DNA of 60,938 bases, the filler included. It is 6 parts of 6 records of this genome, joined end to end, with 100 filler letters (N's around TTAATTAATTAA, not from the genome) between each part and the next. Parts side by side here need not be neighbours in the genome. Positions count along the whole stretch, not along the records: positions 15,648 to 28,233 come from SRR22947725_3882; 5 more parts are not named here. One strand, given 5' to 3'. A program made the translations under genes and the position numbers. The notes under the pieces were generated by a model. It searched no databases, was not told where the DNA came from, and saw only the letters and a list, made by a program, of their open reading frames with translations. Of the stretch, positions 1-60,938 are shown piece after piece; the stretch's first letter is position 1; each line of letters begins with the position of its first letter.

Positions 1-195
1 AGGCGCAGCCCGGTGTTGCCACCGGGCAAAATGTTTTGGCTTGACGGCTGGGTTATGCAGAGAGCTTTTCCCATAATTTTCACCGCAATATGTTATTCAT
101 CCAGCCGCAGGGGCTCTAAGCGTTTGCATCGCATATGTTTGGACAGTAATGTGTTAGACAACTAAATATGGGAATATCCCAGACAGGCGGCCAAA

Positions 196-2946
196 ATGAC
201 AGATGAAACACTCCCCCCCGAGAGCAGCGAAACACCAGCTCCCACATCCTCCGCCTATGACGGCCCGGCGATCAGCATTACGCAGGAGATGAAAACCTCC
301 TATCTTGACTATGCCATGAGCGTGATTGTCAGCCGTGCAATCCCGGATCTGCGCGATGGTCTCAAGCCCGTGCACCGCCGGATTCTCTATGCGATGCATG
401 AAACCAATAACACCCATGACAAGCCCTACCGAAAATCCTCGCGGCCGGTCGCGGAAGCGATGGGGAAATACCACCCCCATGGGGACGGCGCAATCTATGA
501 TGCTTTGGTGCGCATGGCGCAGGACTTCTCAATGTCCTTGGTGCTGTTGGACGGGCAAGGCAATTTTGGCTCCATGGATGGCGATAAGGCCGCGGCCTAT
601 CGCTACACAGAAGTGCGTATGGAAAAATCGGCGCAAGCGCTCTTGGCCGATATCGACAAAGATACAGTTGATTTTCAGCTCAATTATGATGGCAAAGATA
701 CGGAGCCCACAGTTCTGCCGGCCCGCTATCCCAATATGCTGGTCAACGGCGCTGGCGGCATTGCCGTGGGCATGGCCACCAATATCCCCCCCCACAACCT
801 GGGCGAAGTGGTTGATGCGACATTGGCCTTGATTGAAGATCCGGATCTGACCTCAGAGCAGCTGATCGACTATATCCCCGGGCCGGATTTTCCCACAGGC
901 GGCGTGATGCTGGGCCGCTCAGGCGCCCGCAAGGCCTATCTCGAAGGTCGCGGCAGCGTGATCAACCGGGCCAAAACCCGCTTTGAAGAGCTGCGCAAAG
1001 ATCGTTGGGCCATCATCATTGAAGAGATCCCCTATCAGGTCAACAAAGCGGCAATGATCGAGAAAATTGCAGCCGAAGTGCGTGATAAACGCATTGAAGG
1101 CGTGGCCCATGTGCAAGATGAATCAGATCGTAATGGCGTGCGTGTGGTGGTTGAGCTGAAACGCGATGCCACGGCGGAAGTGGTGTTGAACCAATTGTTC
1201 CGCTACACGCCGATGCAGACCTCCTTTGGCTGTAATATGCTGGCCCTGAATGGCGGGCGGCCCGAACAGCTCACACTGCGGCGCTTTTTGACCTGCTTTA
1301 TCGATTTCCGCGAGGAAGTCGTGGCACGCCGGACGGCCTTTGAGCTGCGCAAGGCGCGCGAGAGGAGCCATGTGTTATGCGGGCTTGCGGTGGCGGTGAG
1401 CAATGTGGATGAAATTGTTGCGACCATTCGCGCCTCAAGCGATGCCGCAGAGGCACGTCTGAAATTAATGGAGCGGCGCTGGCCGGCGGCGGAAATTTCC
1501 GATTATATCCGCCTGATTGACGATCCAACCCATACGATGAACGACGATGGCACCTACAATCTATCAGAAACGCAGGCGCGGGCCATTTTGGAGCTGCGTT
1601 TGCAGCGGTTGACACAAATCGGCGTCAAAGAGGTCACCGACGAGCTGGCTGTTCTGGCCGCGAAGATCAAAGAGTATCTTGAAATTCTGTCGTCTCGCGA
1701 GCGGATCATGGGGATCATTTCCGATGAGCTGCGCGAGGTTAAAGACAATTTCGCCGTTCCGCGCCGCACCGAGATCATTGAATGGTCCGGTGATATGATC
1801 GACGAAGATTTGATTGAGCGCGAGGAAATGGTCGTCACAGTCACCGCCGGCGGCTATATCAAACGCACGGCCTTGGCCGATTTCCGGGCGCAAAAGCGCG
1901 GCGGCAAGGGGCTGCAGGGCATGTCGACCAAAGATGAAGATGTGGTCACCACACTCTTTGTGGCCAATACCCATACCCAGCTGTTGTTTTTCACAACCGA
2001 TGGTATGGCCTATAAGATGAAGACCTGGCGGCTGCCGCTCGGAGGGCGCACGGCCAAGGGCAAGGCGATTGTCAATATCTTGCCCATTCCGACCGGCGTC
2101 TCTGTGGCTGCGATCATGCCGGTTGACCGTGATGAAGCCGAATGGGGCGATTTGCAAATCGTCTTTGCAACTACACAAGGCGATGTACGCCGCAACCGCC
2201 TGTCTGACTTCACCAATGTGCGCTCAAATGGCAAGATCGCCATGAAATTGCCCGAAGGGGTGGAGTTGGTCAACGCGCGGATCTGCAGCGAAAATGATGA
2301 TGTTATGCTCACCACCAACAGTGGCCGAGCCATTCGCTTTGCCTCGACCGATCTGCGGGTGATGAACTCTCGCGCCTCAACCGGTGTGCGCGGTATTCGT
2401 CTCACTGGCGACGATATGGTCGTCTCCATGTCCGTTATTCGCCATTTTGAAGCCACACCCGAAGAGCGCGCCGCCTATCTGAAGATGCGCCGCGCTCTGG
2501 CGGGCGTGACAGATGAGGAGGCCGGTGAGGACGATGTTCCTGCCGATCCGAACTTCTCGCAAGAACGCTATGAGGAAATGGCGGCGGTTGAAAATCTGAT
2601 CCTGACCATTACCCGTGGCGGCTCTGGCAAGCTGTCGTCCAGCCATGATTACCCGGTGCGCGGGCGCGGCGGGATGGGCGTGGCCGCGATGGATAAGGCG
2701 ATGCGCGGCGGTCCAGTGGTCGCCAGCTTCCCGGTAAAGCTTGTCGATCAAATCATGCTGGTGACAAGCACAGGTCAATCAATCCGCTGCCCCATTGACG
2801 GCATTTCCTTCCGCTCCCGCAATGCTGGCGGTGTGCGGGTGTTCAATACAAGCCGCGATGAGCAAGTGGTCAGCGTCGCCTATATCCCAGATCAAGGCGA
2901 CGGCGAAGATACGCCCGAGGAAAGCACTTCCGAGGCCGCCTCTTAA
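196..2946 (+). CDS. gyrA: DNA gyrase subunit A
   Basis: [33 protein letters not shown], catalytic RYTE and GyrA-box QKRGGKG; 916 aa. Confidence 0.98.
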
Positions 2947-2953
2947 ACGACAT

Positions 2954-2987
2954 ATGTGACCGTGCAGGCAATTCTGCGCGGTCACAT
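2954..2987 (+). terminator. Stem-loop just after the gyrA stop (probable terminator or stabiliser)
   Basis: ATGTGACCGTGCAG-GCAATT-CTGCGCGGTCACAT, a 14-bp stem with one G.U pair; only a weak, displaced T-tract. Confidence 0.55.
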
Positions 2988-3103
2988 CGGCATTTTACGA
3001 AACTCATATATAAAAACTTTTTTATATACATAGGTGTATATATACCTATACGGCAAAACCACCCGCATAGCCCTACTCGGACTCGCACTCTTCTTCCGAT
3101 TGC

Positions 3104-3119
3104 GTTAACGTAAAGTTAA
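3104..3119 (-). promoter_or_regulatory. Putative CtrA binding box
   Basis: Minus strand reads TTAA-CTTTACG-TTAAC, an exact match to TTAA-N7-TTAAC; intergenic; chpT lies on the same contig. Confidence 0.6.
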
Positions 3120-3254
3120 TAAATGTCGCGCGCCTCGGATCTAATGAGTGTTTAGCACCAAGTCGCAAGTAACGAGTTCATTGTGGCACCAAAGTGATTC
3201 AATTCGGCCCTTCGACGTAGCTGATTGATTATAAATTATAAAGTTATGTGCAGC

Positions 3255-3385
3255 TGCGGCGATTGTGGTGTTTGGAGGCTTCTCCAAGCATAATACGAGT
3301 GAGGGGATGCAACGGCGGCATCATGTTTGATCTGCCTTAGCATTGCATAAAGCACGGTCTCTTGGGTGAGGGACCGTGCTTTTTA
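3255..3385 (+). ncRNA. Candidate structured small RNA (three hairpins ending in an intrinsic terminator); 5' end uncertain
   Basis: Stems at about 3263-3298, 3307-3348 and 3349-3382 plus a T-run; the stem mispairs read as G.U on the + strand; no long ORF. Confidence 0.45.
3349..3384 (+). terminator. Rho-independent terminator (possibly bidirectional)
   Basis: AAAGCACGGTCTCTT-GGGT-GAGGGACCGTGCTTT followed by TT; 15-bp stem with 2 G.U pairs on the + strand. Confidence 0.8.
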
Positions 3386-3395
3386 ATTTGCCGCA

Positions 3396-4877
3396 TTACA
3401 AGCTAAGGTCGTAAAGATCTGAAAATTTATCCTGCAGATAGGCCAGTAAAGGCGCTTCACTCGGCACCGCGCCACAGGCCAGCGTGATGGTCTCACGCGG
3501 CAAGTTCAACGCTCCATGACGCTGCAAGCTCTCCTTCAGCCAGGCCGTCGCCTTACTCAAATCTCCAACCCGAAGCTGATCGTCCAAATCAGGATTAAGC
3601 GCCGTCATCCGCTCAAAAAGGCAGCCTGCGTAGACATTGCCAAGCGAATAGGTTGGGAAATATCCAAACAACCCCACAGACCAATGGACATCTTGCAAAC
3701 ACCCCTGCGAGGCACGCGGCACCTCATATCCAAAATCAGCCGCAAAGCGATCATTCCAAGCGCTCTGCAAATCTTGCACTTGCAAATCGCCCGCAATCAT
3801 CGCGCGCTCCAGATCAAAGCGCAGCAACACATGCAAATTATATTGCACCTCATCGGCCTCAGTGCGGATGAAACCATTGCGCACCGAATTTACCGCTTTG
3901 TAAAATTCATCCGCGCTTTCAATGCCAAAATCACCAAAGCCCGCGCGCATTTTTGCAAAGAGAAACTCGGTAAAGGCGCGGCTGCGGCCCAATTGGTTTT
4001 CATAGATCCGCGACTGGCTTTCATGAACGCCCATGGAGGCACCCTGCCCTATGGCCGTCAGCGTATACTCTGGATCAACATTTTGCTCGTAACAGCCATG
4101 CCCCACCTCATGAATGGTGGAATAAAAGCAATTGAACGGATCGCTGGGGTCCGTGCGCGTGGTGATCCGAACATCCTGCCCTGATCCGGAGGAGAAGGGA
4201 TGCACCGCCTTATCAATCCGCCCACAGTTCAAATCATAGCCAAAACACTGCGCCAATTCACTGGCGATCTGCAATTGCACAGTCTCATCAAAAAACCCTT
4301 GCAGTGATTTCGCCGGGGGTTTTTCTAATATCTCACCACGCAGAGCCACCAATCCGGGGCGCAGTGCCCCAAACATCTGGTCGAGCTCAGAGGCTGTCGT
4401 GCCCGGCTCATAATCGGCCAACATGGCATCATAGACGTCCCCGCCGGCCGCCAGCGCCTGCCCTTCTTCGCGTTTGAGCGCCAAAACCTCCTGCAAAACA
4501 GGAGCGAAAGCTGCAAAATCATCCTCCGCGCGTGCCGCTGCCCATTTGCCCTGCGCCATTGAGGTTGTGCTGGCGATGGCCTCTGCCAAATCGCCCGGCA
4601 CTTTCACCGCGCGCTCATAAGCGGTTTTAATCTCACGCAGCTGCGCCTGGGTCACCCGGTCAAAGGCTTGCCCGTCACAAGCCGCCAACCAATCGCCTAC
4701 GCGCGGATCTGACCTGCGCGCATGCAGCACCCCTTCGAGCGCGGCCATCTCTTCGCCGCGTTGCGCAGATGACCCGCTGGGCATCATCGTTTCTTGATCC
4801 CATCCCAAACGACCTGAAACCTGACCCAATGCCTGTGTTTGGCGATCAAAATGTAGAAGTTCCGTTAAAGCCGTCAT
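3396..4877 (-). CDS. Carboxypeptidase M32 (Taq-type)
   Basis: HPF, DVRITTR, HEVGH, HESQS, IRTEADE, GCLQDVHW and GYFPTY motifs; start moved to ATG 4877, which overlaps the ctaA stop (ATGA). Confidence 0.95.
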   Translation of the reverse strand: MTALTELLHFDRQTQALGQVSGRLGWDQETMMPSGSSAQRGEEMAALEGVLHARRSDPRVGDWLAACDGQAFDRVTQAQLREIKTAYERAVKVPGDLAEAIASTTSMAQGKWAAARAEDDFAAFAPVLQEVLALKREEGQALAAGGDVYDAMLADYEPGTTASELDQMFGALRPGLVALRGEILEKPPAKSLQGFFDETVQLQIASELAQCFGYDLNCGRIDKAVHPFSSGSGQDVRITTRTDPSDPFNCFYSTIHEVGHGCYEQNVDPEYTLTAIGQGASMGVHESQSRIYENQLGRSRAFTEFLFAKMRAGFGDFGIESADEFYKAVNSVRNGFIRTEADEVQYNLHVLLRFDLERAMIAGDLQVQDLQSAWNDRFAADFGYEVPRASQGCLQDVHWSVGLFGYFPTYSLGNVYAGCLFERMTALNPDLDDQLRVGDLSKATAWLKESLQRHGALNLPRETITLACGAVPSEAPLLAYLQDKFSDLYDLSL

Positions 4878-6016
4878 GAGGTCCCCCGAACAGAAGTGGC
4901 AATCGGATAGCCGGCCAAAAATCGCCCTCGAAGCACCGCAAGCCACAGAAGCACTGCGGTAAACTGGTGCAAAATAGCCAGATTCCAAGGAGATGAATGC
5001 ATCACCGTTACGATACCTAAGATCATCTGAACCGTCAAAACAAGCCCCACAGTGCCAAAGGCGGCGCGGGTCACCTTATGGGCAGAGGCCTTGGCCCGCA
5101 AAGCCACCACAATGGCGAAGGCAAATAAGAGATAGGCGCTCATCCGATGAATAAACTGCACCAAGCCATCGTCCTCAAAGAAATTCCGCCACCAAGGCGA
5201 CAGGCTGAACATATCGGGAGGTAAAAACCCACCAGCCATCAGTGGCCAATCGGTGTAATTGCGCCCAGCATCAATCCCAGCAACCAAGGCGCCCAGCAGC
5301 ACTTGCAGCGCCACGAAATGCACCAAGCCGGTGGACATGCCAAACAGCTTGCGCTCCCGCGCGCGGCGTGCCTGCAGCAACTCCGCCTCAGAGCGGGAAA
5401 ATATCTGCAAACTCCAGTAAATATATCCCAAAAGCGCAAAAGCCGCCCCGAGATGCGCCATAAGCCAATAGGAGGCCACATCAAGCCGCACACCATCCAG
5501 ACCCGAATGAACCATCAGCCAGCCGATGAACCCTTGCAGGCCGATAAAAGGTCCAATGGCAAAGAGAGACAGGCGCCGGGCCTTGGGCAATTTGCCCGTG
5601 AAAAACAACAGCGCGAACCCAAGTGCCCAGGTCAGACCAATGAAACGCCCAAGCTGCCGGTGGCCCCATTCCCACCAAAAGATAACTTTGAATTCCGCCA
5701 AGCTCATAGCAGCATTTTGCACAGCAAATTCAGCGGTGGTTTGATAGGCGGCAAAGGCGGCCTGCCAGGCAGCGGCGCTCAAAGGCGGGATGGCACCCAT
5801 AACCGGGTCCCATTCGGTGATCGACAGGCCACTGTCCGTCAGGCGTGTTAATCCGCCCACGGTGATCATCACAATGATCAAACCGACCAAGCTCCACAAC
5901 CAAAGGCGCACCCAATGCCGATCTCCACTCCCGGCGCGCGCGATGGCACCCGCACTGGCGCTTGTGATCTTTGTATCGCTGCCAACCTCTTCAAAGATAT
6001 TTCGCTTATTCGCCAT
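4874..6016 (-). CDS. ctaA: Heme A synthase (COX15/CtaA type 2)
   Basis: GGLTRLTDSGLSITEW, EWGHR, AHL, QFIHR and LHQ; multiple TM helices. Confidence 0.95.
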   Translation of the reverse strand: MANKRNIFEEVGSDTKITSASAGAIARAGSGDRHWVRLWLWSLVGLIIVMITVGGLTRLTDSGLSITEWDPVMGAIPPLSAAAWQAAFAAYQTTAEFAVQNAAMSLAEFKVIFWWEWGHRQLGRFIGLTWALGFALLFFTGKLPKARRLSLFAIGPFIGLQGFIGWLMVHSGLDGVRLDVASYWLMAHLGAAFALLGYIYWSLQIFSRSEAELLQARRARERKLFGMSTGLVHFVALQVLLGALVAGIDAGRNYTDWPLMAGGFLPPDMFSLSPWWRNFFEDDGLVQFIHRMSAYLLFAFAIVVALRAKASAHKVTRAAFGTVGLVLTVQMILGIVTVMHSSPWNLAILHQFTAVLLWLAVLRGRFLAGYPIATSVRGTS

Positions 6017-6063
6017 GTTTAAGCCTTTCGTTTCATCTCAAGTTAGGGCTGAAAAATCCGCGT

Positions 6064-6810
6064 TCAACCACGCTCTTTCCAACGGACCATTTGGCGCATG
6101 GTGCCATGCAGCATTTGCACATCGGCTTTGGTCAGCGGCATACGCGACCACAGGTTGCGCAGATGAACTTTCATACTGGCAGCCTTGGTTTCTGGAAAGA
6201 AAAAACCTGCTGTATCAAGTCGTTGCTCAAAATGTTCGGCCAATTTCTCGACTTCAAGCCCACTGGCCCATTCTGATTTTGTCACCTGAGCCGCAGGTTG
6301 CCCCACCTCGCCCAGCTGCCTTTGCCACTCATAGCTGAGGAGCAATACACATTGCGCCAGATTGAGCGACGGGAAGTCAGGGTTCACGGGGACCGAGATA
6401 ATCGCATTGGCGCGGATGATGTCATCATTTTCAAGACCCGCGCGCTCAGGGCCAAACATCACCGCCACCTTCTGTCCCGTCCCAATCCGCCGGGCCGCTT
6501 CCGCCATCGCAAATTCAGGACTGTACACAGGTTTGGTCAAATCACGCGGCCGCGCGGTTGTGGCCATCACGAAGGTGGTATCGGCCAATGCCTCGGCGGT
6601 TGTGTCAAACAATCGCGCCTCATCGAGCAAACGCCCGGCTCCACTGGCCATCGCCACGGCCTTTTGGCTTGGCCAGCCGTCACGCGGGTCCACGATGCGC
6701 ATATGATCGAGCCCAAAATTCCACATAGCCCGAGCGGCAGCGCCAATGTTTTCACCCATTTGCGGGCGAATGAGGATGATTGCGGGTTGTTGCAGAGAAT
6801 GACGTGTCAT
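6064..6810 (-). CDS. trmJ: tRNA/rRNA 2'-O-methyltransferase, TrmJ/LasT (SPOUT)
   Basis: GENIGAAARAMWNFG, FGPERAGL and SLNLAQ motifs. Confidence 0.9.
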   Translation of the reverse strand: MTRHSLQQPAIILIRPQMGENIGAAARAMWNFGLDHMRIVDPRDGWPSQKAVAMASGAGRLLDEARLFDTTAEALADTTFVMATTARPRDLTKPVYSPEFAMAEAARRIGTGQKVAVMFGPERAGLENDDIIRANAIISVPVNPDFPSLNLAQCVLLLSYEWQRQLGEVGQPAAQVTKSEWASGLEVEKLAEHFEQRLDTAGFFFPETKAASMKVHLRNLWSRMPLTKADVQMLHGTMRQMVRWKERG

Positions 6811-6912
6811 AGGGTCTCTTAGCGTTCACAGAGGCGCGCGACAAGCGGTGGTCAAAGCCAATTTGTCACGCTATAGCCCGTAGCAACACCCATGCAATTT
6901 GGAGCCAATGCG

Positions 6913-7536
6913 ATGAGCACTGAAGATTTGCCGCAGATCTACCTCGTCACCCCCAGTGTGATTGACCTGGAGCACTACCCCGATCAGCTGGCGCGTGTCT
7001 TAGATTCGGTCGAGGTCGCCTGCCTGCGTTTGGGCCTGGCCAGCAGTGACGAAGATCACATAGCGCGCACCGCAGATGCTCTGCGCGATGTCGCCCATGC
7101 GCGGGACATCATGCTGGTGATTGAACGCCATGCGTTGTTGGTGGACCGTTTGGGGTTGGACGGGGTGCATCTGATGGACGGCGGGCGCAATCTAAGGCAA
7201 TTGCGCAAGGATCTCGGCGAAGACGCAATCCTTGGCGCTTATTGCAACACCTCCCGCCATGATGGGCTGACCGCGGGGGAAGCTGGCGCCGATTATGTCA
7301 GCTTTGGCCCGGTGGCGGCCTCCGCTCTGGGTGATGGGGCGCAGGTGGATCCAGAGTTGTTGACTTGGTGGAGTGAAATGATTGAGGTGCCTGTGGTCGC
7401 AGAGGGTGGCCTGACGGTGGATTTAATCCACAGCCTGTCCGATAAGGTAGATTTCTTTGCCATTGGCGCTGAAATTTGGACCCAGGACGATCCTTTGGCA
7501 CAGCTTCACATGCTCGCCGCTGCCCGAAACAGCTAG
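6913..7536 (+). CDS. Thiamine-phosphate synthase-like (ThiE/TenI fold) protein
   Basis: IYLVTP, DGVHL, GADYVSFGP and PVVAEGG motifs; start at the second Met. Confidence 0.8.
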   Translation: MSTEDLPQIYLVTPSVIDLEHYPDQLARVLDSVEVACLRLGLASSDEDHIARTADALRDVAHARDIMLVIERHALLVDRLGLDGVHLMDGGRNLRQLRKDLGEDAILGAYCNTSRHDGLTAGEAGADYVSFGPVAASALGDGAQVDPELLTWWSEMIEVPVVAEGGLTVDLIHSLSDKVDFFAIGAEIWTQDDPLAQLHMLAAARNS

Positions 7537-7581
7537 GCCGCCCTGCAATCTACCAGCCGAGACCAGATTGACGCTTTGCCC

Positions 7582-8421
7582 TTAAGAGGTCGCATCTGCC
7601 CAAGGCAGGGCTGCGGCGACCTGCGCCTGTAAGTGCCGCGCCAAGGATTTGCGATCGGCAAAATCGATGGCCGCAACGGGTTCATGGTAGATCACCTGCA
7701 CGGAGCCATGCCGCTTATAGGCCAAAGACTGCAGCAAATGGCGCGCCAAGTCACTGTCCCCCCACCATCCATAGAACCGCGGATCCTCGCCTTCAGGGGC
7801 ATGGAAGGCCAAAGTAATGGCCTGGATGCTCAAATCATCCGGCACATCTGGCGTCAAAAAGGACTGAAACAGCGTCGGTTTAAATGGCAACACCCGCCGC
7901 CCGTCTGTCGAAGTTCCCTCTGGAAAAAACAGCAACCGATGACCATGTCGCAATCGATGTTGCAACAGCTGCAAATGCAGCTGCGCTTGCTTGCGGTCAC
8001 GGGTGATAAATTGCGTACCGGTGGCGCGCGCCAACCAGCCAACCATAGGCCAATTTCTAACCTCTGACTTGGCCACAAAATAAATATCATCAAAGGCGTT
8101 CAGCGCAAAAATATCCAGCCAACTCGTGTGATTGGCCACCGCAACCGCGCTGCCGGGCATCGGCGTGCCGATCACCTCAAGGCGCATGCCCAGAACCCAA
8201 AATGCAAAACGGCAGACCGATTGTGTGATCTTTGGGGTCCAGGGCCGGGCCATGCCATAGACTGGCTTCTCCACCAAGCGCACCAGCAACAAAACGGCCA
8301 ACCCGCCAAATGTGTAACCGCCCATCAATAGGCCGCGCCAAGCCACCCGCATCCAGCCCGCCGCAGAAATCGGCACGGGATCGGGTTCGGTTTCAGACAT
8401 CCAAGTTGGGGACTTCGTCAT
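7582..8421 (-). CDS. olsA: Lyso-ornithine lipid / 1-acyl-glycerol-3-phosphate acyltransferase (PlsC family)
   Basis: NHTSWLD and FPEGT motifs; overlaps an olsB-like gene. Confidence 0.85.
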   Translation of the reverse strand: MTKSPTWMSETEPDPVPISAAGWMRVAWRGLLMGGYTFGGLAVLLLVRLVEKPVYGMARPWTPKITQSVCRFAFWVLGMRLEVIGTPMPGSAVAVANHTSWLDIFALNAFDDIYFVAKSEVRNWPMVGWLARATGTQFITRDRKQAQLHLQLLQHRLRHGHRLLFFPEGTSTDGRRVLPFKPTLFQSFLTPDVPDDLSIQAITLAFHAPEGEDPRFYGWWGDSDLARHLLQSLAYKRHGSVQVIYHEPVAAIDFADRKSLARHLQAQVAAALPWADATS

Positions 8422-9191
8422 CCTGACCCTTTCAGGTAGATCGTTTTTTGCCGCGGGTTCATCGCCGGCACATCCAGCACCATGCAGACATCCACCGTAT
8501 TGAATGCCGCATCTACATAGGCCCCCTCACCGACACAGCCTCCCAAGCGCAAATAAGCTTTAATCAAAGCTGGCATTGCGCGCAGCGCCGCCAGACGATC
8601 AATTTCAAAATCCCCAGAAGCGCCCAGCGGCACGGCGCCCGCGCCAATCGCTTTCGGGCGCAATGCAGCCTGCGCCAGATGCTCCCGGCCGAGCAAGGAC
8701 AGTGGCGCGGTGAGCGCGCAGAGATCAGTACCGGCAAAACTGGCTGTGCCAAAGAGGATTTCCGCGCCCTGGTCCGTCACATGCTGGGCCAAAGCTTGCC
8801 ACAGATAAAACATCGCCGCCCCTCCCCGGTAGGGCTGGCGCAGACAAGACCGGCCAAGCTCCATCATGGGCCGGCCGGTTTGCATCAGCGGCGCAAGATC
8901 GAATTCTGATGCGGTGTAAAACCCACCTGCGGCCCCTGCGCCAGCTTGGGTCATCATGCGGTAAACGCCTACAAGCTGCTCGGCCAAATCCGCGCCGCGG
9001 GCCCGGTCCAGCACCATCAAATGCTCTGAGTGGGCATCAAAAGCATCGGCTTCAATCTCGAGATCATGATTGACCGCCGGCCCGCTGGCGCCCAACTCCC
9101 GCACAAAAACATCATAGCGCAAACGCTGCACCGCCCAAAGATCCTCCGCGTCCTTGGCCAGCCGCACTTCGAATTCCGAAGGCATCAGCAT
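8418..9191 (-). CDS. olsB: Ornithine N-acyltransferase (GNAT, OlsB family)
   Basis: QRLRYDVF, GVYRM, ELGRSC and PALIKAYLRLG motifs; paired with olsA. Confidence 0.88.
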   Translation of the reverse strand: MLMPSEFEVRLAKDAEDLWAVQRLRYDVFVRELGASGPAVNHDLEIEADAFDAHSEHLMVLDRARGADLAEQLVGVYRMMTQAGAGAAGGFYTASEFDLAPLMQTGRPMMELGRSCLRQPYRGGAAMFYLWQALAQHVTDQGAEILFGTASFAGTDLCALTAPLSLLGREHLAQAALRPKAIGAGAVPLGASGDFEIDRLAALRAMPALIKAYLRLGGCVGEGAYVDAAFNTVDVCMVLDVPAMNPRQKTIYLKGSG

Positions 9192-9263
9192 CGCGGCGCA
9201 CCCGCTTGGGACCGCTTGACAATGATGATTATTTTAGCATTATGTCTCAACATGTTATATTAA

Positions 9264-9440
9264 TTAGTGTACTAAGATTAAAACAATACGAGACCCATCA
9301 ATGACAACCTTTCCAGCTTCTGGAAAATTCACAGTGATGTGATTGTTGATGTTAGACTGCACCTGACCTATGCCCCAATCGAGCTGATTGGGGTGTTGCA
9401 CGCGCTGACCGGGCTCTAAAAATGAATTTAAATTTTCCAT
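9264..9440 (-). CDS. DUF3553 family small protein (58 aa, absent from ORF track)
   Basis: Hand translation MENLNSFLEPGQRVQHPNQLDWGIGQVQSNINNHITVNFPEAGKVVIDGSRIVLILVH; HP..DWGxGQVQS pattern; divergent from chpT. Confidence 0.85.
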   Translation of the reverse strand: MENLNSFLEPGQRVQHPNQLDWGIGQVQSNINNHITVNFPEAGKVVIDGSRIVLILVH

Positions 9441-9465
9441 GGACCCTCTTTTTCGAAGCCATCAT

Positions 9466-10047
9466 ATGACAGAAAAACCCAATATAACAGCCCTTGTCGC
9501 TGCCCGCATGTGCCATGATTTGGCCAGTCCTATTGGTGCCATTGGCAATGGCGTTGAGCTTGTGGAGTTGACAGGCAAAACCCTCGGCCAGGAGGGAGAA
9601 TTGGTCAAAGCCAGCGTCAACGCCGCCGTCGCAAAGCTCAAACTCTTCCGCATCGCCTTTGGTCAATTTAATGCGGATGAAATTTTAAACGCCGCCGAGA
9701 TTTCAGCCGTGCAAACAGCTTGGAACGTCACCGGCCGTATTCACGTCGATTTTATCCCCAAGCAATTACGGAAGACGGATGTGAAAACCTGTCTTTTAAT
9801 ATTGCAATCTATCCAAGTCGCCATGCTGCAGGGGGCCAAAGTGGTGGTTAAAATTGCAGAGGGGCGTCGGATCATCCATGCCATCGGTCCCAAGGTCACT
9901 TTTGATGAAGCGCTATGGTCCGCCCTCACGCATAAGCAGATCGCGCCCGACATCCCCCCCAAACATGTGCAATTTGCAATCTTACAGGCGCTTGATTTGC
10001 CACTGCAACTCCATCACAGCGCAACAGAAATGACTGTCAGTTTTTGA
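9466..10047 (+). CDS. chpT: Histidine phosphotransferase ChpT
   Basis: ARMCHDLASPIGAIGNGVEL and FRIAFG motifs; start set at 9466 because 9439 would overlap the DUF3553 start. Confidence 0.9.
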   Translation: MTEKPNITALVAARMCHDLASPIGAIGNGVELVELTGKTLGQEGELVKASVNAAVAKLKLFRIAFGQFNADEILNAAEISAVQTAWNVTGRIHVDFIPKQLRKTDVKTCLLILQSIQVAMLQGAKVVVKIAEGRRIIHAIGPKVTFDEALWSALTHKQIAPDIPPKHVQFAILQALDLPLQLHHSATEMTVSF

Positions 10048-10083
10048 CGGCGTCTTCGCTGCCGCGCTTGGGTGCATAAAGAT

Positions 10084-11340
10084 TTAAGCGCGCACCGCGC
10101 CGTCCCCACGCACCAAATATTTGAAACTTGTGAGCTGGGCGGCGCCGACGGGGCCGCGTGCATGCATTTTTCCGGTCGCAATGCCAATTTCAGCGCCCAT
10201 GCCAAACTCTCCCCCATCGGCAAATTGCGTTGAGGCATTATGCATCAAAATTGCGCTGTCCAACCGTTCAAAGAAACGGTCCACGGCGCGGCCATCTTCG
10301 GCCATGATACAATCTGTGTGATTGGAGCCATATTGGCGGATATGAGCAATCGCCTCATCGACATTGGCCACGGTTTTCGCCGCAATTTCCATGTCCAAGA
10401 ATTCTTTGCCCCAGTGGTCGGCCGCAGCCGGTTGGGTACCGGCAATCGCTTGTAGGGTTGTGTCCGCGTCAACCACAACTCCTTTGTCCATCAAAGCCTG
10501 GATCACCTCCGGGCCCCAGCTGGCGGCGATATCGTCATGCATCAGCAAACATTCAGCCGCGCCGCAAATTCCCGTGCGGCGGGTCTTGGCATTGAGCACC
10601 ACATCCAGGGTTTTTTGCCGATCCGCTGACGCATCTATATAGATATGCACAATACCTTCCAAATGCGAAAAGACCGGCACCCGGGCCTCACGCTGCACCA
10701 ATCCCACAAGCCCCTTGCCCCCGCGCGGCACAATCACATCTATCGTATCGACCATAGTGAGCATTTCGCTCACCGCAGCCCGATCACGGGTCGGCACCAA
10801 TTGAATGGTCGCCTCGGGCAAACCTGCGGCAACCACCCCTTTGACCAGGGCCTTATGGATGGCCGTGGAGGAATGAAAACCCTCCGATCCCCCGCGCAGA
10901 ATAACAGCATTGCCAGCCTTAAGGCAGAGGGCGCCGGCATCCGCAGTGACATTGGGGCGGCTTTCATAGATCACACCGATGACCCCCAAGGGCGTGCGCA
11001 CGCGTTTAATATGCAGCCCATTGGGGCGCTCCCACTCTTCAAGCACCTGCCCCACAGGATCTTCCTGCTCAGCCACCGCCCGCAGCCCATCGACCATGTT
11101 GCGAATGCGGTCTTCATCGAGCATCAAGCGGTCCAGCATGGCCGCCGAAAGACCTTTTTCGCGGCCGTAATCCATATCAAGCGCGTTGGCCTCTATGATA
11201 TCGCCCCTTGAGGCCCAAACATATTCAGCCGCCCCAATCAGGGCCGCATGTTTGCGCTCAGCGGTGGCAAATCCAAGTTCTGCCGCGGCGGCTTTTGCGG
11301 CGTTCCCAATCTGTTTAAGAGTTGCCTTCACATCCATCAT
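10084..11340 (-). CDS. proA: Glutamate-5-semialdehyde dehydrogenase
   Basis: [21 protein letters not shown] and [22 protein letters not shown] motifs. Confidence 0.98.
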
Positions 11341-11355
11341 CGTCTCCCAACAGTC

Positions 11356-14023
<2,668 letters not shown>

Positions 14024-14026
14024 ATC

Positions 14027-14563
14027 TCACTCCATCGACCTAAGATATGTCCAGGTGGCAACGGTGGTTTTACGGGCCACACAAAAGGATTCCGCATCGC
14101 CAAGATAGGAAAATCCCATATCCGTCAGCACCCGCGCGGAGCGCGCATTGTCTTGAAAAACTTCTGCAAATAGGGTTTTGTTCCCCTGCGGATTGGCTTG
14201 GATTAGTGTCTCCACCGCTTCACGCGCCAGTCCAATGCTCCAAAAAGCTGGGGCCAACCAATAGCCCAGCTCGCCCTGCCGGCGATCAAGCCGTTTGAGC
14301 CCAATAACCCCCACAACCTCCGCCAAATCAGATTTACTGCCATCAAGAACCCAAACATCCTCGACACGCGCGGGATTCTGCGCTTGCTCTATAAAGGCAT
14401 CAATGGCGCCAGGCGGTAGGGGATGAGGAATGGAGCGCGTGGGGCCCGACACGCGAATATCGCCCGCGTATAGTCCAATTAGCCCCGCATCAGATTTGCG
14501 GATTGGGCGCAGGGAGAGGCGCGCGCTTTCAAAGCTATGCTGAGTCCGGATCGGCGATATCAT
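14027..14563 (-). CDS. GNAT acetyltransferase (RimJ/RimL-like)
   Basis: RLSLRP, ELGYWLAP and NARSARVL..MGF motifs; start moved to ATG 14563 (ATGA overlap with the lysE stop). Confidence 0.85.
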   Translation of the reverse strand: MISPIRTQHSFESARLSLRPIRKSDAGLIGLYAGDIRVSGPTRSIPHPLPPGAIDAFIEQAQNPARVEDVWVLDGSKSDLAEVVGVIGLKRLDRRQGELGYWLAPAFWSIGLAREAVETLIQANPQGNKTLFAEVFQDNARSARVLTDMGFSYLGDAESFCVARKTTVATWTYLRSME

Positions 14564-15168
14564 GACGCAATTCCGCCACCAAACAGGGCATAAAATACCG
14601 TGGCTACGGTCAAAAATGACAGCAGAAGAAACACAAACCGCTCTGCGCGGGTGCCTTGTATCGTGGCGGCAATCAGCTGCCCTGCCCCGGCCCAAATGGG
14701 ATGGAGAAGCGTCTGGCACGCCAGCAACACCGCCGCGATGCTCACTGTCGCGGTAAATGCCGTGGCGCCAGGGGTTACAAAACTGGTAAAGGCCGCCGTA
14801 ATCATGCCCCAGGCTTTCGGATTAAGAGGATGCACGATCAAACCGGCCAAAAACCCTGGCGGTGGCCCATCCGTCTGATCAGCTTTGAGCCGCATATTGG
14901 CCACGCGCCAGGCCAAATAAACAATATAGGCCGCCGAGAGATATTTCATCGCCAAAAATACCCCAGGTGCCGATTGCGCCAGTTGCATTAAGCCAAAGCC
15001 CAAAGGCCAGATGATCAGCTGTTTTCCCACAACGACACCCGCCACAAAAGGCAAAGCCCGCCGCAACCCATATCCAGCCCCAGTCGCCAAAAGCGCCATA
15101 TTCGCGGGTCCCGGCGTGCCAATTTGCGACAGGGCAAACAGGGTTAATGCAATGAGTTCAACAGGCAT
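14560..15168 (-). CDS. LysE/RhtB family exporter
   Basis: TPGPAN and LNPKAW motifs, hydrophobic; start moved to ATG 15168. Confidence 0.88.
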   Translation of the reverse strand: MPVELIALTLFALSQIGTPGPANMALLATGAGYGLRRALPFVAGVVVGKQLIIWPLGFGLMQLAQSAPGVFLAMKYLSAAYIVYLAWRVANMRLKADQTDGPPPGFLAGLIVHPLNPKAWGMITAAFTSFVTPGATAFTATVSIAAVLLACQTLLHPIWAGAGQLIAATIQGTRAERFVFLLLSFLTVATVFYALFGGGIAS

Positions 15169-15225
15169 TGTCAGGCTCCAAACTTGGCCATGCAGCACAA
15201 CGCGCAAAGCACTTTAGGGAAAACG

Positions 15226-15256
15226 AAAAAGGGACCGGCCTTTCAGCCGATCCCTT
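15226..15256 (-). terminator. Intrinsic terminator after rpmA
   Basis: AAGGGA-CCGGC/GCCGA-TCCCTT stem, with an A-run on + that reads as a U-tract on -. Confidence 0.7.
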
Positions 15257-15282
15257 GAATAGATAAACCTGAAAGGTTCGGC

Positions 15283-15547
15283 TTATTCAGCGGCCTCCGC
15301 GGTTGGCACAACTGAGATAAATTGACGGCTTTTGAGACCTTTGTGGAATTTCACATTGCCCTCAACAGTTGCAAAGATGGTGTGATCTTTGCCCATGCCA
15401 ACACCTTCACCCGGCCAGAACTTCGTGCCGCGCTGGCGCACAATGATGTTGCCTGGAATTGCGTCCTGGCCACCATAGAGTTTTACACCCAAGCGACGTC
15501 CCGCTGAATCGCGACCGTTACGGGATGAACCACCTGCTTTTTTATGT
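15283..15547 (-). CDS. rpmA: 50S ribosomal protein L27 (5' end cut by the linker)
   Basis: Frame extends to [22 protein letters not shown]...[10 protein letters not shown]. Confidence 0.97.
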
Positions 15548-15647
15548 NNNNNNNNNNNNNNNNNNNNNNNNNNNNNNNNNNNNNNNNNNNNTTAATTAAT
15601 TAANNNNNNNNNNNNNNNNNNNNNNNNNNNNNNNNNNNNNNNNNNNN
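15548..15647. other. Artificial contig linker
   Basis: N44-TTAATTAATTAA-N44, with truncated genes on both sides. Confidence 0.98.
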
Positions 15648-16181
15648 CATCGTGGTATGCATGATTTTTAGCTGGTCAGGGGCGATATCATTACCATTTT
15701 TATCCTGTTCAGGAACCGCCTCAACCGTCATCGCATCGGCCACAACATCCTGAATGACATAACCAACCGGCCCTAAAATAACGCTGGTCACAAACCATGT
15801 TTCAACAGGCATGATGCTAGCCATAAATCCGGTATGGCTAATCAGCCCATACATTATCAAAAGGCTGGCCGCAATTACCGTTGCCCCAAGCCCAACAAGG
15901 TAGGCTTTATGTTTCCAGATCAAATCAACCAGATGCCCAAGCGGCATTTTTAACGCCCATGGCAAACCCGCCCAGAAGCCAAGGCTGGCCAGAAATGCGG
16001 CAGATAAATTCAAATAATCCTTGATAAAAAAAGTTCCAACAATCGCAGTCAAGCCAGAAACCCCAGCGGCGAGATAAACCATAAGGGGTGGAAGATAGCT
16101 CCAGCGTAACTGATGTGGCAGTTCGCAAAGGCCCTTAATAACCGAATGAAGAGCGCTGTTCATAAAGCCAGTATTCTGCAT
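15648..16181 (-). CDS. BT1 (folate/biopterin)-like MFS membrane protein, 3'-truncated
   Basis: LPWALKMPLGHLVD and QDVVADAMTVE motifs; hydrophobic. Confidence 0.6.
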
Positions 16182-16418
16182 TCCACAAATTTTTCAAGTA
16201 ACAATGGAATTCTGTCAATGTACAAGCCGGCACTCATTTACAAAAACACGGTCAAAGAGATGTTTGGCCCAGCAGACGCGATAGTCATGACGTTAACCAA
16301 TGAAGACAGCGTTTCAACCCTAAAACGTTGCGATTAATTTATGATCTAAATCCCCAAATCGAGAAACTTCCTAATGTTGAAAAGATTAATCGATGATTAT
16401 AAATTCTGAATATGACAC

Positions 16419-17735
16419 CTAACAGCCTTTGATTAGATATTTTTCAGCAAATAGTAAAAGCGACATGTCTGCCCCACGTCGTGCCACAACCTGTACGCCA
16501 ACCGGCATCCCGCCTGCATCCAGGCCATAGGGCAGCGACAGGCTTGGAAGGCCTAGCAAGGTGAAGGCCCTGCTCATCAGCGGGCTGCCAGTGCCATCCG
16601 CTAAAGCCGGCGCAGTGTCGATTGTGGAGGGGGAGATCAGTATGTCTGAAGCGCCAAACAATTTGTTTTCATAATCATCTATTTGTTGTTGCGTCTCTTC
16701 AAACCTAGCTTTGGTCTCAACGGTCAATTCTTGCCCCTCAGTAATCAGTGCTTTAATATGGTCGCTCAATTTATCCCGGGCTGACTGCCATTCATCACTG
16801 AAACAGTGCGCAGCCTCAGCCGCCATCAGGAAAATCTGATCGCTCGTTAGCTTGTCAAAGTCCACGAACTCGATCACCTCGCCAGATTTGCATCCATTCG
16901 CATTTGCCAATGAATGGCATTTGGCAACCGCCGCCATACACGCATCGGCAACTTGGGGCTCCCAACTGCCAGTAATGGTGGACAATACCAGCTCCGGGAG
17001 GAGTTTTATTTTAGATTTGAAGGAGGGCTGTTTTGTCCCCGTTCCCGCTAGAAGCGCATTCATAACAACGATCAAATCATCAATCGTCCGCGTAAACAAA
17101 CCAACCGTATCAAGTGACGGCGCAAGATTTTTCACCCCATCGACCGGCAATAGGCCCAAACTCGGTTTAAAGCCAATAATGCCACAATAGGAAGCTGGCC
17201 TGATTGTTGAGGCAGCCGTCTGGCTTCCCAGCGCAAACGGCACCATTCCAGTCGCGACCGCCGCAGCCGACCCAGAGGAGGATCCGCCCGGGGTGCGTCC
17301 ATGATCATGCGGGTTTACGGTTGGGCCCGCTTGCCAATAGGCAAATTCGGTGGTGACTGTCTTGCCAATGACAATTGCGCCCAACGAGCGCAATATTGCA
17401 ACAAGTTTTGCATCGCTATCTGGTCGGTGATGCTGATAGATCACCGAGCCATAAGTGGTCACAAAATTGGCCGTATCGTATACATCTTTAACGGCTATTG
17501 GCACGGCTGCTAGAGGCAATATTTGCCAATTTGGTCTGGACATTAACTCTTGATATTGTTCCTCAACCTGGTCCCAATCCAGAGCCTTCCAGGCCTTTAT
17601 GTCACCATCACATTTGGTAATGAGGCTTCGTGTAGCATCAATAATTTCATCTGCACCCAAAGTACCACGACGTACTTTCTCAATGATAGCTGTGATTGAT
17701 TCGAGGTTTTTAGGTGCTTGATTAACAGGGCTCAC
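16419..17735 (-). CDS. Amidase signature family enzyme
   Basis: AVKD, TPGGSSSGSAAAVA and GSQTAASTIRPA give the Ser-cisSer-Lys triad. Confidence 0.92.
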   Translation of the reverse strand: MSPVNQAPKNLESITAIIEKVRRGTLGADEIIDATRSLITKCDGDIKAWKALDWDQVEEQYQELMSRPNWQILPLAAVPIAVKDVYDTANFVTTYGSVIYQHHRPDSDAKLVAILRSLGAIVIGKTVTTEFAYWQAGPTVNPHDHGRTPGGSSSGSAAAVATGMVPFALGSQTAASTIRPASYCGIIGFKPSLGLLPVDGVKNLAPSLDTVGLFTRTIDDLIVVMNALLAGTGTKQPSFKSKIKLLPELVLSTITGSWEPQVADACMAAVAKCHSLANANGCKSGEVIEFVDFDKLTSDQIFLMAAEAAHCFSDEWQSARDKLSDHIKALITEGQELTVETKARFEETQQQIDDYENKLFGASDILISPSTIDTAPALADGTGSPLMSRAFTLLGLPSLSLPYGLDAGGMPVGVQVVARRGADMSLLLFAEKYLIKGC

Positions 17736-17834
17736 GATAAAAACTCTCCATTAAGAAGCACTCTTCCCCTACCCAATCACGAGGCACGATGGCACAGATA
17801 CAACTAACAATTTTGCATTCTACCTAATATCAAT

Positions 17835-19727
17835 TCACAGTCTTTTTTTATTCGATGCATAAACGTAGACCGAAATTGCGAGGAACATTGTCACGGCAAC
17901 ATACCAGAAGTTCGTATCATATGTGAAACCAAGGAACCCAGCCAAGGCAATAAAAGCATAACCACCGCGCTCCGCACCGTTGAGCGAGCGGAAGAGGAAC
18001 CCGTAAGACGCGACCGACACTGCTACTTGCACAAATATCACCTCAATAATCGCTATTATAGTGCCCATCGTCATATTCGGGAATGACATCAACTCGGGTG
18101 AGAAGACAAAGGCAAACGGAATGATGAAGGTCGTCATCGCAATCTTCATCGAATCCCGTGCCGTACTCAAGAACGTTGCATCCCCTAATTTCGCCGCGGC
18201 AAGAACGCTGACAGCCACTGGCGGCGTTAGCGTGGAAAAGACCGCAAAGTAGAACACAAAGAAATGTGCTTGAAGGGCAGGAATGCCGATCTGTTGCATG
18301 AACGGAACTAGTGCCAGCGCAACGATGATATAGGCAACCGGCGTCGGCAAGCCCATGCCGAGGATCAATGAGACAACCATCGCGCCCAGCAGCAAAATAA
18401 GCTGTGTGTCCGGCAAATACTGGATCAATGCCGAACCCAAACGCCCGGACAAGTTGGTGGTCAACATGACCTGACCAAGCGGACCAACGGCAATCAACAA
18501 CAATGACAGGATGGCGACCAAGTAGAACCCCTCTTGAACGGCATCATAAAGCTGTTTGCCAGTAGGACGGAATTTTCCCTGTAACATCGCAAAGGCCAAC
18601 GCTAGTCCAATGCCCCACAAGCCGGCGATCGCTGGTGAGCGATATCCCAGCAACAAATACAGAACCACACCAAATGAGATGATGAATGTTGGTAGCAACC
18701 GCTTGATACGCGCTGTATCAACATGTTCAACCAATTTTGGGAGCTCATAGCGACGAGCATAGATCGTGACGGCAATACACACACCAACCAGATACAATAA
18801 TCCAGGGATCAGCGCAGATAGCGCGACATCAATATAGGCTCTGTTCAGGAAGGATGCGATGATAAATGCGGCTAGACCCATGATTGGCGGCATAATTTGA
18901 CCGGCTGTCGAGGCAGTAGCCTCAATTGCGCCTGCCATCGAGCCTTGATACCCGTATTTGCGCATCATCGGAACGGTAAGGCGACCGGTTAGAACCACGT
19001 TGGAGACGGCTTGGCCCATGATTGACGCGACAATTCCAGAACCAATTATTGCCGGGCCCGCAGCGCCGCCTGGGACTTTTCGTCCAGCAATTTTACCAAC
19101 ATCAAGGACCATGTCCAGCATCCCCACGCCAAGTAGAATAGCGGCATAGATAATTAGGAAATAAACTGAGTCCGCAGCGACCTGAGCAAGATAATAAAAG
19201 CCCTGATTCGTACCGAGACCAATGTAATTCATTACAAATTCTGGGTCATATTCTGGCGTCATGAATAACGGGTTTTCGATTAGATATCCTAAAAAGAAAT
19301 AAATGATAGAAATAGTGATGATGCTAGTCAGCAAGAGCCCCCAATGGATCAGAGTTAGCATCAAAATAGACACAGTCATGATCCAGCCAAAGATCATCTG
19401 TGTTTCGTTAAAGAATGGCTGAACTTGTTCAAGGGAAATCGCGTTATATCGCACATACCCCATGCCAATGGCCGAGAGCACGAAGGCTGACGCTGCGAAC
19501 ACAAAACGACCAGCGAAAAAGGGCTTTACCTGTTCGTTGATTTTTTCATCTATCAGACCCCGCATGGCAAGCAGGCCCGTCATAACACAGGTACCAAGGA
19601 TGAAGTTGGAATAATGTTCTGCCGAATTCTTGACAAAGCCGAAAGCAGAAGCCCCGATGTAGAATGTCAAAACAATCCCAGTAAGCAAGAAGGGGATATC
19701 GACAAATTTACGTGCGCTGGACCACAA
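17835..19727 (-). CDS. TRAP transporter fused (4TM/12TM, TAXI-type) permease
   Basis: AIEATASTAGQIMPPIMG, LGMGLPT and TLTPPVA motifs; TTG start with GGAG upstream. Confidence 0.92.
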   Translation of the reverse strand: MWSSARKFVDIPFLLTGIVLTFYIGASAFGFVKNSAEHYSNFILGTCVMTGLLAMRGLIDEKINEQVKPFFAGRFVFAASAFVLSAIGMGYVRYNAISLEQVQPFFNETQMIFGWIMTVSILMLTLIHWGLLLTSIITISIIYFFLGYLIENPLFMTPEYDPEFVMNYIGLGTNQGFYYLAQVAADSVYFLIIYAAILLGVGMLDMVLDVGKIAGRKVPGGAAGPAIIGSGIVASIMGQAVSNVVLTGRLTVPMMRKYGYQGSMAGAIEATASTAGQIMPPIMGLAAFIIASFLNRAYIDVALSALIPGLLYLVGVCIAVTIYARRYELPKLVEHVDTARIKRLLPTFIISFGVVLYLLLGYRSPAIAGLWGIGLALAFAMLQGKFRPTGKQLYDAVQEGFYLVAILSLLLIAVGPLGQVMLTTNLSGRLGSALIQYLPDTQLILLLGAMVVSLILGMGLPTPVAYIIVALALVPFMQQIGIPALQAHFFVFYFAVFSTLTPPVAVSVLAAAKLGDATFLSTARDSMKIAMTTFIIPFAFVFSPELMSFPNMTMGTIIAIIEVIFVQVAVSVASYGFLFRSLNGAERGGYAFIALAGFLGFTYDTNFWYVAVTMFLAISVYVYASNKKRL

Positions 19728-19767
19728 AGCATTAACTCCAAAAAAATAAATTTGATTGAGCGTATCA

Positions 19768-19792
19768 AGGCGGCGGCATACAGCCGCCGCCT
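19768..19792 (-). terminator. GC-rich stem-loop between the solute receptor and permease genes
   Basis: AGGCGGCGGC-ATACA-GCCGCCGCCT, a perfect 10-bp stem. Confidence 0.6.
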
Positions 19793-19806
19793 CTTATAAG
19801 AAAGGT

Positions 19807-20895
19807 CTAATTGGTGGCTGGATAGGTCATTGGTGTGCATAGCGGGTTATCACTTTGCTTCCACCAACCAAGTTCCTTGTAGGCACGAACAGCACCCGGA
19901 TGTGCGTTATCCTCTGAAAGACCACAAGTCATTAATTCCGGTGACCAGACACGCCAAAGTGCGTGGAGCTCACGCATTTCAGGTGCGATCTTTGCAACAG
20001 CCATCACTGTTTTATAAGCTTTTTCTTCATCAAAGCTCGAATGAACAGCAGCGTAAGCACGGTTCACACCAATGCCAAGTGGCTCATCCTGATAAGGAAG
20101 AGTGTTAGCCGGCAGGACTGTGTGCAACCAGGTTGCCTGAAACTTTGCATTCAGCTTGTCGATATCTTCTTTGGTCACACCGATATAGCAAAGCTTCTTG
20201 CCTGTAGCTTCGTGCTGGCGAACAACACCAGGGATCATGAACTCTTTAAAGTTTGGCTCCGCACCCAACGGGATGATCGCAGCATCTGTCGCACCGTCAA
20301 TCAACTGTTGTGTCAGCTGCGCTGGTGACATGTGGCGGATGTCTGTGTTTTCCGGCGTAATTCCGAACACTTCTTCAAGAAGCAACCTCGGAAATACGCC
20401 CCAGTCAGACTGTCCACGAAGGCCAAGCGAAATCCGCTTTCCTTTGAGATCTGACATTGTCTTCAGGCTACAATCGTAGGTTCCAAGAAACTTGCCCTGT
20501 GCCCACCACGTCTCACCATAGAGCAGTTTCCAAGGAACCTGAACTGGCTCTGGAACAAACTCTTTCATTTCCTTTGATCCACCTGCATAGGCAACCTGAA
20601 TCAGAGTATCTTCAGTCTTGAAGACAGATGACTTTTGTTTACGCTCATTCTTTCCCATTTCACGAATGTTGTACATATAGCCAGGCGTTTCCTGAGGAAG
20701 CAGGACAACGTCTGAACCATTTTTGATTAACTGATTCATCAAGATGGTATCGCCAGCCATGGGGCCGCAGCCAAATGGACAAAGCAAAATCGGAATTGTT
20801 TCTCCTGAATTAGCTGACATCGGAGCAGAAAATGACACCACCCCGAAGGCTAGAGCACCAAGTGCCTGACCAATGAACCTCTTTTTCGAAAACAT
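19807..20895 (-). CDS. TAXI family TRAP solute-binding protein
   Basis: Signal peptide, DLKGKRISLG and HPGAVRAYKELG motifs; ATG 20895 with GGGAGGT RBS; adjacent to the fused permease. Confidence 0.85.
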   Translation of the reverse strand: MFSKKRFIGQALGALAFGVVSFSAPMSANSGETIPILLCPFGCGPMAGDTILMNQLIKNGSDVVLLPQETPGYMYNIREMGKNERKQKSSVFKTEDTLIQVAYAGGSKEMKEFVPEPVQVPWKLLYGETWWAQGKFLGTYDCSLKTMSDLKGKRISLGLRGQSDWGVFPRLLLEEVFGITPENTDIRHMSPAQLTQQLIDGATDAAIIPLGAEPNFKEFMIPGVVRQHEATGKKLCYIGVTKEDIDKLNAKFQATWLHTVLPANTLPYQDEPLGIGVNRAYAAVHSSFDEEKAYKTVMAVAKIAPEMRELHALWRVWSPELMTCGLSEDNAHPGAVRAYKELGWWKQSDNPLCTPMTYPATN

Positions 20896-21024
20896 AAGAT
20901 ACCTCCCATTTGTAAATAATTCTACATACGCGGCTTTGATATTAATTTTATGCCCCAAATGAGAGCAAAGCCCCTCTCACCATGAATTTTCTAAACGACT
21001 TAATTACCAATGAACCTCTTTTTC
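20869..21024. repeat. Exact 19-bp direct repeat ACCAATGAACCTCTTTTTC
   Basis: Copies at 20869-20887 (inside the TAXI signal peptide) and 21006-21024 (after the BCCP stop). Confidence 0.9.
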
Positions 21025-21027
21025 ATT

Positions 21028-21492
21028 CTACCCAATCGAAAACAATGGCTGATCAAATTCTACTAGGGCGCCATCCTCTGCAAAGATTGCTTCTACTTTG
21101 CCGTCCACTGTAGCCTCAACGGATGTGAACAATTTCATCACCTCGATCAGGCAGAGCGTGTCACCTTTTTTCACCGTTTGTCCAACAACCACAAATGCCA
21201 CATCTTCTGGTGATGGTTTGCTATAATATGTGCCGACCATTGGTGATTTGACCACCTCACCACCTAACGCGCCCTGGTTGGTGTTTGCGGCGGGTGCGGG
21301 CGACCCTGATACAACCTCTGGAGTGACCAGCTTTGCGGCGATTGGAGTGGCTGTTTGCTCGGTGAGAGTTGCACCCTGTTCACCTTTTCGAACAACTAGC
21401 TTTATACCATCAAGCTCCAAGACGACTTCTGCACATGATGAGGAGTCAATCATTTTGAGTATTTCGCCAACATCAGCGTAATTCAGCGTCAT
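21028..21492 (-). CDS. accB: Biotin carboxyl carrier protein
   Basis: SPMVGTYY and biotinylation motif IEVMKL; Ala/Pro linker. Cluster-specific paralogue. Confidence 0.92.
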   Translation of the reverse strand: MTLNYADVGEILKMIDSSSCAEVVLELDGIKLVVRKGEQGATLTEQTATPIAAKLVTPEVVSGSPAPAANTNQGALGGEVVKSPMVGTYYSKPSPEDVAFVVVGQTVKKGDTLCLIEVMKLFTSVEATVDGKVEAIFAEDGALVEFDQPLFSIG

Positions 21493-21536
21493 CTTTATCC
21501 TCTCTAAATTTCTCTTCTATTCATCCGCAACGTTAC

Positions 21537-22358
21537 TCAATCACGTTTTTGTGATTCTAACTCAAAGACATAGGCATCCGCAGCCTGGCGCAGTTCGGGC
21601 AGCAATTTTTCTAACTCATTGCGAGATAACCGAGCCTCGGGTGCTGACAGCGCCATGCCGGCGAAAACGCTTCCATTTGACGTGCGTAGCGGCACTGCGA
21701 TACAGCACACCCCATTCATGAATTCCTGATCATCAACGCTAAAATCCTGAGATTTGATCTTCTCAAGTTCGCCCAACAGTTCCTGACTGTTGGATATGGT
21801 ACTTGGAGTATAGCGTTGCAGTTCCACCCGACTTAGTAACACTTCAACTTCGCTTCTACTTTTTAGTGCCAGCATCAATTTGCCAATCGAAGTGCAATGC
21901 ACAGGCACCTTACTGCCCGCCTCAAAATGCAACCCCAAAGGCCATGATGCCTCCACGCGATCGTGATAAACTATATGATCACCGATCAGCGCCCCAACAT
22001 TTACCGTTTCATTTACGCGTTTGACCAAACGTTCAAGATGAATAGTTTGGGGTCTGGAACCTATGCGATTAGATAAAATTTGATGCGCCAGAAGGAAAAG
22101 GTTTCTACCAGCAATGTAACCAGTCAATGTAGGGTGGCGTTGAACGTATCCGCACTCGACAAGAAAATTTATCAGTCTATGGGCGCTGGGTTTTGGTATG
22201 CCTGAAACCTCAACAATCTCTGACATCTGCACGGGATAGTCACGACTAACCAAGAGCTCAACTATCGCAAAGGCTTTTCCAGCCACGCCGAGACCCACCA
22301 TGTCATCGACACGTGCTGATAATACGCTCTGCGACAACCTCACCGAAGACAAAGTCAT
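21537..22358 (-). CDS. IclR family transcriptional regulator
   Basis: N-terminal HTH GIPKPSAHRL; HCTSIGKLML and GVCCIAVP motifs. Confidence 0.92.
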   Translation of the reverse strand: MTLSSVRLSQSVLSARVDDMVGLGVAGKAFAIVELLVSRDYPVQMSEIVEVSGIPKPSAHRLINFLVECGYVQRHPTLTGYIAGRNLFLLAHQILSNRIGSRPQTIHLERLVKRVNETVNVGALIGDHIVYHDRVEASWPLGLHFEAGSKVPVHCTSIGKLMLALKSRSEVEVLLSRVELQRYTPSTISNSQELLGELEKIKSQDFSVDDQEFMNGVCCIAVPLRTSNGSVFAGMALSAPEARLSRNELEKLLPELRQAADAYVFELESQKRD

Positions 22359-22440
22359 TCAATAGCCCTCAAAAATGGGCGAGGCGTGGGATCTTTTGAG
22401 CCTCTGAAAACACCAATCACTACCCTCCGTAACAAGATTG

Positions 22441-22489
22441 TTGACATACCTCAGATGGAAACGCAAGATGTTGTTTCATATCATGAGAT
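22441..22489 (+). promoter_or_regulatory. Sigma70-like promoter with a downstream palindromic operator (putative IclR site)
   Basis: TTGACA-17nt-CAAGAT, then TTTCAT-ATC-ATGAGA at 22474-22488. Confidence 0.5.
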
Positions 22490-22531
22490 AAAAAGTTTCA
22501 ATCTTAATTGCTTTGGAAAAAATGCCCTTTC

Positions 22532-23905
22532 ATGAAAAAGTCCAAAACAAAATTTCACAAGGTATTGGTGGCAAACCGTGGTGAAATTGCATTAAGAGCG
22601 GTGAAGACGTGCAAGAACCTTGGCATCAAAAGCCTCGCAATTTATTCGACTGCTGACAAATCATCTCAACACGCCATTCAGGCGGATGAGGCCGTGTGTA
22701 TTGGGCCCGCGCCGAGTTCAAAAAGCTATCTGGAACAGGCCGCGATCATTCATATTGCGTTGAAAAATAATTGTGACGCTATTTACCCAGGATACGGGTT
22801 TTTATCAGAAAATGCCAAATTTGTGGATCTGTGTGAGGCAAATGGCATTAAGTTTATCGGCCCAAGTGCGGACTCAATCCGCCGGATGGGCGATAAATCA
22901 ACCGCACGTCAAATCGCCATCGCAAACAAAGTACCAGTGGTAGCCGGATCCGATGGCGCCTATGACAATCCAGAAGACGCGATGCATGCGGCTCAGTCCC
23001 TCGATTACCCTTTATTGCTGAAGGCGCGCGCTGGCGGTGGTGGCCGGGGCATGCAAATCATCACTAATGAAAGTGAGTTCACAATCGCCTTCCAGCGCTG
23101 CAATGCAGAGGCTAAAAGCGCCTTTGGCGATGGATATATCTACATCGAGCGATATTTCCAAAAAATCCGCCATCTTGAAGTTCAAATATTAGGTGACGGC
23201 AAAGGAGAAGCCATCGCGATCGGCGAGAGGGATTGTTCAGTTCAACGCCGCCATCAAAAGTTGATCGAAGAAGCACCAGCCGCGATATTGAACGAAAAAA
23301 CGCGCAACGAGCTTCACAAAACTGCCGAAATGTTGGCAGCAGGTGTGAAGTATGAAGGCGCTGGCACCGTTGAATTCATTTATGATGTCACCACCAAAGA
23401 GTTCTTTTTCATTGAAATGAACACACGCATTCAGGTTGAACATCCGGTAACCGAGATGCTGACTGGGATTGACTTGGTTGCAACGCAATTTTTAATTGCA
23501 CACGGTGCGCCGTTCGAGAGTATTAAGCCGAGGCAAAAACAATCTGGACACGCCATTGAGTTCAGGATCAATGCTGAAAACTGGGAGCAGAATTTCAGAC
23601 CAAATCCAGGGAAACTAATCGCATGGTCTCCGCCTAAAATGTCTGGTGTTCGTGTCGACTCCGCCGCCTATGAGGGATATTATATTGTCCCGTTTTACGA
23701 TTCCATGATCGCCAAGCTGATTGTTCATGCTGAAAGTCGGGACTTGGCAATATCGAAGGCAAAAGACGCGCTGAAAAGTTTTAAGATCGAAGGCATAAAA
23801 ACCACAGCAGGCTTTCATGAAAAAATATTGAACCAAGAGGCCTTTCTGGCAAATAGTATTTCGACACGTTGGGTTGATGAGGTGTTTTTGGAGAATAACA
23901 CATGA
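22532..23905 (+). CDS. accC: Biotin carboxylase subunit (AccC/PycA-like)
   Basis: VLVANRGEIA, PGYGFLSEN, GGGGRGM, RDCSVQRRHQK, EMNTRIQVEH and YDSMIAKL motifs; start at ATG 22532. Confidence 0.95.
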   Translation: MKKSKTKFHKVLVANRGEIALRAVKTCKNLGIKSLAIYSTADKSSQHAIQADEAVCIGPAPSSKSYLEQAAIIHIALKNNCDAIYPGYGFLSENAKFVDLCEANGIKFIGPSADSIRRMGDKSTARQIAIANKVPVVAGSDGAYDNPEDAMHAAQSLDYPLLLKARAGGGGRGMQIITNESEFTIAFQRCNAEAKSAFGDGYIYIERYFQKIRHLEVQILGDGKGEAIAIGERDCSVQRRHQKLIEEAPAAILNEKTRNELHKTAEMLAAGVKYEGAGTVEFIYDVTTKEFFFIEMNTRIQVEHPVTEMLTGIDLVATQFLIAHGAPFESIKPRQKQSGHAIEFRINAENWEQNFRPNPGKLIAWSPPKMSGVRVDSAAYEGYYIVPFYDSMIAKLIVHAESRDLAISKAKDALKSFKIEGIKTTAGFHEKILNQEAFLANSISTRWVDEVFLENNT

Positions 23906-25377
23906 CGATGACAAGAGATGTGCGACTGATTGATGTCACTTTGCGTGACGCCCATCAATGTTTATGGGCAACGCGCATGACGACTGGCATGATGAAATCA
24001 ATGGCGCCTGCTCTTGATGATGCGGGCTTTGAAGCCATTGACCTTGTTGGCGGGGCGGTGTTCGATGTGTGCGTGCGCTACCTTCGCGAGGATCCTTGGG
24101 AGCGAATGCGCATTCTGAGCCAGTGGATCACGAAAACGCCCCTCATCATCCATACACGCGGCCAGAGCCTCTTTACCTTTGAATTTTTTCCCGATGATGT
24201 GGTTGCGCTATCTGCCCAGAGGTTCGCTGCAAACGGGATGCGGTATCACACGCCCTATGATGCGCTGAACGATATCCGCAATTTGGAAATTCCGATCACT
24301 GAGGCAAAACGGCATGGCCTGACCGTTGTTCCCGGGATCGTCTTTACGGAAAGTCCGGTGCACACCGACGAATATTACGTCAAAAAAACCAAAGAAGTAA
24401 TGACACACGGAGTCGATGGGATCTTTCTGAAAGACCCTAGCGGATTGCTAAGACCAGAGCGTGCCAGAAACCTTGTAAAAAGCATGAAATCAGTGATGGG
24501 CGACATGCCGTTGCAGCTTCACTCGCATTGCCTGTCTGGGCTTGCGCCATACACCGCACTTTGCGCCGTGGAGAGCGGTGTGGAGGTCGTGCATTCTGCA
24601 ACTGCGCCGCTAACGAACGGCGCCTCACACCCTTCCACGCAAGAGCTGGTCAATAATTTGCGGCGTATGGGTCACAATATTGATATCAACCTTGACAAAA
24701 TTGATGAAGTTTCAGAAGTCATAAAATTTATTGCCGCCAAGGAAGATAAACCCCTTGGTGAAATTGCCAAATATGACGCATTTCATTTTCACCATCAAGT
24801 CGCCGGAGGCATGATCTCGAATTTGGAATATCAGCTTAGCACCGTTGGCTTGGCTGATAGGCTAGAGGATATTTTGCAAGAGGCTGGCAATGTGCGTGCC
24901 GACCTTGGCTATCCGATTGTTGTGAGTCCATTCGCCCAGTACATAATCACGCAATCTGTTCTGAATGTAGTGGCCATGGATAATGGCAAGGAGCGGTTTT
25001 CAAGCGTGCCCAATGAGGTAAGATTATATGTCCGCGGCGGCTATGGCGAAATTGCCGGCCAGATTGATCCCAACCTTTATGACCGCATAACCAAGGGGGC
25101 AGAACCCATCAGTCAACGTCCAGGTGAATTGGTGCCACCTGCACTGGAAAAGACCAGAAAAAGACTAGGTGCGTCGGCGAGCGATGATGATGTTTTGTTG
25201 GCCGTTTTTTATGACAATAAAGAATACCAAGCTCTTAAAGATGCTGGGCCCATTGATACGGAATATCCGATAATGGAGACGCCTCTTAAAACCCTGATCA
25301 AGGGCATTACCGCACGCGATGACGTTACCAGTTTCCACTTTATTGACCATAACAGCAGCTTAGAGGTTTCAAAATGA
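23902..25377 (+). CDS. Stand-alone pyruvate-carboxylase/oxaloacetate-decarboxylase-type carboxyltransferase (no biotinyl domain)
   Basis: DVTLRDAHQ, EDPWER, LKD, LHSH and GGMISNL motifs; 491 aa with no MK biotin motif. Confidence 0.9.
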   Translation: MTMTRDVRLIDVTLRDAHQCLWATRMTTGMMKSMAPALDDAGFEAIDLVGGAVFDVCVRYLREDPWERMRILSQWITKTPLIIHTRGQSLFTFEFFPDDVVALSAQRFAANGMRYHTPYDALNDIRNLEIPITEAKRHGLTVVPGIVFTESPVHTDEYYVKKTKEVMTHGVDGIFLKDPSGLLRPERARNLVKSMKSVMGDMPLQLHSHCLSGLAPYTALCAVESGVEVVHSATAPLTNGASHPSTQELVNNLRRMGHNIDINLDKIDEVSEVIKFIAAKEDKPLGEIAKYDAFHFHHQVAGGMISNLEYQLSTVGLADRLEDILQEAGNVRADLGYPIVVSPFAQYIITQSVLNVVAMDNGKERFSSVPNEVRLYVRGGYGEIAGQIDPNLYDRITKGAEPISQRPGELVPPALEKTRKRLGASASDDDVLLAVFYDNKEYQALKDAGPIDTEYPIMETPLKTLIKGITARDDVTSFHFIDHNSSLEVSK

Positions 25378-26195
25378 GCAGCCCATGCATTGTTACATGC
25401 GCCATCACCGGTGCCATTCCAACAAAAGCTGACAACCCGGCTGTGCCCGTAATTCCAAGCGAACAGATCGAGTCCACGCATGAGGCATATGAAGCCGGTG
25501 CGTCTCTGGTTCACATTCACGTGCGAAATGACGATGAGACCCCCGGATCAGACCCGAAGAAATTCGAAGAGATTCAGGTGGGGGTGAAAAAACACTGTCC
25601 TGACATGATTATCCAGTTTTCAACTGGTGGCCGCGGCCGTGATCAAAGCAAACGTGGCTCGATGCTGCATCTGCGACCTGACATGGCGTCACTGGCGACA
25701 GGGTCGGTCAATTTTCCAACTGATATTTATGAAAACCCGCCTGAATTTGTCGATGGGTTGGCACAAACAATGCTGGATTACAACGTCAAGCCAGAGATTG
25801 AGATTTTTGACCTTGCCATGCTCTACAACGCCGCCTCGCTAATTAGCCGTGGTTTGCTGGAAAGCCCCCCGCATGTGCAGTTCGTGATGGGCATTCCTAA
25901 TGCGCTGCCGGCGCGCCGGTCAGTCCTCGAATTTCTGATCAAGGAATATAAAGAGGTGATACCGGTTGGCACATGGACTGCGGCTGGCATTGGCAGGCAC
26001 CAGTTTGAGGTTGCACAATGGTGTCTGGAACTCGGCGGCAATTGCCGGACTGGCCTTGAAGACAACATTAAATTCGACCGCGCAAGGTTGGCAAATAGCA
26101 ACGCTGAACTGGTGAAGAAACTGGTTGATGTAATGCCCGTATATAACCGCCAACCGGCCTCACCGACCGAAGCGCGTGAAATCCTTGGGCTTTAA
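25374..26195 (+). CDS. Beta-keto acid cleavage enzyme (BKACE/DUF849, Kce family)
   Basis: TCAITG, HIH, STGG, PEIE and RTGLED motifs. Confidence 0.93.
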   Translation: MSSPCIVTCAITGAIPTKADNPAVPVIPSEQIESTHEAYEAGASLVHIHVRNDDETPGSDPKKFEEIQVGVKKHCPDMIIQFSTGGRGRDQSKRGSMLHLRPDMASLATGSVNFPTDIYENPPEFVDGLAQTMLDYNVKPEIEIFDLAMLYNAASLISRGLLESPPHVQFVMGIPNALPARRSVLEFLIKEYKEVIPVGTWTAAGIGRHQFEVAQWCLELGGNCRTGLEDNIKFDRARLANSNAELVKKLVDVMPVYNRQPASPTEAREILGL

Positions 26196-26263
26196 CCCAT
26201 TATCTTTCTGCAACCCGGTTTTCTAACCTGACGACAACAATATTTTTTCGGAGGATCAACATC

Positions 26264-26884
26264 ATGAGACCATCCTTGAATAATGGCTATTCTGGGTCAA
26301 TAATTGCTGACACTATGATGGAGCGGTGTCTGAAAATTGTGGAAAGACAACAACAGGCTTCCAATTTCTTCATAAAAATGTTTTCAGTTCTTATCGGAAC
26401 GGGTCTAATCACCTTGTCATCCTATGTAACGGTCCCCCTTTACCCTGTGCCGGTGACTGCACAGACGTTAGTGGTGTTGTTGATCGGATTGTCCTTTGGC
26501 CCGCAATTAGCCTTTATAACAATCAGCCTATATTTGTTCCAGGGCGCTTTTGGCCTTCCGGTCTTTGCCGGTGGCACTGGTGGCCTTGGGGCATTGCTTG
26601 GTCCAACTGGTGGCTATCTTTTCGGCTTTCTTGCTGCAGGCTCATTGCTGGGTTTTTTAGCGCGGCGCGGGTTTGGCAAAAACTTTGTGACAACGATCAT
26701 CGCCATGGTCGCTGGTAATGCCGTTATCTATCTGCTTGGCGTGTCATGGCTGACGCACTTCATTGGCATCGAAAACGCATTGGTACAGGGTGTTTTGCCA
26801 TTCCTTTATGGGGATGCGTTGAAGATTCTGGCAGCCGCTGTGCTGATGCCCGTAGCTTGGAAATTTTTGTCACATACAAGATGA
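26264..26884 (+). CDS. bioY: Biotin transporter BioY
   Basis: PVPVTAQTL, GLPVFAGG and GPTGGYLFGF motifs; GGAGGA RBS. Confidence 0.93.
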   Translation: MRPSLNNGYSGSIIADTMMERCLKIVERQQQASNFFIKMFSVLIGTGLITLSSYVTVPLYPVPVTAQTLVVLLIGLSFGPQLAFITISLYLFQGAFGLPVFAGGTGGLGALLGPTGGYLFGFLAAGSLLGFLARRGFGKNFVTTIIAMVAGNAVIYLLGVSWLTHFIGIENALVQGVLPFLYGDALKILAAAVLMPVAWKFLSHTR

Positions 26885-27039
26885 AGACATGGTTTCTGAG
26901 GTGATGAATTCACTGATATTGACTAAAAGCACTACATGGGTTGGGTGTGGGGTTAGAATGGCTAAGTGTAATGATTTCTTGAGCCAATGCTTCACATCAT
27001 TTAAACGTAGCAGTGAACGCGACAATAATTAAGTGTACA

Positions 27040-27180
27040 AAAAAGTCGTCTCTAATCGAAGGCGGTTAATTTATTGATATTATTTGTAATATTTGTTTGC
27101 GGAGGCAGGGTTTACTCAAGACCCTACAATTAGTTCTTGGGTATGAGGTCGTTGCGGAGGCGCGCAACCGCCGTTACTTG
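27040..27180. mobile_element. Putative stacked attachment-site scars of tRNA-targeting integrative elements
   Basis: TTGCGGAGGC at 27097 and 27152 after a hairpin and AT-rich tract; translates as AEAGFTQDPTI and VAEARNRRY, recalled as large-serine-recombinase C-terminal/att junction-like. Confidence 0.35.
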
Positions 27181-27246
27181 CTCCTTGATTATACATTCAT
27201 TGTAGATCTGTTAAGCCAAAAGCATCCATTTACGCTACCTTGGCTT

Positions 27247-27897
27247 TTATTTTGTGCCATACATACGATCGCCTGCATCGCCGAGGCCAGGCAAAATATA
27301 CGCGTGATCATTCAGCTCACGATCAACAGCAGCAGTGATAATCGGAACATCTGGATGCTGGTCTGAAAAAGCCGTCAGACCCTCTGGGGCAGCCAGCAAG
27401 CATACAAATTTTATGCGTTTAGCGCCGGCATCTTTAATGCGTTGTACAGCCGCTGCCGCAGAGTTACCTGTAGCCAACATTGGGTCGACTACAATACATA
27501 AGCGTTCATCAAGTTGATCAGGTAACTTTGAATAGTACTCAACAGGTACTAACGTTGTTGGATCTCGGTAAAGACCAACATGCCCTACACGAGCCGATGG
27601 CACTAAATCCAGCATCCCATCAAGAAGACCATTGCCAGCACGTAAAATAGATATAAAGCAAAGTTTCTTTCCTTCAAGCTTAGGCATTTTCGCATTTTCG
27701 AGTGGGGTTTCTATTTCAACTTGCTCTGTTTCCAAATCGCTACACACTTCATAAGCCAATAGTAGGCTTATCTCACGTAATAGCTGCCGAAACTTTGCAG
27801 TTGGGGTAGATATATCACGCATGATAGACAGTTTATGCTGGACAAGCGGGTGACCAACTATTGTTGTGTTTTTCTGGTTCATATTTTGTTTTCCCAT
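27247..27897 (-). CDS. upp: Uracil phosphoribosyltransferase
   Basis: [20 protein letters not shown] and [12 protein letters not shown] motifs. Confidence 0.97.
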
Positions 27898-27915
27898 AGT
27901 TATTCTAAAACAGCA

Positions 27916-28233
27916 TCAAAAGATTGTTCCCCTGCTTTTTAGGCGCAAAGGTGGGCTAGCGTCAGCGCGCAGCCTCTGGGCAATCCTCCGACCAGCTGAC
28001 CAAGTGCCGCCTTGCAAGATGCTCACAAGCGGCATACTTTCTGAATTATTATTCGTATGCTGCCGAATTTGCTCAGCCAATTGATCAAGAAGGGTTACAG
28101 TCAATGCTCTCCATTCGACAATAAGTGGGCTTTTGGGGTCGTGTACTTTTTCCATTTGGGTTTTATCCCTTAAGGAAATTGTCCCAGTGTCTATGAATAA
28201 ACCGCCATTACGATATTCTGCGAGGCCGGTTAG
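27916..28233 (-). CDS. URC4/Urg3 (DUF1688) family protein, C-terminal fragment
   Basis: Frame extends to LTGLAEYRNGGLF...VEWRALTV...QGGTWSAGR...GTIF; adjacent to upp. Confidence 0.85.
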   Translation of the reverse strand, partial: LTGLAEYRNGGLFIDTGTISLRDKTQMEKVHDPKSPLIVEWRALTVTLLDQLAEQIRQHTNNNSESMPLVSILQGGTWSAGRRIAQRLRADASPPLRLKSRGTIF

Positions 28234-28333
28234 NNNNNNNNNNNNNNNNNNNNNNNNNNNNNNNNNNNNNNNNNNNNTTAATTAATTAANNNNNNNNNNN
28301 NNNNNNNNNNNNNNNNNNNNNNNNNNNNNNNNN
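28234..28333. other. Artificial contig linker
   Basis: N44-TTAATTAATTAA-N44. Confidence 0.98.
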
Positions 28334-28747
28334 AATGTTCATTGTGTTGAATTAAAACCCTTAAAAGGCGCTCAACTTGCTAGAAGTGCTGGAACATCTG
28401 CAAGATTAGTTGCAAAAGAAGGAATATACGCAACATTAAGACTTCAATCAGGTGAAACAAGAAAGGTTTTGTGGGAATGCAGAGCTACTTTAGGGACCGT
28501 ATCAAATCAAGAAAATAATCTTAAATCACTAGGTAAGGCTGGAGCTAAAAGGTGGAGAGGCGTTAGACCAACCGTTAGAGGTGTGGCCATGAACCCTGTA
28601 GATCACCCACATGGTGGTGGTGAAGGAAGAACATCAGGAGGTAGACATCCATCTACGCCATGGGGTGTTCCAACTAAGGGATATAAAACTAGAAAGAATC
28701 AAAGAACCGATGACCTAATTATTAGAAGAAGAGGAAGTAGGAAGTAA
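28334..28747 (+). CDS. rplB: 50S ribosomal protein L2 (C-terminal part)
   Basis: ARSAG and [17 protein letters not shown] motifs. Confidence 0.98.
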
Positions 28748-28752
28748 AGAAT

Positions 28753-29025
28753 ATGCCAAGATCATTAAAAAAAGGACCATTTATAGATTTATCTCTTGAA
28801 AAAAGAGTAGAGGCTGCATTGGCTTCAAATGATAAAAGACCAATTAAGACCTGGTCTAGAAGGTCGATGATAAATCCATCTATGGTAGGACTAACAATAG
28901 CAGTTCATAACGGAAGACAGCATGTACCTGTTTATATTAATGAAGACATGGTTGGTCATAAACTTGGTGAATTTGCAATTACACGAACATTTAAAATGCA
29001 CTCTGGTGATAGGAAGGCTAAATAA
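28753..29025 (+). CDS. rpsS: 30S ribosomal protein S19
   Basis: [10 protein letters not shown] and GHKLGEF motifs. Confidence 0.98.
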
Positions 29026-29363
29026 TGGAAACAAGAGCATATTTAAAAGGCACTAGGCTTTCTCCTCAAAAAGCGGGACTAGTCGCAAATGCAATCAGGG
29101 GAAAATCTGTTCAAGAAGCTATGGATTTCCTAATTTTTAATAAGCAAAAAGGGTCTGCAATTATTAAAAAACTTCTTGAATCAGCAATTGCAAATGCAGA
29201 GCACAACAATAAAGCTGATATCGACTTACTTTCAGTTAAATCAATTATCGTCAATCAAGGAATGAGATTAAAGAGAATGAAACCAAGGGCTAGAGGAAGA
29301 GCTGATAGGATTATTAAGCCAACTTGCCATATCGAAATTATATTAGCCGAAGGGGATAAATAA
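29025..29363 (+). CDS. rplV: 50S ribosomal protein L22
   Basis: SAIANAEHN and PRARGRA motifs. Confidence 0.98.
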
Positions 29364-30022
29364 TGGGACAAAAAGTTAATCCAATAGGGTTTAGATTAGG
29401 TACATCTAAAAAGCAAAATGCAAATTGGTATGCCAAAGGCAAGGATTTTTCTACAAATTTAATTCAAGATTTGAAAGTTAGAGAATATTTTAAAACTAAA
29501 TTAAAAAACTCTTCAATTAGTAGAATTGAATTAGAAAGATCAGCTGAGAATTTTATAGTTTCCATATATACATCTAGGCCTGGAATTATTATTGGTAAAA
29601 GAGGCGAAGAGATAGATAACCTCAAAAAAGCTGTAGAAAAAATTGTAAAGAAACCATCTCAAATAAATATTAAAGAAGTTAAAAAGCCTGATTTAGATGC
29701 ACAAATACTAGCTGAAGGCGTTGCACAGCAGCTTGAAAAAAGAGTTATGTTTAGAAGAGCTATGAAAAGAACAGTTCAGAGCGCTCTTAGACAAAGTGCT
29801 AAAGGGGTAAGAATAGAGGTTTCCGGTAGATTAAATGGAGCTGAAATTGCAAGAACAGAATGGTATAGAGAAGGAAGAGTACCTCTTCACACTCTAAGAG
29901 CAGACATTGATTATGCAACGGCAGAGGCCTTAACCACTTATGGAATTATTGGTGTAAAAGTTTGGGTATTTAAGGGTGAAATCACCGAAGATCCATATAA
30001 ATCTGAAGTTGGAGTTAATTAG
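29363..30022 (+). CDS. rpsC: 30S ribosomal protein S3
   Basis: [17 protein letters not shown] and [10 protein letters not shown] motifs. Confidence 0.98.
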
Positions 30023-30024
30023 AA

Positions 30025-30435
30025 ATGTTACAGCCAAAACAAACAAAATTTAGAAAAATGCATAAGGGTAGAAACAGAGGCCTTGCACAAAATGGAAATA
30101 CAGTTGCTTTTGGTAGATTTGGTTTAGTTGCCTCCGATAGAGGTCGAATTACAGCTCGACAAATAGAAGCAGCAAGACGAGCTATGACAAGACATATAAA
30201 AAGGGGCGGAAATATTTGGATTAGAATTTTTCCAGATAAACCTATTACAAAAAAACCATTAGAAGTTCGTATGGGTAAAGGTAAAGGTAATGTTGAGTAT
30301 TGGGTTGCGCTGGTTCAGCCAGGAAAAGTTATGTTTGAAATGGCTGGTGTTGAAGAGGATCTTGCTAGAGAAGCATTCAAGTTAGCAGCTGCAAAGCTTC
30401 CAATTAAGACACACTTTATTAGAAAGGACGTATAA
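30025..30435 (+). CDS. rplP: 50S ribosomal protein L16
   Basis: MLQPK and RMGKGKG motifs. Confidence 0.98.
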
Positions 30436-30642
30436 ATGAATAAAGAATTGCAAGAGCTAAGAAAGAAAAATTTTGAGCAACTTAATGCAGAATTAGTAGC
30501 AACAAGACAAGAGCAGTTTAATCTTAGAATCAAACATAAGACTGGACAACTAAATGAAACTAACCAGCTTGGTATAGCTAGAAAAAAGATTGCAAAAATA
30601 AAAACTCTAATGAACGAATTAAAATCACAGGATAGCAAATAA
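30436..30642 (+). CDS. rpmC: 50S ribosomal protein L29
   Basis: EQFNLR...TGQL...IAKIKT; operon position. Confidence 0.95.
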
Positions 30643-30929
30643 TGAATACAACTAATCCAAGAGTTCTATCAGGTGTTGTTACAAGCGATAAGGCTGATAA
30701 AACAATAACTGTAAAAATTGAAAGAAAAGTTAAGCATCCGCTTTATGGAAAAGTTATGAAGAGAGCAACAAAAGTTCATGCTCATGATGAAAATAATACA
30801 GCGGTAATAGGTGACTTTGTAACTGTTAAAGAATGCAGACCATTTTCAAAAAATAAAACATGGGTTTTGGTCGAAGGTGATAATCAGCCTTCTTTACAAG
30901 GTGAAAATATAACTGAGGAGAGTGAATAA
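30642..30929 (+). CDS. rpsQ: 30S ribosomal protein S17
   Basis: HPLYGK, HAHDE and ECRPFSK motifs. Confidence 0.97.
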
Positions 30930-31297
30930 TGATTCAGATGCAATCACTTTTAAAAATTGCTGACAACAGCGGAGCAAGGAGTGTAATGTGCATTAAGGTC
31001 CTTGGCGGCTCTAAAAGAAGATATGCAAATATTGGCGATATTATCAAGGTTGCTGTAAGAGAAGCTATTCCTACTGGAAAAGTTAAAAAAGGCCAGGTTG
31101 TAGATGCATTAATCGTTAGAACCAAGAAGGGTGTAAGAAGAAGAGATGGGTCTTTAATTAAATTTGATGAAAATGCAGCTGTATTAATCAACAATCAAAA
31201 AGCTCCAATAGGTACGCGTGTATTTGGACCTGTTACAAGAGAGCTAAGAGATGGAAAGCATATGAAAATTCTCTCATTAGCTCCGGAGGTAATTTAA
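30929..31297 (+). CDS. rplN: 50S ribosomal protein L14
   Basis: ADNSGA, FDENAAV and SLAPEV motifs. Confidence 0.98.
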
Positions 31298-31299
31298 TA

Positions 31300-31626
31300 A
31301 TGATAACTCCTACAAAACTAAGAACAGGTGACGAAGTAATTGTTGTAGCTGGTAGAGATCTGGGCAAAAAAGGTACTTTGAGAAAAATTATAAAAAATAA
31401 AAATAAGGCTATTGTTACTGGAATAAATATGGTGAAAAAGCACACCAAACCAAATCCAGAAATGGGTATTACTGGAGGCGTTGTTGAACAAGAGGCTGCA
31501 ATTGCCTTATCTAATTTAGCAATATGGAATCCAGGTAAGAAATCAAAAGATAAAATTGCTTATGCAACTGATAAAGATGGAAAAAAAATTAGATTATTTA
31601 AATCTGATAATAAAGAGATTAAGTAG
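31300..31626 (+). CDS. rplX: 50S ribosomal protein L24
   Basis: GDEVIVVAGRDLGK and VKKHTKP motifs. Confidence 0.97.
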   Translation: MITPTKLRTGDEVIVVAGRDLGKKGTLRKIIKNKNKAIVTGINMVKKHTKPNPEMGITGGVVEQEAAIALSNLAIWNPGKKSKDKIAYATDKDGKKIRLFKSDNKEIK

Positions 31627-32166
31627 ATGTCAAATTTAAGAGAAAGATACAACAATGAGCTTAAAGCTGTTCTTCAAGAAAAGCTTGGCATTAAAAATAT
31701 TATGGCAGTACCTAAACTTACTAAGGTAGTAATAAATATGGGTGTTGGAGAGGCAGCAAATGATAAGAAATATCTTGAATCAGCTGTTCAAAATATGACT
31801 GCTATAGCAGGACAAAAACCTGTTGTAACAAAAGCTAGAAAATCAGTTGCAAGTTTTAAAATCAGAGAAGGTTGGCCTCTAGGTTGCAAAGTAACACTGC
31901 GTGGCGACAAAATGTATGATTTTATGGAAAGACTGATTGATATAGCTATTCCAAGGGAAAGAGATTTTAGAGGTTTGAATCCAAAATCTTTTGATGGACA
32001 AGGAAATTATAATTTTGGTATCAAAGAGCAAATTATTTTTCCGGAAATCAAGTTCGACAATGTAGATACTATTAGAGGTATGGATGTTTGTATTAATACT
32101 TCTGCAACAAACAAAGAGGATGCAAAAGCTTTACTTGAAGTTTTAGAATTCCCATTTAAAAGATAG
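31627..32166 (+). CDS. rplE: 50S ribosomal protein L5
   Basis: [15 protein letters not shown] and FDGQGNY motifs. Confidence 0.98.
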
Positions 32167-32175
32167 GTAATAAAT

Positions 32176-32481
32176 ATGGCAAAAAAATCAATGATTGCTA
32201 GAGAGCATAAAAGAATCAAGATGGTTGCAAAATATGCAGAAAAAAGAGCTGCTTTAAAGACAATTATGAATGATGAAAATGCTAGTAGTGAAGAAAGATA
32301 TGAAGCATCAATAAAGTTTCAAAAACTTCCAAGAAATTCTAGTCCATCAAGAGTTGTAAGAAGATGTCAGGTAACTGGTAGACCTCATGCAGTGTATAGA
32401 AAGTTTGGCCTTAGCAGGATCAAGCTTAGAGAAGCAGCAATGAGAGGAGACATACCTGGTTTAGTTAAATCAAGTTGGTAA
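32176..32481 (+). CDS. rpsN: 30S ribosomal protein S14 (101-aa Zn-free type)
   Basis: MAKKSM, RCQVTGR and PGLVKSSW motifs. Confidence 0.98.
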
Positions 32482-32488
32482 AAATAAT

Positions 32489-32884
32489 ATGAGTTTTCAA
32501 GATCCTATAGCAGATTGTTTAACAAGAATTCGTAATGGTCTAATGCGCGGCAAGGTTGACGTAGTAGTTCCTTATTCAAAGCTTAAACACGAGCTAGTAA
32601 ACGTTTTAGTAACAGAAGGTTATATAAAAAGTTGTTCAAAAACTGACGTTGATGGTAAACCATTTATCAATGTTGTCTTGAAATATCACAACTCAGCCCC
32701 TGTGATCAAGACTATTAAAAGAATTAGTAAGCCAAGTTTAAGAAAATATTCTGCCTCGAATGATCTTAAGTCAGTAAAGAATGGATTAGGAGCATATATT
32801 GTTTCCACTAACCAAGGCCTAATGACAGATAAAGATGCTAAATCTAAAAATGTTGGTGGTGAAATTTTGTGTGAGGTATTTTAA
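32489..32884 (+). CDS. rpsH: 30S ribosomal protein S8
   Basis: DPIADCLTRIRN, RISKP and GGE motifs. Confidence 0.98.
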   Translation: MSFQDPIADCLTRIRNGLMRGKVDVVVPYSKLKHELVNVLVTEGYIKSCSKTDVDGKPFINVVLKYHNSAPVIKTIKRISKPSLRKYSASNDLKSVKNGLGAYIVSTNQGLMTDKDAKSKNVGGEILCEVF

Positions 32885-32885
32885 T

Positions 32886-33428
32886 ATGTCTAGAGTAGCA
32901 AAGAATCCTATCGAAATAGTTGATGGCGTTACTGTTAATGTCACTGACTCTTTAATTGAAGTCAAAGGTAAAGTCGGCGAGATAACATTTGATCTTCCAG
33001 AAACTGTTTCACTTGAAGTGTCAGATAATATTATTAATGTTAAATATGACGAAGAGAATCAGCAGTCTGTTGCTTTAGCTGGAACTACAAGAGCTATTGT
33101 TAACAATATGGTTATTGGGGTATCTCAAGGTTTTGAAAAGAAATTAGAGCTTAAAGGGGTTGGTTATAGAGCTAAAGCTTCTGGGAAACTTCTTGAATTA
33201 ACTCTTGGTTTTTCTCATCCTGTTAAGTACCAATTACCTGAAGAGGTTCAAGTGGAAACTCCTTCTCAAACAGAAGTTGTTCTCAAAAGCCATAATAAAC
33301 AGATTTTAGGACAAGCTGCTGCTGAGATTAGAGCATTTAGACCTCCAGAGCCATACAAGGGCAAGGGAGTTAGATACTCTGACGAAAACGTAAGAAGAAA
33401 AGAAGCGAAGAAAGCTGCTGGAGCATAA
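32886..33428 (+). CDS. rplF: 50S ribosomal protein L6
   Basis: MSRVAK, GVGYRA and PEPYKGKG motifs; start at 32886. Confidence 0.98.
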   Translation: MSRVAKNPIEIVDGVTVNVTDSLIEVKGKVGEITFDLPETVSLEVSDNIINVKYDEENQQSVALAGTTRAIVNNMVIGVSQGFEKKLELKGVGYRAKASGKLLELTLGFSHPVKYQLPEEVQVETPSQTEVVLKSHNKQILGQAAAEIRAFRPPEPYKGKGVRYSDENVRRKEAKKAAGA

Positions 33429-33430
33429 AA

Positions 33431-33778
33431 ATGAGTATTAAAAATTTATCAAGAATAAGAAGAGCTAAGAAAACAAGAATGAATATTAAGGATCAAGAAA
33501 ATCCTAGGTTAACTGTATTTAGATCATCTAAACACTTTTATGCTCAAATTTTTGATAGTTTAGGAACCAAGGTCCTTGCATCAGCATCAACTGTTGAAAA
33601 AGATTCAGATACAAAATCTAATAACGTTGAAGGCGCAGAAGCGGTAGGTAAGAGAGTTGCTGAAAGAGCAATAGAAAATGGAGTCAAAAAAGTTGTTTTT
33701 GATAGATCAGGATATAAATATCATGGCCGAATAAAAGCTTTAGCAGATTCTGCTAGAAAAGCTGGACTGGAGTTTTAA
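33431..33778 (+). CDS. rplR: 50S ribosomal protein L18
   Basis: PRLTVFRS and FDRSGYKYHGR motifs. Confidence 0.98.
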   Translation: MSIKNLSRIRRAKKTRMNIKDQENPRLTVFRSSKHFYAQIFDSLGTKVLASASTVEKDSDTKSNNVEGAEAVGKRVAERAIENGVKKVVFDRSGYKYHGRIKALADSARKAGLEF

Positions 33779-33785
33779 TTAAATT

Positions 33786-34295
33786 ATGAAAGATAATAAT
33801 GTAGCAAACAATCAACAAGTAGATGCTCTTGAGGAAAAGTTAGTTCAAGTAAATAGAGTAGCTAAAGTTGTTAAAGGCGGAAGGATTTTTGGTTTCACAG
33901 CACTTACTGTTGTTGGTGACGGCAATGGAAGAGTTGGCTTTGGAAGAGGTAAGGCAAAAGAAGTGCCTATTGCAATTCAAAAAGCTATGGAAAATGCAAG
34001 AAGAAGCATGGTGGAAGTCGAACTAAATAATACGACTCTTTGGTATCCAGTTAAAGCAAAACATGGATCAGCAAATGTTTATATGCAACCAGCTTCAGAG
34101 GGTACTGGAATCATTGCTGGCGGCGCTATGAGAGCTGTTCTTGAATTGGCTGGAGTTCAAAATGTCCTGGCTAAATGTTATGGGTCTACAAACCCAGTAA
34201 ATGTTGTTAGAGCTACTATTAACGCTTTAAGTGCAATGGAATCTCCAGAGACTGTTGCTGCAAGAAGAGGAAAAAAGGTTGAGCAAGCATCATGA
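33786..34295 (+). CDS. rpsE: 30S ribosomal protein S5
   Basis: [10 protein letters not shown] and GTGIIAGG motifs. Confidence 0.98.
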
Positions 34296-34480
34296 ATAAA
34301 GAAAAAACAATGACATTAAAACTGGTTAAAAGTGGAATTGGTAGAATGAAAAGACACAAGCTATGTATAAAAGGGTTGGGTTTCAAGAAACTCAATCAAA
34401 CAGTTACAGTTTTAGATACTCCAAGCAACCGTGGATTAGTTAACAAGATATCTGACATGATTGAGATTCAGGAAAATTAA
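34292..34480 (+). CDS. rpmD: 50S ribosomal protein L30
   Basis: LVKSGIGR and DTPSNRG motifs; operon position. Confidence 0.95.
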
Positions 34481-34481
34481 G

Positions 34482-34985
34482 ATGAGCGAAAATGATACAA
34501 ACATAATGACACTTAATAGTCTAACCAATCAGGGAACTGCTCAAAATAGAAAAAGAGTTGGAAGAGGCATGGGTTCAGGCACTGGTAAGACTGCTGGAAG
34601 AGGCCATAAAGGACAAAAATCAAGAACTGGTGGTGGAGTAAGGCCTGGTTTTGAGGGTGGACAGATGCCGTTGCAAATGAGATTGCCAAAATTTGGTTTT
34701 TCATCTAGGAAAAATAATCATTTAAAAGAAGTTAATGTTAAGAATATTGATGGTCTAGATATAGTTACTATCGAAACACTAAAAGAGAAAAAAATTATTT
34801 CTAAAGCAGTTAAAAAAGTTAAAATTTTTGGCACTTTTGACCTTACATCAAAGGTAAATGTTGAAGGTATCAAGGTTACCAAAGGTGCTAAGGCATCCAT
34901 TGAAAAAGCTGGTGGAACTATTGCTGAGTTAAAAGAAAAAACTGAACTAAAAAAGTTTGAGAAAAAAGATAAGGAATCTAAGTAA
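34482..34985 (+). CDS. rplO: 50S ribosomal protein L15
   Basis: RVGRGMGSG, GRGHKGQKSR and FEGGQMP motifs; start at 34482 or 34506. Confidence 0.97.
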   Translation: MSENDTNIMTLNSLTNQGTAQNRKRVGRGMGSGTGKTAGRGHKGQKSRTGGGVRPGFEGGQMPLQMRLPKFGFSSRKNNHLKEVNVKNIDGLDIVTIETLKEKKIISKAVKKVKIFGTFDLTSKVNVEGIKVTKGAKASIEKAGGTIAELKEKTELKKFEKKDKESK

Positions 34986-34988
34986 GAT

Positions 34989-35766
34989 ATGGCTGATCAG
35001 GGACAGGGCATGAGTGATCTTTGGAAAAGATTACGATTTGTATTTGTTGCAATTCTTGTTTATAGAATTGGAACTCATATTCCTATTCCTGGAATAGACC
35101 CAGATAGACTTGCTGCTTTGTTTGATCAAAATCAAGGCACTATAATTGAGATGTTTAATCTCTTTTCAGGAGGTGCTCTGGAAAGAATGAGTATCTTTGC
35201 ACTTAATGTGGTTCCTTACATATCATCAGCAATTATTATGCAATTGTTTTCTAATTCAATTCCATACCTTCAAGAGCTCAAGAAAGATGGTCAAGCTGGT
35301 AGAAATACTATTACTCAATATACGCGTTATGGAACAGCAGTTCTTGCATTCATTCAAGCATCAGCATTAGCAGTAACATTATCTGCAAGTGGTTTAGCAT
35401 ATACACCAGGGCCATCATTTTTTATTTCAGCAGTATTCTCTGTTGTTGCTGGAACTATGTTTTTAATGTGGTTAGGTGAACAGGTTTCTGAAAGAGGTAT
35501 CGGTAATGGAATATCCATTATTATTGCTACAAGTATTTTAACTGGAATACCAGGAGCAATTGGGCAAGCGCTTGAGCAATCAAGACAAGGCGACATAAGT
35601 GTACTTCTTCTTATAGCTATTGGTCTTTTATCAATGGCAGTTATAGCTGTTGTTGTATTTATTGAAAGAGGCCAAAGAAGAATTACTGTTAATTATGCAC
35701 AAAGGCAGCAAGGCAGAAAATTAATGCAAGCCCAAACAAGTCATCTTCCATTTAAAGTTAATATGG
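34989..35766 (+). CDS. secY: Preprotein translocase SecY (3'-truncated)
   Basis: SIFALNVVPYISSAIIMQL and WLGEQVSERGIGNG motifs. Confidence 0.98.
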
Positions 35767-35866
35767 NNNNNNNNNNNNNNNNNNNNNNNNNNNNNNNNNN
35801 NNNNNNNNNNTTAATTAATTAANNNNNNNNNNNNNNNNNNNNNNNNNNNNNNNNNNNNNNNNNNNN
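35767..35866. other. Artificial contig linker
   Basis: N44-TTAATTAATTAA-N44. Confidence 0.98.
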
Positions 35867-37029
35867 AAACACACTAAAAAAGTAAAGAAATTCAAAACAA
35901 ATACATAATCGATAGACAAATATACTGGAACCTCATAGGTATAATATATTTCTGGATCAAGCTTTACTAAACTGAACTTTTTTTGAATTAAAAGGAAACC
36001 CAACCCGACTACGTTTCCTATTAATAAACCCAAAAAAATTATATAAGAAACAATGATGAGAAAAACTTTTTTAATAGTACTATTCTCAGCCCCCATTGAT
36101 TTTAAAATACCAATCATGTTTGTTCTCTCTAAGATTAAGACTAGTAGGACACTAATTATATTTATTGAGCAAACCAATATCATTATGAATAAAATAGCTA
36201 ATATGTTTTTATCAAATATTTGTATCCAATCAAATATTGAAGAATATTTTTGTTTGATATTTATAGAATTATAATTTGATGGTGTAGAGCTGTAAATCAT
36301 TTTTGAAGTCTCTTCAATTAGATTAAAGTCATCAATAAAAATTTCCAATTCGCCAGATTGATTATCATTCCATTTGTTTATCCTTCTTAAGTGTTTTATA
36401 TCACCAAAAATAATATTTTCATCAATCTCATTAAAGCCAGAATCATACAATCCTACTATATTAAATTTCCTTAAGGTTACATTAGATTCTAAATTTCTAG
36501 AAAAAATCATTTGAAATGAATCATTAATTTTTAAACCTAATTTATTAGACAAATTATCTGAAATGAGCACTTCATTTGAAATTGTAGATGAAATATTAGG
36601 TATAAATCCACTAATTATATAGTCTGAAATATTATTCCAACTGTAAATACTATCAACACCTTTAAACAAAGCTCCATCAAAATCTTCTGAAGTTCGAATT
36701 ATACCAAATTTTAATGCAATTTGATTTATTGACTCAACATTACTAATAGAATCTAAACCTTGTAACAAACCCTTTGTGATTTTAATAGGATAAATGGATT
36801 CTTCAGAGTTATTTGAGTCAAAATTTGTGATTTTTATATGTCCATTAAAAGCTGATACTTTATCTCTTATTTCATTTTGCAATCCGATTCCTGTTGATAT
36901 AGACACAAGCATCACAATTACTGATAATGCAATTGCTACAATTCCAATTTTTATTATTGGAGCTGATATACTACTTTTATAAGCTTTAGTACTTATAATT
37001 CGTTTGGCCAAGAAAAATTCAAATTTCAA
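35867..37029 (-). CDS. LolC/E-type ABC transporter permease (3'-truncated)
   Basis: FFLAKR and LILERTNMIGILKSMGA motifs; MacB/FtsX-type architecture. Confidence 0.88.
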
Positions 37030-37037
37030 AATTAATT

Positions 37038-38279
37038 ATGCTTAAAAGAAGTTTATTTTTTATTTTTTCAATAATAACTATTAACACATCTTGTGGTAAT
37101 GAAAAAATTATTGACAATAACAAAACTACAAATAAAATAATTGTTGGAGCTGAGAGAATTAACGAATACAAATCGTTAATAACAGCAAAGAAAATTGGAA
37201 TAGTTGCTAATCACACTTCTGTAATATTTAAATCGTCAAATAAGTCTAAAAGCAAATTATTAGCAAATGAATATATTGACTATACTCACATAGTTGATTC
37301 GCTTTTGAAATTAAATATTGAAATAAAAAAAATATTTACACCTGAGCATGGATATAAGGGTGAAAAGCCAAATGGAGCCAATATTTCAGATGATGTTGAT
37401 AAAAAAACAGGTTTAGAAATAATTTCTTTACATGGAAAAAAAAGAAAATATGGTGAATTATCAAATAAAGATTTAGAAGAGATTGAGATAATGATTTTTG
37501 ATATTCAAGATGTAGGTGTTAGATTCTACACGCACATATCTACCTTGCATTACGTCATGAAAGCGTGTGCTCAAAACAACATCCCTTTACTAGTTTTAGA
37601 TCGTCCTAATCCAAATATTCATTATGTAGATGGACCGGTTTTAGAATCAGAAAATAAAAGTTTTGTTGGTATGCACAATGTACCTATAGTATATGGTATG
37701 ACAATTGGTGAATATGCAAATATGATTAATGGAGAAAATTGGTTAGGAAATGATTTAAATTGTGAATTAAAAATAATTAAAATAAAAAACTATGATAGAA
37801 AATCTAATTATAGTTTGCCTATAAAACCATCACCAAATCTACCAAATGACAAATCAATAAATTTATATCCTAGTTTATGTTTATTTGAGGGTACAAACGT
37901 CAGTGTTGGAAGAGGAACTAATGAACAATTTACCATATATGGCAGTCCTTTTTTAGATGCCAAAATATACAAATATAGATTTAAACCAAAACCTAATTCT
38001 GGGTCAAGTAGTCCAAAAAACAATGGTTTAGTTTGTTTTGGAGAACAACTAAAATCTATAAAAGATTTGAATAGAATAGAGCTTAAATACTTAATTAATA
38101 GTTATAATAACAGTTCAAATAAAGATGATTTTTTTAATTCTTTTTTTGTAAAGCTATCGGGCACTAAAAAATTAAAAGAACAAATCATCAATAATTGGTC
38201 AGAAAATGAAATAAGATCTTCCTGGACATATGAATTAAATGATTTTAAAAAAATAAGAAAAAAATACTTACTATATTAA
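37038..38279 (+). CDS. DUF1343 / exo-beta-N-acetylmuramidase NamZ family lipoprotein
   Basis: FTPEHG, FDIQDVGVRFYT, DRPNP and SVGRGT motifs; lipobox-like TSC. Confidence 0.9.
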   Translation: MLKRSLFFIFSIITINTSCGNEKIIDNNKTTNKIIVGAERINEYKSLITAKKIGIVANHTSVIFKSSNKSKSKLLANEYIDYTHIVDSLLKLNIEIKKIFTPEHGYKGEKPNGANISDDVDKKTGLEIISLHGKKRKYGELSNKDLEEIEIMIFDIQDVGVRFYTHISTLHYVMKACAQNNIPLLVLDRPNPNIHYVDGPVLESENKSFVGMHNVPIVYGMTIGEYANMINGENWLGNDLNCELKIIKIKNYDRKSNYSLPIKPSPNLPNDKSINLYPSLCLFEGTNVSVGRGTNEQFTIYGSPFLDAKIYKYRFKPKPNSGSSSPKNNGLVCFGEQLKSIKDLNRIELKYLINSYNNSSNKDDFFNSFFVKLSGTKKLKEQIINNWSENEIRSSWTYELNDFKKIRKKYLLY

Positions 38280-38773
38280 GTTCTCTTTAGTGCAATCTTA
38301 AGCTTCTCAACAATATTAAAAGCAGCTGGACAAATTTCAATATTCTTCATAGTAATTTGAGAAATTTTATGAAAATCTTTTCTGTTAGTATGGGGATATT
38401 CGCGACATGCTTTAGGTCTATATTCATAAATATAACATGAGTTATCATCATTTAAAAAAACACAAGGGGATTTTTTAAGTACATAATCATTGTCAGAATC
38501 AATTATTAAATATCTTGAAATAAATTCATCAACTTTAAGTCGTAAATGCTTAGAAATACTTATAATATCTTTAGATGTAAAAATTGGACTTGTTGTTTTA
38601 CAACAATTTGCACATTCTAAACAATTAGTTTTTGAGAATTCTTCATTATGAAGATCACTCATTAAATAATCAAATTGTTTGGGTTGTTTTTTCTTTAATT
38701 TATTAAAGAAAGAGTTGTTTTCTTTAAAATTAACTTTAGATAACTTTGAAATATTATCGATTTTATCTTTCAT
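38276..38773 (-). CDS. YkgJ family cysteine-cluster protein
   Basis: CLECANCC, CVFL and CYIYEYRPKACREYP motifs. Confidence 0.88.
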   Translation of the reverse strand: MKDKIDNISKLSKVNFKENNSFFNKLKKKQPKQFDYLMSDLHNEEFSKTNCLECANCCKTTSPIFTSKDIISISKHLRLKVDEFISRYLIIDSDNDYVLKKSPCVFLNDDNSCYIYEYRPKACREYPHTNRKDFHKISQITMKNIEICPAAFNIVEKLKIALKRT

Positions 38774-38836
38774 AATTTTATTAGGATTTAAACACCTCTT
38801 TGCTAAAATAATACAATTAAGTATTATATTTATATT

Positions 38837-39541
38837 ATGGGTTCAAGCATATTAAGCATACAAGAAGTTTCAATATTTCAACAAGATGAAACAATTTTTG
38901 AAAATATTAATATCAACATTAATAAAGGTGATTTTATATATCTAATTGGAAAAACTGGATCAGGGAAAAGTAGTTTAATAAAGACTATTTATGCAGATTT
39001 AGAATTACAAAAAGGAGAAATTTCTGTAGGTGGCTTTACACTTAAAAATTTAAAAGAAAATAAAATACCTTTTTTGAGAAGAAAACTTGGAATAGTCTTT
39101 CAAGATTTCAATCTTTTACAAGACAGGTCAGTTTTTGACAATTTAAAATTTGTTCTTCAAGCTACCGAGTGGAAAAACAAAAGAAAAATTGAAGATAGAA
39201 TTTATGAAGTTTTAGAAATTATTAATATTAAAGATTTGACTCACAAGTTTCCACATCAATTATCAGGAGGTCAAAAACAAAAAGTTGCAATATCTAGAGC
39301 ACTATTAAATAATCCTGATTTAATTATAGCAGATGAACCAACAGGAAATTTAGATCCTAAAACAAGTCTAGAAATCATGCAACTTCTGTTAGATTTAAAT
39401 AAAAAAGGAAATACTATTCTCATGGCAACACATGATTTTATATTAATTAAACAGTTTCCACATAAAACACTACTTTGCAACAATAAATCTATACGTAGCA
39501 TTGATGTAACTGGGATGAGTATTGAAAATATTTACGAATGA
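38837..39541 (+). CDS. ftsE: FtsE-like ABC ATPase
   Basis: GKTGSGKS, LRRKLGIVFQDF, LSGG and ADEPTGNLD motifs. Confidence 0.85.
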   Translation: MGSSILSIQEVSIFQQDETIFENINININKGDFIYLIGKTGSGKSSLIKTIYADLELQKGEISVGGFTLKNLKENKIPFLRRKLGIVFQDFNLLQDRSVFDNLKFVLQATEWKNKRKIEDRIYEVLEIINIKDLTHKFPHQLSGGQKQKVAISRALLNNPDLIIADEPTGNLDPKTSLEIMQLLLDLNKKGNTILMATHDFILIKQFPHKTLLCNNKSIRSIDVTGMSIENIYE

Positions 39542-40410
39542 TTTCAATTTTAATTCCTTGCTATAACTATAATGCATATGATCTAGTATCTAGACTAGAA
39601 AAAGAGTGTTTAACACTAGGAATTGTTTTCGAAATTATAAGTATAGATGATGCTTCATTTTCTACTTTAAATGAAGTAAATCAAAAGATTAACATGCTTA
39701 CAAATTGTAAATTTTTTGAAAGTAAAAAAAATATTGGACGAGTAGCAAATCGTCAATTACTTTCTCAAAAAGCACAATACAAATGGCTTCTCTATATTGA
39801 TGTTGACGTTAAACCACTGAATGATAATTTTATAAAAGTTTATGTAAATGAAATTAAAAAAGGATTTGAAGTTGTTTTTGGTGGCTTTAATTATAAAAAC
39901 ATTGAATCAAACAACCTAAGATATCTGTTTGGAAAGTCCAGAGAAGATGTTCAAAGTGTTATCAGAAATAAAAATCCATACAAATACATTATTTCTTCAA
40001 ACTTTTTAGTTAAAAAAGTAATTTTTGACAAAATCAATAAAAACATAAATATAAATGGTTACGGAATGGATTATTTTTTTGGGGCATTATTAAAAGAAAA
40101 CTTGGTTTCAATAAATCATATTGATAACGAAGTAACCCATTACGGGCTAGATGATAATTCAAAATTTTTAGCAAAGACTAAAGAGGCTTTAGAAAATTTA
40201 CACTATCTAAATACTAATAAATTGATAAATAAAAATGATATAACTATCTTAAAATATTATAGATTATTTAACTTTTTTGGACTTAAAAAAATAATTTCAA
40301 AGCTAATTAACATCTATTCAAAATCTATTGAATCAAACTTAAAAGGATCAAATCCTAGTTTATTTGTTTTTGACCTATATAGATTATCGTATTTGTGCTC
40401 TTTAAAATAA
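39538..40410 (+). CDS. Glycosyltransferase family 2
   Basis: ISILIPCYN, IDDAS and DVD motifs. Confidence 0.88.
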   Translation: MISILIPCYNYNAYDLVSRLEKECLTLGIVFEIISIDDASFSTLNEVNQKINMLTNCKFFESKKNIGRVANRQLLSQKAQYKWLLYIDVDVKPLNDNFIKVYVNEIKKGFEVVFGGFNYKNIESNNLRYLFGKSREDVQSVIRNKNPYKYIISSNFLVKKVIFDKINKNININGYGMDYFFGALLKENLVSINHIDNEVTHYGLDDNSKFLAKTKEALENLHYLNTNKLINKNDITILKYYRLFNFFGLKKIISKLINIYSKSIESNLKGSNPSLFVFDLYRLSYLCSLK

Positions 40411-40824
40411 TTAGCTCATTTCTTTAAAATCTTGGTAATTTCTTATGTAATCATTTTCATCATAGTCTTCAGATGCCAAAACTAAACAAACTGAATTTTT
40501 AGAAAAATTATTCATTTCTCTCCAAATACCATTTGGAATATAGAGGCCAATGTTAGGACTGTCTAACAATATTTTCTTTGTATTGGAACCGTCATCTAGC
40601 AACAACTCAAAACTTCCGTTGAGGGCTATTAAGACTTGAAATAAATCTTTATGCGCATGTCCTCCACGCTCTCCATTAAATGGAACATCATATAAATAGT
40701 AAACTCTTTTAATAGAAAAAGGAATAATTTCTTTTTCAACAAAGGACAAAGAACCCATACCTTCAGGAGATATTATTTTAGGAATATTGAATTTGTAAAC
40801 ATTTTCTAAACTATTTTTTTTCAT
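40411..40824 (-). CDS. FdtA/QdtA-type dTDP-sugar 3,4-ketoisomerase (cupin)
   Basis: KRVYYLYDVP, RGGHAHK and YDENDYIRNY motifs. Confidence 0.92.
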   Translation of the reverse strand: MKKNSLENVYKFNIPKIISPEGMGSLSFVEKEIIPFSIKRVYYLYDVPFNGERGGHAHKDLFQVLIALNGSFELLLDDGSNTKKILLDSPNIGLYIPNGIWREMNNFSKNSVCLVLASEDYDENDYIRNYQDFKEMS

Positions 40825-41641
40825 TATTTACCTTTATATATTTTATTATTCCCTTAACTCCAACAAAATACTTATTAAAAATTTGACCTAAACTAATATA
40901 TTTAAATTTAAACATTAAATATAAATAGTGGATTAATTTAATAAAAGAAAGAATATTATAATATTTATAAAACAAAGCACCTTTAGCAAATAATATTCTA
41001 TCGCTAGCAACGTCTTTTCCTGAGCTATTAATTGGGTGTGATAAAATTACCTCATTGTGAAAAACAATATTTAGGTTTAATTTTAATGCATTCCTAAGAA
41101 AAACATATTCATCTGCTGTTTGAAATATTGATCCTAATCCAAAGTTTTCATCAAATAAAACTTTATTAGAAATAATAGAATCTCTTCTAAAAGCGATAAC
41201 TACAGAATTAACAAAACTTAAAGATTTTTTGTTATGCTTTTTTATGATTGGATAATCTTTAAAAGAATTACCTTTTAAATCATTCATCTTAAATGTAATT
41301 ATATCTGCACTTGGATTAAGATTAAAAGCATTTAAGATTATAGAATCATAATCATTTTCATAAACAATATCATCATCAGCTAATAAACATATCTCAGATT
41401 TAGCTTTTTCAATTGCCAAATTTCTACTTTTTGATAAACCGGTTTCACTTACATTGACTAAATTAATATTATCAGAATGTGGGCAAGAAAAGTTTATATT
41501 CTGCGTTTGATTAATAATTAATATAGAGTTAGTATGAGTATCATTATTAATAAAAATACTATTTAAAAAATCAAGATTATCTCTGTCTTTTGTTGAGATT
41601 AAGATTTCTAAACTGATATTTTTGTTGTTTACATTACTCAT
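40811..41641 (-). CDS. Glycosyltransferase family 2/A
   Basis: LEILIST, GLSKSRN, ADDD and FDENFGLG motifs. Confidence 0.85.
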   Translation of the reverse strand: MSNVNNKNISLEILISTKDRDNLDFLNSIFINNDTHTNSILIINQTQNINFSCPHSDNINLVNVSETGLSKSRNLAIEKAKSEICLLADDDIVYENDYDSIILNAFNLNPSADIITFKMNDLKGNSFKDYPIIKKHNKKSLSFVNSVVIAFRRDSIISNKVLFDENFGLGSIFQTADEYVFLRNALKLNLNIVFHNEVILSHPINSSGKDVASDRILFAKGALFYKYYNILSFIKLIHYLYLMFKFKYISLGQIFNKYFVGVKGIIKYIKVNNEKK

Positions 41642-41675
41642 TAAAATTATATTTGAAACAAATGTAGATAAATTA

Positions 41676-42833
41676 ATGAAAATTCTTTTAATAGGTGAAT
41701 ATAGTGGACTTCATAATTCTCTAAAAGATGGTCTACAATTAAACGGTCATTCAGTTACTTTATTGGGTACTGGAGATGGATTTAAAAATTACCCGGTGGA
41801 CATAGAAGTTAAATCAACAATTTTTGAGATACCATTTTTGAAATTTCTCGCAAAGATAGTTGACAAGTTACTTAAGGTCAGTCTTAATGACTTTGAATTA
41901 GGATTTAAAGCTTACTTAAAAATAAAAACTTTAAAAGACTTTGACATTGTTCAATTAATAAACGAAAATTCATTTAAAACTACTCCTTGGTTAGAGACAA
42001 TTTTACTTAAAAAAATATTAAAAAATAATAAAAACCTATTTCTTTTATCATGTGGAGTTGATTATATAAGTGTTAAGTATGCATTAGAAAATAAATTTAA
42101 ATATTCGATACTTACCCCTTATTTAAATGATAAATTATTATTAAAAAAATATCGTCACATATTAAAATACAATTCATCAGAGTTTGAAAAACTTCATAGA
42201 TATATTTACAATAATATTAAAGGCGTTATTAGCTCTGATTTAGACTACCATATTCCATTAATTGGAAAAAAAAAGTACTTAGGAATGGTTCCAAATCCAC
42301 TTAACTTAAAAAAATTAAGTTATGATTTCGTAGAAATAGAAGATAAAGTAATAATATTTCATGGAATTAATTCGAAGAACTCAATTAAAAAAGGCAACGA
42401 TTATTTCATTAGAGCAATGAAAATAATTAAAAAAAAATACAAAGAAAGGGTTGAATATATTGAAGTTCAAGACTTAAAATATAGAGACTATATAAAATCT
42501 TATTGTAATTGCCATATTTTTTTAGATCAAGTATATGCCTATGATCAAGGTTACAATGCCTTAGAAGCAATGGCTAAAGGTAAGGTAGTATTTACAGGTG
42601 CAGAAAAAGAGTGGCTAGAGCATTACGGTGGAAGTGAAGATAGCATAGCTATTAATGCATTACCAGAAGTTAATTATTTAGTAGAAAAATTAAGTATCTT
42701 AATTGAAAATCCAGAAAAAATTAGAGATATAAGTATAAATGCTAGAAAATTCATAGAAGATCATCATAGTTACGATGATGTCGCTAACATTTATGAGAGT
42801 AAATGGTTAAAAGCTATTAATTATGAAAAATAA
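41676..42833 (+). CDS. Glycosyltransferase family 4-like
   Basis: MKILLIGEYS and GYNALEAMAKG motifs; start at ATG 41676. Confidence 0.85.
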   Translation: MKILLIGEYSGLHNSLKDGLQLNGHSVTLLGTGDGFKNYPVDIEVKSTIFEIPFLKFLAKIVDKLLKVSLNDFELGFKAYLKIKTLKDFDIVQLINENSFKTTPWLETILLKKILKNNKNLFLLSCGVDYISVKYALENKFKYSILTPYLNDKLLLKKYRHILKYNSSEFEKLHRYIYNNIKGVISSDLDYHIPLIGKKKYLGMVPNPLNLKKLSYDFVEIEDKVIIFHGINSKNSIKKGNDYFIRAMKIIKKKYKERVEYIEVQDLKYRDYIKSYCNCHIFLDQVYAYDQGYNALEAMAKGKVVFTGAEKEWLEHYGGSEDSIAINALPEVNYLVEKLSILIENPEKIRDISINARKFIEDHHSYDDVANIYESKWLKAINYEK

Positions 42834-43731
42834 GTTTCTACCGAATTTATTTATTCCTGGCGCTGCCAAGTCAGGTACTACTACTTTGCACGAACTTTTA
42901 AATTTACACCCAGAAATTTCAATGTCTAAAGTTAAAGAACCGGTATTTTGGAATAATAAAAAATTTGAAAAATATATAGAACAAGATTGGTTAAATTATA
43001 AAAAACTATTTGTTGAAAAATCTAAAATTTATGGCGAATCAACTACTTCGTATATGTATTATAATTCCTTCATAGAAAACATTAATAAAAATTATAAAAA
43101 ATCTCCAAAATTTATTTTTATTTTAAGAAATCCAATTGATAGATATAATTCTCACTTTTGGTGGATGAAAGGTTTAGGCTTAGAAAAAAACAAAATAAAA
43201 AATGTACTAAATATAGAAAGCCAGATCAATTTTGAAGAATATGATTATTATCCGAAAAATTATTTTCAATTTGGTTTATATTCTAAATGGATTCAACGCT
43301 TTATTGATAATTTTGGACTAGAAAACATTAAAGTAATTACTCTTGAAAAGCTGATATCAAATCGACTTGATACAATTAATTCATGTTTTGATTTTTTAGG
43401 ATTAAAAAAACTTGAATCAATTCCAGAAAAAAATTTCAATAAAACAACAAGAATAAAGTATTCATTTTTATATCATTTTATAAGAAAATCTTCAATTGGA
43501 AAAATGAACTACACAAAAATTGGTAAAATATTTTTATCAAATAAATCAATTGATAGAATAAAGAATAAATTGAAAGATATAATAACAAATTGGAAAACAG
43601 AAGAATTCGAATACGAACCTTTACAATCAGAACATAGACACTACTTAAAAGATGCTGGGTATTACAGTGACGTAGAAAAGTTAAAAGAAATTTTTGATTA
43701 CTCATTTAATGAATGGAAAGACTTTAATTAA
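42823..43731 (+). CDS. PAPS-dependent sulfotransferase
   Basis: 5'-PSB motif GAAKSGTT, KEP, and 3'-PB motif LRNPIDRYNS. Confidence 0.9.
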   Translation: MKNKFLPNLFIPGAAKSGTTTLHELLNLHPEISMSKVKEPVFWNNKKFEKYIEQDWLNYKKLFVEKSKIYGESTTSYMYYNSFIENINKNYKKSPKFIFILRNPIDRYNSHFWWMKGLGLEKNKIKNVLNIESQINFEEYDYYPKNYFQFGLYSKWIQRFIDNFGLENIKVITLEKLISNRLDTINSCFDFLGLKKLESIPEKNFNKTTRIKYSFLYHFIRKSSIGKMNYTKIGKIFLSNKSIDRIKNKLKDIITNWKTEEFEYEPLQSEHRHYLKDAGYYSDVEKLKEIFDYSFNEWKDFN

Positions 43732-43737
43732 TTGTAA

Positions 43738-45000
43738 ATGAATTTTATAAAAACATCTATATATTCAGCCGCTAGCACCACAATAAGCTTATTGGTTAAA
43801 TTAATTACTAATAAATTAATAGCCGTTTACCTTGGAACGAATGGTATGTTTTTAATTGGTCAACTAAAAGACTTTTTAAAAATCGGTAATACACTTGGAA
43901 CTATGGGTATTGAAACTGGAACTGTAAAATACACATCTGAATTAAATAAAAACAAAACTAAATTCAAAGAACTCCTTTCTACAAGTTTTAAAATTCACTT
44001 TTACAGTTCGTTAATTGTAGTATTATTGATACTCATTTTCTATAATTATGTAACTTCTGGTTTTTCTGATGAAATGAGTCTCATCAAGAATAATAATTAT
44101 AAATATATTTTATCTATATCTATTATATCATTTTCTATACAAACATTTATAATGTCAGTACTAAATGGTCTAAAAAAGATTAAAATATTTGTGTTAATTA
44201 ATATCGTAGCAACCTTAATTTCAGCTATTATTTTAATTTATTTGGTAGTCAATTATTCAATAATTGGAGCTTTTTATGCCTTAATATTAAGTCCAATTTT
44301 AACATTAATTACAGCCTTATTAATTTGTCTTATTTTAAAACCTTTTAATTTAAACTTTTTTAATTACTTATTTAAAGTTGAATACTTAAAAAATTTATCC
44401 AACTTTTCATTAATGGCAATTGCCGCACCGATATGCCTTATAAGTGCAACATTTATAGTTAGGTATTATATCTATAATGAATTTGACTCGAATCATGCTG
44501 GATCATGGGAAGCTATGTGGAGAATATCAGCAATTTATTTATTATTCCTTACGACAACATTTAAATTTTATCTAGTTCCGACATTTACAAATTTAAATAA
44601 CGATCAATTGAAAAAAGAGGTTTTTAAAATATGGAAAACAATATTACCTGTTATTTTTTTAATTACAATAGTAGTTTACTTATCAAAAGATATGATTATT
44701 AATATCTTATTCACAAGTGAGTTTAACTTAATTAATAGCTTAATATTATTTCATTTATTAGGGGATATTATCAAAATTAATTGTTGGGTTTTAGGAAACA
44801 TATTGGTTGCTAAAGCTAAAACGAATCAATTTATTTTATTTCAAGTAGAATGGTGTATACTGTTTGTGATTTTATCAATAATTTTAGCTAATACATATGG
44901 CTTTATAGGCCTTTCAATAGCATATTTTATCACCTACTTAATTCACTTTTTATTATTAAATATTTATTTTAGAAAACTTTTATGGAAAGTTATTAAATAA
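43738..45000 (+). CDS. O-antigen translocase (Wzx/WzxE-like flippase)
   Basis: NKLIAVYLG, WEAMWRIS and GDIIKI motifs; about 12 TM helices. Confidence 0.88.
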   Translation: MNFIKTSIYSAASTTISLLVKLITNKLIAVYLGTNGMFLIGQLKDFLKIGNTLGTMGIETGTVKYTSELNKNKTKFKELLSTSFKIHFYSSLIVVLLILIFYNYVTSGFSDEMSLIKNNNYKYILSISIISFSIQTFIMSVLNGLKKIKIFVLINIVATLISAIILIYLVVNYSIIGAFYALILSPILTLITALLICLILKPFNLNFFNYLFKVEYLKNLSNFSLMAIAAPICLISATFIVRYYIYNEFDSNHAGSWEAMWRISAIYLLFLTTTFKFYLVPTFTNLNNDQLKKEVFKIWKTILPVIFLITIVVYLSKDMIINILFTSEFNLINSLILFHLLGDIIKINCWVLGNILVAKAKTNQFILFQVEWCILFVILSIILANTYGFIGLSIAYFITYLIHFLLLNIYFRKLLWKVIK

Positions 45001-45983
45001 ATAAATTATCTAAATTAATAAAGTTTAGAGTTTCAATTTTATAAAAATCTTGAGAAACAGATTTTGCCCCAAAACCTTCCTTCCAATACATTAAGCCTTT
45101 ATTTAATTTTTCTCCATTTTCTTCATTTGAGTTACCAAAATCAAAAAAAGATTTATTACTAAAGGTATTTTTGATTAAATGGTTAAATAAAAAATCTAAA
45201 CTACCAAGTTTATTCTTTGTGCTATTTGATGATATATACTGGACGTGTGCAGTAGTTTTTGTTTCAAAGATTGTTGCGCCAGCTATTAAGTCTTTATCGT
45301 GATATACATTAAATTGTCTAATATTATTTTTGAATTTATTTTTTAATAGAGATATTTCTTCAATTGAGTGTACAGGAACAACATTATGTTTTCGTTTTAG
45401 GTTTGGAATCAATAATAAATTCCAAAAATCATCAAACTCATTTACTTCTTTGATGATTAAGTTGTTTTTTACTCCCCTACTCAATCCACTATTTCTATCC
45501 TTAGACAGGGACATTGTATTTTGTTTTACTACAGATAATAACTCAGTTTTAATAAGTTTTGCATTTAACTTGAATAAAATATGCTTGGATTCATCAGCTG
45601 GTGAGAGATGATATATATTTGGAATACATTTATAGTTTAATGTACTAATATTATTTTTACTAAGCATTTCAAGCGTAAGCTTAAAAACCTCAACTACATC
45701 TTTATATTTTGATTGATCATCAAAAATAAAACCTCCATAGCTTAAACCACTGTGTGAAAATAATTGGTCATTTATTAAATTAGCAGGAAGTAGTGCTATA
45801 ATTTTTTCATCCTTATAAATTAACAATGAATAATCAGAGAATTTTTCACTGTGATAATCCATAAAATCTCTATTAAATAAAAATGTTCCATTTCTGGAGT
45901 TTGAAACAAAATTATTCCAATCTGGCTTATTATTTTTATTGTATTTTTTTAAAGAGTAAATAGTACTATTTTTTATTTGACAT
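44993..45983 (-). CDS. GNAT/FemAB-like acyltransferase; true start upstream of 45862, possible frameshift
   Basis: HSGLSYGG, FDFG and WKEGFG motifs; frame continues upstream (WNNFVSNSRNGTFLFNRDFMDYH); ATG 45983 is off-frame by one A. Confidence 0.75.
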
Positions 45984-46001
45984 GAAAATACTATTTATTT
46001 T

Positions 46002-47801
46002 TTAAATCAACTTATTTCTCTTTCTCTCGACTTCTTTTAATAAAACTTTTCTTAATCTTAGATTTAGAGGTGTTACTTCCACATATTCATCTTTTTGAAT
46101 ATATTCTAAAGCCTCTTCTAGTGAAAATTTAATTGCTGGAACAATTTTTGCCTTATCATCAGCTCCTGAAGATCTAACATTACTTAATTTTTTTGTTTTA
46201 GTTATATTAATAACCATATCATCACCTCTAGAGTTTTCACCAATAACCTGACCTTCATAAATTTCTTCACCTGGGTTAACAAAAAATTTACCTCTATCTT
46301 GTAGTTTATCAATTGAATAAGGGATTGCTTTTCCTTTTTCCATGGAAACAAGAGAACCATTTTGTCTTTCTGGAATACCACCTTTTACTGGCTTGTATTC
46401 TTTAAATCTATGGGTCATTATTGCTTCACCTGCAGTTGCGGTTAGTAACTGATTTCTTAAACCAATTATTCCTCTTGATGGAATTAAAAACTCACAAACC
46501 ATTCTTTCTCCTTTAGAAACCATACTTAACATTTCTCCTTTTCTAATAGAAACCATTTCAACAGCTTTACCTGAAACGTTTTCTGGTAAATCAATTGTCA
46601 TTTCTTCAAATGGTTCACATTTTTGACCATCAATCTCTTTAATTATTACTTGCGGTTGTCCAATTTGTAATTCATAACCCTCTCTTCGCATAGTTTCGAT
46701 CAAAACTGATAAGTGTAATACACCTCTTCCAAAAACTAAAAACTTATCAGCACTTTCTGTTTCATTAAGTCGAAGTGCTAGATTTTTTTCGAGTTCTTTA
46801 TTTAATCTATCTTTAATATGTCTAGAAGTAACATATTTTCCGTCATTTCCGAAAAAGGGAGAATCATTAATTGTAAATAACATACTCATTGTAGGCTCAT
46901 CAATAGTAATAGTCTTTAATGATTCAGGATTTTCAAAATCAGCTATAGTATCACCAATTTCAAAATTATCTAATCCAACTATTGCGCAAATATCTCCGGG
47001 TTGAACTTCATCTACCTTAATTCTACCTAAACCTTCAAATGTATGTAATTCTTTAATTTTAGATTTGACTATGGACTTATCTCTTTTAACTAAAGAAACA
47101 TTCATACCTGTTATTAACTTTCCTCTTTGTAGTCTTCCAATTGCTATTCTACCTGTAAATGAAGAGTAGTCTAATGAGGTAATTAACATTTGCAAACTAC
47201 CTTCATTAATAGTTGGTGAAGGGATATGTTCAATAACCATGTTTAGTAATGGTTCAATATTTTCTGTAATATCTTTCCAGTCATCACTCATCCAATTTTC
47301 TTTAGCCGAGCCATAAACAGTGGGGAAATCTAATTGCCATTCTTCAGCTCCTAACTCAAACATTAAATCAAAGACTGATTCATGAACTTCTTCAGGAGTG
47401 CAATTTTCTTTATCAACTTTATTAATAACTAAACAAGGCTTTAATCCCAGATCTAAAGCTTTTTGTAATACAAATCTGGTTTGGGGCATTGGACCTTCAA
47501 AAGCATCTACTAAAAGTAAAACACCATCAGCCATGTTTAAAACTCTTTCAACTTCTCCTCCAAAATCTGCGTGACCAGGTGTGTCAATTATATTAATTTT
47601 AGTATCCTTATATATAACGGAAACATTTTTTGAAGTGATTGTAATCCCTCTTTCTCTTTCTAAGTCATTGTTATCTAAAATCAAATCGCCCTTATTCTCA
47701 TTCTCTCTAAACAACTGACAGTGAAACATGATTTTATCAACTAAAGTTGTTTTCCCGTGATCTACGTGAGCTATAATTGCAATATTTTTTGTTTTAGTCA
47801 T
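46002..47801 (-). CDS. typA: Translational GTPase TypA/BipA
   Basis: [31 protein letters not shown] and GRGVLHL motifs. Confidence 0.98.
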
Positions 47802-47820
47802 GACTAAATTTTAAAATTTG

Positions 47821-47830
47821 TGCAAATGTA
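47821..47830 (-). promoter_or_regulatory. Bacteroidota -7 promoter element upstream of typA
   Basis: Minus strand TACATTTGCA matches TAnnTTTG about 20 nt before the ATG. Confidence 0.55.
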
Positions 47831-47922
47831 AGCTATATTATTATCATTAGAAGAATAAAGTTATTTTTATACAGATATTAAAAAAGCAGTAACTTTACCA
47901 AAATTATTTTTTACAAACAGTT

Positions 47923-48732
47923 ATGAATATTCCAAAACTTAAACATCTAAATTCAAATAATTTTATTTTAATTGCTGGTCCATGTGCTATAGAAGGGGAA
48001 GAAATGGCCTTTAAAATTGCTGAAAAGATTTTGAATATATCAAATAAGTATAAAATTCCTTTTATCTTCAAAGGAAGTTTCAAAAAAGCAAACAGAAGTA
48101 GAATTGATAGTTTTACAGGAATCGGAGATATTAAAGCTTTAGAAATTTTAAGTAAAGTTTCTTCAACCTTTGATGTACCAACTGTTACTGATATTCATGA
48201 GGTCAAAGATGCTGATTTAGCTGCTAAATATGTAGATATTTTACAAATTCCTGCTTTTTTAGTAAGACAAACGGATTTAGTTGTAGCAGCTGCAAAAACA
48301 GGAAAAATAGTAAACCTTAAGAAAGGACAATTTATGAGTCCTGAAAGTATGAAACATGCTGTTCAAAAAGTAAAAGATTCAAACAATTCAAATGTACTTA
48401 TTACAGATCGTGGTACTATGTTTGGCTATCAAGATATGATAGTAGATTTTAGAGGGATACCAATAATGAAGTCAATTGCTCCTACCATACTAGATGTAAC
48501 ACATTCACTACAAAAGCCAAATCAAACAAGTGGAGTAACTGGTGGTATTCCTGAAATGATTGAAACTATAGCAAGAGCTGGAGTTGTTAATAATATTGAT
48601 GGTTTGTTTATTGAAACACATTTTGATCCGAAAAATGCAAAAAGTGATGGTGCAAACATGTTAGATTTAAATCAATTAGAAAATTTGGTTTCTAATTTGG
48701 TAGAAATCAGAAAAACAATTAATAAATTTTAA
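47923..48732 (+). CDS. kdsA: KDO8P synthase
   Basis: AGPC, KANRS, QIPAFL and DVTHSLQ motifs. Confidence 0.97.
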   Translation: MNIPKLKHLNSNNFILIAGPCAIEGEEMAFKIAEKILNISNKYKIPFIFKGSFKKANRSRIDSFTGIGDIKALEILSKVSSTFDVPTVTDIHEVKDADLAAKYVDILQIPAFLVRQTDLVVAAAKTGKIVNLKKGQFMSPESMKHAVQKVKDSNNSNVLITDRGTMFGYQDMIVDFRGIPIMKSIAPTILDVTHSLQKPNQTSGVTGGIPEMIETIARAGVVNNIDGLFIETHFDPKNAKSDGANMLDLNQLENLVSNLVEIRKTINKF

Positions 48733-48757
48733 TTTTTTTTTTATAAGTTTCTAAAAT

Positions 48758-49539
48758 TTATTTAACAATCCCATACTTATCTATCAAATAAATTAAAGAT
48801 GTCATGGTTGCTGCGCCTAATTCAAGCTCTCTTTTATTAACTGCATCAAAAGTGTCATTTGGAGCATGATGATAATCAAAATATCTTTGAGAATCAGGCT
48901 TTAAGCCAGACAACACATTCGTTTCGTTTTTCAATGGACCGATATCAGCACCACTACCTCCTAATTCGAAGAAATGTATTAGGTATGGTTTAAATAAACT
49001 CTTCCAAGATAAAATTTGTTCAAAATTTGATTGATCACAATCAAAGTAAAAACCTCTTGGAGTAAAACCTCCAGCATCGCTTTCTAAAGCAAAAATGTGA
49101 TTTTCATTTTTTTGAGCTGCAATTTCAGCGTATTTATTTCCTCCTCTTAATCCGTTTTCTTCGTTCATAAATAATACAACTCTAATTGATCTTTTAGGTT
49201 TTATTCCTGATAATTTTAATAGTCTAAGTACCTCCATAGATTGAGTACATCCTGCGCCATCATCATGAGCTCCATCACCAAGATCCCATGAATCTAAATG
49301 ACCACCTACAACAATATATTCATCAGGATATTCACTTCCGGTAATTTCACCAATTACATTATGAGATAAAACGTCATCTAATTGCTTAGAATTTTGTTTA
49401 AAATAAAACTGGATATTATTATCTAACTTAACCATTCCACTTAACAAATCTGCATGCTTTGTACTTATTGCAGCTGATGGTATTCTATCATCTGGTGGTA
49501 TATCCCCATAGGTCATAGAACCTGTGTGAGGTAAATCAT
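48758..49539 (-). CDS. M28 family peptidase (carboxypeptidase Q-like), 5'-truncated
   Basis: GGHLDSWD, AHDDG, NEENGL, ESDAG and YFDYHH motifs. Confidence 0.9.
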
Positions 49540-49639
49540 NNNNNNNNNNNNNNNNNNNNNNNNNNNNNNNNNNNNNNNNNNNNTTAATTAATTAANNNNN
49601 NNNNNNNNNNNNNNNNNNNNNNNNNNNNNNNNNNNNNNN
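49540..49639. other. Artificial contig linker
   Basis: N44-TTAATTAATTAA-N44. Confidence 0.98.
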
Positions 49640-50757
49640 AGATGTTTTTTTAGAAGTTTTGATTTATCTAGCATACTCATACCTTTCCCAACAATTCTAT
49701 TCAGAATAGATGATTTGTTTGAAAAAATCCAATTTAGGCCAAGAGTCAAAAATCCCATCTGAGCCACGTCCTCTTTTCTTGCTCTCTCGTATTTTCTTAA
49801 AAAACCTTTCAAGCCAATATCTGCATAATCTTTTTTATCTATGATTTTTTCTAGTGTAATTATATCTCTGATACCAAGATTTAAACCTTGCCCTGCTAGA
49901 GGGTGAATAAAATGAGCTGCATCGCCAACAAGCAAAACTCGATCTTTAAAAAAACTTTCAACCCTATTCATAGTTAAAGGAAAAGATTCTATTTTAGATA
50001 CCACCTTAATATCTTTATAAAAGTCACCGATAGTTAGGTTTAATTCATCTTCAATAGACTTTTCATCAAAACTATTAATTTTTTTATAAAATTGAGAATT
50101 ACAAGACCAAACAATTGAAACTAAATTTTTTTTAATAGGTAAAATCGCTAAGATACTTTCCTTTAAAAAAAATTGCTTGGCCTCATTTTGATTATCAAGT
50201 TTTACTTTTAGCTGAAATGTGATGGCGGTTTGATTAAAATCATACTTTGTCGACTTAATTTCTATTTTTTCTCGAGCCAATGAATTAACGCCATCACAAG
50301 CAATAATAATAGATGATTTAAATCGTTCTTTTGATGTCTCTATAATTACCTGATCTTGTTTATTTTTTATTACATAATCTTTAGGAATCTCTTCTATCGT
50401 TTTTCTCTTTTTAAATGTTTTTTCAATTGCTTCATTAAAATCTTTTTCGTTTGCCATGAAAGCAATTGCTGGTTTCGCAATGTCGTCACTCTCAAAAGTA
50501 ACTGAATTAGTTAAAGTGCTATCAAAAATCTTCATGCTACTTATGTCATTGAGGGAGTCAAAAAATTTAGAAGGCAAGCCTATAGATTTGAGCCAATCTA
50601 CTGAGGATGGTGTCAATGCAAAGGTTCTATTTTTTAATTTAGAGGTCTTTTCAAATTGATTTATCGAAAATCCTTTTGATTCAAGCATTAGATGAAGAAG
50701 ATTACCAACTAATCCGCCTCCTATGATGATGATGCTATTTTGGATATCACTCACCAT
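49640..50757 (-). CDS. UbiH/UbiI/VisC family FAD hydroxylase (3'-truncated)
   Basis: GGGLVG, ACDG and GDAAHFIHPLAGQGLNLG motifs; second gene of the tandem, likely ubiI-like. Confidence 0.88.
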
Positions 50758-51898
50758 AACTCAGCTTTCGTACAAAAGAATTTTTAATAGGCTTTGTAAT
50801 ATCCAAAAATGATAGCGCAAATCCCCTAACTTTTTTTAAACCTACTAGATCACTTGAAAAACCATTAACAAGTATTTCAGTAAAGTCTAGTATCTTTCTC
50901 TGTTCACCTGATCTTGATTTTTTATATCCATCGAGTATTGATTGCAAATCTTTATCGTCATTAAATTTTTTAATTGCCTTGTTTAATTTGTATGCATCTT
51001 TAAAACCGGTGTTTAGTCCCTGTCCCGCTACAGGGTGCATAGTCTGTGATGCATTACCAAGAGCCACAATATTTGGATGTAATACTGAAACACTTGAATG
51101 TTTTAAGTGGAATGAAATTCTTTTCTCGCACTCTTTGAAATTTCCAACACGATCCCCAAAGCTTTTATGCAGTTGGATTAAAAAACTTTTTTCATTCAAA
51201 TTGGCAAGTTTATCTATATGTTCATTTGGGCCAGTCCATACCAATGAAAATTTATTATTTTTATTTGGCAATAATGCGATCGGGCCCTCATCGGTAAATC
51301 TTTCGTAGGCAGTATTTTGATGCGGTAATTCTGTAGACACTTTTGTAACAATTGCAGAATGATTAAGAGGTTTTATTTTTTTTTGAAGCTCCAACCCTTC
51401 AATTTTATCATTAGCGCCATCTGCCAAAATAACTAAATTGCTTTGAAAAACTTTTGTTTCATTTTTATTTTGAAGTGATAAATGAATCAAACTCTTATCA
51501 TCGAAACATTTTGTTACTTTTGTTTCATAAATAACCTCAACATTATTTAATTTTTCTATTTTTTCGATGAGAGTTTTCATTAGATCTCCATAAGACACAA
51601 TGAATCCTAAGGATTTTTCATTAAATTCTTTTGCCTCTAATAAAGTTCTACCAAAAGAATTTACTTGACTGGTATGTATTCTATTAATGTTAGTAATATT
51701 TTTTTTTAATTTCTCCCAAACTCCAATTTCCTCCAAAATTAGTCTGCTACCATTTGAAAGAGCCAATGCTCGGCTATCTTGGTAAAGAGCATTACTTTTT
51801 TTAGCCTCAAATATTTGAATTTTATTTTGATTTGAATGGTTTAATATTGCAAATACAAGTCCAACTGGCCCTCCCCCAATTACAGCACAATCAATCAT
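50747..51898 (-). CDS. ubiH: UbiH-type ubiquinone biosynthesis hydroxylase
   Basis: GGGPVG, AYERFT.EGPIALLP and GNASQTMHPVAGQG motifs; follows pepP. Confidence 0.82.
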   Translation of the reverse strand: MIDCAVIGGGPVGLVFAILNHSNQNKIQIFEAKKSNALYQDSRALALSNGSRLILEEIGVWEKLKKNITNINRIHTSQVNSFGRTLLEAKEFNEKSLGFIVSYGDLMKTLIEKIEKLNNVEVIYETKVTKCFDDKSLIHLSLQNKNETKVFQSNLVILADGANDKIEGLELQKKIKPLNHSAIVTKVSTELPHQNTAYERFTDEGPIALLPNKNNKFSLVWTGPNEHIDKLANLNEKSFLIQLHKSFGDRVGNFKECEKRISFHLKHSSVSVLHPNIVALGNASQTMHPVAGQGLNTGFKDAYKLNKAIKKFNDDKDLQSILDGYKKSRSGEQRKILDFTEILVNGFSSDLVGLKKVRGFALSFLDITKPIKNSFVRKLSYGE

Positions 51899-53183
51899 TT
51901 AATGTTCCAATAATAGCTTCAAGCTCGCCGATCTCCTTTGGTGCATTTTTACTCAAAACATCATAGCCATTTGATGTGACTAGGACATCATCCTCTATTC
52001 TCACTCCGATACCCCAAAATTCTTTTGGTACTTCACTTGATGGCCTAATATAACAGCCAGGTTCAATGGTGAGCACGTTACCCTTGCTTAACCTAACAGC
52101 CGTTTTTTTCTTGGTATTTGTAATATATTTTCCCACATCATGTACGTCTAAGCCAAGCCAATGACTTGTTCTATGCATAAAGAATTTCTTATATAACTCT
52201 TTTTCATAAATTTCGTCCTTTGAACCCTTTAAAAAATCTAAGTCTATCAATCCATTAACAATAATCTTCAATGCTTCCTTGTGTGGGTCGTCAAAAAAAT
52301 TATCTTCTTTTACTTTTTCAATGGCAGCTTTTTGTGCCAAAAGAACTAATTGATAAATTTCTTTTTGTGCTGAAGAAAATTTCCCATTAACTGGGTAAGT
52401 TCTTGTGATATCTGAAGCATAGCTTTCAAGCTCGCAACCAGCATCTATTAGCAGTAAATCTCCATCTTTAAGCTTCGAATTGTTCTCTATATAGTGCAAA
52501 GTACAACTATTTATGCCGGATGCTACAATTGATGAGTAGGCTGGATTGCGGGCATTATTTTTAAAGAATTGATTTAAAATTTCACCTTCAATTTCATACT
52601 CATACTTATCTGCTTTGGTATATTTCATTGCATGTATATGGGCATTTGCTGCAATGTTTGCGGACTTCCTCATTATATTTACTTCATAATTATTTTTAAT
52701 AACCCTCATACCATCAATGATTTCTGATAAATCTTTTCTTTGTTTATCATTCTCTCTAAACCACTTTGAGGTCAAGAATGGGATTCCAGATTTTTTTTCA
52801 GTTAACGATAATAAAAATATTTTCTTACCTTTTATTATTTTAGGAAGAAGATTATGGAATTCAGACAATGCATATCCCTCATCAAATAAGAAATCTTCAC
52901 AAGCCTTTGATGGACCATGGATATATCCATTCCAAATTTCTTTAATTTCATCTTTGGGCTGGCAAAAAATGACCGATTTAGGTTTTTTACCCCCGATAAC
53001 AACCATAATTGAATCTGGCTCTGGGAATGCTGAGAGATAATGAAAATAACTATCTGAACGGAATGGATAATGACAATCTCTATTTCTGATAGCCTCTTTT
53101 GAGTTCATTAAAATAGCAACTCCATCGCCTAAAAAACTTGAAAGCTTTTCTCTCCTATTTTTGAATTCTTTAAAATCTAACAT
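51891..53183 (-). CDS. pepP: Xaa-Pro aminopeptidase
   Basis: DAGCE, SDITRT, HWLGLDVHD, EPG and RIEDD motifs. Confidence 0.95.
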   Translation of the reverse strand: MLDFKEFKNRREKLSSFLGDGVAILMNSKEAIRNRDCHYPFRSDSYFHYLSAFPEPDSIMVVIGGKKPKSVIFCQPKDEIKEIWNGYIHGPSKACEDFLFDEGYALSEFHNLLPKIIKGKKIFLLSLTEKKSGIPFLTSKWFRENDKQRKDLSEIIDGMRVIKNNYEVNIMRKSANIAANAHIHAMKYTKADKYEYEIEGEILNQFFKNNARNPAYSSIVASGINSCTLHYIENNSKLKDGDLLLIDAGCELESYASDITRTYPVNGKFSSAQKEIYQLVLLAQKAAIEKVKEDNFFDDPHKEALKIIVNGLIDLDFLKGSKDEIYEKELYKKFFMHRTSHWLGLDVHDVGKYITNTKKKTAVRLSKGNVLTIEPGCYIRPSSEVPKEFWGIGVRIEDDVLVTSNGYDVLSKNAPKEIGELEAIIGTLND

Positions 53184-53188
53184 TGCAT

Positions 53189-53857
53189 CTACTTACCTAA
53201 ATTAATTAATTTTAAACGCTCGGGTGTGCCAACATCTGACCATTTTCCTTCAAAAAATTCACCTTGAATCGAATTTTTATATATAGCATTTTTTAATATT
53301 GGTGATAATTTAATTTTTTTACCTTTTTCTAAGTCAAGAAATAACTTTGGGTCGTAAATTGCAATTCCTGAGAAAGTCAAAAGCTCATTGGCATTTATTG
53401 TTACAACTCCATCTTTTGATAAACCAAAGTCTCCTTTTAAATTGTGATCAGGGTTATTAACCAATACCAAATATGCAAGTGTTGTATTTTTAAAAATTAT
53501 ACTTTTTAGCTTCTGATAATCATAGTTTGAAAAAATATCAGCATTAATAACTACAAAAGGCTCACTCCCTAAATATGTAATTGCTTTTTTTATCCCTCCA
53601 GCAGTTTCTAATGCCACAGATTCGTTTGAAATAGTAATATTTAAATGCCACTTGGAGCCATCGCCAACATATTGAATAATCTTTTCTGATAAATATGAAA
53701 CATTGATAACAATATCCCTAAAACCAGCCTCGCTTAATTTATGGAGATGCCAATCAATTAAACATTTTCCTTTCACTTTGAGTAAAGGTTTAGGGCTATC
53801 TTGGGTAAGGCTTCCCATCCTATTTCCCCTTCCAGCTGCCAGAATCATTGCTTTCAT
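53189..53857 (-). CDS. murU: N-acetylmuramate alpha-1-phosphate uridylyltransferase
   Basis: MKAMILAAGRG, LETAGGI and WSDVGTPERL motifs; coupled to amgK. Confidence 0.9.
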   Translation of the reverse strand: MKAMILAAGRGNRMGSLTQDSPKPLLKVKGKCLIDWHLHKLSEAGFRDIVINVSYLSEKIIQYVGDGSKWHLNITISNESVALETAGGIKKAITYLGSEPFVVINADIFSNYDYQKLKSIIFKNTTLAYLVLVNNPDHNLKGDFGLSKDGVVTINANELLTFSGIAIYDPKLFLDLEKGKKIKLSPILKNAIYKNSIQGEFFEGKWSDVGTPERLKLINLGK

Positions 53858-54828
53858 TTGATTACCTTATCCAAAAAATTTCTTAGCTGATGAAAATCGC
53901 TATACCTTTCCGTCGCATTCATTAAATATTTTTCAACTAATGGAATATTTTCAAGATATTGATTTTTTTTATCTCTAATTGAAAGTCTTGCAAATATTCC
54001 TAAAACCTTCAGATGTCTTTGAATACCCATACACTCAAAGTCTTTATAAAAATCTGGGAACTCATAGTTATTAATAAGCTGACTAGTCTTCGCTTTTTCC
54101 CAATACCTAACCGCATGGTCTAGAATAATTTCCTCATCCCATTCAATATAAGCATCCTTCAGGAGCGAGACAAGATCATAAGTTATAGGGCCATCTAAAG
54201 CATCCTGAAAATCAAGGATTCCTGGGTTTTTTGATTCTAAGATCATTAAATTTCTACTATGAAAATCTCGATGAACAAAAAATTTTTCTTGACTGAAAAC
54301 TTTTATACTTATTTCTTCAAACCAAGACAATAATTCTCCATGCTCTTTTTTGTTTAAATCATATGATTTATATTTTTTTAAATACCATTCAATAAATAAA
54401 TCCATTTCATCGATAAGTATTTTTTTTGAATAACTTTGGCATAGACCTCTTTTTATATTTTTCTGCATTTTAATCAACGAGTTAATTGCATCAGTATATA
54501 AAGCTGTTTGATTATCATTATTTAAAACATCCAAATAAGTCTTATTACCAAAATCCTTCATCAAAATAAATCCTAAAGATTTATCAACCTCATATATTTC
54601 TGGGACATTCACCCCAACTATGCTGAGTAATTTCCCAATTTTTAAAAATGACTCGATTGATTCATTTTGGGGAGGTGCATCCATAACGATGAAGCTACTA
54701 TCTTGGGCTTTTACTCTAAAATATCTTCTAAAGCTTGCATCACTGGAGGCAGGTGAAAATAAAAAATCAATTTTCAATTTTTTTGAGAGCCAATCTTTTA
54801 ATAAATCTTTTCTTTTCTGACTGTCCAA
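53854..54828 (-). CDS. amgK: MurNAc/GlcNAc anomeric kinase (APH family)
   Basis: DASFRRYFR, MDAPP, HRDFHSRNLM and QRHLKVLGIFARL motifs. Confidence 0.9.
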   Translation of the reverse strand: MDSQKRKDLLKDWLSKKLKIDFLFSPASSDASFRRYFRVKAQDSSFIVMDAPPQNESIESFLKIGKLLSIVGVNVPEIYEVDKSLGFILMKDFGNKTYLDVLNNDNQTALYTDAINSLIKMQKNIKRGLCQSYSKKILIDEMDLFIEWYLKKYKSYDLNKKEHGELLSWFEEISIKVFSQEKFFVHRDFHSRNLMILESKNPGILDFQDALDGPITYDLVSLLKDAYIEWDEEIILDHAVRYWEKAKTSQLINNYEFPDFYKDFECMGIQRHLKVLGIFARLSIRDKKNQYLENIPLVEKYLMNATERYSDFHQLRNFLDKVIK

Positions 54829-54885
54829 ACTAAAACCTCTATGTTAATAAAATAAGTTCTTTTTTAATTTACATGAGTTATAATC

Positions 54886-54985
54886 NNNNNNNNNNNNNNN
54901 NNNNNNNNNNNNNNNNNNNNNNNNNNNNNTTAATTAATTAANNNNNNNNNNNNNNNNNNNNNNNNNNNNNNNNNNNNNNNNNNNN
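54886..54985. other. Artificial contig linker
   Basis: N44-TTAATTAATTAA-N44. Confidence 0.98.
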
Positions 54986-55219
54986 ATGATCAATAAATAA
55001 ATTTTTTCCAATCTTTGCACCAGGGTGAATTTCAATTCCTGTAAAAAATCTTGATGTTTGAGATATAATTCTTGCAATTAAATCAAACCCAGCGACTTGA
55101 AAGAAATTTGCTATTCTATGAAAAAAAACTGCTTTTACTCCAGGATAAGTTAAAATTACACTTAAAATAGACTTTGCTGCTGGATCTCTTGCTCTAATTG
55201 AGTCTAAATATTCGTTCAT
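54986..55219 (-). CDS. cysE: Serine O-acetyltransferase (3'-truncated)
   Basis: RDPAA, YPG and [16 protein letters not shown] motifs. Confidence 0.93.
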
Positions 55220-55260
55220 TATATCTATATAGTGCTTACTTTCTAAATTTAAAGGGAAAA

Positions 55261-55914
55261 TTATTTTTTCTGATTTTGAACAATAAACAATTTTCTTGGA
55301 AAATTGCCTTCATTAAATCTATCTATTTTAATATTAATAAAACCAACTAATAACTCTTCAATTTTTTTTTTTGAAAAAAAATTAATTATGAATCCATCAT
55401 TTTGATAAGATTCGTCTTCGATATGTAAACCATTTTTATAATCACCATCCTCAAAATTTCTAACCGTATAAATGTTAACTCCTCCTTTTACTAAGACTCT
55501 AAGAATTTCACTATTTAAATTTTGAACCTCTAAATTTTTTAAAGACATACAATATAACATATGTGAAAATATTCCTTGAATTGAATTATTTTTAAAAGGC
55601 AATTTTTTTCTCACATCAAAAACTTTTGTAGAGACAAATTCTGAAAGATTGAGTTCTTTAACTTTTTTTTTAATACTCGTAACTGCTGTTTTGCTATAAT
55701 CTAAAGCTTCAACTTTAATATTGTTTTTAGCAAAAAAAATTGTATCTCTTCCAAGACCTGCACCTAATTCTACAATGCTAGATATATTTTTTTTTTTAAA
55801 AATCTTTAAGGCTTCTTCTGCAGCAAAGCTTGGTGCTAAGCCAAACATTTTGGGTTTATTTGCGTAATTAATTTCCCAGTACTCTTCTTGGTTGTTTAAA
55901 TTTATATTTTTCAA
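55261..55914 (-). CDS. Class I SAM-dependent methyltransferase
   Basis: Motif [16 protein letters not shown] and LPF; TTG start. Confidence 0.85.
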
Positions 55915-55987
55915 TTCAATTCCTGTTGGAAAATATAATCTTAATTTTATTGATTAACAAATAATTGTTAGATATGTTTTTATTATT

Positions 55988-56683
55988 ATGATTTTTAATC
56001 AACTATTTGATGAAAAGTCTTCAACGTACACTTACATAATTTCTTCCGGAAAAGGTAGGGAAGCCCTAATTATTGATCCTGTAATTGAACATACACAACA
56101 TTATATAAAAATTTTAAAAGATTTAGATTTAAAATTAGTCAAAGTCATTGATACACATATACATGCTGATCATATCTCAGGATTAAATGAACTTAATGAA
56201 AGGACGAACTGTGCAAGGATTATGGGTGAAGGATCCGAGTCTGAAGTGATTGATATTAAAGTTAAAGATAATGAAAAAATAAAAATAGAGTCAATTGAAC
56301 TTAAAACTATCTATACACCTGGCCACACTAAATGTTCTTATTCATATTTGATGAATGGCAAAGTGTTTACAGGTGATACTTTGCTAATTAATGGAACAGG
56401 AAGAACTGATTTTCAAGGCGGTAGTGCAAAAGAACAATATAATTCTATATTTGGAAAATTATTTAAATTACCCGAAGAAACATTGGTTTACCCTGCTCAT
56501 GATTACAATGGTAAAAAATTTTCATCAATAGGAGATGAAAAGAAAAAAAACCCAAGGTTACAAGTTAGCTCTTCCGATGAATATGAAGAGATTATGAATA
56601 ATCTTAATTTAGCTAATCCAAAAATGATGGATGTAGCTGTTCCTGCAAATAAAAAAGGGCTGACTTTAAAAGAGGTCAATTAA
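55988..56683 (+). CDS. Persulfide dioxygenase (ETHE1-like, MBL fold)
   Basis: SSTYTY, IDPV, THIHADH, TPGHT, GRTDFQ, YPAHDY and NPRL motifs. Confidence 0.9.
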   Translation: MIFNQLFDEKSSTYTYIISSGKGREALIIDPVIEHTQHYIKILKDLDLKLVKVIDTHIHADHISGLNELNERTNCARIMGEGSESEVIDIKVKDNEKIKIESIELKTIYTPGHTKCSYSYLMNGKVFTGDTLLINGTGRTDFQGGSAKEQYNSIFGKLFKLPEETLVYPAHDYNGKKFSSIGDEKKKNPRLQVSSSDEYEEIMNNLNLANPKMMDVAVPANKKGLTLKEVN

Positions 56684-56785
56684 ATTTAACTTAGGCTATT
56701 GATTTATACTGCTTAAAATACACCTTTAAAATGATTTACTTAAACTAAATACTGTAGTCTAATATTAGCAATAACAAAGGGGGCT

Positions 56786-57697
56786 TTGATGAGAAAAATA
56801 ATAGTAACACTAATTTTTTTCTTTTTTGTTTCTTCAGCGAACGCTGCAGAACCATTAGTAGAAAGTAGTTGGTTAAAAAAAAATATTAACAATTCAAACG
56901 TATTTATCCTAGACATTAGAAATAAGTTAGATGGTGGTGGATACGATGCTTTTAAGGCAGGACATATACCTGGGTCAGTTCACTCTGATTATTTAGCAGC
57001 TGGATGGAGAACAACTATAAAAGGTGTAGTTGGTCAATTTCCAGGGACAAAGACTTTGAGTAGTTTAATTGGAGGTCTTGGAATAGATAATAGTAAACAT
57101 GTTGTTATTGTTTATGGGGGCGTAAGCTCTTTAGATTTTGGAAGTGCTGCAAGAGTTTATTGGACTTTTAAAACTATAGGTCATGAAAGCGTTTCTATTT
57201 TAAATGGGGGTTTTAAAGGCTGGACTAATGGTGGAAATAAAGTAGCCACAGGTGAAAATTCTATCACTCCAGCAAGTTTTAAAACTAAATTAAATAAAAA
57301 ATACTTTGCTTCTTTCAGTGAAGTGCAAAAAGCTCAAAAAGGTAAGGGGCAACAATGTTTAATTGATGCTAGACCTGCTGCATTTTTTACTGGAGATAAA
57401 AAACACGCTAAAGCACGAATTCCTGGAAGACTTGCTAACGCTAGGAATCTTCAAGAAGGAAATTTAATTGATGATAGTTTCAAAATGAAACCAAGTTCAG
57501 CAATTAAATCACAGTTCGGAGGTCTCGATGGTGTTGAACAGTATAAAGGTTATATAAGTTACTGTAATACTGGTCATTGGGCTGCTACAGTTTGGTTTGG
57601 TTTAAGTGAGATTGCACAAATACCAAATGTAAAAATGTATGACGGTGGAATGACACATTGGACTTCTAATCCAAAAAGAAAAGTTGATTTAGGTTAA
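56786..57697 (+). CDS. Exported tandem-domain rhodanese (sulfurtransferase)
   Basis: Signal peptide ending ANA, GHIPGS, AARVYW, ILNGG, active loop CNTGHWA and YDGG motifs. Confidence 0.9.
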   Translation: MMRKIIVTLIFFFFVSSANAAEPLVESSWLKKNINNSNVFILDIRNKLDGGGYDAFKAGHIPGSVHSDYLAAGWRTTIKGVVGQFPGTKTLSSLIGGLGIDNSKHVVIVYGGVSSLDFGSAARVYWTFKTIGHESVSILNGGFKGWTNGGNKVATGENSITPASFKTKLNKKYFASFSEVQKAQKGKGQQCLIDARPAAFFTGDKKHAKARIPGRLANARNLQEGNLIDDSFKMKPSSAIKSQFGGLDGVEQYKGYISYCNTGHWAATVWFGLSEIAQIPNVKMYDGGMTHWTSNPKRKVDLG

Positions 57698-57704
57698 ATT
57701 TAAA

Positions 57705-57736
57705 AATTATGGGTAGAATTTATTCTACCCATAATT
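57705..57736 (+). terminator. Perfect 15-bp inverted repeat between the rhodanese and yeeE genes
   Basis: AATTATGGGTAGAAT-TT-ATTCTACCCATAATT followed by ACTTTT. Confidence 0.65.
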
Positions 57737-57746
57737 ACTTTTATAT

Positions 57747-58931
57747 ATGGCTGAATTAAATTTAAGAGACATACCAAGAATTGAAATAGATAAACCTGTA
57801 TTAACATACGGGATTATATTCTCAATTTTATTTTCTTATATTCTTTATACCGGTGTTGGTGACAGGCATTTATATGTTTTTCTAATTGGACTTGGACTAG
57901 GAATTTCTTTATTCCAAGCTGCATTTGGTTTCACTGGTGGATGGCGAAATTTTATTGAAAAAAGAGACAGTAAATCCCTAAGAGCACAAATTATAATGTT
58001 AGCGTTAGCTGTATTAATTTTTTCTTTTTTTATTAATTCAAAGAGTTTTTTTTATGATGGAACTATGATTGGTGCGATTGCTCCTGTTGGAGTTTCCGTT
58101 CTAGTTGGATCTTTTATTTTTGGTTTTGCAATGCAACTAGGTGGAGGTTGTGGTTCCGGAACTTTATTTACTGCAGGAAGTGGAAATATAAAAATGGTTA
58201 TAACATTAATCTTTTTTATTATTGGTTCTTTAATAGGATCTTATCATTTTGAATTTTGGACAAATTTACCATCGTTTAAACCAATATCATTACTCAATAA
58301 TTTTTCAAAAATTAATACCATTGTAATTCAATTGTCTGCATTGGGATTAATATATTATTTAATTTCAAAGATGGAGTTTAATAGAAATAATAAAATCAAC
58401 CATAATGATATCATTTCCAATCCATCACACAGTTTAATAAGAGGTCCTTGGCCGCTTTTGTGGGGATCCATTTCATTAGTTTTTTTTAGTTTTTTAATGT
58501 TGCAAGTTGCAGGACACCCTTGGTCTGTAACGTTTGCATTTGGTTTATGGGGTGCAAAGATAGCAAGTTTTTTAGGTGTAGAAGTTTCTTCTTGGACTTA
58601 TTGGCAGTTAGAATACCCAAGCACCGCTCTAGAAAATAGTGTTTTAGCAGACCCAACAACTGTATCTAACATTGGAATTATTTTAGGAGCTTTAATTGGT
58701 TCAGCTCTATCAGGCAAAATTACAAAATTTACATCGGTAAATAAAAAATTAGTCCTCGCTGCTGTAATAGGAGGTTTGTTCATGGGTTATGGAGCAAGAT
58801 TAGCTTTTGGTTGTAACATTGGAGCTCTATTTGGTGGCATTGCATCTGGAAGTTTGCATGGTTGGGTTTGGTTTTTATTTGCCTTTTTAGGTTCTATCGT
58901 TGGGGTAAAATTTAGGAGATATTTTTACTAA
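57747..58931 (+). CDS. YeeE/YedE family sulfur-compound transporter
   Basis: GGGCGSG and AFGCNIG motifs, two Sulf_transp-like halves, about 9 TM helices. Confidence 0.9.
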   Translation: MAELNLRDIPRIEIDKPVLTYGIIFSILFSYILYTGVGDRHLYVFLIGLGLGISLFQAAFGFTGGWRNFIEKRDSKSLRAQIIMLALAVLIFSFFINSKSFFYDGTMIGAIAPVGVSVLVGSFIFGFAMQLGGGCGSGTLFTAGSGNIKMVITLIFFIIGSLIGSYHFEFWTNLPSFKPISLLNNFSKINTIVIQLSALGLIYYLISKMEFNRNNKINHNDIISNPSHSLIRGPWPLLWGSISLVFFSFLMLQVAGHPWSVTFAFGLWGAKIASFLGVEVSSWTYWQLEYPSTALENSVLADPTTVSNIGIILGALIGSALSGKITKFTSVNKKLVLAAVIGGLFMGYGARLAFGCNIGALFGGIASGSLHGWVWFLFAFLGSIVGVKFRRYFY

Positions 58932-59101
58932 TGAAAAAAATTTATTTTATTGTAGTTACACTTTTTTTTGCAATACTAATTTTAGAACATGATAATATGG
59001 GAGTAGCCTATAACCCGTTATTTCACATTGAAGGTGGTGATTCTGATAATGCAATATCTATGCCGTGTGGTCTAGGTGGCAGTCATAATCACAAACATTA
59101 A
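58931..59101 (+). CDS. Unannotated 56-aa membrane-anchored/exported protein with a Cys and a His-rich tail
   Basis: MKKIYFIVVTLFFAILILEHDNMGVAYNPLFHIEGGDSDNAISMPCGLGGSHNHKH; ATG overlaps the yeeE stop (TAATG) and the ORF fills the gap exactly. Confidence 0.65.
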   Translation: MKKIYFIVVTLFFAILILEHDNMGVAYNPLFHIEGGDSDNAISMPCGLGGSHNHKH

Positions 59102-60938
59102 ATTTTAAGTCTTTTCATTTCAGGATCAAGTAATGGCTCATTTGTAACTTTGACTGGATATCTTTTACCAAAATAATCTATTTCTAATTTTGTACCTACT
59201 TTTGAATGAGACGACGGTAAATACCCATATAAAATATGTTTATCTACAAAATAACCATAATTTGTACTTGTTATGTAGCCAACTGGTTTACTGCTTTCAT
59301 CGTAAATTGGTTCTTTACCAAGTGCCATTCCTTCGCTGTCTTCCATAACCATACAGCATAATTTTTGTTTAAGAGGTTCTTGTTTTAATTTAGCTAAAGC
59401 TTCTTTGCCTATAAAATCTTGTTCCTTTTTTAATTTAACAGTAAAACCTAATCCTGCTTCATATGGATTTGAGTTGGTGTGAATGTCTGTTCCCAAAGAT
59501 CTATACCCTTTTTCAAGTCTGAGAGACTCAAAGGCTCCAGCTCCAGAACAGATCATATTAAATTCTTGAGACTTTTCTTTTATCTCATCCCAAAGTGTTA
59601 AACCATATTCAGTTGGTGTATAAATTTCCCAACCTAGTTCTCCAATATATGAAATTCTTACTGCAATGCATGGAAGATGGCTTATTGATAAATTTTTTAT
59701 TGAAAAGAAAGGAAATCCTTCATTAGAAACATCGTCATCATCACATAAACTCTCTAAAACTTTTCTTGAATTAGGTCCCCATAAACCAACACCAGCATAA
59801 GCTGAAGTCCAATCAATAATATTTACGCTACCATCTTTTGGTGCATTTTCTTTAAACCAAGATAAATCTATCATTCCATTACCTGCACCTGCCAATATCC
59901 AAAACTTATCTTCTTCTAATCTACTAACTGTTAAATCACTTTTAATTCCACCGTAGATATTTGAAATGACTGTATAAACAACTTTACCCACCTTAACGTC
60001 TATATTGTTAGTACATACCTTTTGTAATAATGCTAAAGCACCTTTACCGCTAACCTCTATTTTTACAAATCCGGTAATATCAAAAAGTGCTCCGGTTTGT
60101 CTTGTTGTCATGTGCTCTACTGCTTGAATTGGTGACCAGTATTTTGCCGACCACCCTGTTCTATTTGGAAAATTTTTTCCTTGTAGTAAATCTTTATTAG
60201 CCTCGTACCACTGTGGTCTTTCCCAGCCCATAACTTCAAAAAATTTAGCTTTCTGGTCTCCAAGTCTAAAATAAAAAGGACTTCTTCTTAAAGGTCTTGG
60301 TTGTTCTATTTGTTGAAGAGGATGAATGATGTCATAAACTTCTTTATAGTTTTGTTTTCCTCTTGCTCTTAAATATTTTCTGACATGATGATGTTTATGA
60401 AAACGGTTTATATCTCCTTCACGTACATCAAGTTCTGGTTCACCGTTTACAATCCATTCGGCCATTGCTTTACCAACACCACCAGCATGAGTAATCCAAA
60501 CTGCATTTGCCGACCATAAACCTTTTATTGAAGTTTCACCCATCAGTGGGTTTCCATCATTAGTAAATGAAAAAATTCCATTAATTTTTTTAGTGATTTT
60601 CTTTTTTGCTAATGGTGGAAATAACCAATTAGTTTCTTTATGAGCGCCTACAAAATCTTCCGGACGAAAGTCTACTAAAGAAGGCATCTCCTCAGCATCC
60701 TCTGGTTTTACTAATTCTTCTGACTCTAGGATTCTTGGTTCATGACGATAGTTTCCTATGACATAAGTGTCATTCCATTGTCTAAAGTATAAACTATAGT
60801 CTTGATGTCTTACTAACGCGTGTTTAACTAACGCTTCTTTAATATCTGCTTTAAATTCTTTTAATTCTTCAAAAGGTTCTGTCCAAACCATCTGGTGTTC
60901 ACAAGGAACTAAAGGCAAAGAAATTCCTGCAAGTCTTC
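59098..60938 (-). CDS. Dimethylglycine oxidase-like FAD oxidoreductase/GcvT fusion (5' part outside the window)
   Basis: RHQD, GIFSFT.DG, AVWITHAGG, WERPQW, RISYIGELGWE and SLRLEKG motifs; frame open to the window end. Confidence 0.9.
   Translation of the reverse strand, partial: RLAGISLPLVPCEHQMVWTEPFEELKEFKADIKEALVKHALVRHQDYSLYFRQWNDTYVIGNYRHEPRILESEELVKPEDAEEMPSLVDFRPEDFVGAHKETNWLFPPLAKKKITKKINGIFSFTNDGNPLMGETSIKGLWSANAVWITHAGGVGKAMAEWIVNGEPELDVREGDINRFHKHHHVRKYLRARGKQNYKEVYDIIHPLQQIEQPRPLRRSPFYFRLGDQKAKFFEVMGWERPQWYEANKDLLQGKNFPNRTGWSAKYWSPIQAVEHMTTRQTGALFDITGFVKIEVSGKGALALLQKVCTNNIDVKVGKVVYTVISNIYGGIKSDLTVSRLEEDKFWILAGAGNGMIDLSWFKENAPKDGSVNIIDWTSAYAGVGLWGPNSRKVLESLCDDDDVSNEGFPFFSIKNLSISHLPCIAVRISYIGELGWEIYTPTEYGLTLWDEIKEKSQEFNMICSGAGAFESLRLEKGYRSLGTDIHTNSNPYEAGLGFTVKLKKEQDFIGKEALAKLKQEPLKQKLCCMVMEDSEGMALGKEPIYDESSKPVGYITSTNYGYFVDKHILYGYLPSSHSKVGTKLEIDYFGKRYPVKVTNEPLLDPEMKRLKI

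Follow-up and report, generated by a model that had tools for sequence, protein, structure and literature searches.

Three-component carboxylases of acetyl methyl groups were reported in 2022 as HpeCBA of Rhodococcus rhodochrous GD02 and AcvCDE of Sphingobium sp. SYK-6; XccABC of Aromatoleum aromaticum EbN1 is given in the same sources as predicted, not characterized (PMC9618137; bioRxiv 10.1101/2022.04.28.489975). HpeCBA is described as carboxylating 4-phospho-acetophenone at its acetyl methyl group, with conversion of one ATP to ADP, and as accepting only the anionic phosphorylated form (PMC9618137); AcvE is described as a PycB-like carboxyltransferase (CT) (bioRxiv 10.1101/2022.04.28.489975). 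Like these systems, the locus studied here has separate BCCP, biotin carboxylase, and PycB-like CT genes in a catabolic cluster, and carboxylation beside a ketone to yield a beta-keto acid is proposed for it by analogy. However, the kinase and phosphatase partner genes of Hpe/Acv are absent from the window's piece; Hpe/Acv substrates are phosphorylated aromatic ketones, whereas the uptake system and BKACE type here suggest a small aliphatic anion; and the Hpe beta-keto acid passes, as that system is outlined, to a CoA ligase and a hydrolase, where the present module has a BKACE instead.

Other relatives are known for the individual enzymes. The CT shares its fold and domains, metal and catalytic positions, and a separate biotin carboxylase subunit with PycA/PycB of Methylobacillus flagellatus (PDB 5ks8); PycB (617 aa), however, carries its own C-terminal biotinyl domain, whereas the CT of the window (491 aa) lacks one in Pfam searches and the BCCP is a third gene. 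The BKACE has the full-length fold of the Cupriavidus necator H16 3-oxoadipate:acetyl-CoA acetyltransferase and scores above the cut-off of the corresponding model (NF053568). The synthetic CORE cycle is reportedly an engineered system that uses acetyl-CoA carboxylase and promiscuous BKACE activity. Its published outline includes carboxylation and BKACE cleavage of a beta-carbonyl acid to acetoacetate and an acyl-CoA (bioRxiv 10.1101/2025.11.21.689712); the module, by comparison, is natural, with translationally coupled CT and BKACE genes.

The window, the whole stretch of 60,938 nucleotides analyzed here, derives from a marine bacterium and contains 440 N in five spacers (each a 12-base stop linker with 44 N on either side), and therefore represents six unrelated pieces joined together; their G+C content ranges from 55% down to 24%. 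The module lies entirely within the piece at 15648-28233, which is cut at both ends, and genes beyond these limits are not its neighbors. All nine genes proposed in a prior sequence-only reading were recovered as ORFs at the expected positions, and every name agreed with Pfam and NCBIfam (Table 1). The ATGA overlaps said to join the biotin carboxylase, CT, and BKACE genes were likewise found (23902-23905 and 25374-25377), and AccA/AccD/PccB-type and OadB/OadG genes are, as had been claimed, absent from the 12.6 kb piece. No SDR gene occurs on it either. The biotin carboxylase ORF is listed from a TTG, though translation more likely begins at the in-frame ATG at 22532, and the BCCP carries the biotin-lysine motif EVMKL near its C-terminus. 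Within the control region, a single short imperfect palindrome (22474-22493) was observed, with no operator evident; promoter-like sites on the piece (24) were not in excess over shuffled sequences (18.4, sd 4.4).

Table 1. Features of the module, with positions in the window and supporting matches
Feature	Position	Strand	Evidence
Amidase-signature amidase, malonamidase-E2-like, accessory; last in leftward operon	16419..17735	-	Pfam Amidase 245 bits
Fused TRAP permease, TAXI type	17835..19727	-	TIGR02123 TRAP_fused 339.8 bits, cut-off 320.65; Pfam DctM
TAXI-family solute-binding protein	19807..20958	-	Pfam NMT1_3 69.1 bits
Stand-alone BCCP, first in leftward operon	21028..21492	-	TIGR00531 BCCP 126.3 bits, cut-off 115.2
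IclR-family regulator	21537..22358	-	Pfam HTH_IclR and IclR_C
Divergent control region, iclR / carboxylase operon	22359..22531	.	Read from sequence
Biotin carboxylase (ATP-grasp)	22508..23905	+	Pfam Biotin_carb_N, CPSase_L_D2, Biotin_carb_C; NF006367 620.1 bits, cut-off 597
Stand-alone TIM-barrel CT, PycB/OadA/5S fold	23902..25377	+	Pfam HMGL-like, PYC_OADA
BKACE	25374..26195	+	Pfam BKACE 317 bits, full length; NF053568 455.5 bits, cut-off 350
BioY biotin transporter component, accessory	26264..26884	+	Pfam BioY 132.6 bits

On balance, we favor by a modest degree the view that the core genes form a two-step device in which carboxylation of a ketone is followed by BKACE cleavage of the product. 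The TAXI-TRAP system would import a keto compound (CH3-CO-R) that is small, anionic, and not bound to CoA; the biotin carboxylase would carboxylate the biotin of the separate BCCP, drawing on ATP and bicarbonate, and the CT would move the carboxyl group onto the carbon beside the carbonyl, giving R-CO-CH2-COO-. By the chemistry of its family, BKACE would then convert this beta-keto acid and acetyl-CoA to R-CO-CoA and acetoacetate, a step that would capture the labile intermediate with no need of a CoA ligase. Both operons would be under IclR control, biotin would be provided through BioY, and the amidase, which is malonamidase-like, would serve as a local feeder or nitrogen-releasing step. If true, this would represent a new breakdown route for small keto compounds, by CO2 addition followed by acetyl-CoA-dependent splitting. 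Our literature search found no description of the carboxylase-BKACE pairing or of the gene set, in keeping with the sequence-only statement that no characterized pathway with this exact gene set was known to its author; the underlying chemistry, however, has precedents in HpeCBA and AcvCDE.

The core set of BCCP, biotin carboxylase, CT, and BKACE is found repeatedly in Alpha- and Gammaproteobacteria. Counts were taken over 80 related loci, which differ in their flanks and come from Rhodospirillaceae, Hyphomicrobiales, Roseobacteraceae, Arenicellales, and other groups, and adjacency over those with enough flanking sequence (70 in each case): at least 1 kb downstream of the CT for BKACE, and at least 1.5 kb upstream for the biotin carboxylase. 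A BKACE lies directly 3' of the CT on the same strand in 41/70 loci, and a biotin carboxylase directly 5' in 55/70. A BKACE at least 50% identical to that of the window occurs anywhere in the locus in 45/70 and one of any kind in 49/70, leaving 21/70 with none within 10 kb; a distant BKACE paralogue is present in 15/80. The gene association is far beyond chance. BCCP was found in 60/80 loci and IclR in 39/80, while TAXI and permease genes occur together in 29/80, the amidase in 8/80, and BioY in 3/80. Co-occurrence of the CT with DUF849, TAXI, and amidase genes, which had been put forward as a check, holds for BKACE; TAXI-TRAP, amidase, and BioY are accessory to the core, and the nine genes are not conserved together as an exact set. 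The module is also rare and patchy, appearing in 1/301 and 1/201 of the genomes sampled.

Further genes recur around the core. A secondary-alcohol-type SDR, present in 39/80 loci, would fit formation of the ketone from an alcohol. BKACE is followed by a 3-hydroxybutyrate-dehydrogenase-type SDR in 6/80 loci and by a set of CoA-transferase, 3-hydroxyacyl-CoA dehydrogenase, and enoyl-CoA hydratase genes in 10-11/80; these can be read as acetoacetate-handling genes and fit the expected BKACE product. LarA, with LarB and LarC, occurs near the transporter in 11 loci; these proteins act on 2-hydroxy acids and would suit lactate or pyruvate better. SauS-equivalog acylating dehydrogenases (729-783 bits, cut-off 600) were identified in 8/80 loci, in 3 of which the gene immediately follows the CT or BKACE in the same orientation. 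TauE-family genes appear in 16/80 loci (a raw count, background included) and SsuA/NMT1-type ABC binding proteins in 11/80, such that 24/80 contain at least one of these sulfonate-linked genes, a minority that points away from levulinate.

Phylogenetic analysis places the CT in a clade with 66 orthologues and other stand-alone CTs, outside OadA, PycB, and pyruvate carboxylase. All 76 stand-alone CT rows are split from Catenovulum PycB, two OadA sequences, and full-length pyruvate carboxylase (SH-aLRT 100), though the tree comes from a rapid LG+G4 search, has long branches, and does not settle the order among stand-alone groups. Four CTs from Hpe/Acv-type clusters, proxies picked by gene context and not the characterized proteins themselves, fall on the stand-alone side; they are 34-39% identical to the window CT. 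Most or all of these proxies also share W22, H231, H298, and F344 of the window CT, positions at which 4/4 canonical enzymes have other residues. Conversely, the RGQ motif and lysine kept in the window CT family are lost in some Hpe-like CTs. The window CT retains all the positions that were mapped to pyruvate binding and catalysis: R15, D16, Q19, R86, K177, H207, H209, and S306. Thr882 has been reported as essential (PMC5895798). The best solved relative is PycB (5ks8_C; 289.6 bits, about 40% identity), the CT scores 437 on the NCBI domain model "pyruvate carboxylase subunit B" and so passes it (cut-off 402), and related proteins appear in public records as "pyruvate carboxylase subunit B" or "oxaloacetate decarboxylase alpha." However, 4/5 module-bearing genomes also encode a pyruvate carboxylase of the full-length, single-chain kind, and unlike PycB, OadA, or pyruvate carboxylase, the CT forms a separate tree group and is coupled to BKACE. 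Tree, residues, and the separate pyruvate carboxylase suggest that the CT is probably no ordinary pyruvate enzyme; given the retained residues and the domain-model match, pyruvate may nonetheless be a substrate. The original logic of a pyruvate carboxylase-type CT feeding BKACE thus gains from the gene adjacency and from the Hpe/Acv-type branch, but not with respect to its substrate or its amide step.

The BKACE passes the NCBI 3-oxoadipate:acetyl-CoA acetyltransferase equivalog NF053568 (455.5, cut-off 350), as do five CT-linked orthologues from other loci (440-492), and aligns end to end with its best solved relative, the Cupriavidus-type protein 3no5 (355 bits). In the comparison with the 3-oxoadipate enzyme, BKACEs next to the CT form a sister group. 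A second type, 53% identical to that of the window, scores 485-492 on NF053568 as against 440-472, and replaces the window type in the Roseovarius loci. The equivalog match fits the example offered earlier, in which levulinate (4-oxopentanoate) would be carboxylated to 3-oxoadipate and cleaved to succinyl-CoA and acetoacetate; levulinate is our tentative choice of substrate, one possibility among several. According to one report, levulinate arises nonenzymatically from beta-ketoadipate, and loss of pcaIJ left a Roseovarius strain still able to consume beta-ketoadipate, through a route that the authors could not name (PMC13719989).

The same two steps could instead act on a sulfonated methyl ketone, for example 2-oxopropane-1-sulfonate; this is a serious rival to levulinate, if a rather unlikely substrate overall. 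Carboxylation would give 4-sulfoacetoacetate, BKACE would release sulfoacetyl-CoA and acetoacetate, SauS would reduce the former to sulfoacetaldehyde, and TauE-type proteins would export sulfite or sulfonate. The SauS-equivalog genes, in three loci directly after the CT or BKACE, and the TauE and SsuA/NMT1 genes argue for this route; the 3-hydroxybutyrate-dehydrogenase-type SDR could oxidize the sulfonate analogue of 3-hydroxybutyrate, and the malonamidase E2 substrate, relevant to the malonamidase-E2-like amidases, resembles sulfoacetamide. However, 56/80 loci lack any sulfonate-linked gene, no SauS-, TauE-, or SsuA-type gene occurs on the window's piece, the TauE family takes in a broad range of transporters, and SauS is sometimes encoded on the other strand, next to a second BKACE, where it may belong to a neighboring pathway. 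The nearest match of the BKACE, moreover, is an enzyme for a dicarboxylate, 3-oxoadipate. Our literature search recovered no natural occurrence or breakdown of 2-oxopropane-1-sulfonate (sulfoacetone), and its hydroxy counterpart appears, in the biochemistry papers examined, only within the names DHPS, aminohydroxypropanesulfonate, and HpsG (DHPS lyase). For malonyl-CoA, which resembles sulfoacetyl-CoA, reduction by the SauS-like enzyme is also conceivable, and would suit the second example given in the earlier reading: acetoacetate carboxylated to 3-oxoglutarate and cleaved to malonyl-CoA with acetoacetate regenerated, a catalytic carrier for alternative acetyl-CoA carboxylation. The 3-hydroxybutyrate-dehydrogenase-type SDRs and BKACE paralogues could be acetoacetate sources, and the amidase is malonamidase-like. 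Such a cycle would nonetheless consume no imported carbon, so an IclR-controlled operon with uptake would make little sense, and an ordinary acetyl-CoA carboxylase is expected in these bacteria; we regard it as very improbable.

The remaining alternatives return to pyruvate. The carboxylase could be an inducible pyruvate carboxylase in split form, replenishing oxaloacetate while the cell grows on the acid it imports, with BKACE merely co-regulated and acting on a beta-keto acid of unrelated origin, such as 3-oxoadipate produced in aromatic catabolism. The CT's catalytic and pyruvate positions, its PycB-like identity and model match, the public names of its relatives, and LarA (lactate-racemase-type) near the transporter in 11 loci are consistent with this. 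Its grouping with non-pyruvate stand-alone CTs (SH-aLRT 100), with four derived residues in common, and the full-length pyruvate carboxylase already present in 4/5 module genomes argue otherwise; ATGA coupling and 41/70 adjacency are hard to square with unrelated steps, and the rarity of the module is unlike a housekeeping role, making this explanation quite unlikely. If BKACE instead used the oxaloacetate, with acetyl-CoA, to form oxalyl-CoA (or oxalate) and acetoacetate, the route would recall Burkholderia ObcA, for which an acetyl-CoA-dependent step from oxaloacetate to oxalate and acetoacetate is reported (PMC12871164). ObcA is a distant relative of the BKACE (4nna, E 1.5e-09), the CT keeps pyruvate-type residues, and a family III CoA-transferase after BKACE in 11 loci is weakly oxalate/formyl-CoA-transferase-like (156, cut-off 522). 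Yet the BKACE falls in the 3-oxoadipate equivalog and is not of ObcA-like form, no oxalyl-CoA decarboxylase or oxalate gene is among the families common to at least 3 loci, and the CT tree speaks against a pyruvate CT. With a net reaction of no clear benefit to a catabolic operon with uptake, this route appears highly unlikely.

The amidase scores below cut-off in all NCBIfam models; among solved proteins it is closest to malonamidase E2 (200.7 bits; GatA reaches about 130), as is also the case for the amidases of two other loci (L002 and L004). The proposal that an amide is hydrolyzed first was overstated, as an amidase present in 8/80 loci could be at most a local feeder step. Permease relatives in related loci reach 77% identity. 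The TAXI protein falls under the TIGR02122 TRAP_TAXI cut-off (74.1 bits, cut-off 84.35) and resembles solved TAXI proteins only weakly (best E 5e-07), and the best NCBIfam match of IclR is the PcaR/PcaU subfamily, also under cut-off (143 bits, cut-off 284.75). On an Arthrobacter plasmid, BioY adjoins an unrelated three-part carboxylase.

Five spacers, each made of 44 N, a 12-base stop linker, and another 44 N, split the window into six pieces whose G+C contents are, in order, approximately 55, 47, 34, 25, 30, and 30%; along the window, G+C runs from 55% down to 24%. The first piece is 99.4-100% identical to G001, one of the genomes compared; the other pieces tested are not present in that genome, from which the module is absent and whose only pyruvate carboxylase (PC) is a full-length one. 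The "genome" of the window is probably either a mixed bin or a set of unrelated contigs strung together. As the pieces are separate, obg, proB, the ribosomal genes, and the other genes outside the second piece are not neighbors of the module, which lies wholly within the second piece (15648-28233; 12.6 kb, ~47% G+C, cut at both ends). The start of this piece also cuts a gene for a BT1/MFS-like membrane protein (15648-16193, minus strand), and an ORF listed as 15600-16181 extends into the N spacer.

All nine ORFs ascribed to the module by the sequence-only reading lie where that reading placed them, each with a name on which Pfam and NCBIfam agree, and the ATGA overlaps it described, between the biotin carboxylase (BC) and carboxyltransferase (CT) genes at 23902 and between the CT and BKACE genes at 25374, are both real. 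The BCCP carries the biotin-lysine motif EVMKL. A fused permease and a TAXI binding protein, the combination that marks a TAXI-TRAP transporter, both occur on the piece; a search of solved structures for the TAXI ligand returned weak matches only. For BC, the in-frame ATG is a likelier start than the listed TTG. An operator search found one weak palindrome only, promoter-like sites were no commoner than in shuffled sequences, and terminator-like sites were rarer than in shuffles.

Features of the module and the spacers of the window (positions along the whole stretch)
Feature	Position	Direction	Evidence
Spacers	15548-15647, 28234-28333, 35767-35866, 49540-49639, 54886-54985		
Amidase-signature amidase		leftward	no NCBIfam model reaches cut-off
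Fused TRAP permease		leftward	TIGR02123 above cut-off
TAXI-type binding protein		leftward	passes Pfam NMT1_3; TIGR02122 74.1 bits, below cut-off 84.35
BCCP	21028-21492	leftward	TIGR00531 above cut-off; gene separate from CT
IclR		leftward	between BCCP and divergent promoter region
BC	listed from TTG at 22508; in-frame ATG at 22532	rightward	
CT	23902-25377	rightward	491 aa; HMGL-like PF00682 52.8 bits, PYC_OADA PF02436 107 bits; no biotinyl domain
BKACE	25374-26195	rightward	PF05853 317 bits over 4-273 of 273
BioY		rightward	

The CT passes NF006761 (437.4 bits; cut-off 402), and its best solved relatives are the beta subunit of a two-subunit PC (5ks8_C), Vibrio OadA (2nx9), and transcarboxylase 5S. 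It has the HMGL-like TIM barrel and PYC_OADA domain in common with the PycA/PycB system. However, PycB carries a biotinyl domain fused at its C terminus and is 617 aa long in the solved enzyme and 604 aa in Catenovulum (gene at 3001-4815 of comparison locus L100), whereas the window CT has 491 aa and no Biotin_lipoyl match, its BCCP being a separate gene. In the OadGAB system, OadB and OadG are encoded beside the alpha subunit, as seen in a true oadGAB comparison locus; as the sequence-only reading had noted, neither occurs on the 12.6-kb piece, which holds an ATP-grasp BC instead.

Canonical comparators for phylogenetic analysis were the Catenovulum PycB (encoded beside a BC gene), the Klebsiella and Ilyobacter OadA, and the PC of G001; stand-alone CTs from annotated plasmids were further comparators. 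Three plasmid clusters, from Rhodococcus oxybenzonivorans, Rhizobium leguminosarum, and Pseudomonas putida, contain the Hpe/Acv gene set (PEP-utilizing kinase, BCCP, BC, CT, and phosphatase), two of them with an acetoacetate-CoA-ligase-like gene; a fourth Hpe-like proxy, from Novosphingobium, is unannotated and was grouped by similarity. The tree has 80 rows, including 67 for the family (the window and 66 related loci; 14 loci whose CT was missed by the ORF caller were omitted), and one row labelled as family, L010, is actually a 41%-identical paralog. In this quick LG+G4 reconstruction, which has long branches and only four canonical rows, 76 stand-alone CTs are split from the four pyruvate/oxaloacetate enzymes (PycB, two OadA, and PC) with SH-aLRT support of 100. 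All rows assigned to the family, 67 in number, fall into a single clade (100); a second (91) unites the Hpe-like rows with a Sulfitobacter plasmid CT, and the Burkholderia, Arthrobacter, and L010 sequences make up a third (97); the quick tree does not settle the branching order of these three groups. The split with SH-aLRT 100 leaves the window CT on one side with the four Hpe-like CTs, proxies chosen by context, to which it is 34-39% identical.

Two plasmid loci among the comparators encode other three-part carboxylases in distinct surroundings. On a plasmid of Burkholderia sp. THE68 (L095, 6986-15446), the neighbors of CT, accB, and accC are genes for an ActP-type acetate symporter, for a carbonic anhydrase, and for biotin synthesis, and upstream there is an acetoacetate decarboxylase gene. 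On a Sulfitobacter faviae plasmid (L096, 1943-8458), accB, accC, and a CT annotated as "hypothetical protein," which has a very long branch in the tree, lie beside a DctPQM TRAP transporter.

In alignment, the window CT keeps R15, D16, Q19, R86, K177, H207, H209, and S306, which correspond to the canonical RD..Q, RG, KD, H.H, and GG..(S/T)N motifs; from pyruvate carboxylase, we take these residues to serve in metal, pyruvate, and proton handling. Thr882 is catalytically essential in pyruvate carboxylase (PMC5895798). W22, H231, H298, and F344 are common to the window CT and most or all stand-alone CTs, and all four canonical enzymes differ at these positions. Family-specific changes also lie beside the active-site motifs (RGQSLFTFEFF vs. 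RGQNLLGYRHY; HTPYDA vs. FR(I/V)FDA).

The nearest described systems are the three-component methyl-ketone carboxylases HpeCBA and AcvCDE and the predicted one XccABC. HpeCBA is reported to consist of a BCCP, a 49-kDa CT, and a BC, and to carboxylate the acetyl methyl group of 4-phospho-acetophenone and 4-phospho-acetovanillone to beta-keto acids with conversion of one ATP to ADP; unphosphorylated ketones are reported as not accepted, and producing the enzyme is reported to have required Rhodococcus (PMC9618137). For AcvE, an identity of 26% to a PycB is described (bioRxiv 10.1101/2022.04.28.489975). From these reports, carboxylation of anionic methyl ketones by a PC-type CT is established chemistry. 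As these systems are described, they and the window module alike encode BCCP, BC, and a PycB-like CT as three separate genes. The Hpe and Acv systems also have a kinase (HpeHI/AcvAB) and a phosphatase (HpeD/AcvF) that put the phosphate handle on and take it off, whereas neither is present on the window piece, and no such kinase or phosphatase was found among the gene families common to at least three of the best 80 related loci. In the published Hpe outline, a CoA ligase followed by a cleavage enzyme or hydrolase handles the beta-keto acid; in the window, BKACE follows the CT instead.

This BKACE scores 455.5 bits on NF053568, the 3-oxoadipate:acetyl-CoA acetyltransferase equivalog (cut-off 350), and 277 bits on the lysine-fermentation Kce model (cut-off 382); it may cleave 3-oxoadipate with acetyl-CoA. 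It aligns end to end with its best solved relative, 3no5; its HIHVRN and GLEDN stretches, which would supply the zinc-binding His-x-His and Glu, align with 3no5 and 3chv. The zinc ligands reported for the homolog BsfD are His48, His50, and Glu247 (PMC12871164), transferred to the window protein by motif. CT-adjacent orthologs in other loci score 440-472 bits on NF053568, a 53%-identical type that replaces the window type in Roseovarius loci and in L027 scores 485-492 bits, and paralogs of ~30% identity fail all models. The BKACE family is described as promiscuous, with groups acting on beta-ketoadipate and on negatively charged substrates (PMC4922564).

A scan of one genome per species identified at least 600 candidate stretches, at least 507 of them encoding a CT relative; the best 80 loci, with CTs 63-72% identical to that of the window, were kept. 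CT relatives number in the thousands, many of them 69-92% identical and ~483-491 aa long, under source names such as "pyruvate carboxylase subunit B," "oxaloacetate decarboxylase alpha," and "carboxylase"; the first two names probably misdescribe the CT genes of at least 500 species. Locus counts were taken from tblastn with the nine window proteins rather than from ORF clusters, because in loci of high G+C the ORF caller took ORFs on the antisense strand (clusters c18, c26, and c27). Among these best 80 of at least 507 relatives, BC is directly upstream of CT in 55 of the 70 loci with at least 1.5 kb of upstream sequence, BCCP is present in 60 of 80, and IclR in 39 of 80. A BKACE of at least 50% identity lies directly downstream of CT on the same strand in 41 of the 70 loci whose downstream sequence reaches 1 kb or more and anywhere in the locus in 45; counting ~30%-identical paralogs, 49 of the 70 have a BKACE, and tblastn found none within 10 kb in 21. 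TAXI and permease genes occur in 29 of the best 80, amidase in eight, and BioY in three. The core is therefore BCCP/BC/CT/BKACE. Of the "exact gene set" proposed in the sequence-only reading, this core recurs, usually with IclR, while TAXI-TRAP, amidase, and BioY are a local elaboration; the closest overall layout among the best 80 is that of a Rhodospirillaceae MAG (L002).

The module is rare, and its distribution is patchy. Isolates that carry it include Shimia gijangensis DSM 100564, Roseovarius halotolerans CECT 8110, R. nitratireducens TFZ, and Afifella sp. IM 167. The CT was detected in one of 301 genomes drawn evenly from the class of G001 (E <= 1e-100) and in one of 201 genomes from the family of Shimia gijangensis (G303), the match being G303 itself (E <= 1e-120); co-occurrence under such even sampling is uninformative because the CT is so rare. 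The plasmid collection yielded 33 records, all below 60% identity, and no CT ortholog at or above it. A search for fused forms recovered two long proteins, one BC::CT and one in which a CT is joined with a CT of the acyl-CoA type; it gave no CT::BKACE fusion, an absence that is weak evidence. The BC::CT protein (P0121) has 921 aa, and its CT portion is 57% identical to that of the window.

Several loci depart from the common layout. In Roseovarius lutimaris (L025; genome G302), the CT-adjacent BKACE is seemingly a fragment (66% identity over residues 3-121, in a 145-aa frame), and other contigs encode two full-length BKACEs, each 53% identical. In three Hyphomicrobiales-type loci (L028, L034, and L048), CT is head to head with BCCP, and there is no biotin carboxylase within 10 kb; BC may be borrowed from elsewhere. 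In the Hyphomicrobiaceae locus L010 (4323-6515 and 10001-11455), two CTs, 41% and 68% identical to the window's, flank a single pair of BCCP and BC genes, and between them is a LarA-like gene. In G153, a genome 62% complete, four contigs carry CT paralogs of 60, 51, 48, and 39% identity to the window CT.

Recurrent neighbors were identified by ORF clustering of the best 80 loci, in which ORF calls are noisy where G+C is high. SDRs occur in 39 of the 80. One SDR type resembles polyol/hydroxy-acid dehydrogenases (13 loci with at least 45% identity to two reference copies, and ~15 more with a related type), and another, which passes the subfamily model for 3-hydroxybutyrate dehydrogenase, comes after BKACE or BCCP in six. 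LarA-like genes are present in 11 of the 80, with LarB and LarC homologs in six to seven, and a second, distant BKACE in 15. An Arenicellales block of GST, family III CoA-transferase, 3-hydroxyacyl-CoA dehydrogenase, ADP-forming acyl-CoA synthetase, and enoyl-CoA hydratase appears in 10-11 of the same set. Genes of the TauE family (16 of 80), NMT1/SsuA-type ABC binding proteins (11 of 80), and an acylating aldehyde dehydrogenase passing the SauS (sulfoacetaldehyde dehydrogenase) equivalog (783 and 729 bits, cut-off 600; eight of 80) are also recurrent.

Gene identities, coupling, conservation, and the phylogenetic position of the CT are observed; the chemistry we infer is one in which the CT would carboxylate CH3-CO-R to R-CO-CH2-COO-, and BKACE with acetyl-CoA would cleave this beta-keto acid to R-CO-CoA and acetoacetate, thereby doing in one step both jobs of the Hpe CoA activation and cleavage. 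Acetoacetate-handling genes beside BKACE in some loci fit the acetoacetate output, the widespread SDRs fit a ketone made from a secondary alcohol, and the variety of anion transporters (TAXI-TRAP, NitT/TauT-type ABC, MFS, and DctPQM) fits a small anionic substrate. The best solved relative of the amidases in the window (200.7 bits), L002, and L004 is malonamidase E2 (MAE2), which suggests as amidase substrate a small amide with an acidic group; the amidase is present in so few of the best 80 loci that it cannot define the pathway.

One alternative is that the three carboxylase genes are a split PC and that BKACE is unrelated to them. The mapped pyruvate-binding positions are conserved, and the CT may convert pyruvate to oxaloacetate; however, a full-length PC, 60-82% identical to that of G001, coexists in four of five module-bearing genomes, and together with the tree and the residue pattern this argues that the CT is not an ordinary PC. 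Other alternatives are that BKACE would cleave oxaloacetate in an ObcA-like manner and that acetoacetate would catalyze a route to malonyl-CoA. The BKACE equivalog favors levulinate, which would pass via 3-oxoadipate to succinyl-CoA, as a serious candidate. Most loci lack a dedicated enzyme for the acyl-CoA product, which fits levulinate, since succinyl-CoA calls for no such enzyme. A CurA-like enone reductase in L037 (438.7 bits, just under the cut-off of 440), with a clustered homolog in L003, could make levulinate from acetylacrylate. Levulinate is reported to arise spontaneously from beta-ketoadipate, and a pcaIJ-deficient Roseovarius is reported to have gone on consuming beta-ketoadipate, through an unknown route (PMC13719989).

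A sulfonated ketone, giving sulfoacetyl-CoA, is also a serious candidate. SauS, TauE, or SsuA-type genes occur in a union of 24 of the best 80 loci, and a locus of an Acidocella MAG (L043, 1956-5400) also fits such a substrate: close upstream of the module it has a SauS-like dehydrogenase and, after it, subunits of an ADP-forming CoA ligase that resemble SucC and SucD, an arrangement that could be a sulfoacetate-activating pair. The window's piece has none of these genes. In the literature searched, none of four sulfonated ketone names was found, and in two biochemistry papers the hydroxy-compound term stood inside longer names or in the name that a GRE review gives to the DHPS lyase HpsG.

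On balance, we propose tentatively, and with somewhat less than even confidence, that the module encodes the first aliphatic biotin-dependent methyl-ketone carboxylase, hard-wired to BKACE, which would convert a small anionic methyl ketone to acyl-CoA and acetoacetate in two steps for one ATP; that candidates for the substrate would be levulinate arising from beta-ketoadipate, an omega-1 oxo acid related to it, or a sulfonated analog; and that this would be an unrecognized catabolic route, patchy in marine and soil Proteobacteria. The kinds of both halves are already known, as is ketone carboxylation by this type of enzyme. No paper describing a carboxylase-BKACE module was found in the literature searched, where "levulinate carboxylase" and "acetoacetate carboxylase" returned nothing relevant, and related matches were to a carnitine BKACE, a phosphonate BKACE-like enzyme, or "decarboxylase." NetSyn and a PLoS Comput Biol paper treat BKACE contexts and do not mention a carboxylase; the nearest printed idea found is a synthetic cycle outlined in a preprint (bioRxiv 10.1101/2025.11.21.689712). 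If the proposed reading holds, biotin-dependent ketone carboxylation, since 2022 confined to phosphorylated aromatic ketones, would widen to small aliphatic anions, and the coupling of a carboxylation to cleavage by BKACE, a logic applied until now in a synthetic CO2-reduction cycle alone, would have a natural counterpart. The module might also explain the beta-ketoadipate loss in the pcaIJ-deficient Roseovarius, which is relevant to lignin valorization.

At least half of the sampled words of the 5.9-kb core were recovered in 14 sequencing runs: 13 DNA runs from nine seawater or marine metagenome studies, and one metatranscriptome run from one of those studies. Contigs of two metatranscriptome libraries cover the piece, one of 3104 bases spanning 22837-25940; as such libraries can contain DNA, these contigs were not counted as expression. 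DNA contigs match the core at >99% identity, and its presence in seawater metagenomes of nine studies suggests that the substrate is likely a real part of marine dissolved organic matter.

Follow-up and report, generated by a model that had tools for sequence, protein, structure and literature searches.

A rhodanese, a YeeE-family membrane protein and a 56-residue protein as a putative uptake module for sulfane sulfur in SAR11-like bacteria

SAR11 is a dominant bacterium of the ocean and a textbook case of an organism without sulfate reduction, which depends for its reduced sulfur on organic compounds such as methionine and DMSP. What, then, would be the function in such a lineage of a locus that encodes an exported rhodanese, a membrane protein of the YeeE/YedE family and a very small membrane protein, one after another? 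The reading that we favour on balance is that this trio would bring sulfane (zero-valent) sulfur from the periplasm into the cytoplasm, to serve biosynthesis there; its substrate, its direction of transport, how the sulfur is relayed and where it ends up are what we infer from the evidence set out below.

Gene layout and the conserved core of the locus

The window, which is the whole stretch of DNA that was analysed (60,938 nucleotides), consists of six contigs joined by 44N+ttaattaattaa+44N spacers, with GC from 0.24 to 0.57. The contig carrying the module covers 54986-60938 only, and an N spacer at 54886-54985 lies just outside it. An ORF listing recovered the reading frames precisely where an earlier note on this DNA had placed them, and four are co-oriented on the plus strand, as that note had said. 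Specifically, these encode; 1) a type I ETHE1-like persulfide dioxygenase (PDO; 55988..56683), assigned by family and structure matches; 2) an exported two-domain rhodanese, or sulfurtransferase (56789..57697); 3) a YeeE/YedE-family (Sulf_transp) membrane protein of 394 aa (57747..58931); and, 4) a 56-aa single-pass membrane protein (58931..59101), a conserved ORF of no described family whose start overlaps the YeeE stop as ATGA. The same note had the four genes divergent from cysE, which is indeed on the minus strand, but the divergent neighbour of PDO is a SAM-dependent methyltransferase (minus strand, 55261..55914). Moreover, only the 5' part of this presumed cysE (serine O-acetyltransferase) is present, a fragment of 78 codons at 54986..55219 (minus strand) that ends at the contig edge and scores 84 bits against a TIGR01172 cut-off of 210.65 over profile positions 3-78 of 162. 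That the contig is SAR11-like is supported by sequence comparison, the YeeE protein being 63-93% identical to Pelagibacterales-titled records as against 35-44% to eight other bacterial records, and the PDO 74% identical to the copy in a Pelagibacteraceae SAG.

The rhodanese gene lies upstream of YeeE in all 15 Pelagibacterales-type loci with room for it, and the small ORF lies downstream of YeeE in all 17 with room. The arrangement of the module genes is far beyond chance, because the same gene order is found in every related locus with room. The conserved functional unit is the trio of rhodanese, YeeE and 56-aa protein, a single conserved operon. The module had been proposed in a larger form, with PDO included and cysE nearby; the trio proved constant, but PDO adjoins it in just one of 26 related loci (L001), and cysE and the methyltransferase are beside it in none of the 26. 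PDO and cysE are variable neighbours, and PDO lies outside the conserved core.

The module is rare: of the 401 Pelagibacterales genomes sampled, 14 have orthologs. Among these carriers are isolates titled HIMB114, HIMB109 and HIMB1517, the complete-genome strain CODY6 and relatives that may be freshwater lineages. Outside this order, the rhodanese-YeeE pair occurs in four of eight other bacterial loci, and in three of those four a small ORF encoding a helix plus CAPCGAPC follows YeeE.

An exported rhodanese and a two-cysteine YeeE protein

The rhodanese matches Pfam Rhodanese (PF00581) with 87.9 bits in two stretches, has tandem domains and aligns over the whole of SseA (1urh), with a cysteine at the loop position of the C-terminal domain. 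The closest solved relatives are SseA itself (1.6e-24), a cytoplasmic enzyme, and bovine rhodanese (1.7e-22), while YnjE is matched only at E 4.6e-06. Identity with the 3-mercaptopyruvate sulfurtransferase SseA was rejected (NF008557, 111.9 bits against a cut-off of 250). In the alignment to 1urh the loop reads CNTGHWA where SseA reads CGSGVTA. The catalytic residue of this loop is Cys259, numbered from ATG 56789, which is the likely start, being preceded by an AAGGGGG Shine-Dalgarno sequence; the ORF list begins at TTG 56786. CNTG is unchanged across all 17 aligned orthologs, whose loops follow the pattern CNTG(H/W)(W/F)A. Residues 1-19, MRKIIVTLIFFFFVSSANA, form a signal peptide with cleavage at ANA/AEP, and inspection by eye showed Sec-type signal peptides, with a positively charged n-region, a hydrophobic core and a small-x-small site, in all 17 orthologs. 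The signal peptide and CNTGHWA loop first noticed in this protein are therefore borne out, and these sequence features support export of the rhodanese in every ortholog.

Periplasmic rhodaneses or polysulfide-sulfur transferases are known in PspE and YnjE of E. coli and in Sud of Wolinella. These share with the window protein an exported rhodanese fold and a single catalytic cysteine, whereas the window protein has a tandem-domain architecture like that of SseA/TST, a loop of its own and a fixed linkage to YeeE.

The 49-nt spacer between the rhodanese and YeeE genes contains an inverted repeat that forms a perfect 14-bp hairpin (plus strand, 57705..57736). Hairpins of 10-14 bp, with folding energies of -16.5 to -23.2 kcal/mol, were found in the window and in all 11 Pelagibacterales-type rhodanese-YeeE spacers folded, and their stem sequences differ between loci. 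This element is probably an intra-operon attenuator or mRNA stabiliser, and a hairpin conserved 3' of the rhodanese gene would agree with the periplasmic component being made in larger amounts.

The YeeE protein matches PF04143 (Sulf_transp) with 223.7 bits against a cut-off of 27, over profile positions 2-309 of 310. Two specific identities were tried and rejected: that of the thiosulfate importer TsuA (NF041049, 41.6 against 645 bits; NF052577, 68.1 against 400 bits) and that of the YedE/FdhT selenium transporter (NF033796, 136.2 against 350; TIGR04112, 28.6 against 200). The match to TsuA of Spirochaeta thermophila (8j4c/6leo) is only 44 bits, and relative to TsuA there is an extra N-terminal helix; the protein belongs to a distinct subfamily of the YeeE/YedE family. 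Two cysteines, C135 (GGCGSG) and C356 (FGCNIG), are invariant in 18 YeeE sequences and correspond by alignment to Cys91 and Cys293 of TsuA, which are called indispensable in a passage of PMC11582611. No cysteine stands at the position of TsuA Cys22 in the aligned segment of the 18 sequences. The remoteness from characterised TsuA and the missing third cysteine count against the uptake reading.

Several relatives of known or proposed function may be compared with this protein. The TsuA-TsuB (YeeE-YeeD) system of E. coli and S. thermophila belongs to the same Sulf_transp family, both of its central cysteines are kept here, and the proposed role is likewise the import of inorganic reduced sulfur for biosynthesis. 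However, TsuA has three conserved cysteines (Cys22, Cys91, Cys293) as against two in the SAR11-type YeeE, and works with the TusA-like cytoplasmic TsuB/YeeD, in place of which the SAR11-type module has the secreted rhodanese and the 56-aa protein in the membrane. As described in the same source, SoxT1A and SoxT1B of Hyphomicrobium denitrificans resemble YeeE, and the proposal is that they bring in sulfane sulfur pre-processed on a periplasmic carrier (PMC11582611). By that description they have three conserved cysteines, the partners SoxYZ, SoxXA and SoxB, and a purpose in oxidation or signalling, whereas the role proposed here is assimilation and the SAR11 carriers lack SoxY in five of five genomes. 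Hden_0678, a 56-aa single-helix protein beside soxT1A, is described there as having no cysteine, in contrast to the SAR11 protein of the same length, which has an invariant one. The half-size YeeE proteins of the PmpA/PmpB type, likewise compared by description, are proposed zero-valent sulfur transporters with one cysteine per half, matching the Cys91 and Cys293 positions, as in the SAR11-type YeeE (PMC11582611); here a single chain of 394 aa unites both halves, has helices in addition and goes with other gene partners.

The 56-residue protein as a candidate subunit

From its N-terminus the 56-aa protein consists of MKK, a helix and the conserved motifs GVAYNPLFH and MPCGLGGSxNHKH. Eighteen columns are invariant in 25 sequences; His20, His32, Met44, the PCG cysteine (Cys46) and His54 are invariant, and His56 is nearly so. 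Over 16 motif codons, third positions vary in 15, first positions in three and second positions in one, and relatives differ from the window by 7-12 synonymous and 0-1 non-synonymous codons; this is a genuine gene, and purifying selection acts on it. Profile searches gave no Pfam or NCBIfam match and the relatives in the protein collection were only 17 unnamed clusters; the protein falls in no known family. The N-terminal lysines and the acidic residues after the helix would, by the positive-inside rule, place the C-terminal tail in the periplasm.

A complex prediction for YeeE with the 56-aa protein scored 0.80, against 0.14 for the best of three controls. Of 78 solved complexes 51 attained the mark set by this pair, as did two of 108 mismatched pairs; on the other side, 7 of 44 blind neighbouring-gene pairs passed too in the test of the tool itself. 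The runs share at least 44% of contacts and the partner pLDDT is at least 56. On this model the protein is predicted to be an accessory subunit that binds YeeE, its helix and GVAYNPLF motif contacting the extra N-terminal helix of YeeE and the conserved 290-316 loop. The tail with Cys46 is not among the confidently placed interface residues, and the relay step is therefore without structural support. Cys46 is a candidate sulfur carrier, and we put forward, tentatively and as no more than a possible arrangement, a covalent-relay importer in which the rhodanese would capture just the sulfane atom of thiosulfate or polysulfide in the manner of a binding protein. The membrane-tethered 56-aa protein would carry this atom on a SoxY-like, glycine-flanked cysteine arm (PCGLGG) and pass it on to its binding partner, the two-cysteine YeeE channel.

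The same residues allow another interpretation. His, Met and Cys are classic metal ligands, and the invariant set may indicate that the 56-aa protein binds copper or zinc; it might also be purely structural, as the helix and GVAYNPLF motif alone are confidently at the interface. Alternatively, the module could transport thiosulfate whole, like TsuA, with the rhodanese working on its own in, say, the chemistry of cyanide or of thiol redox. We regard an arrangement of this kind, with no covalent relay, as distinctly improbable. In the small-ORF counterparts outside SAR11 the histidines are missing, and just the helix and the cysteine motif of PCG type are kept, and rhodanese-YeeE adjacency is conserved well beyond SAR11. 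Moreover, the five carrier genomes considered below have neither a cytoplasmic TusB-like acceptor to split imported thiosulfate nor a sulfite reductase for its sulfonate sulfur.

Genomic context: assimilation, oxidation or selenium

If the trio takes up sulfane sulfur for biosynthesis, its regulation and neighbours should be informative. In locus L002 a full-length SAM-V riboswitch (RF01826, 58.4 bits against a cut-off of 41) takes in the Shine-Dalgarno sequence, its end lying 2 nt ahead of the rhodanese start codon ATG. The window contig gave no SAM riboswitch at E<=1, and neither did the regions upstream of the rhodanese in L001, L003, L005, L011 and L014, so the riboswitch support comes from one locus. 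In six loci the genes metF-metE-metZ follow directly after the module, and two further loci have metY or metZ beside it, while in the window the cysE fragment is a neighbour; neighbouring MetZ proteins score 525.9 and 540.6 against a cut-off of 510, and the MetY encoded 0.4 kb downstream in L004 scores 540.8 against 495.1. In 11 loci an Lrp/AsnC regulator is encoded upstream and on the other strand, either next to the rhodanese or beyond a 1-Cys peroxiredoxin gene, which itself adjoins the module in eight loci.

Five carrier genomes were searched (G002-G006), three of them single-contig. TusA/YeeD (PF01206) was found in none of the five, with the control positive in 10 of 14, and the NIR_SIR sulfite-reductase domain in none, with the control at 11 of 14. 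SoxY was likewise absent from all five, no selD scored over its cut-off in any, and MetY was over its cut-off in every one. A supply that works without YeeD or Sox, as had been supposed, agrees with these results. The further suggestion that the sulfur feeds cysteine synthesis by way of CysE is supported in its assimilatory purpose, which the SAM-V riboswitch and met neighbours fit, but not in its enzyme, as CysE is missing from three of the five carriers. What recurs instead is a metabolic link to homocysteine and methionine, through MetZ/MetY, by which homoserine esters are directly sulfhydrylated, and through metF-metE. Riboswitch, met neighbours and carrier gene content together support an assimilatory role for the module.

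The window also contains a gene that points elsewhere. PDO matches Lactamase_B (66.8 bits) and, as first proposed, is closest to characterised type I persulfide dioxygenases, with a full-length match to the Myxococcus xanthus enzyme 4ysb (E 3.4e-67, 229 bits) and one to human ETHE1 4chl (E 1.7e-52, 181 bits). Human glyoxalase II (1qh3) gives only 61 bits, and glyoxalase II GloB was rejected (TIGR03413, 114.6 bits against a cut-off of 200.8), the PDO structures matching better. The alignment to 4ysb contains HxHxDH and GRTDFQ, which we take to be persulfide dioxygenase motifs, and beside ETHE1 and 4ysb the enzyme itself is unremarkable. PDOs are reported to be rare in SAR11 in a passage of PMC5702731.

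With such an enzyme the locus might serve dissimilatory or detoxifying oxidation, akin to the BigR/Blh-type or SQR-PDO systems of heterotrophs, in which sulfide-derived sulfane sulfur or thiosulfate would be turned to sulfite by PDO and to sulfate by AprBA/Sat, for protection or extra energy, YeeE moving thiosulfate, sulfite or persulfide in or out. The co-oriented PDO directly upstream of the module in the window, its L001 counterpart immediately after the small ORF, the aprB-aprA pair next to and divergent from the rhodanese in L001 and the eight adjoining 1-Cys peroxiredoxins would all fit oxidation or stress defence, and a sulfurtransferase plus SorAB sulfite oxidation is proposed for an LD12 isolate in a passage of PMC6018831. 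We nevertheless consider oxidation an unlikely main role, if one to be taken seriously. The trio is constant while PDO is an occasional neighbour, with orthologs of at least 65% identity in two of the five carriers; the riboswitch and methionine genes point to biosynthesis, SoxY is absent from the carriers, and cytoplasmic disposal of persulfide needs no exported rhodanese.

The methyltransferase raises a different alternative, namely uptake or detoxification of selenium or tellurium oxyanions through a YedE/FdhT-like channel, with an ExtH-like periplasmic rhodanese and a TehB/MduS-like methyltransferase. YedE/FdhT is the best NCBIfam match of the YeeE protein (136.2 bits), the rhodanese matches ExtH with 62.3 bits, and the methyltransferase, which matches Methyltransf_25 (2.9e-11), resembles in sequence the methyltransferase domain of the selenoprotein MduS (NF045649, 212.4 bits, profile positions 5-214 of 338) and, weakly, TehB (27.1 bits). 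However, these scores are far under the cut-offs of 350, 200, 380 and 219.5 respectively, the methyltransferase stop is TAA, so that there is no selenocysteine read-through, and tblastn found no match to the gene in the 26 related loci, which leaves it beside the module in the window only. With no selD above its cut-off and no TusA/YedF family member in the five carriers, and SAM-V and the methionine genes arguing for sulfur, we judge a selenium or tellurium function very improbable indeed.

A proposed route for sulfane sulfur

Our best reading, returning to uptake for biosynthesis, is that the module would be a variant of YeeE-type uptake based on periplasmic harvest and import of sulfane sulfur. 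With its one catalytic cysteine the exported rhodanese would accept the outer sulfur of a sulfane donor, be it thiosulfate, polysulfide or some other compound, leaving sulfite outside the cell. The sulfur would then pass, possibly via Cys46 on the flexible periplasmic tail of the anchored 56-aa protein, into the two-cysteine YeeE-like channel. In the cytoplasm MetY or MetZ would fix it into homocysteine, for methionine through MetE and MetF, and it may also enter cysteine where CysE and CysK exist. Only the sulfane atom would be useful to the carrier cells because they have no sulfite reductase, and splitting thiosulfate outside would keep sulfite from the cytoplasm. In the window lineage PDO, joined by aprBA in one relative, would be an addition through which excess persulfide is oxidised, first to sulfite and then to sulfate. 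As carrier strains are in culture, a direct test of the uptake idea is possible.

If the covalent relay exists, it would allow SAR11 cells that lack sulfite reductase to subsist on reduced sulfur of inorganic origin while sulfite is never let in, and would extend to some other marine Alphaproteobacteria with the CAPCGAPC version. Thiosulfate as a sulfur source is reported for freshwater SAR11 in a citing sentence of PMC12817590, and the uptake module, if real, would provide a mechanistic basis for this use. It would also mark which minority SAR11 lineages escape dependence on organic sulfur by scavenging inorganic sulfane sulfur, and the YeeE transporter family would gain an enzyme partner that is exported and a microprotein subunit that had escaped annotation.

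Gene content and origin of the contig

Five spacers (44 N + ttaattaattaa + 44 N), which carry stops in all frames, split the 60,938-base window into six contigs, the N runs lying at 15548–15647, 28234–28333, 35767–35866, 49540–49639 and 54886–54985. The GC content of these contigs is, in order, approximately 0.55, 0.47, 0.34, 0.25, 0.30 and 0.30 (overall 0.24 to 0.57), and therefore more than one organism probably contributed to the assembly. The nearest available genome, G001 (3.3 Mb), shares 34% of the words of the window and none with contig 54986–60938; statements at the genome level are drawn from five relatives (G002–G006) rather than from the window's own genome.

All of the ORFs reported in the earlier note were found as described on contig 54986–60938, and their assignment to families (persulfide dioxygenase or PDO, two-domain rhodanese, YeeE and cysE) holds in comparisons with profiles and solved structures. 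The minus strand carries cysE (54986–55219), of which 78 codons remain before the contig end, with a TIGR01172 match over this fragment, and a methyltransferase gene (55261–55914). On the plus strand are the PDO (55988–56683; Lactamase_B), the two-domain rhodanese (56786–57697), whose likeliest start is ATG 56789, preceded by AAGGGGG, the YeeE-family protein (57747–58931; Sulf_transp, 223.7 bits) and a 56-aa ORF (58931–59101) that overlaps the YeeE stop in an ATGA. A DMGDH-like gene (59098–60936, minus strand; FAO_M, GCV_T and GCV_T_C), whose 5′ end lies off the window, is convergent with the 56-aa ORF, four bases being common to both ends; as a taxonomic marker it places nothing, because it has only 31–33% identical paralogs, in G002 and G006. 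The closest solved relatives of the PDO are persulfide dioxygenases (4ysb, E 3.4e-67; ETHE1, E 1.7e-52), with glyoxalase II far behind. Searching this contig with Rfam gave no match at E ≤ 1, and a promoter scan found 24 candidates, which is not above shuffles (mean 21.0). On the previous contig (51891–54828, minus strand; Pfam), a gene like that for aminopeptidase P (Peptidase_M24 + AMP_N) stands in a row with genes for an NTP_transferase and an APH-family kinase, a set that resembles an amgK-murU cell-wall recycling pair.

Scanning the YeeE protein against one genome per species gave 26 loci, 17 of which have Pelagibacter-type titles (sixteen so named and the isolate HIMB114) and are 63–93% identical to the YeeE of the window, whereas identity is only 35–44% in the other bacterial loci (n = 8). 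The PDO is 74% identical to the copy in a Pelagibacteraceae SAG, the source of locus L001. These identities support the SAR11 origin that had been proposed from resemblance, an assignment which applies to this contig alone and cannot be carried over to the other five. One further locus is a 1,000-bp contig assigned to the MAG of a Thalassarchaeaceae archaeon; its YeeE is 67% identical to that of the window, and mis-binning of a SAR11 fragment is the likeliest explanation.

Within Pelagibacterales, the genes encoding the rhodanese, YeeE and the small protein (the trio) are rare. A YeeE match at E ≤ 1e-10 was found in 18 of 401 genomes, 14 having orthologs of 45–93% identity (among which are two fragments and one ortholog split in two frames) and the remaining four only a 27–28% identical paralog. 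The split ortholog (G223:C1:694835–695979) occupies two overlapping frames (residues 13–160 and 154–394), possibly a frameshift or a decaying copy. A second, distant YeeE-family gene (26–28% identical) is present in G004 (C1:142590–143696) and also in G165, G380, G341 and G027; in G004 it adjoins a CysK-like gene (141644–142540) and lies 2.5 kb from metY (138768–140039), and it may represent a separate sulfur importer. At least half of the module's words are contained in 15 sequencing runs, and the 19 rows with any part of it span 11 studies, mostly marine or seawater metagenomes. Of 30 bins, contigs from three RNA libraries take in 30, 30 and 27, and they bridge PDO-rhodanese, rhodanese-YeeE and YeeE-small ORF, although this gives only a hint of transcription, since RNA libraries can contain DNA and contigs give neither strand nor level.

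The conserved unit and its neighbours

When the 26 loci were searched by tblastn with the proteins of the window and the ORFs behind YeeE were read, the rhodanese proved to be directly upstream of YeeE in 15/15 Pelagibacterales-type loci with upstream room, and the small ORF directly downstream in 17/17 with room. The PDO is adjacent in L001 only (1 of 26 loci), where it follows the small ORF, and neither cysE nor the methyltransferase lies beside the module in any of the 26. Thus, of the larger module described in the earlier note, the rhodanese, YeeE and small ORF are constant and form the conserved unit, whereas the PDO, like cysE and the methyltransferase, is a local neighbour. The rhodanese-YeeE pair also occurs in 4/8 other bacterial loci, three of which (L016, L017 and L021) have behind YeeE a small ORF that has a helix at its N-terminus and the motif CAPCGAPC at its C-terminus.

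The rhodanese appears to be exported, as the earlier note had also read from its signal peptide: all 17 aligned orthologs have a signal-type N-terminus, in which M-(K/R/F/Y)-(K/T) leads into a hydrophobic core, with a small-x-small site and (E/T/D/S/K)P(L/V)V behind it. There is a single conserved cysteine, in the CNTG(H/W)(W/F)A loop, in all 17. The spacer between rhodanese and YeeE holds a strong 14-bp hairpin in the window (57705–57736) and a predicted hairpin in 11/11 Pelagibacterales-type spacers folded, with the structure apparently kept while stem sequences differ; in HIMB114-type loci a U run stands behind it. The hairpin is probably an attenuator or stabiliser acting inside the operon.

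Genes of methionine synthesis recur near the trio in related loci. Downstream of the small ORF, metF-metE and an O-succinylhomoserine sulfhydrylase are found in six loci (in L005, TIGR01325 540.6 vs 510), and in the closest relative, L004 (93%), an O-acetylhomoserine sulfhydrylase lies 0.4 kb downstream (540.8 vs 495.1). L002, whose YeeE is 75% identical, has a full-length SAM-V riboswitch (58.4 bits vs a cut-off of 41; model positions 1–66), which includes the AAGGAG Shine-Dalgarno and ends 2 nt upstream of the rhodanese ATG. It is one of three SAM-V riboswitches within 3.7 kb (687–751, 1886–1950 and 4272–4337); of the two upstream aptamers, one stands before a homocysteine-methyltransferase-like gene and one before a 140-aa ORF (no family) paired with metZ, and the third precedes the rhodanese operon. 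A weak SAM_alpha match in L005 (26.8 bits vs 36) was set aside, as it sits before metF and not before the module. In 11 loci the opposite strand encodes an Lrp/AsnC regulator upstream, either beside the rhodanese or with the peroxiredoxin gene between, and in six loci an EamA transporter adjoins the module. The genome of L002 also has a PDO ortholog, 65% identical, on another contig (G006:C36:19903–20583), in a 343-aa open frame approximately 110 residues longer than the PDO of the window, which may carry an extra domain.

Other neighbours could indicate that the trio serves oxidation or detoxification. A 1-Cys peroxiredoxin adjoins the module in eight loci, and L001, besides the PDO downstream of its module, has the APS reductase genes aprB-aprA, together with an ORF of 264 aa that matches no family, divergent beside the rhodanese (1725–4882, minus strand). 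However, PDO, aprBA and peroxiredoxin are inconstant, whereas methionine genes recur and a SAM riboswitch precedes the operon in L002, and we consider such a role rather unlikely. PDO is described as rare in SAR11 (PMC5702731).

YeeE and its probable small partner

The YeeE of the window is distant from the thiosulfate importer TsuA, reaching only 44 bits with 8j4c/6leo and staying below the cut-offs of the NCBIfam TsuA models (41.6 vs 645 and 68.1 vs 400), and it has an extra N-terminal helix relative to TsuA. In 18 YeeE sequences, C135 (= Cys91) and C356 (= Cys293) are invariant and the position of TsuA Cys22 has no cysteine. According to PMC11582611, Cys91 and Cys293 are the indispensable pair, and the half-size PmpAB proteins bear only this pair. 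With no TusB-like cytoplasmic partner in the five carrier genomes searched and only two central cysteines, this YeeE would fit a conduit that passes sulfane sulfur or hydrosulfide better than an importer of thiosulfate like TsuA.

The 56-aa ORF is a real gene. An alignment of 25 sequences has 18 invariant columns (M1 K2 H20 G24 V25 Y27 N28 P29 L30 F31 H32 M44 P45 C46 G47 L48 G49 H54), and in the codons of its two motifs (n = 16, 13 genes) 15 third positions vary, against three first and one second, with 7–12 synonymous and 0–1 non-synonymous differences from the window. The protein has no Pfam or NCBIfam match, a collection of 5.8 billion proteins holds only 17 unnamed clusters for it, and an Atlas feature search returned only unnamed clusters at 0.77, below the useful level. 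Since lysines precede the helix and acidic residues come after, the positive-inside rule would put Cys46 and the rest of the C-terminal 36 residues on the periplasmic side.

A predicted complex of YeeE with the small protein scored 0.80, the best of three controls being 0.14, on a measure whose mark is reached by 51/78 solved complexes and 2/108 mismatched pairs, but also by 7/44 blind neighbouring pairs; contact agreement between runs was at least 44% and partner pLDDT at least 56. The confident contacts join the helix and GVAYNPLF of the small protein to the extra N-terminal helix (residues 21–40) and the conserved 290–316 loop of YeeE, and the Cys46 tail is absent from them. The prediction lends support to binding, and the most probable role of the small protein is that of a subunit attached to YeeE. 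An attractive hypothesis is that Cys46 could take sulfur over from the rhodanese and pass it on to the pore; that the small protein is instead metal-binding or purely structural, with no relay, or that the rhodanese acts independently, seems improbable.

Sulfur supply in carrier genomes

We searched the five carrier genomes (G002–G006, three of them single contigs) alongside 14 controls. TusA/YeeD was found in 0/5 carriers (control 10/14) and SoxY in 0/5 (control 1/14), in agreement with the earlier suggestion of a supply without YeeD or Sox, and a NIR_SIR sulfite/nitrite reductase domain in 0/5 (control 11/14). MetY is over cut-off in 5/5 (control 9/14), while a CysK-like protein is present in 5/5 below cut-off (the profile rings in 14/14 controls, in 11 over cut-off). 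A CysE-type gene was found in two of the five, at 217.7 bits and, just under the cut-off of 210.65, at 209 bits (control 8/14 over cut-off). The methyltransferase, which ends in TAA after its methyltransferase domain, matches the N-terminal 210 positions of the two-selenocysteine protein MduS (212 bits, below cut-off) and has no counterpart in any of the 26 related loci. Sub-threshold family matches of this kind are all that would favour a selenium or tellurium role for the trio, which we regard as very unlikely, given that selD is over cut-off in 0/5 carriers (control 2/14) and the methyltransferase is local only.

Without a sulfite reductase, the carrier cells could draw on thiosulfate or polysulfide only for its sulfane atom. 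As the putatively exported rhodanese would remove exactly this atom, and YeeE has two cysteines and no TusB-like partner, the trio is probably a periplasmic harvest-and-import system for sulfane sulfur. The rhodanese would strip the sulfane atom from thiosulfate or polysulfide in the periplasm, the YeeE-type conduit would import it, and MetY or MetZ would fix the product, joined by CysK where CysE exists. SAM would switch the operon in at least one lineage and an Lrp-type regulator possibly in others, while PDO, with the help of aprBA in the case of L001, would dispose of excess persulfide and sulfite. The earlier proposal, in which a periplasmic rhodanese hands sulfur to YeeE for a CysE route with PDO removing the excess, is thus partly supported.

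The trio resembles TsuA/TsuB (YeeE-YeeD) uptake in purpose, although the TsuA tests fail, and the SoxT1 model of Hyphomicrobium denitrificans in layout, with a periplasmic carrier followed by YeeE-like import, although Sox is absent; it is a member of neither. In the literature searched there is no description of the rhodanese-YeeE-small protein trio, but Fernandes et al. 2025, on freshwater SAR11, may already name its genes. Thiosulfate is reported as a sulfur source for freshwater SAR11 (PMC12817590, citing Fernandes et al. 2025, Nat Microbiol), and a sulfurtransferase and sorAB are noted as unevenly distributed in SAR11 (PMC6018831); other papers mention SAR11 sulfur genes in passing only. 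We propose that the trio is a sulfur importer with a previously unannotated microprotein partner, one that is testable in existing cultures of carriers.
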